A DNA stretch of 64,000 nucleotides from Mobula hypostoma (taxonomy: Eukaryota), in NCBI RefSeq assembly GCF_963921235.1, contig NC_086097.1:26228001-26292000 (forward strand). Reading direction: 5' to 3'. The position numbers and the translations under genes were made by a program. The notes under the pieces were generated by a model. That model worked only from the letters and a program-made list of their open reading frames with translations. It ran no database searches and had not been told where the DNA came from. Of the stretch, positions 1 to 64,000 are shown piece by piece. Each line of letters begins with the position of its first letter. Position 1 is the first letter of the stretch.

Positions 1-1419
1 AATTCATTCCTTAAATTAAGTTTCAAAAGGGCTTCAATTGATCATTCAAATTTCACTTCAACACAAATACATTTATTACCATCCACTACTGAAAACTCAA
101 ACACAATTCCAGAGAATCTTGTGCTTGCTGCATGAAAGTACCATGATGTTAGTGGAAGGAACAATGGTCCCGAGGTGGGCAGTGACTCTGTGAGACTGGG
201 ATGGGGGGAGAGGTCTTGAAGTGAGTGCTGAGGGGTCCCAGTACCTGGGTAACAAGTTTTTTTACAGGTAAAATTAATAAAGGCTACATATTAGCACATT
301 CTACGTATCATTTTGTATGGCAGGGCAGCATAGTAGTTAGCATAACGCTATTACAGAGATTTTAAATGACTGGCCCCTTTATTATTACCACTAGATGCAG
401 GAGCAAAATTGGACCATTTGTCTCATCAAGTCTACTCTGGCACACTGTTGTCTTTTAACCCCATTCCTCTACCTTCTCCTTATTATCCTTTACCGTCTTA
501 CCAATCAGAAAACCTATCAGGCTACATCCTTTTGTGACATTCCCACTACTGAAAACACCTCAACATCAGTATAATGTCAGCTTGTATCAGTTTCCTGTTT
601 CAACCATCATCAGCCCATGTTAATATGAGAACATTAAAAACAACTTCCCTTGCCTTTCCTCTGTGTCGCTGCATCCCTGCAGCAAGACTTCAGTTAATCC
701 CTTGATTGGCATCCAGGGGTATTAATCTATCCTTTGATCTCATTCCTTGCCAAGTGCATGTTCCATCTCTGGAGATTTGCTTGTAATCTTTTCGCCACTG
801 CATGTTTTCTTTGTAGTTGCATCTTTCTTCTGTGGGGGCTTTCTGATCCATCTTTTTGATGTGATTCTGTAACATTGGTGATTTTTGGAACATTGGCTTT
901 CAAGATTCAAGATGGTCATTCTTCAGTTCACAAGTGTAAAGGAAAATGAAATGATTGTTACTCTGTGTCCAATGAGGCATAAAAAACAGAAAGCATAACA
1001 CAATCAATACAAATATAAAAGAAATCCTATAGAACATAGTGCAAAAGTAATTATAAATATATTGTACCTAGACTGATTAAAGTGATGCTAGGTAAAGCAA
1101 ATGTAGTGGTGATGGGGGTTGGGATTTGTGTTAGTGGGTGGAGGTGTTGTTTAACCTTACTGCTTGGAGGAAGTACAGTAACTACTTTTGAGTCTGGTGG
1201 CCCTGGCATGGATGCTGCGAAGGCTCGTCCCTGATGGGAGTGTAATGAACAGTCCACGAGCAGGGTGGGTGCGATCCTTCGTGATAGTGCTGACAGAAAG
1301 CTGTTTTGTTCAAAGCAATAATAGTCTTATCAAACAAGGGACCAAAAGTTAACTACAGGTGCATCACTGGTGTTTCTCCTATAGTAAATTGTTCCAAGAG
1401 TGAACAGAAGCAAGTTTTA

Positions 1420-2565
1420 TAGCAAAAAATAGTGGGAAGTTAGTGCATTGGGAAGCTTCTTAAAAACAGCAGAAGGCAACTAATAAAGTCATAAGGAGAG
1501 AGAAGTTCAAATATGGAAGTAAGCTGGTCAATAATGTAAAAGAGGATACCAAAAATCGTGGATGAATTTAATAAGTATTTTGTGTCAGTCTTCACTATGG
1601 CAGTATGCTAGAAATTCAAGAGTGTCGGGGGCAGAAATGAGTGCAGTTTCTATTACCAAGGAGAAAGGTGCTTGGGAAGCTGAAAGGTGAAGGTAGATAA
1701 GTCACCTGGACCAGATGGATACAGCCCAGGGTTCTGGAAGAGGTAGCTGAAGAGATTATAGAGATCTTAGTAAAGAACTTTCCAGAATCACTAGATTCTG
1801 CAATGGATCTTGAGGACAGGGAAATTGCAAATGTCACTGCACTCTTTAAGAAGGGAGGCAGGCAGAAGAAATGAAATGATAGACCTGTTAGCCTGACTTC
1901 AGCGGTGAGGAAGCTGTTGGAGTCCATTTAGTAGGGTTGAGGTTTGGGTACTCAGAGGCACATGAGAAAGTAGTTCAAAGTCGGCATATTTTCCTGAAGG
2001 GAGAACCTTGCCTGACAAATCTGTTGGATTTCTTTGAGGAAATAACAGACAGGATAGACAAAAGTGTGGATGGTGTTTACCTGGATTTCCAGGCGGCCTT
2101 TGACAAGATGCCAAATTTGAGGCTGCTTAACAAGATAAGAGTCTATGGTAATACAGGAAAGATACTAGCATGGATAGGAGATTGGCTGACCGGCGGGAGG
2201 CAAAGAATGGGAATAAAGGGGGCCTTTTCTGGTTGGTTGCTGGTGACAAGTGGTGTGCCACAGAGGTTGATCTTGGGACTGTTTCTTTTCACATTCTTTG
2301 TCAATGATTTTGATGACAGGATTGATGACTTTGTAGTCAAGTTTGCAGAATATACAAAGAGATGTGGAGGGACATGTAGTGTTGAGGAAGCAAGAAGTCT
2401 GCAGAAGGAGGTTGATAGATTCTGATTAGTCACGGCATCAGGAGTTACAGGGAAAAGGCAGGAGAATACGGCTGAAAGGGATGATAAATCAGCCATGATG
2501 GAATGAATGGTGGAGTGTACTCGGTGGGCCAAATGGCTTAATTTTTCTCCTATGTCTTAAGGTCT
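1420..2565 (+). mobile_element. Decayed CR1 LINE RT fragment with 3' end
   Basis: ORF 1937-2425: CLTNLLDFFEE...YLDFQAAFDK...TSGVPQ...VKFA. Confidence 0.85.
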
Positions 2566-2700
2566 AAGCAATAATCCAATTTGATATAGAAACATATGAA
2601 AAAAATTCAAACATCATGGAAACCAACCTGTTCTCAATGAACACACATAAAAGTTGCTGGTGAATGCAGCAGGCCAGGCAGCGTCTCTAGGAAGAGGTAC

Positions 2701-2736
2701 AGTCGACATTTCAGGCCAAGACCCTTCGTCAGGACT
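2701..2736 (-). ncRNA. Minimal hammerhead motif, variant (GAAAUGUC)
   Basis: Reverse complement AGTCCTGACGAAGGGTCTTGGCCTGAAATGTCGACT; same strand as the Penelope ORF, downstream of its stop. Confidence 0.62.
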
Positions 2737-4080
2737 AACTGAAGAAAGAGCTAGTAAGAGGTTTGAAAGTGGGAGGGGGAGGGGAGATCCAAAATGATAG
2801 GAGAAGACAGGAGGGGGAGGGATAGAGCCAAGAGCTGGACAGTTGATTGGCAAAAAGGGATATGAGAGGATCATGGGACAGGAGGCCCAGGGAGAAGGAA
2901 GGGGGGGGGAACCCAGAGGATGAGCAAGGGGTATTGTGAGAGGGACAGAAGGAGAAAAAGGAGAGAGAGAGAAAGAATGTGTGTATATAAATAAATAACG
3001 GACGGGGTACAAGGGGGAGGTGGGGCATTAGCGGAAGTTAGAGAAGTCAATGTTCATGCCATCAGGTTGGAGGCTACCCAAACAGAATATAGTGTGGCTT
3101 CATCTTTACAGTAGAGGAGGCCGTGGATAGACATATCAGAATGGGAATTGGACATGGAATTGGGCATGGCCACTGGAAGATCCTGCTTTTTCTGGTGGAC
3201 AGAGCGTAGGTGTTCAGCGAAACGATCTCCCAGTCTGCGTCGAGTCTCGCCAATGTATAGAAGGCCACATCAGGAGCACCGGACGCAGCATATCACCCCA
3301 GCCGACTCACAGGTGAAGTGTCGCCTCACCTGGAAGGACTGTCTAGGGCCCTGAATGGTGGTGAGGGAGGAAGTGTAAGGGCATGTGTAGCACTTGTTCC
3401 GCTTACAAGGATAAGTGCCAGGAGGGAGATCAGTGGGGAGGGATGGGGGGGACGAATGGACAAGGGAGTCGCATAGGGAGCGATCCCTGCAGAAAGCAGA
3501 GAGAGGAGGGGAGGGAAAGATGTGTTTAGTGGTGGGATATCTGTTGGAGGTGGTGGAAGTTACGGAGAATTATATGTTGGACCCGGAGGCTGGTGAGGTG
3601 GTAGGTGAGGACAAGGGGAACCCTGTTCCTAGTGGGGTGGCGGGAGGATGGAATGAGAGCATGAAATTGGGGAGATGCGTTTGAGAGCAAAGCTACCCAG
3701 ATGGAATATAACACCTTATATTCCATCTGGGCAGCCTCCAACCTGATGGCATGAACATTGACTTCTCAAACTTCTGCTAATGCCCCACCTCCCCCTTGTA
3801 CCCCATCCGTTATTTATTTATATGCACACATTCTTTCTCTCACTCTCCTTTTTCTCCCTCTGTCCCTCTCACTATACCCCTTGCCCATCCTCAGGTTTTT
3901 CTCCCCCCTCCCCCTTTTCTTTCTCCCTAGGCCTCCTGTCCCATGATCCTCTCATATCCCTTTTGCCAATCACCTGTCCAGCTCTTGGCTCCATCCCTCC
4001 CCCTCCTGTCTTCTCCTATCATTTTGGATCTCCCCCTCCCCCTCCCACTTTCAAATCTCTTACTAGCTCTTCTTTCGGTT

Positions 4081-4116
4081 AGTCCTGACGAAGGGTCTCG
4101 GCCTGAAACGTCGACT
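4081..4116 (+). ncRNA. Minimal type I hammerhead ribozyme motif in the Penelope terminal repeat
   Basis: AGUC-CUGACGA-AGG(GUCUCGG)CCU-GAAA-CG-UC|GACU: catalytic boxes CUGANGA and GAAA, GUC triplet, stem I AGUC/GACU, palindromic ACGU in place of stem III. Confidence 0.75.
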
Positions 4117-5469
4117 GTACCTCTTCCTAGAGATGCTGCCTGACCTGCTGTGTTCACCAGCAACTTTTATGTGTGTTGCTTGAATTTCCAGCATCTGCAG
4201 GTTTCCTCGTGTCTGCTCTCAATGAACTCTGTGTATACTTGTTGCTGCCTCAGTAAAGCTGCTAGCATAAACCAAGACCCCACCCCACCCTGGACGTTCT
4301 ATCTTCTCTCCTCTCCTCTCGGACAGAAGGTACAAAAGCCTGTGGGGACACTCCACCAGGCTCAAGGACAGCTTCTACCCCACTGTAATATGACATTGAA
4401 TTGTGGGGTGTCATGGTAGTGTAGCGGTTAACATAACACTAATACAGCAGGCTTGTTGGGTCAGAAGAGCTTGTTATCATGCTGTATCTCAAAATAAAAT
4501 AAATAATTGAACGGTTCCCTAGTAAGATAAGATGGACTCTTGACCTTTCATTCTATCTTGCTATGAACTTGCACCTTAATGTCCACTTACACTGCACTTT
4601 CTCCGTAGCGGTTACACTTTACTCTGCATTCTGTTCATTGTGTAATGAATGGATCTGTGTGAACAGTATGCAAGACAAGTTTTCATTGTACCTCGTTACA
4701 TGTGACTCTAATAAACTAACTCCAGTTCCGAAGTACATTTGGTGAAAAGTGAGATAGAACAAGGAAGAAGTTCATTCAGTCTGGCACTTTTTCTGCCTTT
4801 GTACCACTTCTTCACGAGACAGATTTTTCATTTATATTGATGTTGTAGTGTGGTGCTTAGTTAGGTCCCAGAAGCAAATGGATTGCGCAAGGTACTTTAA
4901 AGATATTGAACAACTTTTGAAAAATATTTACTGTAGGGGTGATAAATTCTTTTCAAAATCTGGAATGAGAAATAGAGAATGAAAACCAAGTAAAACAGTC
5001 TCACCAGGTTTGGGACATTAAGCAGATATTAGATCAGGTTGTCCTGGGAACAACTGATGCTGGGTACTTCTGGGACAACAGAATTTCACAATGCACTGCT
5101 GTGTTGGGACCCCAAGGAGGGTGCAGTAGTTGTGGGTCTGGATCAATAGCGTAACATGTGACCGTTGTCCTCGGTATACAGAGGAACGATATTTTGGAGG
5201 AGCTACCAGAAAGCCTCTGGAGTAGCTGTCTGTTTTTCTCAGTAGAGCAGACACACAATGGAGCAGAGAGTATATGCCTCTCTGCGAGTTCTTTTGACTT
5301 AGCAGCTTTCTAACAGGATGCAGATCAGGGTGGAGAAGTGGTAAATGGAGTTCAACCTGGAAAAGTGTGAAGTGATTCAGTTTGAAAGGTTGAACTTGAA
5401 GGTAGAGCATAAGAGCAAGTAAAGGCATAGTTAAGAAGGGGTAAGCCTTTTTCTTTTTTAGTTTAGAGT

Positions 5470-8400
5470 AGTCAGGATGGAATGCTCCTCCTGACAGATG
5501 TGGAATCTCAGGATACCTGACTGTTTCTGTGATGACTACATCTGTGGGAGGTGCACCCATCTTCAGCGCCTGACTGACCGGGTCACGGAGTTGGAGCTGG
5601 AGCTGGACGTACTCAAGATTATTCGGGAGGCTGAAGATGTTATAGACAAGCCTTTTGAAGAGGTGGTCACACTCAGTGTATAGACTTCGGACAGTAGATG
5701 GCTGACCACCAGGAGAGGTAAGAGGTGTAAAAAGTCAGTGCAGGGCTCCCCTGTGGCCATTCTCCTCAGCAACAAGTATACCTCTTTGGATACTGCTGGG
5801 GGATCACGGCAGCTACAGCCAGGCTGGTGGTACTGTGGTTGGCTCTGAGGCTCAACATGGAAGGGTAAAGTCAGACAGTGGGTCGTTATAGGGGACTCGA
5901 TAGGGAGACAGAAAGGAGATTCTGTGGATGCAAAAGAGACACCAGGATAGTGTGTTGCCTCCCAGATGATAGGGTCCATGATGTATCGGAGCAGCTGCAG
6001 GATATTCTCGAGGGGGAAGGGGAACAGCCAGAGGTCATGTTGCATATTGGCACCAATGACTTGGGGAGAAAAGGGGAAGAGGTCCTAAACAGTGAGTGTA
6101 TAGAGTTAGGAAAGGGGCTGAAGAGAAGGACCTCCAAGGTTGCAATCTCTGGATTACTCCCTGTGCCACGGACTTGCGCAGGTAGGAATGGGGCGATAAC
6201 ATGAATGAATGAGTGGCTGTGGAGATGGTGCAGGGGACAGGGTTTCAATTTCTTGGATCATTGGAATTTTTTCTGGGGAAGGGCTGACCTGTACAAGAGG
6301 GACAGGTTGCATCTGAACTGGAGGGGAAACAATATCCTGTCTGGGAGGTTTGCTGATGGAGGGTTTAAACCGATTTTGCAGGGGGCTGGGAACCAGAGCC
6401 CAAGGTCATTAAAGGAAGGATTGGACTGAAAAGTAGATGTAAGCGAAAGTATAGAAAGGCAAAATCAAAATAACAGGTATGTTGGGTCGGATAGTTTGAA
6501 GTGTGTATACTTTAATGCTAGGAGTATTATGGGTAAGGGTGATGAACTTAGAGCATGGATCAGTACATGGAACTATGATGTTGTAGTCATTACTGAAACT
6601 TGGTTGAGAGAAGGGCAGGAAAAGGTGATTAATGCAAGAGGTTTTAGAAGTTTTAGAAAAGATAGAGGAGGAGGTAAAAGTGGGGGGTGTGGGGGGGGGG
6701 AACAGTTGCACTACTAATCAGGGACAATGTCACAGCTGCACCCAGAGGAGACATAATGGAGGGGTCAGACTCTGAGTCCATTTGGGTGGAACTCAAGAAT
6801 GGGATGGGTGCCATCACACTGATGGGATTGTACTACAGACCCCCTCATAGCCTCCGGGACATTGACAAACAGATATGTAATCAGATTAAGGAAATGTGTA
6901 AAAATAATAGGGTTGTTGTCATGGGGGATTTCAGCTTCCCTAATATAAACTGGGACCTTCTTAGTGTCAGGGGTTTAGATAGGGCGGAATTTGTTATGTG
7001 GATACAGAAAGGTTTCTTACATCAATATGTGGATGGTCCAATGAGAGGAGGGGCTGTACTGGACCTGGTGTGGGGTAATGAGCCTGGCCAGGTGACTGAC
7101 CTTTCAGTGGGCGAACAGTGACCACAACTCCTTAAATTTCAGGCCAACTATAGACAAGGATAGGTATGGTCCTTGTGGGAGAGTTTTAAATTGGAGTAGG
7201 GCAAATTATGAAGGCATTAGGCAGGAAGTAAGAAGCATTAATTGGGAATACCTTTTCTCTGGCAAGTCCACATCAGACATGAGGAGGGTGTTTTAAGATC
7301 AATTGTACAAGAAAGTCATGTTCCTGTTAGAAGGAAGAATGGGGATAGAAAGGTAAAAGAGGTGATGAATTTAGTCAAGAAGAAAAAGGAAAAGGATGTA
7401 AAGCTTCGGAAGTCAAGATAAAAAGGAAGCTCATGAGGATTATAAAGAAGCCCGTGAAGAACTAAAGAAAGGAATTAGGAAAGCCAGGAGGGGCTATGAA
7501 AAGTCTCTGGCAAGTAGGATTAAGGTGAATCCCAAGGTATTCCATACATACATCAAGAGCAAGAGGATAACTAGGGAGAGGGTGGAAACATTTGCTTAGA
7601 GGTAGAGAATGTGAGTGAGTATGTAACAAGTACTTTGCTTCAGTACTTACCAAGGAAAAGGATATGGAAGACCAGGAGATCAGTGCTGTGTGTATAAATA
7701 TGTTAGGGCATTTAGAGGTTAAGGAGGAGGAAGTGTTGGGCCTCCTAATGAGTATTAGGAGTACCTCCAGGTAAGTCCCCAGGTCCTGATAGGATTTACC
7801 CCAGGTTATTGACGGAGGCAAGAGATGAGATTGCTGGGCCCTTGGCCAGTATCTTTGTGTCCTCTCTGGACTGGTGAGTAGCTAATGTTTATTTAAGATG
7901 GAGCAAGGGAAATTCTTAGGAACTGTAGACTGGTGGAAATTGCTGGAGAAAATTCTTAGGGATAGGATATATGAACATTTGGAAACCCGTGGCTTAATTA
8001 GGGAGAGCTAGCATGGCTTTCTGCGGGGCAAGTTGTACTTTACCAACTTGATTGAGTTTTTTGACAAGGTGACGAGAGATATTGATGAGTGTAGAACAGT
8101 GGATGTTGTCTACATGGATTTTTGTAAGGCTTCTGACAAAGTCCGTCATAGGAGGCTAATCCAGAAGATTAAGATGAATGGGATCCGCAGCATATTCACT
8201 GTCTGGATTCAGAACTGGCTTGCGCATAGAAGACAGGGTACTGGTTGCAGAGACTTAGTCAAGCTGGAGGTCTGTAATTAGTGGAGTTCCACAGGGATCT
8301 GTGCTGGGACCTCTGCTGTTTGTGATGTATATAAACGACCTGGATGAAAATGTAGATGGATGGGTGAGTAAATCTGCAGATGATCCAAGATTGATGGAGT

Positions 8401-9330
8401 TGTGGATTGTGTAGAAGCATGATATAGATCAGTTGCAGATATGGGCTGAGAAATGGCAGATGGAGTTTAAGGTTGGTGCGGCTGTAATGAAACCAAATTT
8501 CCCTCGGGATTAATAAAGTATATCCATCTATCTATCTATCTATCTAAATATGAGGTGTTGCACCTCGGTAAGGTAAATGCAAGGAGACAGTACACTGTGA
8601 AGCGCAAAATCCTTAACAGTGTTGCTGAGCAGAGAGATCTTGTGATCCAAGTTCATAGCTCCCTGAAAGTGACTACACAGGTTGAAAAGGAGGTTAAGAA
8701 GGCTTATGGAATGCTTGCTTTTATGTCAAGGCATTGAGTTCGAAAGTCAGGAGGTTGTGTTGCAACTTTATAAATCACCAATTAGGCCACATCTGGAGTA
8801 TTGTGTACAATTCTGGTCCCCCCCCCCCCATAGAAATGACTTTGGGCTTTGACAGGGTGCAGAGAGGTTCACCAGGATGCTGCCTGGTTTAGAGGGCATG
8901 TGCTATCACGAGAGGCTGGATAAACTTGGGTTGTTTGCTCTGGAGCGTCAGAGGCTGAGAGGGGATCTGATAAAGGTTTACAAGATTATGGGAAGCATAG
9001 ATAGAGTGGACAGAGACCATCTATTTGCCAGGGTAGAAATGTCTAATGCCAGAGGGCATGCAGTGAAGATGAGAGGAGGTAGTTTTTTTACTCAGAGTAG
9101 TGGATGCTTGGAATGTCCTGCCTGGTGCGGTGGTAGAGGCAAATGTATTAGAGGTTTTTAAGAGAGGTTTGGATAGGCACATGGATATAAGGAAGATGGA
9201 GCAATATGGACATGGTCTATGTACGAGAGATTTGTGTTTTGGTGTTTTTGATGTACTTTTTTGCTGGTTCATCACAGCATTGTGGGCTGAATGGCCTATT
9301 CCTTCTCTATACTGTTCTATGTTCTATATT
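5470..9330 (+). mobile_element. Nearly full-length decayed CR1 LINE (ORF1 zinc finger/coiled coil plus SGNH esterase; ORF2 APE endonuclease plus RT)
   Basis: ORF1 remnants CSSxQMW...YICGRC...LELEL, GDS, HIGTND, DRLHLN. ORF2 remnants YFNARSI, ITETWL, YYRPP, MGDF and RT motifs. Tail ctgttctatgttctat. Many frameshifts and stops. Confidence 0.9.
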
Positions 9331-9494
9331 AATGGTAGGATTCTTAGCAGAGGGACAGGGGATCCAAATCCACAGATCCCTCGAAGTTGCTTTGCAAGTT
9401 GATAGGGTTGTTCAGAAGGTGTATGGTGTGTTGGGCTTCATTAGTCAGAGGAATGAGTTTGAGGTGCAAGTAAACTTGCAGCACAGAGGAGATA

Positions 9495-11880
9495 GAATCA
9501 TAAAGTCATAGAACACTACAGCACAGTAAAAAGCCCTTTGCCCCATCTACAGTAATCAGTGCTAAACCATTAATTCTCCTAATCCCATTGACATGCACCC
9601 AGACCATACCCCTTCCATCCATGTACCTATCCAAATTTCTCTTAAATGTGCAAATTGAATTCGTATCTACTATTTCCACTGGGAGCTCATTCAACACTTT
9701 CACCACCCTCTGAGTGAAGAAGTTATTGATATCTTTCCTGTAGGTAGGTGACCAAACCTGCACTTAATACTCCTAATTAGGCTTTACCGTCTTGTACAAC
9801 TTCAACATAATATCCCAACCACCAAGCTCTGAGTGAAGACGTTCAGCTCATGTCCCTTTAAACATTTCACTTTTTACCCTGAACCCATGACCTCCAATTG
9901 TAGTGTCACCCAACCATAGCAGAAAAAGCCTGCTTACATTTACACTATCTATACCCCTCATAATTTTGCATACCTCTAACAAATCTCTCCTCATTCTCCC
10001 ATGCTCCAGGAAATAAAGTCCGAACCTAACCAACCTTTTCCTATAGCTCAATTCCTCAAGTTCCAGCAAAGTCCTTGTAACTTTTCTCTGCACTATTTCA
10101 ATCTTATTGGTATCTTTCCTATAGGAAGGTGACGGAACTGCACACAATGCTCCAAATTAGGCCTCACCCAAGCCTTATACAATTTCAACACGTCTCAACT
10201 CCTGTACTCAATACATTGATTTTCCCAGCTGGTCCAGAACCTACTACAGGCTTTGATAGTCTTCCTTGCTGTGCACTACACCCCTAATCTTGGTGACATC
10301 CACAAATTTGCTAATCTATTTTACCACGTTATCATCAAGATCTTTGGTGCAGATGACAAACAACAACAGACCAGTCACCAGTCCCTATGGCACACCAATA
10401 GTTACAGGAGTCAAGTCAGAGAGGCAACCATCTTTGGCTTCTTCTGTGAAGCCAGTGTCTTACCCAATTTACAACGTCATCTTGAATACCAAGTGACTGA
10501 ACCTTCATGACCAACCTCCCATGTGGGACCTTGTAAAGGCTTTGCCTAAGTTCATGTAGACAACATTCACTGCCTTGCCTTCTTCATCAACTTTCCTGGT
10601 AACTTCCTTGAAAAACGCTACAAGAAAGGTTAGGCATGACTTACCACACACAAAGCCATGTTGACTATCCTTAATCAGTCCCTGTCTATCTAAATATTTA
10701 TATACCTAGCCCCTTAGAGTACCTTCCAATAACTTTTCACTACTGATGTCAGACTCACCAGCCTATAATTTCCTGGCTTATTCTTACAGCCTTTCTTAAA
10801 CAACAGAACAACATTACCTATCCTCCAATTCTCTGGCACCTTACCTGTGGCTAAGGATGTTTGAAATACCACTGCTAAGGCTCATACAATTCCTGCACTA
10901 GCCTCCTACAGGGTCTGAGGGAACACATAGTCAGGCCCTGGTGATTTATCCACCCTAATTTGCCTCGAATTCCTCTCTGTAATCCTTTGTAGGGTCCATA
11001 AATTTGCTGCTGCATTTCTTCACATCTCTAGACTCTGTGTCCATCTCCCGAGCAAATACAGATTCAAGAAATCCCCATCTCTTTCGGCTCTGTACATACA
11101 TTACCACTCTGTTCTTCCAGAGGACCAATTTTGTCTCTTCCTATCCTTTTATTCCTAATACATCCATAGAAGTACTTAGGATTCTCCTTCGCCTTGTCTG
11201 CTACAGCAACCTCATGTCTTCTTGTAGACCTCCTGATTTCCTTCTAAGTATCCTGTTCCATTTTGAATACTCCTCAAGTACTTCATTTGTTCTCACTTGT
11301 CATAGCCATATACCTGCTATGCATTTCCTGCTTTTTCTCAACCAGGGCTTCAAAGTTCCATAAACCTGTTATCTTTGCCTTTTATTCCGCCAGGAACATA
11401 CAAACTCTGTACTCCCAAAATTTCACTTTAGAAGGCCTCACATTTACCAAGTACATTTTTGCCAGGAAACAACCTGTCTCAAGTCACACTTGCCAGATCC
11501 TTTCTGATACCATCAAAATTGGCCGTTCTCTAATTTAGAATCTCAACCTGAGGGTCAGGCCTATCCTTTTCCATAATTACCTAGAAACTAATGGCATTAT
11601 GATCATTAGTTGCAAAGTGCCCCCTTACATGACTGAGCACTGCTGTGACATTTTCCCTGACTAGTAATGCCAACCCTCCCCCTTTAATCCCTCCTGTTCT
11701 ATCACGTCTAAGACAAAGGAATCTAGGAACATTGAGCTGCCAATCCAGCCCCTCCTGCAACCAAGTCTCACATAATTCCATGCGCTGATCTTTGCCCTAA
11801 GATTACCTGCCTTTCCTACAATACTCCTTGCATTGAAATATACACAGCTCAGAATATTAGTCCCATCATGGTCAACCATG
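9495..11880 (-). mobile_element. Cluster of decayed CR1 LINE pieces (endonuclease through 3' end)
   Basis: Minus-strand ORFs with CVYFNARSI, ETWL, SPSYRKD...RMRRDLLEV, FFTQRVV; 3' tail at about 9495-9530. Confidence 0.85.
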
Positions 11881-11959
11881 TGATTCCTGACTCACCAACA
11901 TCTTTCCATCCCACTATCAGTTCTGGTGCCCTGGTTCCCATCCTCCTGCAACTTTGATT

Positions 11960-12415
11960 TACCAGATTTACAGTACACTGCCTGGATTGGACAGCATGTC
12001 TTATGAGGAAAGGCTGAGTGACCTAGGGCTTTTCTCTTTGGAGAGGAGGATGGGAGGTGACCTGATAGAGGTGTACAAGATGATAAGAGGCATAGATAGA
12101 GCGGCCAACTAGAGACTTTTTCCCAGGCTAGTACAAGGAGGCATCATTTTAAGGTACAGTAATGGGAGGAAACTATAATGGATTGTCATGGGTATTTTTA
12201 TACACAGAGAGGTAGGTGTGTGAAACAGGCTGCTGGGGGTGATTGTAGAGGTGGATTCAGGAGGGACATTTATGAGACTCTTTGATATGCACATGGATAG
12301 AGAAATGGAGGGCTATGTGAGAGGGAAGAGTGAGATTGATCTAGGAGTAGGTTAAAAGGTCAGCACAACACTGTGGGCTGAAGGGCCTGTAATGTGCTGT
12401 ACTGTTCTATGTTCC
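11960..12415 (+). mobile_element. CR1 3' fragment
   Basis: Remnant LPGL...YEERL..LGLFSLERR..GDLIEVYK plus tail ctgtactgttctatgttc. Confidence 0.8.
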
Positions 12416-12439
12416 ATATCCTGTTGTCAATTCGTCCCT

Positions 12440-13075
12440 CCCCACTATTCTCCCTCCTGACACCTATTCCTGCAAGTGGCAGAAGTACCCATTCACCTCC
12501 ATTCAGGGCATCAAACAGTTTTTCCAGGTGAGGAAGCACTTCACATGCGAACTTGTTGGGTTCATTTACGATATCTGGTTTGGCCTCCTTACATTGAGGA
12601 GAGCTGACATAGATTGGGACATCACTTTTTTCAGCACCTCAGCCCCATCTGCAAAAAATGGAATTTCCCATTGGCTAACCATTTCCCACTCTGGCATCTT
12701 ACCTCTTCTCCTCACTTGCCTATCACCCCCACCCCCCGGTGCCCCTCCCCCTTCTCCAAAGATCCACTGTCCGCAGCTATCAGATTCCTTTTTCTCCATC
12801 ATTTTACCTTTTCCACCTCACATCCCAGCTTCTTACTTCATTCTGCCTTCTCCCACCCACCTTCCCCCTCACCTGATCACCTTTGAGTTTGTCCTCCTTC
12901 CCCTCCCCCACTTTCTTATTCTGGCTTCTTCCCCCTTCCTTTCCATTCCTCATGAATAGTCTCAGCCTGAAACATCAACTGTTTATTCATTTCCAAATAT
13001 GCTCTCCAACCTGCTGAGTTCCTCCAGCACTTTTTGTGTTGCTCTGGATTTTGGGTATCTGCAGAATCTCTTATG
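12440..13075 (+). mobile_element. Penelope-like 3' fragment (older subfamily)
   Basis: FQVRKHFTCE remnant, pyrimidine-rich UTR, decayed ribozyme motif and terminal repeat. Confidence 0.75.
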
Positions 13076-13545
13076 TTCCATGTTCTTTAGTTAGTTTAAC
13101 TTACCACCTTCCTTGCTTTATTTTAGGAAGTGACGCTGATACTTAGATCAAGTCCCTTACTTACCTTTGATCTTTGAAGGGCCTCCAGCTGGCCAGTCAC
13201 CACTTGAAACGCCATCCAGAACAAGGCACAAGATTTTCCAACTAGATTTTGCTTTGATTGATAGTTTCCTGATTGGACAAGAAACACTGGGAGCTCCAGT
13301 CTTTCCCACTAGCTCCATCCTTACCTCACCTGCTTCTTGAGCCCAATTACTTGCAATCCATGTCCCATGTGGGGCCACTTTACCCAATCCCTCCCTTTGC
13401 AGCCCAATCTCATTTGCCAATACCCACCCTTTTGCCATGTATCTTGCTGGTCAAGCAGACCTTAATCCTCAGGCATTGGCTTGAATCCTGAGGCTCTGGA
13501 CCCAGCTCTGACTGAGACTGAACAATTTTGACAATGAAAATGTAC

Positions 13546-13780
13546 GCAACACACATCAAAGTTGCTGGTTGAACGCAGCAGGCCAAGCAGCATCTAGAGG
13601 AAGAGGCGCAGTCGACGTTTCAGGCCGAGACCCTTCGTCAGGAGTCCTGACGAAGGGTCTCGGCCTGAAACGTCGACTGCGCCTCTTCCTATAGATGCTG
13701 CTTGGCCTGCTGCGTTCAACCAGCAACTTTGATGTGTGTTGCTTGAATTTCCAGCATCTGCAGAATTCCTGTTGTTTGTG
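13546..13780. mobile_element. Minimal fold-back Penelope insertion (98-bp inverted arms plus 38-nt tail)
   Basis: Arms 13546-13643 and 13645-13742 with 1 mismatch. TSD aat(g/a)aaaatgtac at 13533-13545 and 13781-13793. Confidence 0.92.
13643..13678 (+). ncRNA. Minimal hammerhead ribozyme motif
   Basis: Identical to 4081-4116; mirrored on the minus strand at 13610-13645. Confidence 0.72.
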
Positions 13781-15149
13781 AATAAAAATGTACAATGTCT
13801 TCGTAAGACCCTCAGTTCATGGCCCTACTGGGACTTGGACCAGGATGCAAACAAAAAAAACAGTTCCTAGTGTGTCACTGCTCTGACCTTCAAGTATACC
13901 CATTAATGTCAACAGATTTTCTACCCATTAATTTCCTCCTTACCCAGCGTTAACATAAGTTGATGTAACTTTTCCAGCCCATTGACTATCAAATTGATTC
14001 CAGATTGACTCAAGTAGAGGGATATATGCTGCTGTTGCTGCTTAGAACTAAGACAGCATGTTTCCATATACAGTACCACAAGAATGCTGTGCTCAACTCA
14101 AGATTCCACTATAATGAGTATCTTTATGAAATGAATCTTTAAATCCATGAGCATCTTCCCTCCAACCAAATTTGCTATGGAGCAAACCTGACATTCCTGG
14201 GCGTTGCCTGGCACATTTCACCAACCCCAAATAATCTTCCTTCTTTCCCAGACTCCAAACAGTAAATCTTGGAGATATTATTCAAGAGAAATTGCTTTAC
14301 CTGGTGAAAGGTTAGATTTGAAACCTCCTGTGATCCATCTAAGGGGAAAATGAAGGGAGCAGATAGACAGAGGTGCTGGTGTAGGTTGGAAGAGGGTGTT
14401 TGCGAAGTATCAACACTTACAACTGTATTGGAAGGGCTCCTCTGACATGTAAATTCTGTCTACCTGGTGCTTCTTAAATGATACTAGAAGTTTCAGGTAC
14501 ATCATTCCACAGATAGATGCTTACCTTCAGTGACCAGGGCATTGAGTATAAAAGTTGTTAAGTTATGTTTCAGCTGTATAAACTTTGGTTGCCCCACACT
14601 CTGGAGTACTGTGTGCAGTTTTAGTCACCATACTATAGGAAGGATTTGAAGGTTTTGGAGATGGCAAAGAAGGGGTTGCCAGAGATTAGAGAGTATTAGC
14701 TATTGAGGGATAAACTTGGATTATTTTCTTTAGAACATTAGAGACTGAGGGGTGACCAGATAGAAGTATATATGATTATGAGAGTATAGATAAGGTAGAT
14801 AGTCAGAGCTTTTCCCCCCAAGCGTAGAAATGGCAAATACTGCAGGGCGAAGATTTATGGTGAGAGGGGTGAAAGTGCAAAATTCCATTACATGGAGAGT
14901 GATCGATGCCTTGGATGCACTGCCGTGGGGGGTGGTCGAAGCTGATACCAATGTACAAGAAGCATTTAGACTGATATATAAACATATAATTTAGGATTAT
15001 GGTCATGGAATTCCATGAAGTCTCCTTGAGGCATGCCTACCCTGAGAAAGCTTAAATCTTCTCTTCAATTGTTTAGTGAGACCCTTTCTCACTACCCCTT
15101 CTGTGATCTCTGCTGCTCTCAAGACTCTTCAACAATGACCTCACCACAC

Positions 15150-15490
15150 ACTTGCTATCACACCCTTGTCCCTCTGGTTCCACTCCTCCTTCCCTTTTAT
15201 CCACCAATCACCTCCCAGCTTCTTACTTCATTCCCCCTTCTCCCACCCACCTACCTTCTCCCTCACCTGGTCTCACCTATCACCTGCCAGCTTGTAAACC
15301 TTCCCTTCCCGCACCACCTTTTTAAAAATCTAGCTTCTTCCTCCTTCCTTTCCAGTCCTGATAAAGAGTTTCGACCTGAAACGTCAACAGTTTATTCCCC
15401 TCCATAAATGCTGCTTGACCTAATGAGTTTCTCCAGCATTTTGTGTGTTGCTCAGGATTTCCAGCATCTTCAGAATCTCTTGTGTTTATG
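15150..15490 (+). mobile_element. Penelope-like 3' terminal repeat
   Basis: cagtcctgataaag...gaaacgtcaac...tccagcattttgtgtgttgc...ttccagcatc. Confidence 0.75.
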
Positions 15491-16429
15491 ACCACCTATT
15501 CTTCAGAAAGACATCTCCAATAACACAGCACTCCCTCTGCACTGAAGAACTGTGCAATATTTTAGAAAGTAGCTTCAACCTATGACCGAGAAGCAATGAG
15601 CTGCAGATGACAAACTATCTCTCAGCCTCCACTGATGTTCCATGACCTACAGAGTTCCTTCAGCAGTTTGTTTCATTTTCAACCACTAACTCTCTGCCTC
15701 AGGAAGTGCTCTTGGTTTCCAAAGGCAGAAGATTCTGCATTGATGTAGCACAGAGCAAAATGCTTCAAGTTGCTTCTTCAGATTGTAATGGAACAAAATC
15801 TGACACTGAACCATGATGGGGATATTTGGACAGCTTGTTCAAAAAGGCAGTTTATCAGAAACACCTTATAAGAGTTGACAGTGATATGGAAATGTGGGAG
15901 GAAATTCCAGAGGCAAGAGTGGAGCTGGAGCCCAGTTCGACTGAAGTACAGAGAGAGGGAAGGGCAAAACCATGGGAGTAAAAATACAAATAAATGGGTT
16001 CAATACAGTGTATACAGAAGGAACCAGACTGCAATATGGAATTTTTTCCAAAATTAATTGTCTTATATGAAGTAAAACTTTCCCATAAGTATCAGAATAT
16101 TTGTAGCCACTGTAATTCTAATTGAGAAATCATGTCAAATGCCAATCAATGAATTGGCTGGGATCAGTATTCCATTAATCCAGACTAAAGGAACAGGGCA
16201 TAAGAAACCCCTTACCATACATTCCAATAAGTGACAGGACACCATGTGGCCTGGAGGCTGCTCACCAAGAATACCTGGATGTGAATTAAGTACCAAGGCC
16301 TCCTATGACTAGTGTCTCTGCTGGTAGGATGAGGAATGGCATATCCATGACATAGAGAATAAAAACCACAACTTACCTACATATTTAGGTCTCTACATTT
16401 CTGTAGGTGATACCTACAAGGTCCGACAT

Positions 16430-17362
16430 CCAGGAAAACACACACAAAATGCTAGAGGACTCAGCAGTCAGGCAGGATCTGTGGAAAGGAATAAAGAGTC
16501 CATGTTTTGGGCCAAGACCCTCTGGACTGGAACAGAAGGGGAAAGAAGCTGGTATAAGGAGGTGGGGGGAGGAGGAGAAGGAGTACAAGCTGGAAGGTGA
16601 TAGGTGAAGCCAGGTGAGGGGGGAGGCAGGTGGGTGGGGGGAAGGGTGGGTGAACTGAGAAGTTGGGAGGTGAGATGTAGAAGAAGACTGAAAGAAGAGG
16701 AATCGGATAGAAGAGAAGAGAACAGAATCAAATAGAAGAAAGGGAAGGATGGAACCAGAGGGAGGCGATGGACAGGAGAAGATAACAGAAGGAGTGAGAG
16801 GGGATCCAGAATGAGGAATGGAAAAAGAGAGAAGGGGGAAGGCAAAAAATTACTGGAAGTTAGAGAAATTGATGTTCATGCTGTCAGGTTGGAGGCTACC
16901 CAGACGGAATATGAGGCGTTGCTCCTCCAACCTGAGTGTGGCCTCATCATGGCAGTAAAAGAGTCAATGGAGTGAAATTAAACGCAAACAACAGGAATTC
17001 TGCAGATGCTGGAAATTCAAGCAACACACATAAAAGTTGCTGGTGAACGCAGCAGGCCAGGCAGCATCTCTAGGAAGCGGTGCAGTCGATGTTTCGGGCC
17101 GAGACCCTTTGTCAGGGCTAACTGAAGGAAGAGTGAGTAAGGGATTTGAAAGTTGGAGGGGGAGGGGGAGATCCAAAATGATAGGAGAAGACAGGAGGAG
17201 GAGGGATAGAGCCAAGAGCTGGACAGTTGATAGGCAAAAGGGATACAGTGAAATGTTGAAATGGGAATGGGAAGTTGAATTGAAATAAGTGGCCACTGGG
17301 AAATTCTGCCTTTTGTGTTGGATGGAGTGAAGATACTCGACAAAGCGGTCTCCCAATCTCCA
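16430..17362 (-). mobile_element. Older Penelope fragment with a younger Penelope 3' end (~16980-17246) nested in it
   Basis: GDRFVEYL and EEQRLIFRLGSLQPDSMNI remnants. The nested copy is flanked by agtgaaat at 16971 and 17247. Confidence 0.75.
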
Positions 17363-18619
17363 TCCTTTAGTACGACCTATAGAGTTCCAAATTTGACCTG
17401 TAAAATGGACGTGGATTACTTACAACCCCACTCTTTCCAAATCCTTATCCTTCATTGAGCAATAGACAAGACAGAAAAAAATCCGACAATATTCTTCAGA
17501 TTGCTTTCTATCTGCAAGTCATGGTTTGAATATGAAACCCTTAATGAAAATACCATTGAGTGCACAAGTCAAAACCTCAGTATCAATTAATACTTAAAAG
17601 CATTAGTTTATTTTTGTTTGACAAGTACACTGAAGGGCTTGGGAGCAAGGTTACTTACATATGAGTTAAAGTGCAGGTTCAGCATAATCTAATACCTCCC
17701 CAGAAACCCGAAGACGGAAGTCAGTGACACTCCAGGGAAGAACTGAGAGAGCGTTGCCTTCTTCAGGCTGAGTTTTTGAAAAATCCATCAGCACTTCTAA
17801 AGAGGATATAGTTGTGTGTGGGCCAGGGCAGGAAGTCTCTGGCTACACAAGGCTTCCATTCCTGAAAACTGTCCATAAGCTGCTTTCTCCATATTTCAGG
17901 GATGTCTGTTTCCCAAAGAAACCTATACCATATCACTCCATACACACTTGCTATAGTTATAACATAGAACAGTACAGCACAGTACAGGCCATTCAGCCCA
18001 TTATGTTGTGCTGGTCTTATAGCCTGCTCTGATCATTTTAACCCTTCCCTCCATTTTTCTATCATCTACATGCCTATCTAAGAGTTTCTTAAATGTCCCA
18101 AATGTATCTGCCTCTACCACCAACCATGGAAGGGCATTCTCTGCGACCACCACTCTCTGTAAAAAGTTTACCCCTGACGTTCCTCTATACTTCCAATTCT
18201 TTCATTTAATTGACTAACCACTCTAACAGTACTGATAATTAAAATAAAGGTATACAGTTTCCAGTCATTAATGAATTCTATGAAATATTTTATTATTAAC
18301 TAGCTTGAAAAAGCTTTTAAAGTATTTGGGATTATTTGCATAAAATCAGATTTTTTGTAAATCAGGTCATTCATAACCCAGAGACCCTGTATTAATCCTA
18401 CAATCATCATCACAAAAATAGATGATCTGGTCGTTATTATGTTGCTGACCGTGGAGTGTGCTTTGCTGAAATCAGTTTTCCATTCCTCCTAACTGTTCAA
18501 TATTACTTCATTGATTACAAAGGGGGTCCCTGAAAGGAATTTGGAAGACACCTACTCAGTCAGTTGGAGGAGGTTCAACTTAACCAGTTTCTACAAAGAG
18601 CAGCAGGATTAGCTGTGTG

Positions 18620-18970
18620 GAAAACTATCACCCGCAGTGCTTACATCTACTGCGATGAAGTGCTTTGAGAGGTTGGTCGTGGATAGAATTAACTCCTCCC
18701 TGAGCAAGACCTGGACCTGCTGTGATTTGCCTACCTCAACGAGTCTGCAGTGGACACAATTTCACTGCTTCGCCACTCATCCTTGCAGCACCTAAACAAC
18801 AGCAAGGCATACGTTAGGCTGCTGTTTATCATATACAGCTTAGCATTCAACACTACCATCCCCTCACCATAATCAACAAGCTTCAAAACTTGGGCCTCTG
18901 TAACTGGATCCTCAACTTCCTCATTGAGAGACCACTGTCAATGTAGATTGGAAATAACATCTCCTCGTTG
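18620..18970 (+). mobile_element. Rex1/Babar-like LINE RT fragment
   Basis: Remnants LTSTAMKCFERLV, AYVRLLF, LAFNT, LCNWILNFL..RPLSM. Confidence 0.7.
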
Positions 18971-20365
18971 TTATTTGTTATTAAACACCTAAGATTCCCT
19001 AATAGAATCTCAGAATATGCTTAGGGCTAAATTGCCTCCCCCATTCCTATTTTGCCCAATATCAACCCGAAACACTGATTGTTCTTCTCCCCTCACAAAC
19101 GCTGCCTTACCCACTGAGGGTCATGTTTACTGACTCCCCATTGTGCATGCTTTGGATTTCCTGTTGTGTCATTCACATACAGACCACACAATGTATAGTT
19201 CTCCAAGGAGACAATCAACATTTTATTTAATTGTCTTTTGGAGTAGAGTTTAAATGATGCTTGTCTGAGAACAATACTCAGACAAATCTGTGTGTGTTTT
19301 GTTTAGCCTCGAATGGTCAATGAAAGACAATGAGTTGGTACCTTGGCATGGTTCTACATTAGGTCAATTGTTTACACACTTATAAAGACCTGACTACTAA
19401 AGACTGACACATAATCGTGTTAGGCAGGTTCCAACTTCTTTTTGAAGGATACCTACGGACCAGCTGGGTTTTTACTGACATGAATTAGCTTGTATCAGCT
19501 CGATGCTAATCACTATAACTTGTCCTAGTGGAATAAACTTTGAATTTACCGAAACTGATGCTACAACTGCATGTGTCAGAGTAGTTTTAATAAATAGCTA
19601 TTGGCAAAAGAAGTGTTGCTAAGTTCAATGTGGCGCATCCACAAAATAGAAAACTCGATTAGGTCCCACATCTGACTGGAACCAATTTTTATCTAATGGA
19701 AGAATGTAAGGTCGGATCAGCATTTTCATTTAATTTACCAAAGAACATTTGTTTCCATTTTTCAAGTTCAAAACTCTATCAAAATGCAGATTCCGTGTGA
19801 CTTGAAGAACGCCTGACAAAGGAAACTAGGAATGAATGCTGCTTTAAGTCAGCGAAGCACTCAAAAATGTACATTTAATCCAATCATAATGGAAAACAGA
19901 TGGAACAAACAAAAGTAGCTGCCAAACTCTGTAACTGTCTGATTATTAATCTAGGTCTAGGGCTCACAGCAGTCCAATAATGCTCTTGCATTATATCATG
20001 TTTAGAAATCACTATAGTGGAACATAGCAGTACTGCTTTTATATTTTTCAATATTACCCATCAATTTACATGGCCCTCTCCTCACCCGTCCAACCGAGTC
20101 TAGTTTGACATGTTACCCAAATACTTACAATCACATTCAATTGTTCTTCATCAGATTTTAATGTGGCTTCCCAGTGGGTTTCAGAATCCTAACAGTGTAA
20201 CAACAAAAATTGTATTTATCCGGCATTTAGCCAAGATAAGACTTTTAATCATTATTTGTTTGACTAAATCCAACAGCAATCAACATTGAATTTACCAGGG
20301 TTACTGGATGACACAATACTCCAATTGATGAGGCCTTTCTTTTCAATTGATGCAACTTGTAATTT

Positions 20366-20371
20366 TTTATT
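20366..20371 (-). terminator. Candidate FOXN3 polyadenylation signal AATAAA
   Basis: Minus strand reads tgaTGTAttgtcttccaattgcAATAAAaaattacaagttgcatCA...gtattgtgtc: upstream UGUA, a CA at suitable distance and a downstream GU-rich element. Confidence 0.5.
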
Positions 20372-20802
20372 GCAATTGGAAGACAATACATCACAGAAAC
20401 TTTATGGTAGGTTCAAGGAAAGTTTGTTTTTCATATATGGACAAGTGATATTTACAATTGATGATTTTGTCTTTGGCAAAATGATTAAACATCAAGGAAA
20501 TGTAGAATGCAAATATGCCTCTGTGTTGACTTTGACATATTTCTTGAAGGTTGGTTGATTGCCCGTGCCTTCTGACTGCTCACATTGTGAAAAGAAAACT
20601 ATTCAAAAGTTCAATATATTTCTCGTGAAACAAAATATTGGCAGTTTATAGATTATTAATTATCAAAGTAAACAAAATTGGTCTTTCAAATCACCATGAA
20701 GGTAGATTAATTACGTTGGATACAGTACTTCGTCTTTGAGTGAAGTTATCTTTCACATAAAGATGCAGAATTGCACAACATTTTTAAAGTGACAATTTGA
20801 CA

Positions 20803-21744
20803 CTCTTTAATTCCACCTTCACTGTTCATATTGTCATTCCTTTGCATTGTTTCTGTTTTATTTGACCACATTAATCCTCTTTGAACCAGATGATACAAAA
20901 CATTGATTTAATAATTTTCCAAGAGTACCCCCTTTATGATTGTACCATAATTCCAACACAATATCCTGCCGATTCATCATCATTCCTTGTATGTTATCGG
21001 ATGACTTATGACATGCTCCACCTCATGATAACCTGGAGTCTGGTTTAAAATAAAGGTGGAATATCTGAATTACCAAGGATAACTTCGCTGAAAGATTACC
21101 AACTAAAAGGCAAAAATCTACATTTTTCTGTTTTTCTTTCCCTCAAACATTCTCCATTGCATCAACAGAAGTCACAGGAAGGAGGGACCAGTTTCTTATT
21201 GCAAAAAGCAGAGGTCAACAATCATTTCCAAATCTACAGAAGAAGCTAGAAGAATAATTCATGGATCTATAGTGTAATTATTAAAGATGTCTAAAGATCA
21301 CACACATATAGCAACAATTAACCAGCCAGAGGTCCAGAACTATACTAATAACAGTCTTTTCTTGCTTTGAGATGGACAGCATTTAGTTCAAACTAATACA
21401 GTAAATTTTTAACGTTTTTTTTTGGTACTTGGCTTACAATGGGGACTGCAGAGACTCAAGGATGAGTCTCGTCATTATCTTCTCAAGGGCGATTATTTGC
21501 AGGTATTAAATTTGATCCTCTTTAATTCCACCTTCATTGTTTGATACTGTTGTTCTATTACATTATTTCTATTTTACTTGACCATATTAATCCTCTTTGA
21601 CCCAAATTGTAGAGATCATTGATTTAATCGTTTTCCTGTCTACCCACTTTATGATTGTACCATAATTTTAACATGACACCCTACTGATTCATCATCAACA
21701 TAATGCAATATTCCTTGTATGTTAACTGCTGACTTTTGGCATGT
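20803..21744 (+). repeat. Diverged direct duplication of ~215-225 bp (20803-21016 and 21518-21744)
   Basis: Shared blocks ctctttaattccaccttca, ttgacca.attaatcctctttga, cattgatttaat, ctttatgattgtaccataatt, gattcatcatca, ttccttgtatgtta. Confidence 0.88.
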
Positions 21745-21859
21745 TGTTATTATTATAGTCTTATCATCAGTGATAATAATATTCTATAAATCAATAAAAA
21801 TCCTAGCTGTTTACTTATTCCCTGGAAGGAAGCATCACTCTTTCCTTGAATTATTTAGA

Positions 21860-22240
21860 CTTGGAAGGTAGAAACTGCGAAAGATGTTACAACCACACTG
21901 CACCAGGATGTATTTTAAAATCATACAGGGTAGGGTACATATGAGAGAAAAACTGTTCCCATTGCCAGAATGGGTGAAGACAGAAAGGTTGTGATTGGCA
22001 AAAAAAAAGCAAAAATGACAAAGGAAAACATCTTTAACCACTAGTGGTCAGGGCATGGAATACACTATCAAAGGTTGTAGTGGTGGCAGGTTCAATAGTA
22101 ACATTCAATAGAGCAGGGTATATCTGAAAGGCGACAAGTGGAAATGTTTTGGCAAAGAGTGGGGCAATGCAGCACACTGGATTGTTCTTGAAGGGACCCA
22201 GTACCAACTTAATACTTCTCCCTTGTTATAATCATTCTGT
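21860..22240 (+). mobile_element. Ancient CR1 3' remnant inside the putative 3' UTR
   Basis: Weak similarity to CR1 3' coding sequence (gtggtcagggcatggaatacact...gtggtggcaggttcaatagtaacattcaa). Confidence 0.5.
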
Positions 22241-25200
22241 AAATTCTGTCAGATCTTCTACCATTTTTGGCAAAGACTTGGGGTAAGAATCTGATCATAC
22301 TATTCAAATAAAGCACTCTCATGCCAATATTACAGTTTGTTTTAATTAGTTTAATAATGGCAAATAAATGAAAATTGATTCGATGAACCTGTCAGGAGGA
22401 GGATCTGGCATGCCCTTAGTTATTTACTGTTTGCTCTTCATATTGGAACTCGGAACATTTTCTCACCAGAGTACATGGAAGTTTTTACAGAATCATACTT
22501 TCAATTTCCAATGTGGCAAATTTCTGGTGCTAAGTTTCCAGTGGAATGGCATCTGGTTGTTGAACTTTGCCAAAGTGGTAGAAGTATAGAAAGTAATCTA
22601 AGCAACTAACCCGTCCTAAACTTGCAGACGTGCATCTCCACTGCCATTGAAGTAGGCTTCATCAGACCCAATGTCTTAAATATTCTTAACATTCACCCAC
22701 TTTACTAAGGTGTCTGAGAGTTTTAACCCACAGCTTTTTGCAGTCTGCAATCTCTCCCCCTCATAGCATTCCTGGCAATGCAGGCAGTGTTCAACCCTGA
22801 AACAAAGTAATTATTTGAGGTTCCACATAACCTGACCATTTTGGAAGAATTTAGAGGGATGAAATCACAGTTGAGAACCCAGTTCCTAATTGCCATGCAA
22901 TTGTGTTAACAGTACCAGCTGAAGTTACTGACTGGTGATCAAGAATGGAACTCCTGACCAATTTTGTTCTCTTATAAAACTGGGAGCAGAGTGATGAATT
23001 GTTTCACCTCACCAGGATCTGATGAAGGTCAAAATTTGCAGTAAAGGGGCAATTTATGGTTTGGTTAAGCTTCAATGATTGGGTCTTTATCTTATTTGAA
23101 GTTAAGCACACCAATCATGCTCCAGCTCCCTTCAAGATTTCAGTGTAGTACTAAAATAGCATTTATTTCTTGAAGACTTTTTAGAAGATGATTATCCAAA
23201 AGGCTAAACAGAAGGCTGACTTCCAGATGAAGTGACTTGTGAAGAAATCCTACAACACTCTGTGGCTGGTACTTTAGGAGAAAACCAGCAATACTCACGT
23301 TTGCCTATTGCGGCCTTCAAGATTTGGTGCCCTGGTTTCTTTTCACATTCCTATTTCAGAGATAGTGTCATTTGCCTCACATTAATGACCTTGCTTCAGC
23401 CACTAAATATAGCAAAACCAGCAATAATCAATAATGTGGGAATTTATCTATTTTGTTGCATATACCCTGGATTTTCCAGTAACCTTACAGAGGCAAAAAT
23501 AGACAAGACACAATTTGACTCCCATTTCCATACTTCCAATAAAATATTTAGAAATTCCCAGTTCAAAGTTAATCAAAGCCCACGTTTAGGACCCAGCTAC
23601 GTAGATGCAACCTTGGCAACCTTAGACTCCAATGCATTAAAAGGTAACTATTTACCCAGTAGAATGAACTTAGAATACCAAGCATTCTAGACAACTTAAG
23701 TGTGATAGACCCAGCAGCTCCCAGTGCCCTACCACCTGGATTTCAAAAAAAACTTGCACACATTATACTGAATTGCAAAGCAAAGTTACAAGCACAACGT
23801 GTGTTAAAACTCTTAGTAAAGTGGGAGACAGTAAGAAGCATTTGAAACCTAAAGCTTCATCAAAATCTCAAAAAGAAATATAAATGACCATTTTGGAGAG
23901 GTTGCATTTACCCTTGTAATTCACATGTACCTCTGGCTTCTTTTCTGAAATGCTGACTAACTATTAAACATCTTTCTATCCTCATTCAGATTCCTGCTTC
24001 CATGGTTTTGTTTCTTAATCTCTGACGTTCTATCATGCCTTTTAACTACTTGGCCAGACTGCAGTCCGAAACCTTCATGCATGTGTCCAACTGCAGTGCC
24101 AGGTAACTCTACACCACATACTGTATATTTGTTTATGTATTCTGTGGATTCTTGTGGAAAAGGAAGCTTTACCATGAAGATTCCTAGTGCACCAGATCTT
24201 TAAACACAACCTGTCTTTGCCTCAGAATCTAATGCGACAGAAAAAGATACCTTGATGCCTTGAATAAATTACATAAACCACAATTAGCACAGGAAAGCTA
24301 TTCACAGGGTTAAATGCCAAACTGCGCGACAGGAGAACGATTGACCTCCAAGCTGACATTAACAATTTTTTCTCTCAGATTAATTTGGGATGAGAAATCA
24401 CCTCTGCTTTTTGCATATCGGAATCTAGCCTCCAACCCTTGGCTAGTTTTATCCTGGGGGATGCATGGAGTTACCAAACAAGAATTGTAGTGCTGGTAGG
24501 TTGTTCTTGATCATCAGCCTTTCATTTAAACTTATTACAACAAAGATTAAAACATGTCTTAGTTATCACTTCCATTCTCTAATTTCAAGTCTTTCACTTT
24601 TTTAGCATTGCAGATTTCTGCCTGCCTTGGGACATTAATATACATGATTTCTAAATCCTTAACAGTAAGATCACATATTTGCACAAAGAATCCATAATTG
24701 AAATAATTCACCCAATCTTTAATGAGCCAATTATAAAATCAAAACCACAATATATTTACTTGACATCCTGGTCACAGTGGCTCAGTCCCTTAAATGAACG
24801 TAGCCACCAAGATGACGCCTGCTTAAAAAGGAAAATCGGCACACTCCCCCCTCCCCTTTTTATGCCTATGAACAACCACAATTCTGACCAATTGTTGTTT
24901 TTATAATGGCTGCTAACTTTATGATCAATATTAGTATATATTTTTAGATTTTGACCTACAGAGGCCCTCCCCAGCAAAAGGATAAATGGACTTTTGCCTT
25001 TTGCAGTGTTTCTTTGGTCAAACAAACAACTGAGGATGGAACATGGGAGGGGGTAGTCAGTCACCAGATCTTGAGGCAATGTCACAGCAGATTTGACCAA
25101 CAAGCAGTGTGACTTTCTGACCATTTGGGCTGTTTCTTCTTTGAGTTCTGCCATAGGAGATGTCAATTAAATGATTAGGAATTCAGCACTGCCAAAATAA

Positions 25201-26249
25201 TGTTGCACTTTTAGGTTTTGTCTACTCACCTAAAATCTGACAAAACAGGATTGGAGGACCAAAACAAGCTGATTGAGATAGTTATGTCTGATTGCTATAA
25301 TGACCAGCACTGCTAGGTGCTGTTTTAGGATGCATTGCCAATATATGATATTGATATTCAATACATCACTCTACCCCAATATTTAGCAGATAATTTTAAG
25401 GAGAACAGATACTCATGCACACTCACTACTGACTCGGTGAGAACAGAGACTTATTCCCCCCTCCCACCCCACTACCCTCCTTACCCTGTACTGGGAGACC
25501 GTGTTTAGTGGTATTGTTACTAGCATTTATATTTAACAATACTGTTTTGGGGGCCCAAAATGTGCAGACAAGGCAGTATATTCAACCATCCAAGCCCTAC
25601 CGGAAATGTGAAGTCTTCATATTGCAGTGTAAGTTCCCCAACAGTCAGTTTTTTTTCCCTGAAAAAAAGGTTAAACCTTATCACCTGCATCAAAAAAAAA
25701 TCTAGGCCTAAGGGCTTAAAAATTAGAGGCATAGCCTTTTCTCTATTTTCTATATTTATATGAAAATAATTCATGCTCATGCTAAATACATTATTTACCT
25801 TACATGAACTCTTTTATTGTCTTTGAATAAAAAACAATGTTTTTGTTCAAAGAACCCATGCAACATGGATTGGATAATCCTGCTGGCTAAATCGGTTATA
25901 TTCCAAAATCTTTTATTCTACACTTATCCTGACTGAGAGAGAGAAACTGCTTACTTCAGTTCCAGGGCAGTGGAAGAGCTCACCGATATCACTGTTAAGC
26001 AATTCTGTTTCAGAATAATACTATTGGCAGGTTTTAGAGCTTTTTGTTTTGTTGCTGTCTTCTTCATTGTGGCCAGGCTAAACATTCTGATCTGTCAGAA
26101 TGGATTAGTATCGCTAACTTGTTATCGCTTGATTATCAACATCTTTGCAAGACTTGATTGCTCTCACATCACTCAGGCAGTTTCAAAAAGGCGGTGTATT
26201 TTCTTTCTCTTTGCACGTAGTGCCGTCCATCAGGCATATGGCTTAGAGT

Positions 26250-26395
26250 GTGGTGTGTATGAGAGTGTGTGAGTGTGTGACTGTGTGTGAGAGTGTGTGA
26301 CTGTGTATGAGAGTGTGTGAGTGTGTGTGAGAGAGTGTGTGTGTGTGTGAGAGAGTGTGTGTGTGTGAGAGTGTGTGCGTGCGTGTGTGTGTGTG
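26250..26395. repeat. Compound (TG)n/(GA)n microsatellite
   Basis: Direct reading. Confidence 0.95.
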
Positions 26396-26789
26396 GTTTG
26401 AGAAGACAAAAAAAAATATGAAATTGGCCAAGAGCAGGACTCTTTTCTTGCTTTAGACAGTTTTCCCATTTTTTGTTTTGCTATCTCCGATAATCACGGC
26501 AGTCATCTGCTCCACAGTCAAAAGGACCAGGTCTCTGGTATTCTAAGTGCAGTTGGATCCATCGCGGTCTTAGCTGGCACACATTATTTTGCTTCCATTT
26601 TATCCAGTTGCCATGACTTGCGTTTTACCGCTCGGGCTGGCTGTCATTCAGTAAAGCTGAACCTGAGCAGTCTGTCACCGTCTTGTTAGAGCATCGCGGG
26701 AATCGCAATGCAAACTCCATAGGTATCAGCATGAGTCCTGCATGCACCTGTGTAATAGGACTGAAATAATGGAGGGGTTGGAGGGGTGA

Positions 26790-26813
26790 AGAGAGAGAGA
26801 GAAAGTGGGGGGA

Positions 26814-26887
<74 letters not shown>

Positions 26888-26888
26888 G
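26790..26888. repeat. (GA)n polypurine microsatellite
   Basis: Direct reading. Confidence 0.95.
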
Positions 26889-27144
26889 GTGCAGTGATTT
26901 TGGCTTTTGTTATCAGTCAATGAAAAGCTTTTGCAAATTAGCTGAGTGTCAGTAAAAGTTCTGCTATGGCTTCAATCTCCTTAAACAAAATTATTTTCAT
27001 ATATATTTATATAAAAACTCAAGGGGGCTTAAAATAGGAAAACAAAGTGATTGCTGATATTGCCACAAATCATTATAATTCACCTGACGTGCTGAAAGAA
27101 AATAAATTTCTGCCAACAATTCTTAAAGAGGCTGTGCATTAGTC

Positions 27145-27694
27145 TTAATTTTTTGCTGAATGTTGCTGCTCTTTCTGCCCTTTTGAAGTGCGGTTTGTGA
27201 TGTTATCCAAACACGAGCGGATCCCTGCCAAGTGCAGGAGAGAACCTGCTGCCTCTTTCATCTCCTCATCATCGCTCTCCGGCGGTTTCTCTGTACGCCT
27301 CTTTTTAAGTGGCAGTGTTTCAGTTGCGTGTTTTTTTGCTTTTGCCAGGTGTTGCCGTTTTGTGTGCTGAGACAAGTACCCACTGTCAGCTAAGGAATCC
27401 TTGGTTTCCTTTTTGTTTTTTCTCTCCTCGTCTTCTGTCTCACTGTAGCTCTCGTGGCTGTGGTAGCTGGCTTCGCTGCCCTCGCTCCCATTGTGGCTGA
27501 CCTTTGCGGCAAACTCATAGTGGTCGTCAGCGGAGGAAGAGGATGTCGAGTCGCTGGTCGGGGACGTACTCCTGTGATTGGAAGATGATTTTGCCACGCT
27601 GTAGTTGTGGTCATCTTTAGGGTCGTTGCTGACGACCGGGGAGCCACAGGATTGTTCGCTGTCATTTCGCATCCGACAGTTCACAATTCCGTTC
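27145..27694 (-). CDS. FOXN3: FOXN3 last coding exon (C-terminal region, stop TAA at 27145-27147)
   Basis: Translation (R)[32 protein letters not shown]...DDHYEFA...DSGY...[50 protein letters not shown] matches the FOXN3/CHES1 C-terminus as I recall it. Acceptor cttcag|G at 27695/27694; the phase-2 join AG|G gives Arg. Confidence 0.95.
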
Positions 27695-28938
27695 CTGAAG
27701 GAGTTTAAAATAAAAGACAGGCCAATTAGCTCATTAAAGCGCCACACAGTAATATGTTCAACAACTGTGTACTGTTGCACAATGTAATCATAGAACTAAA
27801 TGTACTAGTGGGAATGCTAGTCTGCACTTCCCAATTGGCAGTACTTCTGAAAATTTTCCATGGGAAAAGGTTAGGTTTTAGGATCTCCCTTTGCTCATGG
27901 GAAAGTTCTATCTAAGGGTTGCATCCTTATAAGCAATTTTAAATTGTTATAAAAGCAAAATAATCCAAAAAAAACATAAACTTCTAAGATGCCTCTGCCA
28001 AGACAAATGGCAACTTGTTGGTCTGCCTGAGTAGTCAGAGCCCCTGGGCCGGTGTGGCCAGAGATCAGAGGTCAGAGGCCCAATGTCTGTGAGTCTGGTG
28101 CCAAGGATTGGAGGTTGGAGACCCGGGGGGTCTGTGCTGGGGTTGGAGGTTTGGCTGTGTGGGTGGGTGACAGGGGAGGTGGAAAAGGGGTTTGTTTTGC
28201 TGTTAGTTATTTTGTTTTTCTGCTGTTATTCTTGTGTTGAACGTTGTGGACATGCTATATTTGTGTCAGGATATGTGGTGCTGACCCCAGCACATCCTTA
28301 GGTTGTGTTGGGCGTTAACGCAGACGTAATTCACTAAATGTTTCAATGTACATGTGATAAATAAATTTCAATGAATGACCATGACAGCAACTGGAGTTGA
28401 GAAGTCTCCAGTCCCAACTGTTTTGTAGGCTTCATTTTGAAAGGGAATCTTTTTGACTCTAAACAAAGGAAAATAATAATTCTTTGTCAACCATCTGTGC
28501 CTTTTTATTCACAACAGTTTCCTGCCTGGAAACTGTTGCTACAGATTCCAATCTCCTGTGTCTCTGGTTCTCTGCTTGTCCTGGTAAAAACTATATATTT
28601 CATGTCTTCTTGACTCCTGACTCTTTATCCTTGACATCCAGAGTCCTGAGAAACCTTTTGCTATGACCATTCATTTAAATCAGGCTCCCTGATGCATTGT
28701 AGATGACCTCCCAACTCCCAGGCACAGAACATTCACATCATGAAGAGCAACCCCAGAAAAGTGCTTGGGAAGACCAAAGATGCATTTCTCATTTTATAAC
28801 ACTTAAACTGCACCGTATGCCCCTCACCTGTTAATGATAGCTGGGGGAGGATGGGTGGACAGGGAGGAAGAAATTGATTTTTTCCCCCTTCACCATCAGA
28901 TTTCTGAACAGTCCATGAACCCAATCTCTCTATTTTGC

Positions 28939-29143
28939 ACAAACAAGAGAAAAACTGCAGATACCAGAAATTTGAGTAACACACACAAAATGCTGAGGGA
29001 ACTCAGCAGGCCAGGCAGCATCTATGGAAAAAAAGTACAGTCGATATTTTGGCCCGAGACCCTTTAGCAGGAATCATCGACTGTACTTTTGTCCATAGAT
29101 GCTGCCTGGCCTGCTGAGTTCCTCCAGCATTTTGTGTGTGTTG
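28939..29143. mobile_element. Fold-back Penelope insertion, older subfamily
   Basis: Inverted arms ~28975-29045 and ~29076-29143. Perfect 13-bp TSD ctctctattttgc at 28926-28938 and 29144-29156. Confidence 0.85.
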
Positions 29144-30220
29144 CTCTCTATTTTGCTCTGTCTTTGTGCTACATACTTACGTTTTAAATTTGTTATTGTA
29201 ATTTTTTATGTATCGCATTGTGCTACTGCTGCAAAACCCCAAATTTTGTGACATATGTTAGGTATCAGTTATAATAAACCTATTCGATGACCATAAGGCG
29301 TAGAAACAGAATTTCAATTCTGGTTTTTAGGTTACTGTTAATGCAAATAAAATAATTTACATGAAATGCTCATTATTTAGAACATAGAAGGTTACCCCAC
29401 AATGCTGTGCCAGCCTTTTAACAATCTAACCCTTCCCACCTACATAACCCTCTATTTTTCTATCACTCATGTGGTTATCTAAGAGTTACCTAAATGCCCC
29501 TGGTGTACCTGCCTCTACTCTGGCAGATTCCATGCACCCACTGCATTCTGTGTAAAATTCCCACCTCTGACATCCTCCCTATACATTTCTCTTATCACCT
29601 TCAAGTTCTGCCACCTCACATTAGCCATTTCAGCCCCGGGGAAAGTCTCTGGCAGTCCACTGTATTTGCTTCTTATCATCTTGTATATCTCTACCAAGTC
29701 ACCTCTCACCCTCCAGGACTTGGCCGCAGAAGACAAGGACATCCGTTTAGAACAGAGATGAGGAAGAATTTCTTTAACCAGATAGTGGTGAATCTCTGGA
29801 ATACACTGCCACAGACGGTTGTGGAGGCCATGACATTGGGTATACTTAAAGTGGAGGTTGATAGGTTCTTGATTAGTAAGGGTGTCAAAAGTTATGGGGA
29901 CAAGGCAAGAAAGTGGAGTTGAGAGTGTAATAAATCAGATGTGATTGAATGGCGGAGGATAGTTGATAGGCCAAATAATCTAATTCTGCTCCTATGCCGT
30001 TTGGACTAATGGTCTCTTTTGGTGCCTCTGGAACAACCCTGAAGTGGAGTGTTGGGCTGAGTATGAGTCAGCAGATGACAAAGACATCACCTACTGTCTG
30101 GTGAATAAATAAACAAATAAACAATTTGGACAAATTTGGACAAATAAACAACTATCTCTGAGACAGAGATGTACAGCAAAGAAATGGGCCTTTGGTCTAT
30201 CGTGTTAAGGCTAACACGAT

Positions 30221-32598
30221 TAGTTTGTTAAGTGTGTCCAGGACGGATTCCTGTCATAGTATGTGGACAGGCCGACTGGGGGAATGCCACACTAGATCTA
30301 GTACTAGGTAATGAACCGGGTCAGGTCACAGATCTCTCAGTGGGTGAGCATCTGGGGGACAGTGACCACCGCTCCCTGGCCTTCAGCATTATCATGGAAA
30401 AGGATAGAATCAGAGAGGACAGGAAAATTTTTAATTGGGGAAAGGCAAGTTATGAGGCTATAAGGCTAGAACTTGCGGGTGTGAATTGAGATGATGTTTT
30501 TGCAGGGAAATGTACTATGGACATGTGGTCGATGTTTAGAGATCTCTTGCGGGATGTTAGGGATAAATTTGTCCCAGTGAGGAAGATAAAGAATGGTAGG
30601 GTGAAAGAACCATGGGTGACAAGTGAGGTGGAAAATCTAGTCAGGTGGGAGAAGGCAGCATACATGAGGTTTAGGAAGCAAGGATCAGATGGGTCTATTG
30701 AGGAATATAGGGAAGCAAGAAAGGAGCTTAAGAAGGGGCTGAGAAGAGCAAGAAGGGGGCATGAGAAGGCCTTGGCGAGTAAGGTAAAGGAAAACCCCAA
30801 GGCATTCTTCAATTATGTGAAGAAAAAAAGGATGACAGGAGTGAAGGTAGGACCAATTAGAGATAAAGGTGGGAAGATGTGCCTGGAGGCTGTGGAAGTG
30901 AGCGAGGTCCTCAATGAATACTTCTCTTCGGTATTCACCAATGAGAGGGAACTTGATGATGGTGAGGACAATATGAGTGAGGTTGATGTTCTGGAGCATG
31001 TTGATATTAAGGGAGAGGAGGTGTTGGAGTTGTTAAAATACATTAGGACAGATAAGTCCCCGGGGCCTGACGGAATATTCCCCAGGCTGCTCCAGGAGGC
31101 GAGAGAAGAGATTGCTGAGCCTCTGGCTAGGATCTTTATGTCCTCATTGTCCACAGGAATGGTACCGGAGGACTGGAGGGAGGTGAATGTTGTCCCCTTG
31201 TTCAAAAAAGGTAGTAGGGATAGTCCAGGTAATTATAGACCAGTGAGCCTTACGTCTGTGGTGGGAAAGCTGCTGGAAAAGATTCTTAGAGATAGGATCT
31301 ATAGGCATTTAGAGAATCATGGTCTGATCAGGGACAGTCAGCATGGCTTTGTGAAGGGCAGATCGTGTCGAACAAGCCTGATAGAGTTCTTTGAGGAGGT
31401 GACCAGGCATATAGATGAGGGTAGTGCAGTGGTTGTGATCTATATGGATTTTAGTAAGGCATTTGACAAGGTTCCACACGGTAGGCTTATTCAGAAAGTT
31501 AGAAGGCATGGGTTCCAGGGAAGTTTGGCCAGGTGGATTCAGAATTGGCTTGCCTGCAGAAGGCAGAGGGTGGTGGTGGAGGGAGTACATTCAGATTGGA
31601 GGATTGTGACTAGTGGTGTCCCACAAGGATCTGTTCTGGGACCTCTACTTTTCGTGATTTTTATTAACGACTTGGATGTGGGGGTAGAAGGGTGGATTGG
31701 CAAGTTTGCAGACGACACAAAGGTTGGTGGTGTTGTAGATAGTGTAGAGGATTGTCAAAGATTGCAGAGAGACATTGATAGGATGCATAAGTGGGCTGAG
31801 AAGTGGCAGATGGAGTTCAACCCAGAAAAGTGTGAGGTGGTACACATTGGAAGGACAAACTCCAAGGCAGAGTACAAAGTAAATGGCAGGATACTTGGTA
31901 GTGTGGAGGAGCAGAGGGATCTCGGGGTACATGTCCACAGATCCCTGAAAGTTGCCTCACAGGTGGATAGGGTAGTTAAGAAAGCTTATGGGGTGTTAGC
32001 TTTCATAAGTCGAGGGATACAGTTTAAGAGTCGCGATGTAATGATGCAGCTCTATAAAACTCTGGTTAGGCCACACTTGGAGTACTGTGTCCAGTTCTGG
32101 TCACCTCACTATAGGAAGGATGTGGAAACATTGGAAAGGGTACAGAGGAGATTTACCAGGATGCTGCCTGGTTTACAGAGTATGCATTATGATCAGAGAT
32201 TAAGGGAGCTAGGGCTTTACTCTTTGGAAAGAAGGAGGATGAGAGGAGACATGATAGAGGTATACAAGATAATAAGAGGAATAGATAGAGTGGATAGCCA
32301 GCGCCTCTTCCCCAGGGCACCACTGCTCAATACAAGAGGACATGGCTTTAAGGTAAGGGGTGGGAAGTTCAAGGGGGATATTAGAGGAAGGTTTTTTACT
32401 TAGAGAGTGGTTGGTGTGTGGAATGCACTGCCTGAGTCAGAGGTAGAGGCAGATACACTAGTGAAGTTTAAGAGACTACTAGACAGGTATACGGAGGAAT
32501 TTAAGGTGGGGGCTTATATGGGAGGCAGGGTTTGAGGGTCAGCACAACGTTGTGGGCCGAAGGGCCTGTACTGTGCTGTACTATTCTATGTTCTATGT
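30221..32598 (+). mobile_element. Young 5'-truncated CR1-clade (HER1-like) LINE in the last FOXN3 intron, antisense to the gene
   Basis: Endonuclease C-terminus (LDLVLGNEPG...SDH), full RT, short 3' UTR and (TTCTATG)n tail. Confidence 0.95.
30517..32403 (+). pseudogene. CR1 ORF2 reverse transcriptase, 628-aa open remnant
   Basis: Motifs [43 protein letters not shown]. Bounded by in-frame nonsense codons at about 30487 and 32401, so truncated. Confidence 0.92.
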
Positions 32599-32619
32599 TA
32601 ATCTTTACGCTCACTGAAA

Positions 32620-33090
32620 TGATTGTGTGCAGTTCTGGTGACCTACTTACAGGAAAGATACCAATAAGATTGAAAGAGTGCAGAGAAAATTCACAAGGTC
32701 GTTGCTGGGACTTGAGAACCTGAGATATAGGGAAAAGTTGAATAGGTTAGGACTTTTATTTTCCTGGGGGCTGAGAATGAGGGGTGATCTTATAGGAGTA
32801 TACAAAATTATGAGGGGTATAGATCAGTTAAATGCAAGCAGGTTGAGCAAAATATTTAAGGGGAATATGAGGGGGAACGTCTTCACTCAGAGCGTGGTCT
32901 GAGTGTGGAACGAAGTGCCGGCGGGAGAAGTGGATGCGGGTTTAATTGTAATGTTTAAGAGAAGTTCGGACAGGTACATAGATGGGAGAGGCATGGAGGG
33001 CTATGACCTGTGTGCGTGGCGTTGGGATTGGGAGGTTAACCGCCTGGCACAGACTAGACAGGTTGAAAGCCTGCTTCTGGGCTGTAGTGA
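32620..33090 (+). mobile_element. Older CR1 3' fragment
   Basis: QRKFTR...RMRGDLIGVYKIMRG...FTQSVV. Confidence 0.75.
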
Positions 33091-33521
33091 TGGCAGGTTC
33101 CTTACCTCTATGTTGGCTTTTGATGCTATTCAATTTTGGTAAGTAAGTGTTAAATGAACCAAATTAAAATGAAAAAAAATATTGTTAGTAACTTATTGAA
33201 AGCTTATTTTTATAGTACTGAATATGGAAAAAATATTCATTAGAAGTAGTATTTTAAGATACAAACAATTATATGTTTGACTTTAAATATATCAGGCATC
33301 CAAAGCAACTTTTTCCAACTAGACAGGCATAAAATTTGTAGCTGTGGGAGAAATTGAACATGATTAGTTTTCAGTGGCAAACTCCCCCAAACTTCTACCA
33401 ATTACTGCTGCGGGACAATTTATTTACACCCTAAATCTTTTGTCGTTTTAGTGTTGCCATGTCGAGTTTTAGAATCAATGGGGAGATCAGGAGACTGAAG
33501 ATGTACTAAGGTGCTGATTAC

Positions 33522-33630
33522 CTTACGGCAGCAGCCATGCTTCCAATGGTGTTAATCGGCAGTGGTTTCATCCCCATGAACGACCCTCGGTTGTACGCTC
33601 GACCTCCGTTTGGCATAACTCCCACAGCAT
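33522..33630 (-). CDS. FOXN3: FOXN3 penultimate coding exon (109 nt)
   Basis: tcttctgttttccag|ATGCTGTG...GCCGTAAG|gtaatc. Encodes AVGVMPNGGRAYNRGSFMGMKPLPINTIGSMAAAVR, similar to mammalian [34 protein letters not shown]. Phase 1 in, phase 2 out, in frame with the last exon. Confidence 0.92.
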
Positions 33631-34609
33631 CTGGAAAACAGAAGACTACAGCATTACAGGGGAATTCAAAGCAACATGAAATCAAGTTCTCACGTCCAGA
33701 ACTGAATGGAGTTAATTCCATTGACACGCTCCCATTAGAGGCAAAAAATGCCCACGGGTTTGCTTCAGAGTCATAGATCACTAGAACATGGAAACAGATG
33801 CTTCAGCCCATTTTGTTTGGGCCAGCCTGTCCAATGCCATCTACCTGCGCCCCGACCACAGCCCTCAATACCATTCCCAGCCACGCACCATGCATCTTTC
33901 AAATGTTACCACTGAACCTGCATCTACTGCTTCTGTTGGCAGCTCGATCTACATTTGCATTACCCTCCGCATGAAGAAATTCCCCTTAAATATTTCATCT
34001 TTCACCCTAAACCCATGACACCGAGTTCTAGTCTCACCCAACCTCGTGAAAATGTCTGCATGCATTCACCTCATCTATACCCCTCAAAATGTTGTGCACC
34101 TCAAAGATGTCCCCTCATTTTCTTGCCCTCCAGCAAATTTAATATTACTTTACTAACATTCACTGTATTCAGGCTGTCTTTCATCTGAATATGTGAGTCA
34201 ATATCAGAGTGAATATAAATATTTTAACTTTTGTAGAAATGAATAGCATTTTCATTCTCAGTCCGCACTGTGCTTGAGGCTCCTGGAGATTACCTATTGT
34301 TCAGCATGCAGGTTAATTGATGTACTGTCAATAGGTATCTGTGCATTAGTTCTGATTTGGACATTTCTGAAAGAAAAGTGTTCAGTCTCTATGCGAAGTG
34401 TAGACTTGAATTAATATATTAAAGTTCTCTGAAGGATTTTCCTAATCAGTGCTCATTTAATTTTAACAAAATTAGTGAAACTGCTACACTGCTTACACCA
34501 GAGTATATGAGAGCAGTGCCTAAAGTGTTAAATTCGTTGCTCCTGGACCTGGCATCGAACCCTGCTGCTATACCAGAAGACTGACACAAATCCCTGTCCA
34601 CCACAGGTG

Positions 34610-34915
34610 TCATGTTGGTCTAGTGTTTAGTGTAATACTTTACAGCACCAGCGGTAAGATCAGTGTTCCAATTCCTGCTGTGGTCTGTAAGGAATTTACG
34701 ACGTTCTCCCCATGCCCCCGTGGATTTCTTCCAAGTGCTCTGGCTTCCACCCACATTCCAAAGAGGTACATGTTTGTGGTTAGCAAGTTGTAGACACGCT
34801 CTGTTGGCGCCACTTGTGGGCTGCCCCCAGAACAATCGACTGGTGTTAGTCATCGATGCAAAATGACGCATTTCACTACATGTTTCAATGTATGTGTGAC
34901 AAATCAAGCTAATGT
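34610..34915 (+). mobile_element. V-domain SINE
   Basis: Same head, core and tail as 42087-42380. Confidence 0.75.
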
Positions 34916-36438
34916 AATACTTTATCTTTAACTCTCCTGCAGCAATGAACTGGTTAGTGTAGAGAGTCGTCTTTTGGGAGGCTGATGCAGTTGCTTAGTT
35001 ATGGGACTTGGACAGTGCTATCTCTCCGTTCCCTGCGTGGAGATCATTCTGTGTCCTTTCACATCACCACCTACCGGATGTGAGGTGGACCTGATGAGGG
35101 GCCTTGGCCCAAAAGCTGCTTGGGGGAACGGTTCTTGATTAATATGGAGGTCAAAGGTCACGGGGAGAAGGCAGGAGAATGGGGTTGAGAGAAATAGTAG
35201 ATCAGCCATGACCGAATGGTGCAGCAGACTCATCAGGTTGAATGGCCCATTGCGGCTCCTGTATCTTATTGGCCTGATATAATTAGATCCCTGCTATGAC
35301 AACAGTTGGTGGACAGTCCTTGTGTGTAAGTGGTGGGGGCTATGTGGCTGGGAGGGAGGAACAGGGCTCATTTCGCTGCTGTTCTTTCTTATTTTTCTGT
35401 GTTCTTCTGCTGAACATGCTGGGCACACTATGTTGGCACCAGACTGTGGAGTGCCACTTCTCGGCTGCCCCCAGCACATCCTTAGCTCACTTCCTCATTG
35501 AGCCAAATGACACATTTCACTGTATGTCTCTACGTACCTTACGTGATAAATAGATCTGAGTTAAAGATCATGTTAGAGTTTAGGGACAGGTATGTGGGGG
35601 AGTGAGAGGACAGGCTGCAGTCTAGGCCTTCGCTCCACGCATGAAGGCCAGTGCATGGACTTTGTGCCAGCAAACCAATGAGGATTGAAACATAGAAAAC
35701 GTACAGCACAGTACAGGCCCTTCGGCCCACAAAGCTGTGCTGAACATGTCCCCACCTTAGAACTACCGAGGCTTTACCCATAACCCTCTATTTTTCTAAG
35801 CTCCATGCATCCATCCAGGAGTCTCTTAAAATACCCTATCGCTTCCGCCTCCACCACATCCTTCCTTTGTGTTGGTTGTTAACACAAATGATGCATTTAA
35901 CTGTATGTTTCGAGGTACATATTATAAATAAATCTGATTCTGCAATCTTAATCTGTATTTGAATCAACAGCCTTCCTAAAATCCACAATAAGGTTTCTAA
36001 GGGACGCTAAACAATGTACTTCACTTTAAAGGGAGTCTGAAAAATCACGGGAGCAACAGTGGACACCAAGACCAGCTCTCCTTGTCCTGATAAAGGGTCT
36101 TCGTCCAAAATGTCATGTTTATTCATTTCCATCGATGCTGCCTGACCTGCTGAGTTCCTCCAGCATTTTGTGTGTGTTACTCTGGATTTCCAGCATTTGC
36201 AGAACTCCTTGTATTTATGAAGATAATGAATGTAGATTGAACAGAGCTAGTCACACAAGAGATACAATGTACTAAATTTATGAAAAATACTTTCCAATCC
36301 ACAAAAATTAGACATTTCTTCTCCTGACACTAGCAAATAATTCCTTCCAGCAAGTTTTTGGAAACTATGCTATATCCGTTTTTTTTTGAAAGAACTGAAC
36401 TCATAGTCCTTCTTCTTTAACCAGAGTTCATTCCTATA

Positions 36439-36920
36439 CACTTAGTTGCCACTTTTTTGGAACACCTGTACACCTGCTCTTAATGCAAACATCTAAGCAG
36501 CCAATCATGTGGCAGCAACTCAATGCATGAAAGCATGCAAGCGTAGTCAAGTGATTATGACTGCTGAATGGCTATTGGTGCCACATGGGGTGGTTTGAGT
36601 ATCTCAGAAATGGCTGATTTCCTGGGATTTTCATGCACAACAGTCTCTAGAGTTTACCGAGAATGGTGCAAAAACATCCAGTGAGCGGCAGTTCTGTGGG
36701 TGAGAACGCCTTGTTAATGAGAGGCCAGAGGGGAGTGGCCAGACTAGTTCAAGCTGATGGGAAGGTGAGAGCAACTCAAATAAACCATGCACTACCACAG
36801 TGGTGTGCAGAAGAGCATCTCTGAACACACAACACATCGAACCTTGAAGGAGATAGACTACAGCAGCAGAAGATCACGAACATACACCCAGGAGGTACCT
36901 AATAAAGTAGCCACTGAGTG
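36439..36920 (+). mobile_element. Internally deleted Tc1-like element
   Basis: TIRs (ta)cacttagttgccactttt / aataaagtagccactgagtg. N-terminal HTH remnant GLSISEMADFLGFSCTTVSRVYREW. Confidence 0.8.
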
Positions 36921-37329
36921 GATGCATGTTAATTATTAGCTGCCAACCTTTTGCACCAGGGATGAAATTCAATGGGAATTAAGATGGAATCAAATCACAA
37001 TATGCCTTACATTTTGTGCTGTTGGCAACAACTAATGAAAGGAGACTTATCTTCTCCTCTGGGGCTGGAGTTTATCCCACGTCTCCAAATTGGAAGACCA
37101 TTCATCATCCACCATAAGTCATCCTCTGAGACAACAACTTTCTATTTTGACTAACAATTTCCTTTGGGTGATTAATTTTCTTTTGGAATTAAACTGAATT
37201 CAAATTTTTAGGTTGGAACACACATGAAAATAGGAGCAGATGTTTAAACCAAATGAAGGAAATAATTTACTGCATCACAGAACTGAATGGGCCAACTCAA
37301 AATGGATTTGCATCACCAGCCTGACTTGC

Positions 37330-37620
37330 ATTCTGGGTCTCCATCTAGCGTGTCTCGTGTTCTTGGTGCAGCCTCCTTCACATCGGTAAGACCCGACAAA
37401 GATTTGGGGACTACTTCGTTGAGCAATTTCACTCCCTTCACAACAAGGAGGATTGCCCTACAGTCAACCATTTTAATTCCAATCCTCACTCCCATTCCGA
37501 CATGCTGGTCTATGGCCCCCTCTACTACCACAATGATGGGAAGAACAACACTTTATATTCCTCCTGGGTAAGGTCCAATCCGACAGTATGAACAGCAATT
37601 TCTCTAACTTCCGGTAATTT
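37330..37620 (+). mobile_element. Penelope GIY-YIG fragment
   Basis: Remnant CSLLHIGKTRQRFGDYFVE...EEQ...SNFSNFR. Confidence 0.7.
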
Positions 37621-37634
37621 TTTCCGCCACGGCC

Positions 37635-38060
37635 CAGTACATCACGGGTAAGACCCTCCCAACCATTGAGCACATCTACATTAAACGTTGCTGTAGAAAA
37701 GCAGCATCCATCATCAAAAATCCTCACCACGCAGACCATCCTCTTTTCTCGCTGCTGCCATCAGGTAGGAGGTACAGGTGCCTCAGGACTCGCATAACCA
37801 GGTTGAAGAGCAGTTACTACCCCTCAACCATCAGGCTCTTGAACAAAAGTGGATAGCTACATTCTTTTAAGGACTCTGTTATATTGTTATTTCATGTTCA
37901 TTATTTGTTGCTATTTATTTATATCTGCATTTGCACAGTTTGTTTATAGTTCCTGATGTTTACAGTTACTGTTCTACAGATTTGCTAAGTATGCCCGCAG
38001 AAAAAAGAATCTCAGGGTTGTATGTGGTGTTATGTATGTATTCTGATGATAAATTTTACT
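37635..38060 (+). mobile_element. Rex1/Babar-like LINE 3' fragment
   Basis: KAASIIKNPHHADHPLFSLLPSGRRYR...SYYPSTIRLLN. Confidence 0.7.
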
Positions 38061-38064
38061 TTGA

Positions 38065-39000
38065 CCTCCCCCTTCTCTCTTCTTCTGTTCCCCATTCTGG
38101 TCCCCCTCTTACCTTTTCCCTTCTCACCTGCCTGTCACTTCCCTCAGATACCCACCTGCCCTCCCTTTCTCCCATGTTCCACTCTCCTTTATCACATTCC
38201 TTCATCTTCACCTTTTCCACCCTTCACCTCCCAGCTTCTCACTTCATTACCCCTCCCCCACCCACCTAGCTTCTAGGGTTGCCAACTGTCCCGTATTAGC
38301 CAGGACATCCCGTATATTGAGCTAAATTGGTTTGTCCCATATGGGACCGCCCTTGTCCCATATTTCCCCCGCTAAGGTAGAGCGTTCCTATGAAACTTTT
38401 TGTGCTGAAATGGCGTAAAGCGAAGAAGCAATTACCATTAATTTATATGGGAAAGATTTTTCAGCATTCCCAGACCCAAAAAATAACCTTACCAAATCAT
38501 ACCAAATAACACATAAAACCTAAAATAACACTAACATATAGTAAAAGCAGGAATGATACGATAAATATACAGCCTATATAAAGTAGAAATACTGTATGTA
38601 CAGTGTAGTTTCACTTAATAGAATCGGCAAGATTAAGCCAAAACCGATTTGTAGAAAAAAAATCAGAACATACACGCATGCGCATGTTACGTACGTGCAC
38701 ACAGGTGCCTGTGCAAGGCTTCATGGTCATGGTAGTCTTTCTCGGGGTAAACACAAGTGTCCCGTATTTGACTGCTACTTTTGTCCCTTATTTGGGAGTG
38801 AGAAAGTTGGCAACCCTACTACCTTCCCACCAACCTGGCTCACTTGTCACCTGCCAGCTTGTACTCCTTGTTTTCCCCACCTTCTTCTCCCTTCCATTCC
38901 AGTCCTGATGAAGGCTCTCGCTCTGACACATTGACTCTTATTCCTCGCCATAGCTTCTACTTGACCCGCTGCATTCCTTCAGCATTTTGTGTGTGTTGCC
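38065..39000 (+). mobile_element. Penelope 3' repeat interrupted by a hAT MITE
   Basis: Pyrimidine-rich UTR on both sides of 38274-38818, then cagtcctgatgaagg and the terminal repeat. Confidence 0.7.
38274..38818. mobile_element. Non-autonomous hAT-type MITE (545 bp)
   Basis: Perfect 14-bp TIR TAGGGTTGCCAACT / AGTTGGCAACCCTA. 8-bp TSD cta(g/c)cttc. Subterminal tgtccc(g)tat repeats at both ends. Confidence 0.88.
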
Positions 39001-39994
39001 ACTGCGCTGACCCTTCGAAATTAGGAATCAGGCAACACGAGTTCTCAGTAAGGAGTAGATTTAAGAGGGTTTACTAAAGTCCCGTTCCCATTTGGTCCCT
39101 GCAGCCTTTGGCAGGAGACAGAACTGGGAGTGAAACAGGAAGTGATGTCAGAAGCATGGCAACACTTGTAGGCTGCCCAGTACAACCCTTGCTGATTTGA
39201 TTTGACACAAATGTTGCATTTCACTGTATGTTTTGACGTACATGTGACAAATAAAGCTAATCTCTCCAATCTAATCTAGAACTGTTATTTAGAAGTTTTT
39301 AAATGCCTCTGATATTCAATCCACTTGCCATACGACGGTAAACTCGACTTTGAAGTATTTTGAGAAACAAAATTAATTAAAACTTTTTTTTATTCTCCTG
39401 CTAATCTCTAGGCTAATCCCCAAATAAATAGGGGCCACCACCAGGTTCAGGATTAGGTACTTTCCAACAGATTCTTGAACCAATCTGCACAATCCTAACC
39501 TAACCCTGCCTCAGCAACATAACATTACATACTACCTCTTGCACTACCATGCCCCTGTCTCTGATTGTGTTTCTGCACTAATGTCTTGTTCTGCAATCTT
39601 CTTCCCTCACTATCTTGCATAATTTATGCAGTTTGTGTGTAATTTATGTTCTATGTGTCGTTCTGAACCTGTGTGCGTGCGGTACACGTTTTCATTGTGC
39701 CTGTACCTCACCATACCTGCACACACAGCAATAAACTCGACTTGGACCTTAAGTTAGGTAAAACTTACAGCAGAGATGCTGCAGATGCAGGGAGAAGTGA
39801 GGGAATTTAATGCACTGCCCATTGACACAGTTGAGGTACAGACGTACCAGATGACCCACCTTGGCCTGGAACTGCTGTGCAGGGAGATTGACTGAGGATT
39901 TCTGGATCTATTCACCTCACTTGCTGATGTATTGCATATAGAGTTGATTATCTCCAGTTCTGACCTTATGGTGAATGGAAGGTGGCTGGGTCTC

Positions 39995-40545
39995 AAAGTT
40001 CAAAGTGAACTTATTATCAAAGTGCCAATGCATCACCATATGCTACCCTGAGAAACATTTTCTTGAAGGCAACCAATGTTCAAAAGAAGACCAACTATAC
40101 AGAAACAAAATAAATAAATAATACTGAGAACATGAGTTGTAGAGTATTGACAATGAGTCCAGAGGTTGTGTTCAGTGATCAGTTCAATGCCGACATGAGT
40201 GAAGTTATCCATGGTGGTTCAGGAGCCTGATGGTTTAAGAATAATAACTGTTCCTGAACCTGGTGGTGTGGGACCTGAGGCTCCTGTACCTCCTTCCCAA
40301 TGGCAGCAGCGAGAAGAGAGCATGGCCTGGATGGCAGGGATCCTTGATGATGGATGCTGCTTTCTTGTGGCAGGGTTCCTTGTGCTCAAAGGTGGGAAGT
40401 GCTTTTCCTGTGAAACCTGGGCTGTATCCACCACTTTTTGTAGGCTTTTTGATTCTTAGGCATTAGTAATTCCATACCAGGTTGTGATGCAATCAATGAG
40501 GATACTCCTCATTGTGCATCTACAGAAGTTTGTCAAAGTCTCAGA
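39995..40545 (-). mobile_element. Rex1/Babar-like LINE 3' fragment
   Basis: Minus strand KAASIIKDP.HPGHALFSLLPLGRRYRSL. Confidence 0.7.
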
Positions 40546-42086
40546 CACACTCCTTCCATGATGTCCTTGACCTTCAACATCAGCTTGATACCATTCCTGT
40601 CCCAGTTAAGAGCCAACCACAGAGGGTGGATTGGGAGTAACATGTGGATCAGGCTGGATAGGAAAACTCTCTCAAAGAAAATCCTGAACCAGATGGGTTT
40701 TAACAACCATCAGTTACTTTTCACAGCTCAACATTGCTCAGACGAGTTGGTATTTATTCCAGATTATTAACTGAATTTAAATTCTACGACGACATTATGA
40801 AGGACCATCATTAACAACACTCACTATACAACCCTTGCCCTCGTCTCATTAGGGAGGAGGTACAGGGGCATGAATGCACACACTCCGTGTTTTAGAACAG
40901 CTTTTCCCCTCTACCATGAGATTTCCGAATGGTCCATGAACACTACCTCACTCCTTCACTCGCTTATTGCACTGTTGATTCATTATATTTCTTATTGTAA
41001 CGTAGGAGTATTTTTTAATATATTGCACTGTACAGCTGCCACAAAACAACATATTTCATGACGTACGTCAGTGATAATAAACATGATTCTGATTTAACGA
41101 GATTTGAACTCGGGTGTCAGGATTGTTAGTCAGCTCTCATATCGTAGTTTAACCACTGTGGTACACCATAAAGTATAATATACTCCTAATGGATCAAGAA
41201 TATAGTGTTGTGGCATATTCAAAATCACTTATTATATGCCATTATGACTTCATCATTTATTAAAGTACATATCTTTCAAAACTAAAAACTAATGATCATA
41301 AAGCTGAATTTGAAATAGTGCCTACCGTTAACTGAAGTGAAATATTTGGCACAAATAAAGAATGAAATACAATCTCCTCCTTTTCAGTACAATTAAACCG
41401 ACAGTAAGAACTACATTGTGCTGGATGTTTGTAATGCTGATGAAACCCTGGGTGCAAGACAAGTACCTGCATCAGCAATCTTTTATCAACACTCCAAAAG
41501 TTAGTGATGTTACATTTATCCTAGCACAATGTACTTTAATCAGTTATATTCTGGATGCAAACAGTTTCATAAAAAAGTAAATACTTTTATGAAACATTAC
41601 TTCATAGGTAAAATAAAAATCTCCCATTCAAATACAGAACAAAGAATAGAATAGTGCAGGCCCCTTGCCCATGATTTTGTGCCAATATTTTAACCTACTC
41701 ATAGATCAGTCTCATAATTTCCACTTGTAAAGCCCTCCATTTTTCTATCATCCACGTGTCTATCTTAGAATCTCTTAAATGTCCCTAACAGATCTGCCTC
41801 TACCATCAGCTTTGGCAGGGCATTCCACACACCTACCAATCTGTGTTAAAACCCCACATCTGGCATTCCCCATATACTTTACCTTAAGACCATGCCCCCG
41901 AGTAGTAGCTACTTCCGCTCATTTTCCTTCATTCCACAGAGAAAAACAGCAACTTGCTCAGCCTGTCCTAAAAAGACATGTTCTGTAATCCCAGCAGCAT
42001 TCTGGTAAATCTCCTCTGCACCCTCTCTAAAAAGCTTCCACATCCTTTCTGCAATGAGGCACCCAGAACTGAACAGAATACTCGAA

Positions 42087-42380
42087 GGACGGCACAGTAG
42101 TGTAATGGTTAGCACAATGCTTTACACCGCTCCAGCGGTAAGATCAAGTCTCAATCCTGTTTGTACGTTCTCCCCATGACTGCATGAGTTTCCTATGGAT
42201 ACTCCGGTTTCCTCCCACATTTTAAAGACGTACGAGTGAGGGAGTTAGTGGGTTGTGTGCATGCTACGTTGGTGCTGGAAATGTGGTGACACTTGAAGCT
42301 GCCTCCACCATATCCCTGTTGCAAGCAATGCTTTTCAACGTCTGCTTTGATGTACATTGTGACAAATAAAGTTAATCTTT
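42087..42380 (+). mobile_element. tRNA-derived V-domain SINE, inserted in a minus-strand CR1 fragment
   Basis: A-box-like head ggcacagtagtgtaatggttagca; core tttgtacgttctcccc...ccggtttcctcccaca; tail gatgtacat.gtgacaaataaag. Confidence 0.8.
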
Positions 42381-43899
42381 AAAAGTGTGGTCTAACCAGA
42401 GTTTATAGAACTGCAACATCACCTCGCGGCTCTTGAACACAATACAGTAAAAATCAGCATGTTAGCAAAATAAATCATCATTTCCTAATTACACATTCCA
42501 ATGAATTTTTACACCAAGATGTTTGCCACCCCCCAAGATCTATCCAGCTTCTGTCAGTCACACAGTCACTGATGCTTGGTATGATCTGAAACAATCAGTC
42601 ACCCTCTGAAAGGAGCAACAAAACGCTGGAGGAACTCAGCAGGTCAGGCAGCATCAATGGAAAGGAATAAACAGCTGATGTCCCATCAAGACTGGAAAGG
42701 AAGGGAAAAGAAACCAGAATGAGAAGGGGAAAGGGAAGGAGTACAAGCTGGCAGGTGATAAGTTGCATTCCTTCCCCTCTCCCTTCCTTCTTATTCTGGC
42801 TTCTCCCCGCTTCCTGTCCTAGGGTTTTGTCTGGAAAATACTATATCATGCAAGTGTCACATTAATCAGTAGACCTGCATTTTTGCATTTTGATGACAAG
42901 GTGCTCAGATGCAAAACTGAGAGTACATTTAGCAATTTTCATCAGTTTGCTGACCTTATTTGCATATTACAATATTTCACATTAAATTAATTAAGATCTC
43001 CAACATTTCCACTTCTACAATGCTACAATACAAAGAGCAGTTTATGTTCAGATTCCTTGTGGTGGCGAACGATATGATAACCCGCCCAAAAGTAGCAACG
43101 CCTGGATAAACAACGGCCCATGGAAACCAACAACACTCATCTTTGATATGATTGGAGTAATTGTTCAGTGTCGGCAATGCTATCTTTGAACACACACACA
43201 GATTTGATCAACCATTAACATCAAGTTATAGTATGGCCTGCCAGAAATATCAAAGGCATGATCACGTTACAGTCAATGACGTTGTAGTTTAGGACATTGA
43301 ATCTAATATTGCCTCATCACTCTTTAGTTGGATGGAAAAAAATTATCGCCAAACCTCACAAACATTCTTTTCACAGCTCTTCCCCAGCTTACAAACATCT
43401 GATTTATGTACCTTTGGTACATAAGAACACAAGAGGTTCTGTAGATGCTGGAAATCCAGAGTAAGACACAGAAAACGCTGGAGGAAATCAGTAAGTCGGG
43501 CAGCATCTATGGAGCGGAGTAAACAGTCATGTCCAATCATGTCCACAAGGTGCTTGAATACCAGCATGCATTATGTAGGCCATAGACAAAAGAATAGAAA
43601 ACAAATTTCCAGCATTACTTTACATAATGATGGATTTCAAGCAACTATTTCTCATACAGGAGTAACACAGGGTATATAGACACGCTACCGTATGATCGTA
43701 AGTAATAAGATTATGGGAAAATATCACTGCATCTATTTGAATGCGTATCTAAATGGATACAATGAAATCAATAGGTACAATTGCTATCTACAGTCTAAAT
43801 TTCTAATATGGGTAAAGGTAGATTTATAAAGTTTTTCAGTTGTATTGTTAAAGAACCATTTTCTAAAATGGACTAACTGCAAAATTCAAGTAGTCAAAA

Positions 43900-44525
43900 T
43901 CACAATCAGAATCAGTTTTATTATCACTGGCATATATTGTGAAATTTGGTTGTTTTGCAGCAACAATACATTGCAATACATAATAATAAACTATATTCAT
44001 TACAATATTTATAAAAATTAAATTAAATAAGTAGTGTAAAATGAAAGAACAAAAAAAAGATATTGATGTAATATTCATAGCTTCATTGTCCATTCAGACA
44101 TCTGACGGTGGAGGAGAAGAAGCTGTTCCTGAAATGTTGAGTGTGTATCTTCAGGCTCCTGTACCTCCTCCTTGAAGGTGGCAATGAGAAGAGGGCATGT
44201 CCTGGGTTATTGGGGGTCCTTAATGATGGATGTCACCTTTTGAAGGTGTCCTTGATGTTGGGGAGGCTAGTGTCCATGATGGAGCTGGCCGAGTTTACAA
44301 CTTTCTGCAGCTTTTCCCAATCCAGATGGTGATGTAGATAGTTAAAATGCTCTCCATGGTACATCTGTGGAAATCTGCAAGTGTCTTTGGTAATATACCA
44401 AGCTCCTCAAACTCCTAATGAAACATAGCCACTTGTTTGTAATTGCATCAATATGTTGGGTCCAGGAAAGATCTTCAGAGATGTGGACACCAAGTAACTT
44501 GAAGCTGCTCACCCTTTCCACTATT
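43900..44525 (-). mobile_element. Rex1/Babar-like LINE 3' fragment
   Basis: VERVSSFKLLGVHISEDLSWTQHI; (tctgat)n-type tail. Confidence 0.72.
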
Positions 44526-45729
44526 TCCAATGAAGTACTTAAGACTAACTTTCCAGCAAATCTTACAATGGTCTTATCATGGAGAGGATAAGAGAGTGGG
44601 GTTGAAGGGGGAACTAAATCAGCCACGATTGAATAGTGGAGCAGGTGTGATGGGTCAAATAGCTAAATTCTTCTCCTTTAACTTTTGGTCCATTGATTTT
44701 AAGATTGTTAATGTGGCTGTCTGGGACTTTGATAGTGCTGGATAAGCAGAATTTCCTGGATTATAGCTGTTATTCATAACAAGATTTCAAATCACTTCTA
44801 ATTAACTTTTTTAAAGATGTTATGTAGTAGCACAACATGTTTTCCCTGGAACCCAGTATGCTTCAAGGGAGTACAAGAAACAAGGTCCTGTTAAGTTTCA
44901 AGGCAGTGTGGGGAAGAAACCCTGTGAGTTTCATGTGAGCTCTGGAAAGAGGGAGTTTCCAGGAAGCGCAGGAAACTGAACCAGGCCAGATCAAGGAGCG
45001 CGTGAACCGGGGCCTTGATCCATTTAAGGGGTGGGTGGGTGGCAGGACCCAGCACCCAGTGAGCCAGAGTCCAACCATCAGCATTTCCGAATAGTTATAC
45101 AACAAACAGATTTTTGGAATTTTATTGTAGAGCAAGGTACAATCTTTTCTTTTCTCTCTGTTAGATAAGACACAGCATGAAGCATTCTATGACTTACTGC
45201 TCCTTTATTTTCCATGTCAATTTCCTAACTTCAATAGATACACCTGGGAGAAATCTGCATTACATGAGACAACCTCCGCTCTGTTGGAGAGAACAAGCGG
45301 CAGCTGCGAAAGACGAGACTGAGTAACCAAAAGACATGACCACTAACGAGAGCCACACTACACCAAAATATGTGGATCCTGGATTGGCCTCTGCAGCCAC
45401 TTGAGGACCCACCAATAGACAACTGAAGAGAACATTACACTTGACTCGAATGATTGCATTACTACTACCACCTTCTACAGCAAAAAAAAACCTTCAATAA
45501 AACTGGCTCGTGCTCCAAAAGAGACAAGATCTCAAATTTTGATTACACAGAACAAATGATAAGAATTATTTCTAAATTAATAAGGCAGTAGTTTCAATGT
45601 AACTTAATTACTGAAACGAATGCGAAGATAACTGCAAATTACACTGTCTCAACTATTGGCTACAACTTCGAGCCCATTGAGTGATTGGTCTACTTCAGAT
45701 AAATGCAAATTGGCAGCCAAAGAAGTGTT

Positions 45730-45970
45730 GGGTGGCATGGTAGCATAGTGGTAAGTGCAATGATTTACAGCCCCAGAAATCACTCCCCAGATTCCCAAAG
45801 ACATACGGGTTAGGGTCAGTAAGTAGAGGGCATGCTACTACGTTGGTGCCAGAAGCACAGCGGCACTTGCACATTGATCCTGTCCATCCACAGACTGTGT
45901 TGGTTGTTGATACAAAGGACGCAGTTCACTGTATGCTTCGATATTCATGTGACAAATAAAGTTAATCTTT
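45730..45970 (+). mobile_element. V-domain SINE, internally deleted
   Basis: Head ggcatggtagcatagtggtaag plus the shared tail. Confidence 0.7.
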
Positions 45971-46400
45971 AATAGGTCAACAAATATCATGGTTGAAACC
46001 AAAAGGAAAATAAAAATGAAGCTTGGATAAATAAGGATATTTAATAATAAAAATCCTTCTGTTTAGATGTAAAGAAAACCCAGTACTTCAGTATGGTACT
46101 TCTTAACTTCAAGAACCTTAACCTGGATCTTGTGAATTATGAAATCCTAGTAGTTGAATTTGTGGGAAGACGAGATGGTGAATCCAGCAGGTTAATATTC
46201 AAACCACCTGCAGAGAAATCCACAAGTTGGTTTACTTCCCAACCATGGATGGCATGAATGTGAAAAAAATCCAGGGAAAGAAAAGAAAAGGCAAATAAAT
46301 AGAATGAATTGTGAGGGCTTGCATGACAACAGAACGATATCTGAGGAGGCTGCACTGCGATTAAAACTTTATTGCTGTGCAGTCTGTACGGTGTACTCAC

Positions 46401-46469
46401 ATTCAGCTCCCTTCACCTCAGGGGAAGAATTCAGCAGCATCATGGCAGCAGCTGCATCAATATCAGAAT
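46401..46469 (-). CDS. FOXN3: FOXN3 69-nt symmetric (phase 1-1) exon, homologous to the cassette exon that distinguishes the long and short mammalian isoforms
   Basis: ttttttctcatttcag|ATTCTGAT...GCTGAAT|gtgagt. Encodes DSDIDAAAAMMLLNSSPEVKGAE, versus mammalian [22 protein letters not shown]. Confidence 0.9.
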
Positions 46470-47357
46470 CTGAAATGAGAAAAAAGAGCTACATTTATTC
46501 TTGACAAATGCTGCTGGGCTGGTGGAAGAGGAACTGAACATAATTCTGCAAGAATGACCCCATCTTTACATGTTACAGCCAGTAAACAGGACCTGAGATA
46601 TTTTTTCCATCCGATGTTGTTAGTGAAAATATTACAAGCATATTAAATATTTAGAAGGTGCAAAAAAGCATCGACGTGTGACTAATGCTTTGTCAGGCCA
46701 GCCAAATTTGTCTTCCCTCACAGGTTCTCAAATAATAGGATTATTGACATGCAACAAAGCGTTAGCTGTAGCGTTCATGTAGAACCACTGCCAGAACAGA
46801 CAAAACACTAAAATCTCTCCGCCTGTCTCTGGGGAAAACAGCAGATCCAATAATACAGAGAGATCTTTGCACTCCTCATCCATTACACAAGTTGCAATGA
46901 TTCTTCAGCTAAGCCTTTGCAAATACTGCTACCTAACTTTTAAATTTAAACAGGTTGAGAGGACTGTCATTTATTATTTCTCAGAGATCTGAGTAAATAT
47001 CTCTGATTGGAAATTTTTCATCAGTATTTGCAACTTGATTTTTCAGATCTCAATTTTCAGATACATCACCAGCTGCATGAACAGACTGGAGTTTCAAGAA
47101 CTAGGATGATTAAAGACTATTGTAATAGAGTGGTTCCAGTCTTTTAGGTAGTGAATAAAGAGCAAATGTTTCCACTGCTGCACGGCTGAAAATCCAAAGA
47201 ATCCAGACAGTGGTAAAGGAAGGCTATGGTGAAATCCTGATGAAGATAAAGTCCCTGGTTGAAATGTCTACTGTTCATTCCTCTTTAGAGATGCTGCCTG
47301 ACTTAATGAGTTCCTCTGTTACAAAAGAATCAGAGGATTTGTTTTAAGTTATTTTTT

Positions 47358-47595
47358 AGAGATACAGTATGGTAACAGGCCCTTCCAGCTCAGTGATCCT
47401 GCGCCACCCAATTACACCCACGTGACCAACTAACCTACTAACCTGAATGTCTTTGGAATGTGGGAGGAAACCGGAGCACCCGGAGGAAACCTATGTGGTC
47501 ACGGAGAGAACGTATAAATTCCTTACAGACAGCAGCTGAACTGAACCCGGGTCGCTGGCATTGTAATAGTATTATGCTACGCTACCCAGCTACCA
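47358..47595 (-). mobile_element. V-domain SINE with CR1-like tail (HE1-like)
   Basis: B-box gggttcagttc, V core, tail gaagggcctgttaccatactgtatctct resembling the CR1 3' end. Confidence 0.75.
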
Positions 47596-49039
47596 CATTA
47601 TGTATGGTAAATTTAAATATGGTGAATTATGATGATCTGAAATGTACTGTCTGGTAAGTTGAGGGACTGCATACAATACCAATGTTCAAAAAATGGAAAA
47701 CAAATACTTGAAAATGAAAACTCAGAATGCTTGTTAGGAAAGAGCAGGATAGGATAGGATTAATTACACCACTCTTCAAAGTGCTGCTGTCAGACAGGGC
47801 TGGATGACTAACGAAACGGTAAATGAAACAAGAATATAAGACCGTAAGCAGTGTCTGTGGAGAGAGGAGCCTATTAATGTTTTGGGCCAGCAACCCTTCC
47901 TCAGAACTGCGGGGAAAATGGGATGGGCGGGGAGGCGTCCCAGTCTTCAAAGCAAAGCTAAGAGAGGAGTGAGATGCAAGGCAAAAGACTGTATGGAAAC
48001 AGGTCAATACAGATGAGGAGATAATGAGCACCAGTTCCGACTGTTGGCATGGAATTTTAAAACCACAGGGCAAGAAGCTTTTTTTTCCTTACACAGAGAA
48101 TGGTGGGTGCATTGAATGTTCTTCCGGGGGTGCTGGTAGAGGCAGATACGTTAGGGACATTGAAGAGACTATGGGTGATAGAAAAATGGAGGGCTACGGA
48201 GGAGGGAAGGGTCAGATTTATTTCAGAGTAGGTCAAAAAGTCGGCATATCATCATAGGCAGAGAGGCCTATACTGTGCTGTAGTGTTCAATATAAGAAAA
48301 TGATAAAGGGAAATGATCAATGCAGTTTTCCCAATGCTGGAGAATTTAATATTCATTCCAGAGGTTGCAAAATGCATCATGAGAAGATAAGGTAAAATGG
48401 AGGGAGAGGGAAAAGGAAGAGGAAGGGGAAGATGGGGGGGGGCAGGTTGTAGAGGGAAGTGGGGAAAAAAGTATTCGCTTTTAGTATCTTCAGTAATCCC
48501 TTTTCATAATTTTGCCAGTCTTAGTTGCAACTCAGTCGCAATTTGCAGAGCATTCCATAATCTCAGGATGCCCGTTGAGTTCCACAATAAATGAAGTACG
48601 TTTTGTTTATAATAACCTTCCGACCTTAAGAAACATAGCAGCCAATTTTCACACTCTAAGGTGCCATAAACAGCAGTGAGATAATAAGTATATATAATTT
48701 GTTAAAGAGATATTGTAGTGGGATGAGTATTGCTCAGAGCAATTGGCCATCATTGCACTGTTCTGAGGATGCTTTAAACACACCCCTAAGGGCAGATAGG
48801 GCTCTGATTGATTATCCCAGCCAAAAGCCACAGCAATGCTCCATCTTTCTTCTTCTTTAGGCAGTCCCTTGGGGTCAAAGATTACTCACATCTACTCTTA
48901 CTCTGGGGGTTCTGAGGCTAGCGTTAGATCTGTAGCCTCTGACACAGGGCAATAGGATGTGTTTGATGAGGCATTTGAGTGAGTAGAACAGGAGGAACTC
49001 CTTCCATTTCCTCATCATTGCACTGACAAATCAGGACAT

Positions 49040-49325
49040 CATGGTAGCATACTGGTTCGTGCAATCTCTTTACAATGCCAACGATCACCGATTGGTGTTT
49101 GGATCCTGCCACTGTCCGTAAGGAGTTTGTACATTCTCTTCGGGTGACCAAGTGGGTTTCCTCTGGGTGCTCTGGTTTCCTCCCACATTCCAAAGACGTA
49201 CAGGTTAGGATTAGTAAGCTGTGGGCATGCTATGTTGGTGCCAGAAGCATGGAGGCTGCACAATCCTTGGCCTATGTTGATCGTTGATGCAAAAATGATC
49301 TTTTTCACTGTATGTTTCAATGACT
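49040..49325 (+). mobile_element. V-domain SINE
   Basis: gtaaggagtttgtacattctc...gggtttcctctgggtgctctggtttcctcccacattccaaagac. Confidence 0.78.
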
Positions 49326-50799
49326 AATATGGAGGATTGGCTGACTAGTTGGAGGCAAAGAGTGAGAATAAAGTGTTGATTGCCAGTGACCAGTGGGGTT
49401 CCACAGGAGTCTGTTCGGGCCTGCTTCTTTTCACCTTCATTGCCAATGATTTGGACGATGGAATTGATGGATTTATGGCCTGGTTTGTGGACGATGCAAC
49501 AATAGGTGGAGGGGCAGATGTTGTTGAGGAAGCATGGAGTCTATAGAGGATTGGCGAAGAAATGGCAGTTGGAATATAGTGCAGGGAAGTGTATGGTTAT
49601 GCACATTAGTAGAAGGAATAAAGTTGTAAACTATTTTCTAAATGGGAAGTAAGCTCAAATATCAAATTGGGAGTCCTCGAGCAGGTTCAGTCAGAAGTAA
49701 GGAAATGCAATGCAAATACAATGTTAGTATTCAGTTCAAGAAGGCTAGAATAGAAAAGCAAGGACGTAATGCTGTGGTTTTGTAAGACATTGGGCAGACC
49801 ACATTTTAACATGTGAGCTGATCTGGGCCCCTAAGATACACGTGCATTGGAGAGGATCAAGAAAAGGGTCACAAGAATGTTCCTGGGGTGACCACAGGTG
49901 AAATTGCTACGTTGGGAAGATGTGTATTTTTATATCATAGCTGGAAACATAATACTCTACTTCAGCACGAACACAGAAAGACACCTTCTCCTCTAATGGC
50001 AGTAGATGACAATTCATTTTCCTGCAATTGCAGGCTGTTTCCCCATTGTATCAGTGCAGGTGGAAGGGTAGCATTGCAGCCTAGTTCCACCTTTCAGCAT
50101 TTGGTCTAAAGTATTGTCAATCAGAACTCTTGTTTTAAATGTGATCAAGGTTTTTTTTCTCAGCCACTTTCACACTGGGAGTTCTGGACTCCTGTAGCCT
50201 TCCAGATGATTCGTTCCTTATTTGCTTACTGAGACACCCAGCAATCCCCGATTTAATCTTAGCCTAATCCTGGGACAATTTATAATGACCAATTAACCTA
50301 CCAAATGGTATGTCGTTGGACTGTGGGAGGAAATCGGAGCACTCGGAGGAAACCCATGCGGTCACAGAGAGAGCATACAAACTCCTTACAGGCAGCAGCG
50401 GAAACCTTCTAATCATTCTACTAATTACTTTGAGTTCATACCCTTTGCCTGCAAAATGGGTCCTGCTTACCCTCTCTAGACAGCTCTTAGTTTTATCTGG
50501 CTTTAAGGTGTGCAGAGGAAAATTTACCAGCAATATTAAGATTCGGATTTTTTTTTACACAGTGGGTGCTAGGTACCTGGTACACACTGCTGGGGGTAAT
50601 GGTGGTAGACGGTGATACAATAAGAACATTTAAGAGATAGGTACATGGAGGTAAGAAAAATGGAGGGTTATGGAATGTGTAGGAGGGGAGGCTTACATTG
50701 ATGATGGGGTGGGTTTATATAGGTTGGTACAACATCATGGGCCAAAAGGGCCTTTGCTGTGCTGTACTGTTTTATGTCTTTTTTAAAGATTAAAATCTT

Positions 50800-51090
50800 T
50801 AAAAAATAGCTTTGTGTGTTACATGTACATCGAAACATCAAAACATAACGTGAAATGCATCCTTTGCGTTATTGCTTGTGCTGTGCTGGGAGCATCCCGC
50901 TAGTATTGCTACACTTCTGGTGCCAACATAGCATACCCAAGACCTGTATATCTTTGGAATGTGGGAGGAAAGCTGAGCACCCAGAGGTAACGCATGGCAT
51001 CATGGAGAGAACATGCAAACTCCTTACAGGCAGTCACAGGAATTGAACCCTGATCAAGTTATTGCCGGCGAAGTAAAGCCGTTGTGCTAA
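50800..51090 (-). mobile_element. V-domain SINE
   Basis: Reverse complement of the same core and tail. Confidence 0.72.
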
Positions 51091-51714
51091 CCAGTATCCT
51101 CTGGTGCCATCCCAATATTTTATTTACATTATTTAAATATGATCTGTTATATATAAGTCACCCTCTATTTTATAGAAGCAACACTAGCTTATCCACTAAT
51201 CCCCATAGTTGCAATCTTCCAGTCTGGGCAACAATACTGTCCATCTCCACTACATCTTCAACAATACAGCCCCATCCCTGTGCTGATACGGTACCCAGAA
51301 CTGTACATGAAGATGTGACCCAAACAGTATTGGGTCCTGTTTGAGCATAACCTCTGTATTCACATCTTTATAGAAGAGGGGCATAGACAGGAGCTGTTAA
51401 AACCAAGAAGGAATAGGCTTAAGATCATAGACGGGAGATTCAAGGAGGATATGACATCATGGGCAGGCAGCTGCTTCACTCAAAAGGTGGTGCCTATTTG
51501 AAATGAGTTGTCAGAAATAGTGGTTGGGGAAGATACATTAGCAACATTTAAAAGCCATCGAGATAAGTACATGGATCGGAGAGGTTAGAGGGCAATGGGC
51601 CAAACTTGGACAGATGGGACTAGTTTGCTGGGCAACAGAGCCAGCATGGCCAAGTTGGGCCAAAAGGCCTGTTTCTATGCTCTAAGACTCTAAAACATGC
51701 TATCTTTTTTTTAA

Positions 51715-51948
51715 ACAAACAAGAGAAAATCTGCAGATTCTGTAAATTCAAGCAACACATACAAAATGCTGGAGGAACTCAGAAGGCCAGGCAGCATCTA
51801 TGAAAAAAAGTACAGTCGACATTTTGTGCCAAGACCCTTCAGCAGTTCGGCAGTTCTGCCGGAGAGTCTCAGATTGAAACGTCATCGACTGTACTTTTTT
51901 CCACAGATGCTCCCTGGCCTGCTGAGTTCCTCCAGCATTTTACGCGTG
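51715..51948. mobile_element. Fold-back Penelope insertion, older subfamily
   Basis: Inverted arms aaaatgctggaggaactcag... / ...ctgagttcctccagcatttt. TSD-like tatc(t)n-aaa at 51701 and 51949. Confidence 0.8.
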
Positions 51949-53969
51949 TATCTTTTTTTAAAATCCCTTCAGCTACTTTTAAGAATCTGTGGGCCAACAC
52001 TTCAAATTTCCCTTGTTTCTCAGCGCCAACTGATAGGCTGCAATTTATTATAAATTCTCCTTAACTGTTGCATCACCCAAATTGCATTTTCTCACAATTC
52101 TATGAATTAAATTCAACTTGCAACTTTTCTGCCCAATAGCTAGATCATTTGGCTCTTTTTGTAGCCTGTGGCTTTCTTCCTCATCACCATCTAAAACACC
52201 AATTCCTCTTTCATTTGTAAACTTCTTTATGATATCCCTGACATTGAAATCTAAACCATTAATATAAGTTGACAGTTTTTCCTTGAAGGCAGTAACTCAG
52301 GCAGGAGTAGAGTCAGTAGGCACTGATGGCAATCTGACAGTTCACGTGGATCTGTTGGCAGACTATTCATTAAGGGCATCAGAATTGAGGATCTAACAAT
52401 ATACTGACCTTGGAGGAAGTGCAGTCTTAATTTGCCAGAAAGGTATCTGATCTCCAAAGGCTAAATTGTATATTCAAATTATGTTTAATACATAAAATGC
52501 CCATATTCGTTGGCATTTAGAAGGTTACAAGCAGTTTGGATTTAGGAAATCAGTTTTATAACTCTTCCACAAATGGCAACTATCCTGGTCATTAAAACAT
52601 GTGGAATAAAAATCGAAAGAGGAAAAGAATTTACTGTTCAGACCCATGAACTTCCTTCTTCATTCAATTAGATCATGGTGGATCTTCAGCCTTGACTTTT
52701 CCCGCCTTCTCCGCATGCTCCTTTATTCCCATTACATCCGGAAATCTACAGATCTCTGTTTTGAAGGCAATCAGTGACCAAGTCTTTGCAGCCCTCTAAT
52801 GAATAAAACTGCAAGAATTCACCAGCCCGTGAGTGAAGAAGTTTCTCCTCATTTTCATTCCGAGCGATTTGCTCCTCATTCTGAGGCAGTGAATCCTAGT
52901 TTGAGACTTCTCACTGCATCTATCCCGACACTAAGTTTTATATATGTCTCATTCTTCCGAACTCAAGAGAAGGATAAAAAGTGGAAACTTCACAGAGAGG
53001 GCTTGGGAGGTTTACCAGGATGTTGCCTAGGTTAGGGAGCAAATCTTATGAGGAGAGGTTGAGCGAGGTAGGTCTTTTCTCTTTGAAGTGAAGGAGGACT
53101 TGATGAGGTGATAAGAAGCATAGATCAAGTGGACTGCCAGAGACTTCTTTCCAAGACGGAAATGGCAAATATGAAGAGACATAGTTTAAAGGTGTTTAAA
53201 GGAAATGATAGAGGGGATATCAGAGATAGGTGTTTTTACACAGAGAGTGGTGAGTGCGTGGACCATGCTGCCAGGGCTGGTGGTAGAGGCAGATACATTA
53301 GGGACATTTAAGAAACTTAATTAGGTACGTGGATGAATGAAAAATAGAGGGCTGTGTGGAAGGGAAGGGTTAGAATGATCATGAATGATCATACAGGTTC
53401 GCACAACATTGATGAGTCGAAGGATCTGCACTGTGCTGCAATGCAATGTTCTACGTTCCACTCAACTTACCTTCACGTGACAAACACACTGCCAGAAATA
53501 AGTGGTGAATCTTCACTACGCTCCCTCTCTATAGGGAAGTTGAAAAACTTGTATACAATAGTCCAGGTACAGTCTCACCATAGCCCAATATAATTGCAAA
53601 ATAAAAACAAAATACTGTATGACAGAAGTACTCAGCAGGTTGGACAGTATCTGTGGAAAGAATTAATCTTTCTTCAAAAGTTTGACCTGAAACAGTAACC
53701 TTTCTTCTCTCCCCACTGGTGGTGGTCGATTCACTGCCCTTACTACTTTTATTTCAGATTTCCAGATTTGCTGCTCTCTAAAAAAAAATTCTGCATAAAT
53801 GCTTTAGGAAATCTTTGTTCCTGAATTTAAACACTCTTTTAATAAAGGTTATCATATCATTTGCTGGTTACTTTTCAGTGATTTACAATCAATAGGTCCT
53901 TTAAACATGGCAGCCAAATGTGATGCTTCATCTATTACCCTGACTGAACTTCATAAGTTGTGCAGGCCA

Positions 53970-54350
53970 GTTAACCTATCGAACTCTGCTTTAAATGTAG
54001 CCAATGACTTGTCCTCCACAGCCAGTGAATCTGTGGCAATGAATTCCATAGATTCACCACCCTCAGGCTAAATAAATTCCTCCCCATTTCTGTTCTAAAG
54101 AGATGTCCTTCTATTCTGAAGCTGTGTCCTTTGGGCTCCTTGGACCCAGACTCCCCCACTATTGGAAACATCCTCTCCACATCCATTCTATCAAGGCCTT
54201 TCAAAATTCGACAGGTTTCAATGATATCTCCCCTCATTCTTCTAAACTCCAGTAAGTACAGGCCCAGAGCCACCAAAAACTCCTCATACGTTAACGCTTT
54301 CGCTTCTGGGATCATTCTTGTGAACCTACTCTACATCCTCTCCATGACAA
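53970..54350 (-). mobile_element. CR1 3' fragment
   Basis: LGLYLLEFRRMRGDIIET...RVVNLWNSLPQ. Confidence 0.8.
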
Positions 54351-54789
54351 AATGTAAAACCATGACAACATTTTTCCAATTTCTTTTGATGTCAAAGTGT
54401 TTGGAAGCTTCCTGCTATCTCTTATTCCTAGTATCATATTTTCCATGTCACCAACACCCTGCATGTAACTAAATATCCAGAACTGCCCATCAGGACTCTA
54501 CACGTAATCAATTAATATTAATGTCACCTGAATTTGTGTATAATTTCATAATTTTTGTCTACAAAAGGGCCTATCAATTTTTTCTTTAGAAATACACTTG
54601 TTATCTCAGGTTATACTCCCCTTCTCATTATTACCATCAAGGAGGAGATAGAGGAGTTTCAAGACCCACACTTAATGTTTTAACAAACAGCTTCTTCCCC
54701 TCCACCATCAAATTTCTGAACAGTCCATAAACCCATGAACACTGTTTTTCTTTTGCACTATTTATTTATTTTATTCTAACTTATTACAG

Positions 54790-55457
54790 GAGGGAGAAGA
54801 TGGTGGCGCGACACAGGGTACGTGGCCTCTCCGATAAAATGATATTGTATTTGTTAAATAGGGGCCGTGCACAATCCGGATTTGATGGAGACGGCCGTGA
54901 GAAGCACAGAGGAACATCTGGAGAACTTCTGAAATGCCTGCTTCGCTGCCGCTGCTACTGTGCGATCGACAATCTCCGGAGGGGAAGGCCCCAAATCCTC
55001 GGCTTTGCCTGTTGCTGGCGGCCGGGGTTGGGAGTTGAAGCACTCGGCAGAGATGGTGCTTGGTGCTGGGGGGCTGATTGGAGGCTTGAAGCTTTCGGAC
55101 GGACTCAGAGTCGGCTGTGGTCGGGTGCTTCCAGGATGCTGCATCGGCAAGTTTGCGGCACTGGAAGCTCATGGCAGGGAGCGTTTTCTTCCTTCTACCA
55201 TCTGCATGAGATGTTGGGACTTTCGAGAGACTTTGAGACATTTTTTACCGTGTCCATGGTCTGTTCTTCTATCAAATTACAGTATTGCTTTGCACTGTTG
55301 TACTTATGTGGTTTTTGTCAGTTTTCAGTCTTGGTCTGTCCTGTGTTTCGGTGATACCACACTGGAGGAACATTGTATCATTTCTTAATGCATGCGTCAC
55401 TAAATGACAATAAAAGAGGACTGTGTGTCCTCAAAATCTAATCTAATAATCTAATCT
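54790..55457 (+). mobile_element. Unclassified CpG-rich non-coding retroposon with (TCTAA)n tail
   Basis: Starts ggagggagaagatggtggcgcg, ends aataaaag...aatctaatctaataatctaatct. Interrupts an older LINE 3' fragment. Confidence 0.6.
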
Positions 55458-56426
55458 ATAATTACTTTTGTGCCTTGCACTGTACTGCTGCCATAGAACA
55501 AATTTCATGGCATATATCAGTGATAGTAAACCAGATTCCGATACTAATTCAAAGTTCAAAGCAAATTTATGATCCAAGTTCATACTGGATATGCCACCAC
55601 ATACTACCTAGAAATTCATTTTCTTGCTGGCAGCAAATTTCATGACATAAATATCAGCACATTCCCTAATACAATGTGAATACATGTTGATAATTATGGA
55701 TTTATGCACAGATTTTCCATATCTGTACTTCTAACTTTATTTTATGTAACTCTTTATTCTTTCTAATTGTTGACTGCTGTTTTTTGTTGATGTAGTGCCA
55801 ACACACTACAGCAAATTCCCAGTCCATACAAATGTATATAGTGGATACCGTTGATCCTTGCTATGTCAGTGATAACAAACCTGCTTCTGATTCTTATTGA
55901 TTTATGGCCTTATTGAGAGTTTCTTTCTTTCTTCTTCCTAAAATATTTTATTCCAAGTTTTTGCACAGAGTTGTCCTGTCAGTGCTAATTAGTATTGTCA
56001 TGCATTTCACAGCTCAGATAAGATCTAAAAAAATAAATGTGACTAGTGGGTTGAGTTCACCAAGCCCAACCCCCACTATTGTATGAATGACTTTGCTTGC
56101 AAGTCCTGTAAATGCACACATGCTATTATTCATCCATCAGCGCCAATGGGAATTTTCAATGAAAGCAGCAGTGATAATGTCAGCATTCAGACCGCACCAA
56201 AAAAAAAGAAATTAATCTGAACAACAAATTCTGTATCAACACCTGTTAATTTTATGTTCAAGCTAAAATCATGTTGAAGTCCATTATAGAGACAATGCAA
56301 GACCTTACATACGCGATTCTGTCAGTTGACAAATAATCTGAAGCAGATGGCACATTCAGGCAAGGGAAAAAAATATCTTTTTATAACTATATTCAATGTC
56401 ACCCACTAAGCAGCGGCAGCAGCAGT

Positions 56427-56466
56427 GTTGCCATGACAACAAAGACTGCCATAGCAACAGTAAACA
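56427..56466. promoter_or_regulatory. Candidate intronic enhancer core: two RFX X-boxes plus a forkhead site
   Basis: GTTGCCATGACAAC (56427-56440), ACTGCCATAGCAAC (56445-56458), GTAAACA (56460-56466), within TE-free sequence. Confidence 0.6.
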
Positions 56467-59400
56467 AGCTTCTGACCACCACTGAACGAACTGAATGGAA
56501 CATCTGCCTTGATAGACCATCCCAGCTGCCCTCCAGCAAAACTACTTAGGGTGCAGTGCCGCCGGATGACAGCACAGCTGACTGCGGTGGCTCGGAACAA
56601 ATGAAGTGAACCATCACCGCTGCCATCCTGACGCCACTTTACTTAAATTCTGACCCTTGGCCGATTTAAATAAATGATCATTCCCACATTGAACTAACGA
56701 CCAGACCACTAATGAGCATTTTTCTTCAGAAGCTAAAACTGTCCAAACTGAAAACCATCTATCTGAAAGAGCGATGCTCATTTATCATTGCTCTATGTGT
56801 TATCAACTCTGCTTTGTGTTTGGATTCAAATAATAACCACTCTTTCACCCAGCAATGGTTTCTTTGTTCACGCACAGTTGTACTATGCAAGTTTGGAGCA
56901 GAAAAGGACATCGGACGAAGTGATCACACACTTTTGTAATTGGTACATTATTTTCAAATGCAGAGTAAAGAAAAACCCTTGCGATACACTGAAGTCCAAA
57001 CTGTGTGTCAAATACTTGAGATATTTTAATGGAGAAGGATTTAGACACAAGTGCATGACAGTTTATTCCTCTAAACCTGCAAGTATTTAGAAATCACATA
57101 TTGCAACTATGCATGGACAAAGAAAGCATTGCTGAATGAAAGAGTGGTTTTTATTACTTGAGACCAAACTACTAGATAAGCTGCCAAAAATCCATGATAC
57201 CTCTTCAAATTGTCTCGCTAACAGGATGAGAAACTAATCCTCATCAACACCACTAGATGGGGCAATATCTTAGTAAAGGAACTATCGTTTGAAGAGAGGC
57301 CAGCTCTGTGCTACAAGGGAGCACCTGTTATTGGCCAATTAATAATCATCAGAAGCATCCAAAATAAAGGATGAGGGCATGTTAACGGTATTTCCTTGAT
57401 ATATCCTGAAGTATCCAGGACTAAGGTGTTTTTGTCCCATTTAAAGCTAGCACCACATGGTAATAGAAGGGTTAGGTTGAAAAGACAACAATATTTCACA
57501 AAAGGGGTAGCTAATGAATTTCTCTCAGATTCAGTTCATTTACTCTCTATGGGATATGGCCTTTTCCATTATTAAGTAGATACAATTTTGTTTCTGCTTT
57601 TCTCTGCCTGATCTTTCCCCCCTCCTTTTTCTGTTTTCTCTAAGATTTCCACCCTCTCTGGTATTCAGTTATTTTTATAAATGTGTTTTCTTTCTTCAAG
57701 GAGTTTCTGTGTTTCCTTCCCCATCTTGTCCACACTTGCAGGCAGCAACAACTAATTGTGAGGTGCAACTTATATGGAGGAGTCAAATGTCACCACACAA
57801 GCCACAATTCTTCACCTGAAATCAACCGGAGAATATGGATCAGATAGACTTTCAACATAGAATATAACAGCACAGTACGGGCCATTTGGCCCACGATGTT
57901 GTGCCAACCTTTTAACCAACTCTAAAATCAATCTAATCCTTCCCTCCTCCATGGCCCCCATTTTTCTATCATCCATGTGCGTATCAAAGAGTTTCTTAAA
58001 TGTCCCAAATGTAACTGCCTATAGCATCACCCCTGGCAGGGTGTTCCATGTATCCATCACTCTCTGACATCATATTTATTGTCATTAACAGATGCTGAGT
58101 TTTAATCTTCACAGCAAAGTTTTTCACAGCATCATTTGCCCTATTAGGTTCCTCAATAGTAATGCAAATAAATGACTGATCTTCCCCACATCGCAAAGAA
58201 ACAGGGTTAAAACAACATGAGTAAGTTTGCAAGTGAAATGAAAATTCATGATGTTGTCGATAGTCAAGAGATATGCATGGGATAATCAGGAGGATATTGA
58301 TCAGATGGTGAGATGACAAATGGAATTAACCCTGATATATGAGAAGAAGTGCATCTAGGGAAGCCAAATAAGGCTAGAGCACAGACAATAAATGTAAGAG
58401 TCAAGGGAGCATGGGGGTGCTAGTACACAATTCCATTGGCACCTGAAAGGAAGATTAAGTAATGAAAACGGCAAACATGATTCTTGCCTTTATTGGCTGG
58501 GGAAGAGAACACATAGGAAGCGAGATGCTGATCCAACTACGCAATAACCGGTGAGGTGACAGGCGGAATACTGTGTGCAGATCTGGCCACCACGTCATTG
58601 GATGGACATGACTACTCTAGAGAAGTTATGGAGGAGAAGCACCAGGAAATTACCTGGATGGAGCGTTTCAATTTTGAGGAGAGACCGGATAGGCTGGGTT
58701 TATTTTCCTTTGAGCAGACATGGCCCAGGCAGGTCCAAATTGAGGTAATGAGGGGCATAGATCAGACATAGGAAGAAACTTTTCCACACAACAGAGGTGT
58801 CTAAAGCCAGAAGGCATAGGATTAAGGCAAGGAATAGGGAATATGAGAAATAATGTTTTTTAACCAGAGTTTTTTAACCTGGAATTTAATGCTTGACCAT
58901 GATAAGGCAGGTATTCACACAACATTTAAGAGTAGTTGAGCACTTAACTCACCAATACACGGAATGTTAAGTAACATGTGCTAGTAAATGGGACTAGTGT
59001 AGAAATGAATTTCAAAGTTCAAAGTGAATTTATTATTAAAGTAAACATATGTCACCAACTATAATCCTGAGATTAATTTTCATGTGAGCATTCACAGTAA
59101 GTACAAGAAACGTAATAGAATCAATGAACATTCAACAGGATGGATAAGCAACCAATGCGCAAAAGGCAACAAACAATCCAAATACAAAAAAAGGAAAAAA
59201 ATGAAATAATAATAATAAATAAATAAATATTGAAAATGAGATGGAGGGTCCTTGAAAGTGAGTCCACAGGTTGAGGGAATAGTTCAGTGATGGGGTAAAT
59301 GTAGTTGAATCTCCTAAATGTCCCTAATGTAGAGTGCCTATAAAAAGCATTCACCACTCCTCCTGGAAGTTTTCATGTTTTATTGTTTTATTGTTATTAT

Positions 59401-60479
59401 TGTTTTACAACATTGAATCACAGTGGATTTAATTTGTCAAAATTTATTACAATTACTAAACACAAAATAATTGAATGCATAATTACTCACCTTCTTCAAG
59501 TCAGTATTTAGTAGATGCACCTTTGGCAGCAATCATAGCCTTGAGTCTGTATGGATGAGTCTCTATCAGTTTTGTACATTTGGACACTGCAAAATTTCCC
59601 CATTCTTCTTTATAAAACTGCTCCAATTGGTCAGATTGCATGGGGATCATGAGTGAACAGCCCTTTTCAAGTCCAGCCACAAATTCTCAATTGGATTCAG
59701 GTCTGGACTCTGACTTGGCCACTCCAGGACATGAACTTTGTTGTTTTAAAGCCATTCCTCTGTAGCTTTGGCTTTATGCTTGGGGTCATTATTTTGGTGG
59801 AAAATATATCTTCTCTGAAGTCGCAGTTCTCTTGCAGACTGCATCAGGTTTTTCTCCAGGATTTCCCTGAGTTTTGCTGCATTCATTTTACTCTCGACCT
59901 TTGCAAGCCTTCCAGGGCCTGTTGCTGTGAAGCATCTCCACAGCATGATGCAGCCACCACCATGCTTCATGGTAGGGATGATGTGTCTTTGATGATATGC
60001 GGTATTTGGCTTACGTCAAACATAGTGTTTAGTCTGATGGCCAAAAAGCTCAATTTTGGTTTCATCAGATCATAAAACCCTTTTTCAGCTGAATTTAGAG
60101 TCTCCCACATGCCTTCTGGAAAACTCTAGCTGAGATTTCATGAGTTTTTTCCCCAATGGTGGCTTTCTCTTTGTCACTCTCTTATAAAGCTGCAACTGGA
60201 AAAGCACCCGGTCAACAGTTGTATGCGCAGTCTCTCCCATCTCAGCCACTGAAGCTTATCCAGAGTTGTCATAGGTCTCTTGGTGGCCTCCCTCACCAGT
60301 CCCCTTCTTGCACAGTCACTCAGTTTTTCAGGACAGCCTGCTCTAGACAGATTTACAGCTGTGTCATATTCTTTCCATTTTTTGACTGACTTAACTGAAT
60401 TCCAAGGGATAGTCAACCAACACACATCAAAGTTGCTGGTGAACGCAGCAGGCCAGGCAGCATCTCTAGGAAGAGGTAC

Positions 60480-60515
60480 AGTCAACGTTTCAGGCCGAGA
60501 CCCTTCGTCAGGACT
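60480..60515 (-). ncRNA. Minimal hammerhead motif, variant with GUU triplet, sense to FOXN3 pre-mRNA
   Basis: Reverse complement AGTCCTGACGAAGGGTCTCGGCCTGAAACGTTGACT. Confidence 0.62.
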
Positions 60516-61127
60516 AACTGAAGGAAAAGTTAGTAAGAGATTTGAAAGTGGGAGGGGGAGGGGGAGATCCAAAATGATAGGAGAAGACAGGAGGAGGAGG
60601 GATGGAGCCACGAGCTGGACAGGTGATTGGCAAAGGGGATATCAGAGGATCATGGGACAGGAGGCCCAGGGAGAAAGACAAGTGGGGGGGGAACCAGGAG
60701 GATGCGCAAGGGGTATAGTCAGAGGGACAGAGGGAGAAAAAGGAGAGTGAGAGAAAGAATGTGTGTGTAAAAATAAATAACGGATGGGGTACGAGGGGGA
60801 GGTGGGGCATTAGCGGAAGTTAGAGAAGTCAATGTTCATGCCAACAGGTTGGAGGCTACCCAGACGGAATATAAGGTGTTGTTCCTCCAACCTGAATGTG
60901 GCTTCATCTTTACAGTAGAGGAGGCCGTGGATAGACACGTCAGAATGGGAATGGGATGTGGAATTAAAATGTGTGGCCACTGGGAGATCCTGCTTTCTCT
61001 GGTGGACAGAGCGTAGATGTCCAGCAAAGCAGTCTCCCAGTCTGCGTTGGCTGGTCTCCCGATGTGGCCTTCTATATATTGGCTCCCCTTCCCACTTTCA
61101 AATCTCTCACTAACTTTTCCTTCAGTT

Positions 61128-61163
61128 AGTCCTGACGAAGGGTCTCGGCCTGAAACGTCGACT
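61128..61163 (+). ncRNA. Minimal hammerhead ribozyme motif
   Basis: Identical to 4081-4116. Confidence 0.72.
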
Positions 61164-61854
61164 GTACCTCTTCCTAGAGATGCTGCCTGGCCTGCTGCGT
61201 TCACCAGCAACTTTGATGTGTGTTGCTTGAATTTCCAGCATCTGCAGAATTCCTGTTGTTTGTCCAAGAGATAGCCAGTGACTTGGATATTTTCTTGTAT
61301 ACATCTCCTGACTTGCGTTTTTCAATAACCTTTTCCTTGCTTGGAGTGTTTTTTTTTGTTTTTGTGGTGTAATTTTTGCCAGGATAATGACTCACCAACA
61401 GTTGGACCTTCTAGATACAGGTGTACACAGGTGATCTCCATTTAACTAATTATGTGACTCCAGTGCACCAGTGATGATTTAGTGTGTCATATTAAAAGGG
61501 GGTGAATACTTACGCAATTATTTTGTGTTTTATATTAGTAATCAAACTAGATCTCTCTGTAGACATCTGTTTTCACTTTGACATGAAAGAGTCTTTTTCT
61601 GTTGATCAGTGTCAAAAAAGCCAAATTAAATCCACTGTGAATCAATGTCGTAAAACAATAAATCATGAAAACTTCCAAGGGGGTTGAATACTTCGTATGA
61701 ACACTGTGCTCCATACACCCACTGCACTCTATATATTAAAAAATTACCTTTGACCTTGCCCCATACGTTCCTCCAATCAGCTTGTAGCAGCAGTCATTGT
61801 AGATGTGCTCAGTGTTGGGGAGGGTTCTTCCTGTGATGGAATGGGCTATATCCA

Positions 61855-62660
61855 CTAATGTTGAAAAATGCATGGTCATGCACTTTGGTAGTAGAAATAA
61901 ATGTGTGAACTATTTTCTAAACAGGGAGAAAATCCAGGAATCTGAGAATCAGAGGGACATGGGAGCTCTTGTGCAGAACACCCTGAAGGTTAACTTGCAG
62001 TTTGAGTCGGTGGTGAGGAAGGCAAATGCCATGTTAGCATTCATTTCAAGAGGTCTGGAATACAAGAGCATGAATGTGATGCTGAGGCTTTATAAGGCAC
62101 TGGTGAGGCTTCACCTTGAGTATTGTGAACAGTTTTGGGCCCCTCATCTTGGAAAAGATGTGCTGGCATTGGAGAGGGTCAGAGGAGGTTCACAAGGATG
62201 ATTCCAGGAATGAAAGGGTTATCATACAAGGAACGTTTGATGACTCTGGGTCTGTACTCACTGGAAATCAGAAGGATGCGGGGGGGGGGGATCTCACTGA
62301 AACCTTTTGAATGTTGAAAGGCCTAGACAGAATAGATGTGGAAAGGATGTTTCCCACAGTGGGAGAATCTAGGACAAGAGGGCACAGCCTCAGGAAAGAG
62401 GGGCGCCCTTTCAAAATGGAGATGCAGAGAAATTTCTTTCGCCAAAGAGTGGTGAATTTGTGGAATTTGTTACCACAGGCAGCTGTGGAGGCCAGATCGT
62501 TGGGTGTATTTAGACAGAGATTGATAGGTTCTTGATTGGACACAGCATCAAAGGTTATGGGGAGAAGGCCGGGAACTGGGGTTGAGGAGGAGGAAAGAAA
62601 AGGATCAGCCATGATTGAATAGCGGAGAAGACTCAATGGGCTGGATGTCTTATGATCTTA
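61855..62660 (+). mobile_element. CR1 3' fragment
   Basis: KCMVMHFG...LYKALVRLHLEYC...QRVVNLWNLLPQ. Confidence 0.85.
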
Positions 62661-64000
62661 TTTTGGAGAAAACACTTATTCTATACTGAACATTACTCGT
62701 GATTTTTCCAATTCCTATAATACATCACAAAACGGTTAAGTAAGTTAAAACTTGTGTATGAAATCTGCTTGGGTAACGCTGTTAAAGTTCACAGAGAATG
62801 TAAACCCATCCCTTGGTGAATGGAATTATACAATGACCTAATGCTAATATCCTTATATTATAATTATAAGGGCATAATTTTTAAGGTGACTGGTGGAAAG
62901 TATGGTGGAGGTGTCAGAGGTAAGTTTTTTAAAGTACAAGTAGTAGTGGGTGCATGGAATGCCCTGCCAAGGATGACGGTAGAGGCAGGTACATTAGGGA
63001 CATTAAGAAAGTGTGATCTAAATGAGTTTGTCTTTTTTTTACAAAATACTGGCATTAGGTTGAGGGCTGGAATACGAATTCAGGTCATGCATTACTGCAA
63101 ACAGTCTAATCCTGGCAGATCATTGGTTTAAATTAATTCACGTGCATTTCGTGTTTTCCTGATTTTAAAAAAGAATCACACTTCATCAACTACATGATTT
63201 TCATGTTTTGTGAAGGTGCTGAGGACATTCCATCAAAAAAGCAAAAAACAGACAGAATCTTGATTGTCTCAGGATGCAATGTCGCATTTCTATAGTTATA
63301 GAATGCAAAAAAAATCTTTCTTCTCTTTTTCATGACGGATCCACCAAGTGGAACAAAACTGTGAGAAGCTGAACTTGCTCATAAATGCGAAATTTCCTAG
63401 CTATCATGCACTGTACTCTCTCTATAGTCAAAACATCTTACTTTGTTTCTTAAAAAGGATCTGGAATCAATAACTTTTATCCCATGAATCTGGTCATACC
63501 AGATTGGATTAATAATCATTTGCATGTTCAGAACATTCGATTTTGTTGCTGTCATGTTTACCTGCACAACCTACAATGAGAAATTAGAACAATGGTCACA
63601 GCCTTAAACTGCAATTACACCTATTGTGCTTACAGCTTGCTGTGTGTGAAAAACACAGTGGGACTCAAGCAGTGGCTATAATCTTCAGTCTAAGTACAGA
63701 GCAAGAGGGCTCGTTGTGGGAGGAGGAGGAGGAAGAGAAACAAGGTGCATTCAAAGCCACAGTTCGAACAAACATAGGACCTACTGTGGTGTAAATATGT
63801 AATATTCACACATTTTTAGGACTTTTTTGCTGCCACTTGTTCCTTACTTTTAGTAGAGAGTATAAAGAAGAATTATATTGAATGATCGATGCAACATAGT
63901 CATAGAGCACTACAGGTCCATCTCGTATGTGCCGACCTGTTATTCTGCCTTGTCACAACCCATGCACTTAGACCATAGACCCCTACACCCCTCCCGTCCA

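Follow-up and report, generated by a model that had tools for sequence, protein, structure and literature searches.

A minimal type I hammerhead sequence in an abundant Penelope-like element, Neptune-type by its motifs, of the ray Mobula hypostoma

The window analysed here, a stretch of 64,000 nucleotides from the ray Mobula hypostoma (contig NC_086097.1, positions 26,228,001 to 26,292,000), contains many copies of a 36-nt motif, the reference being the one at 4081-4116 (Table 1). As a preliminary description of this DNA had stated, CUGACGA, GAAA, the GUC triplet, a 4-bp stem I, and the ACGU palindrome are all present; the 36-mer recurs exactly on the plus strand at 4081, 13643, and 61128, and near-identical copies lie on the minus strand at 60480 (1 mismatch) and 2701 (2 mismatches). 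A further minus-strand copy with 1 mismatch, at 13610, was absent from the earlier list. The copies described there as decayed do show 7 to 12 mismatches at 12945, 15354, 29039, 36083, 38901, and 51814, as does 51852, but the minus-strand copy at 17084 differs by only 4, one of which is G8 of the core. A mismatch scan of the window returned 14 sites within 12 mismatches of the 36-mer; the copy at 47235, with a 4-nt insertion, was seen in a profile search only. Seeded with 9 window copies, this search detected 23 repeat arms (E ≤ 0.05), and the reversed window yielded 0. With a strict minimal-hammerhead descriptor, 5 matches were obtained (4081, 13643, 61128, 60480, and 2701), with 0 in each of 100 block shuffles; CUGANGA, GAAA, and NUH are present in type I order in the 5 intact copies, and the predicted cut falls between 4112 and 4113, after GUC. 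A covariance model made from 6 window motifs and 11 motifs of relatives (see below) yielded 7 strong and 5 weak matches in the window. Rfam gave no match at gathering score across the whole window and, in 2600-4300, no hammerhead family even at E-values as high as 10, the E-value scan returning microRNA-family matches to the palindrome at the 3690-3737 junction, one lncRNA match, and nothing else; the hammerhead assignment therefore rests on the descriptor, the context, and the relatives. The anticipated large genomic load was borne out, as the family spans 6,319 bases (9.9%) of the window in hand-set intervals and 8,000 to 48,000 contigs were obtained per sequencing run. We conclude that the motif is a genuine and very abundant minimal type I hammerhead sequence of a Penelope-like element.

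Table 1. Coordinates of the hammerhead, its neighbouring elements, and the repeat copies in the window
Feature	Position	Strand	Details
Reference hammerhead	4081-4116	+	stem I 4081-4084/4113-4116; CUGACGA 4085-4091; unpaired A4092; stem II 4093-4096/4101-4104; GAAA 4105-4108; palindrome 4108-4111; predicted cut 4112/4113
Pyrimidine tract and AG at hammerhead 5' edge	4053-4083	+	from sequence; putative initiator-like element or 3' splice acceptor
Conserved block behind hammerhead, ending at short 3' end	4131-4187	+	BLAST ends, majority-letter comparison
Tail of ~30 nt, on one arm per inverted pair; long 3' end	4188-4216	+	
Insertion 1, long arm	3710-4216	+	GIY-YIG end (stop 3778-3780), 300-nt pyrimidine-rich 3' region, hammerhead, tail
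Insertion 1, short-ended arm	2634-3660	-	RT-thumb end, CX4CXXC linker, GIY-YIG remnant (stop and frame breaks), 3' region, hammerhead 2701-2736
Older-subfamily copy	12400-13077	+	linker region to tail; decayed hammerhead 12945
Young palindromic stub	13535-13779	.	both arms from hammerhead 5' edge, joined 13643-13645; target duplication 12/13
Older-subfamily copy	15189-15488	+	decayed hammerhead 15354
Older-subfamily copy, split by 16985-17245	16425-17380	-	hammerhead near 16500 with core deletion
Young single arm	16985-17245	-	hammerhead 17084-17119 (core G8 changed); inside GIY-YIG region of older copy
Older palindromic stub	28935-29152	.	long arm (-) from 5' edge, short arm (+) near cut site; target duplication 13/13
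Older single stub	36084-36217	+	from hammerhead 5' edge
Older copy in pieces, other sequence between	37352-38999	+	GIY-YIG 37352-37623; 3' region 38060-38274 and 38813-38900; hammerhead 38901
Older copy	42615-42819	-	deletion in hammerhead; short inverted piece on 5' side
Older stub	43426-43523	-	from near predicted cut site
Older stub	47234-47316	+	from hammerhead 5' edge; 4-nt insertion in stem II
Strongly diverged hammerhead-like copy	47846-47935	-	perhaps further subfamily
Older palindromic stub	51706-51953	.	two decayed hammerheads; target duplication 14/15
Young inverted insertion	60407-61263	.	target duplication 11/12
Minus arm of that insertion	60407-61047	-	GIY-YIG end, hammerhead 60480-60515 (GUU triplet)
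Plus arm of that insertion	61083-61263	+	hammerhead 61128-61163 and tail

Outside this family, the minus-strand open frame at 27148-27795 resembles the terminal coding exon of FOXN3 (Atlas score 0.97, 226 of 256 features, low recognition value); if it is that exon, the copies above 27.8 kb would lie in introns of the gene, and the minus arm at 60480, with its intact core, would be read in sense. On the plus strand, 30490-32403 encodes, without interruption, 637 aa of reverse transcriptase from another retroelement (Pfam RVT_1, E = 3.9e-36), presumably CR1/L2-like; older fragments lie at 1892-2425 and 6678-7121.

The hammerhead had been placed on the coding strand about 300 nt past the GIY-YIG stop, and in the three young copies with stop and motif alike the distance is indeed 300, 291, and 294 nt; from the hammerhead to the two alternative 3' ends it is 70 to 105 nt. 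Window copies of the family code for the RT-thumb end, the linker, and GIY-YIG only, and neither an RT core nor a full-length element was found in the 64 kb. The remnant at 3096-3569 on the minus strand consists of linker and GIY-YIG with one stop (Pfam GIY-YIG only at E = 0.068) and is 68 to 86% identical to proteins of M. hypostoma and Hypanus sabinus and 59 to 64% identical to shark proteins (Rhincodon, Stegostoma). Twelve longer protein relatives were present among 204 candidates, all but one from ray or shark, and P0009 and P0013 have RVT_1 (below the Pfam cut-off) followed by GIY-YIG. The CX4CXXC linker is located at residue 55 of P0001; for the CCHH motif, CXXC is found in P0001 and both histidines in P0003, P0004, P0009, and the 60810-61040 remnant, the second histidine being gone from the 3096-3569 copy. 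The CX2-5CxxC linker is absent in Penelope/Poseidon, and CCHH is absent in Hydra and Chlamys (Craig et al. 2021, PMC8557442), so the presence of both features rules out Penelope/Poseidon and Hydra, with Neptune and Nematis as the remaining candidates; because vertebrates yielded only Neptune and Poseidon elements in a 2026 retrozyme preprint (bioRxiv 10.64898/2026.07.22.740005), Neptune is preferred. The earlier description of a Neptune-type Penelope-like element with a hammerhead in its terminal repeat thus agrees with the linker, CCHH, and GIY-YIG context, the putative clade being assigned from motifs rather than a tree. The predicted protein of one Stegostoma entry (P0010) reads through the 3' region, and its last 15 residues weakly match the hammerhead translation (E = 6), which suggests a shark family with the same motif at the same place. 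Element ORF makes up most of three ray gene models (P0005, P0006, and P0011), which are annotated as a kinase-domain protein, mucin-2, and a chitinase-domain protein, a probable case of misannotation or exonisation.

More distant relatives were gathered as 93 loci at 36 to 57% protein identity, composed of 13 prokaryote-labelled contigs and the best 80 of 448 metagenome loci, all of them presumably animal DNA within those assemblies. The former (L001-L013) are hammerhead-bearing Penelope-like elements in contigs filed as bacterial genomes and are probably animal DNA carried into bacterial assemblies. Within this set, with its best 80 of 448 metagenome loci, a model-free descriptor detected 25 motifs in 22 of the 93 loci versus 0.05 in shuffles, and the same fold was found 3' of the ORF in 70 of the 93, with 81 matches to the covariance model, which had been partly built from 11 of them. 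Exact degenerate motif scans returned 0 hits each in metagenome, prokaryote, and viral contigs, and a protein-based locus search of viral contigs returned 0 of 60 candidates. Other hammerhead families also occur in these loci (L001 at 4733-4777; L003 at 2187 on the plus and 295 on the minus strand; L023 at 2030 on the minus strand), with a 6-bp stem II and AUAU or longer palindromes, and one hammerhead among them is canonical, with helix III.

The fold had been drawn with a 3-bp stem II, in which A4092 pairs with U4104. This register is superseded by one of 4 bp with a CUCG loop and A4092 unpaired, which has 98.3% rather than 73.3% of stem II cells paired across the relatives (15 distinct rows) and an energy of -6.0 versus -4.6 kcal/mol; an unpaired base at 9/10.1 is seen in 24 of the 25 descriptor matches of relatives, and the published consensus of minimal hammerheads (min-HHRs) likewise has a base between 9 and 10.1 followed by a G10.1-C11.1 pair (PMC4209133). 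The helix III loop is absent, and positions 15.2-16.2 are palindromic (ACGU at 4108-4111); the CG centre of the palindrome is kept in 5 of 7 young arms, and in the relatives its C is found in 69 and its G in 75 of 81 matches. CUGACGA, the unpaired A, GAAA, and ACGUC are common to the ray motif and the main relative family, which differs from the ray motif in stem I (3 bp in relatives, 4 bp in the ray copy) and loop II. Of the covariation expected in the stems, two stem I pairs are changed on both sides between ray and relatives, but this compares only two lineages, and covariation within the 81 relative matches is weak (score 0.060, reached by 30 of 500 shuffles).

Position 11.1 is where the young ray copies depart from the consensus. 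It is U, forming a G-U wobble with 10.1, in 6 of the 7 young window arms, and the 17084 copy has G-C; by its 3' letter, the pair is G-C in 75 of 81 relative matches. Among the rows listed (40 of 105), C at position 4104 accounts for 67% and 83% of the summed contig depth of two sequencing runs and for 26% and 37% of that of two others, where depth is not copy number; U is the majority letter at 11.1 in 2 of the 4 runs. The six young arms with U11.1, which represent three insertions, keep most other CpG sites, so a U11.1 master lineage was probably amplified. Taken with the C found at U4 in 29 of the 81 relative matches, U11.1 in young arms may reflect relaxed catalysis. In ViennaRNA, a model that ignores core contacts, the double-hammerhead fold of a dimer reaches -9.5 kcal/mol versus -28.3 for the lowest-energy fold, and read-through RNA of the palindrome 13535-13779 is predicted to form one long hairpin of -212 kcal/mol in which both hammerheads are buried.

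Comparison of the majority letters of young (7) and old (6) arms reveals an abrupt conservation edge at 4081. Extra conservation of the core relative to its flanks, as had been anticipated, was obtained with respect to the upstream sequence (33/36 positions in the hammerhead versus 6/28) and not with respect to the downstream block (46/53) or the tail (26/31); the 14-nt spacer scored 8/14. The downstream block is as conserved as the core, and protein binding could therefore account for part of the conservation. In this block (61177-61250 and equivalents) a 7- to 8-bp helix with inner hairpins is predicted in several copies, and no single structure common to the copies was found. Such equal conservation with a sharp start at 4081, together with the stubs beginning at this edge and U11.1 in the young arms and in half of the runs, would be expected if the ray lineage had retained a hammerhead-derived structure without cleavage, serving with the downstream block as a folding, promoter, or protein-binding signal at the transcript start. 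We consider this highly improbable: at ~50% protein identity, the catalytic boxes (CUGACGA, GAAA, and UC) of the ray and of relatives agree in every letter, although stem I and loop II differ, and the G-U at 10.1-11.1 still pairs.

The arrangement of the copies bears on how they were made. Five insertions are head-to-head pairs with their 3' ends outward (2634-4216, 13535-13779, 28935-29152, 51706-51953, and 60407-61263), and each is surrounded by a target duplication of 12 to 15 bp with at most 1 mismatch (that of 2634-4216 being 15 bp, 14/15), a quality of match seen in no more than 0.75% of 400 random flank pairs; each pair is therefore one insertion event. The five target duplications are AT-rich unique sequence and not microsatellites, and in every pair one arm is about 26 to 33 nt longer by its BLAST ends. 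Loose contig ends are also found behind 4212 in 3 of 4 sequencing runs, among the rows listed. For the single arms 36084 and 15189, no target duplication above chance was detected. In the relatives, the ends of 73 of 97 aligned pieces fall into one or other of two zones, and 9 of the 11 loci with two motifs are tails-out inverted (among the 93 loci, including the best 80 of 448 metagenome loci). At the arm junction of the first insertion lies a small palindrome (3692-3735) with scrambled pieces of the GIY-YIG end and the weak microRNA-family matches. The window copies are dead, 5'-truncated insertions.

Three of the pairs are palindromes of only 220 to 250 bp with target duplications, and diagnostic letters are common to 29040 and 51815, as would be the case if the short palindromes were a separate non-autonomous family (MITE-like or retrozyme-like) copied as a unit. 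However, their three centres differ, and they represent at least 2 subfamilies, each of which has matching coding copies of greater length; inverted pairs, whether long or short, have one architecture, and the tandem units that define non-LTR retrozymes are missing, which makes a separate family decidedly improbable.

The preliminary description further proposed that tandem copies pair through ACGU and excise unit-length RNA. This cannot apply to the copies in the window, which are all head-to-head or single: no intact head-to-tail pair exists among the 23 arms, and the sole close same-strand pair with a young copy (16985-17245) is nested in an older copy, with both cores damaged. Nor was a same-family tandem pair present in any of the 93 relative loci, which are short contigs including the best 80 of 448 metagenome loci. 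Dimer cleavage by full-length tandem masters elsewhere in the genome is possible. In its general form, with efficient cleavage of tandem dimers releasing a unit-length, perhaps circularised RNA as the template of new insertions, the proposal has been made for min-HHRs (PMC4209133), and the title of Lunse et al. asserts dimer cleavage (via PMC6765202). The ACGU palindrome is kept in the ray and its relatives, and one other family has the palindromic AUAU. However, in the Anolis element the main substrate is uncut RNA and no read ends at the cut site (PMC11167929), and 8 of 9 Xenopus dimers did not cleave (bioRxiv 10.64898/2026.07.22.740005).

The 5' ends of the arms provide a more direct view of the RNA template. 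Of the 23 arms, decay prevents the scoring of 3; 10 extend into the 3' region or the ORF, 8 begin at equivalents of 4081-4090 (7 of them at 4081-4083), and 2 begin at equivalents of 4104-4114. Thus 18 of the 20 scoreable arms extend upstream past the cut site, and since the well-preserved arms all cross it, they were copied from uncut or re-ligated RNA. A re-ligated circle would likewise let cDNA cross the cut site, and the 2 arms starting near it are those that unit-length excision would predict; on balance we regard such excision as rather unlikely.

The pile-up of ends at the hammerhead edge may be an RNA footprint, transcription starting at the first base of stem I and run-off on uncut RNA producing the stubs and palindromes of 110 to 135 nt, a reading that we offer tentatively and as somewhat doubtful. 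In the three palindromes, which represent at least two subfamilies, the 5' boundary is physical, being fixed by the inverted partner; for 36084, 47235, and 47880, a subfamily flank outside the known ones could mimic a start at the edge. The edge carries a pyrimidine tract and AG in both young and old subfamilies, which fits the initiator-like consensus YYANWYY, with its A at 4081, and also that of a 3' splice acceptor; initiator-like 7-mers are of low information and occur several times in each 300-nt region. A splice acceptor at the same AG is the alternative for the edge, and run-off at a transcript start is favoured over it because the stubs share no upstream exon-like sequence. In the relatives, AG is absent at the hammerhead edge, neither pattern is conserved there, and the stem I edge accounts for a single one of 26 internal 5' ends; the pile-up is therefore not a general property.

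The sequencing runs were also considered in this respect. Contig joints that leap from the end of GIY-YIG to the hammerhead (3767 to 4081) appeared in the two runs taken as probable RNA but in neither of the others; they were not accepted as evidence of splicing, because the letters between are undefined and an older subfamily with a different 3' region gives the same signal. Loose contig ends before 4081-4082 are among the largest classes in all 4 runs (among the rows listed, 24 of 1,732), and they are not taken as support for the pile-up because their consensus resembles the older subfamily flank. A-to-G places number 13 and 12 in the two runs guessed to be RNA versus 5 and 5 in the others, an excess not read as editing because the organisms of the runs differ. 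If transcription does start at the edge, the messenger would begin with the hammerhead, and cutting would remove a capped 32-nt leader; the hammerhead would then act as a switch on RNA fate and not as a unit-length excisor.

Taken together, the reading we consider likely is that of a Neptune-type ray element whose hammerhead is kept in the masters and cleaves slowly and conditionally, and whose insertion proceeds by double priming without a need for it. The element protein would nick both target strands 12 to 15 bp apart, as the target duplications and the Anolis element suggest; reverse transcription would be primed from both nicks at two internal starts ~30 nt apart, and the two cDNAs would join head to head, giving inverted pairs with the tail on one arm. 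The RNA template would be uncut or re-ligated, in keeping with copies that cross the cleavage site. In the master lineage, the hammerhead would be under selection and would cleave as a dimer via ACGU, probably only with the help of protein, and such cleavage would process or regulate the element transcript. The insertion step itself would have no need for the hammerhead, and the dispersed window copies would be mostly inert.

This reading leans on the Poseidon element PAc of Anolis carolinensis (Frangieh et al. 2024, PMC11167929), in which both strands are cut and extended, the gap between two internal RT starts equals the tail, and insertion in vitro does not depend on the hammerhead, whose cleavage requires protein; Penelope min-HHRs show low activity as dimers and none as monomers (PMC4209133). 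Like the ray element, PAc has a terminal-repeat hammerhead and AT-rich targets, and the two 3' ends behind the ray hammerhead resemble its two RT starts. By analogy, 4131-4187 is a probable protein-binding and first reverse-transcription start region. However, PAc belongs to another clade, without the linker; its ORF starts inside the hammerhead, whereas a ray ORF start could not be placed in the window, and its RT starts lie in an AC-rich loop, whereas the ray 3' ends are GU-rich (PMC11167929).

Hammerheads in Penelope-like elements are, as the preliminary description acknowledged, a described phenomenon: min-HHRs were reported in 2014 in Xena, Poseidon, and Neptune elements of fishes, with thousands per genome (Cervera and de la Pena 2014, PMC4209133), mostly single and sometimes as opposite-strand pairs 100 to 700 bp apart. 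The ray motif shares their type I order, lack of a helix III loop, palindromic 15.2-16.2, unpaired 9/10.1 base, short helix I, and pseudo-LTR context, and differs in the G-U rather than G-C at 10.1-11.1 of its young copies. No shark, skate, or ray is named in the portion of that text covered or in its searchable supplement. With the Neptune clade (PMC8557442) the ray element has in common the C-terminal GIY-YIG, the CX2-5CxxC linker, CCHH, heavy 5' truncation, an inverted 5' copy, and a tail on one end (30 to 40 bp there, ~26 to 33 nt in the ray pairs), but the microsatellite bias of Neptune is not seen in the AT-rich, unique ray target duplications; Nematis shares the linker with the ray element and is the less favoured candidate clade. 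Non-LTR retrozymes (Li, Clavereau and Pollet 2026, bioRxiv 10.64898/2026.07.22.740005) are similarly non-coding, hammerhead-bearing derivatives of Penelope terminal repeats and were found in the one cartilaginous fish sampled, but they are tandem units, whereas ray copies are inverted or single. In Drosophila virilis Penelope, a 75-nt intron follows the transcription start by 46 nt, and this start is located far 5' of the hammerhead (Schostak et al. 2008, PMC2377424; PMC4209133), whereas no intron is shown in the ray copies, and the edge AG is missing in the relatives of the ray element.

In the parts of the literature covered (PMC6155905, PMC4350176, and PMC6765202 included), no paper on this ray family was found, and the recent shark and ray genome preprints searched do not mention "Penelope"; Repbase or Dfam may hold a named consensus, and the family may be among the cartilaginous-fish data of the 2026 retrozyme preprint. 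The same portion of the literature contains no statement of a 5'-end pile-up at the hammerhead edge, palindromic junctions being discussed there as self-priming. What is new here is the ray family member, the association of hammerheads with Penelope-like elements having been described already.

The described association is thereby extended to rays, in which the repeat makes up about one-tenth of the window. Stubs that start at the 5' edge rather than at the cut site provide a countable genomic signal, one that would separate unit-length excision from the copying of uncut RNA that starts at the ribozyme. If the ends do mark transcript starts, end counts over the abundant stubs of ray genomes would offer a test of Penelope hammerhead function.
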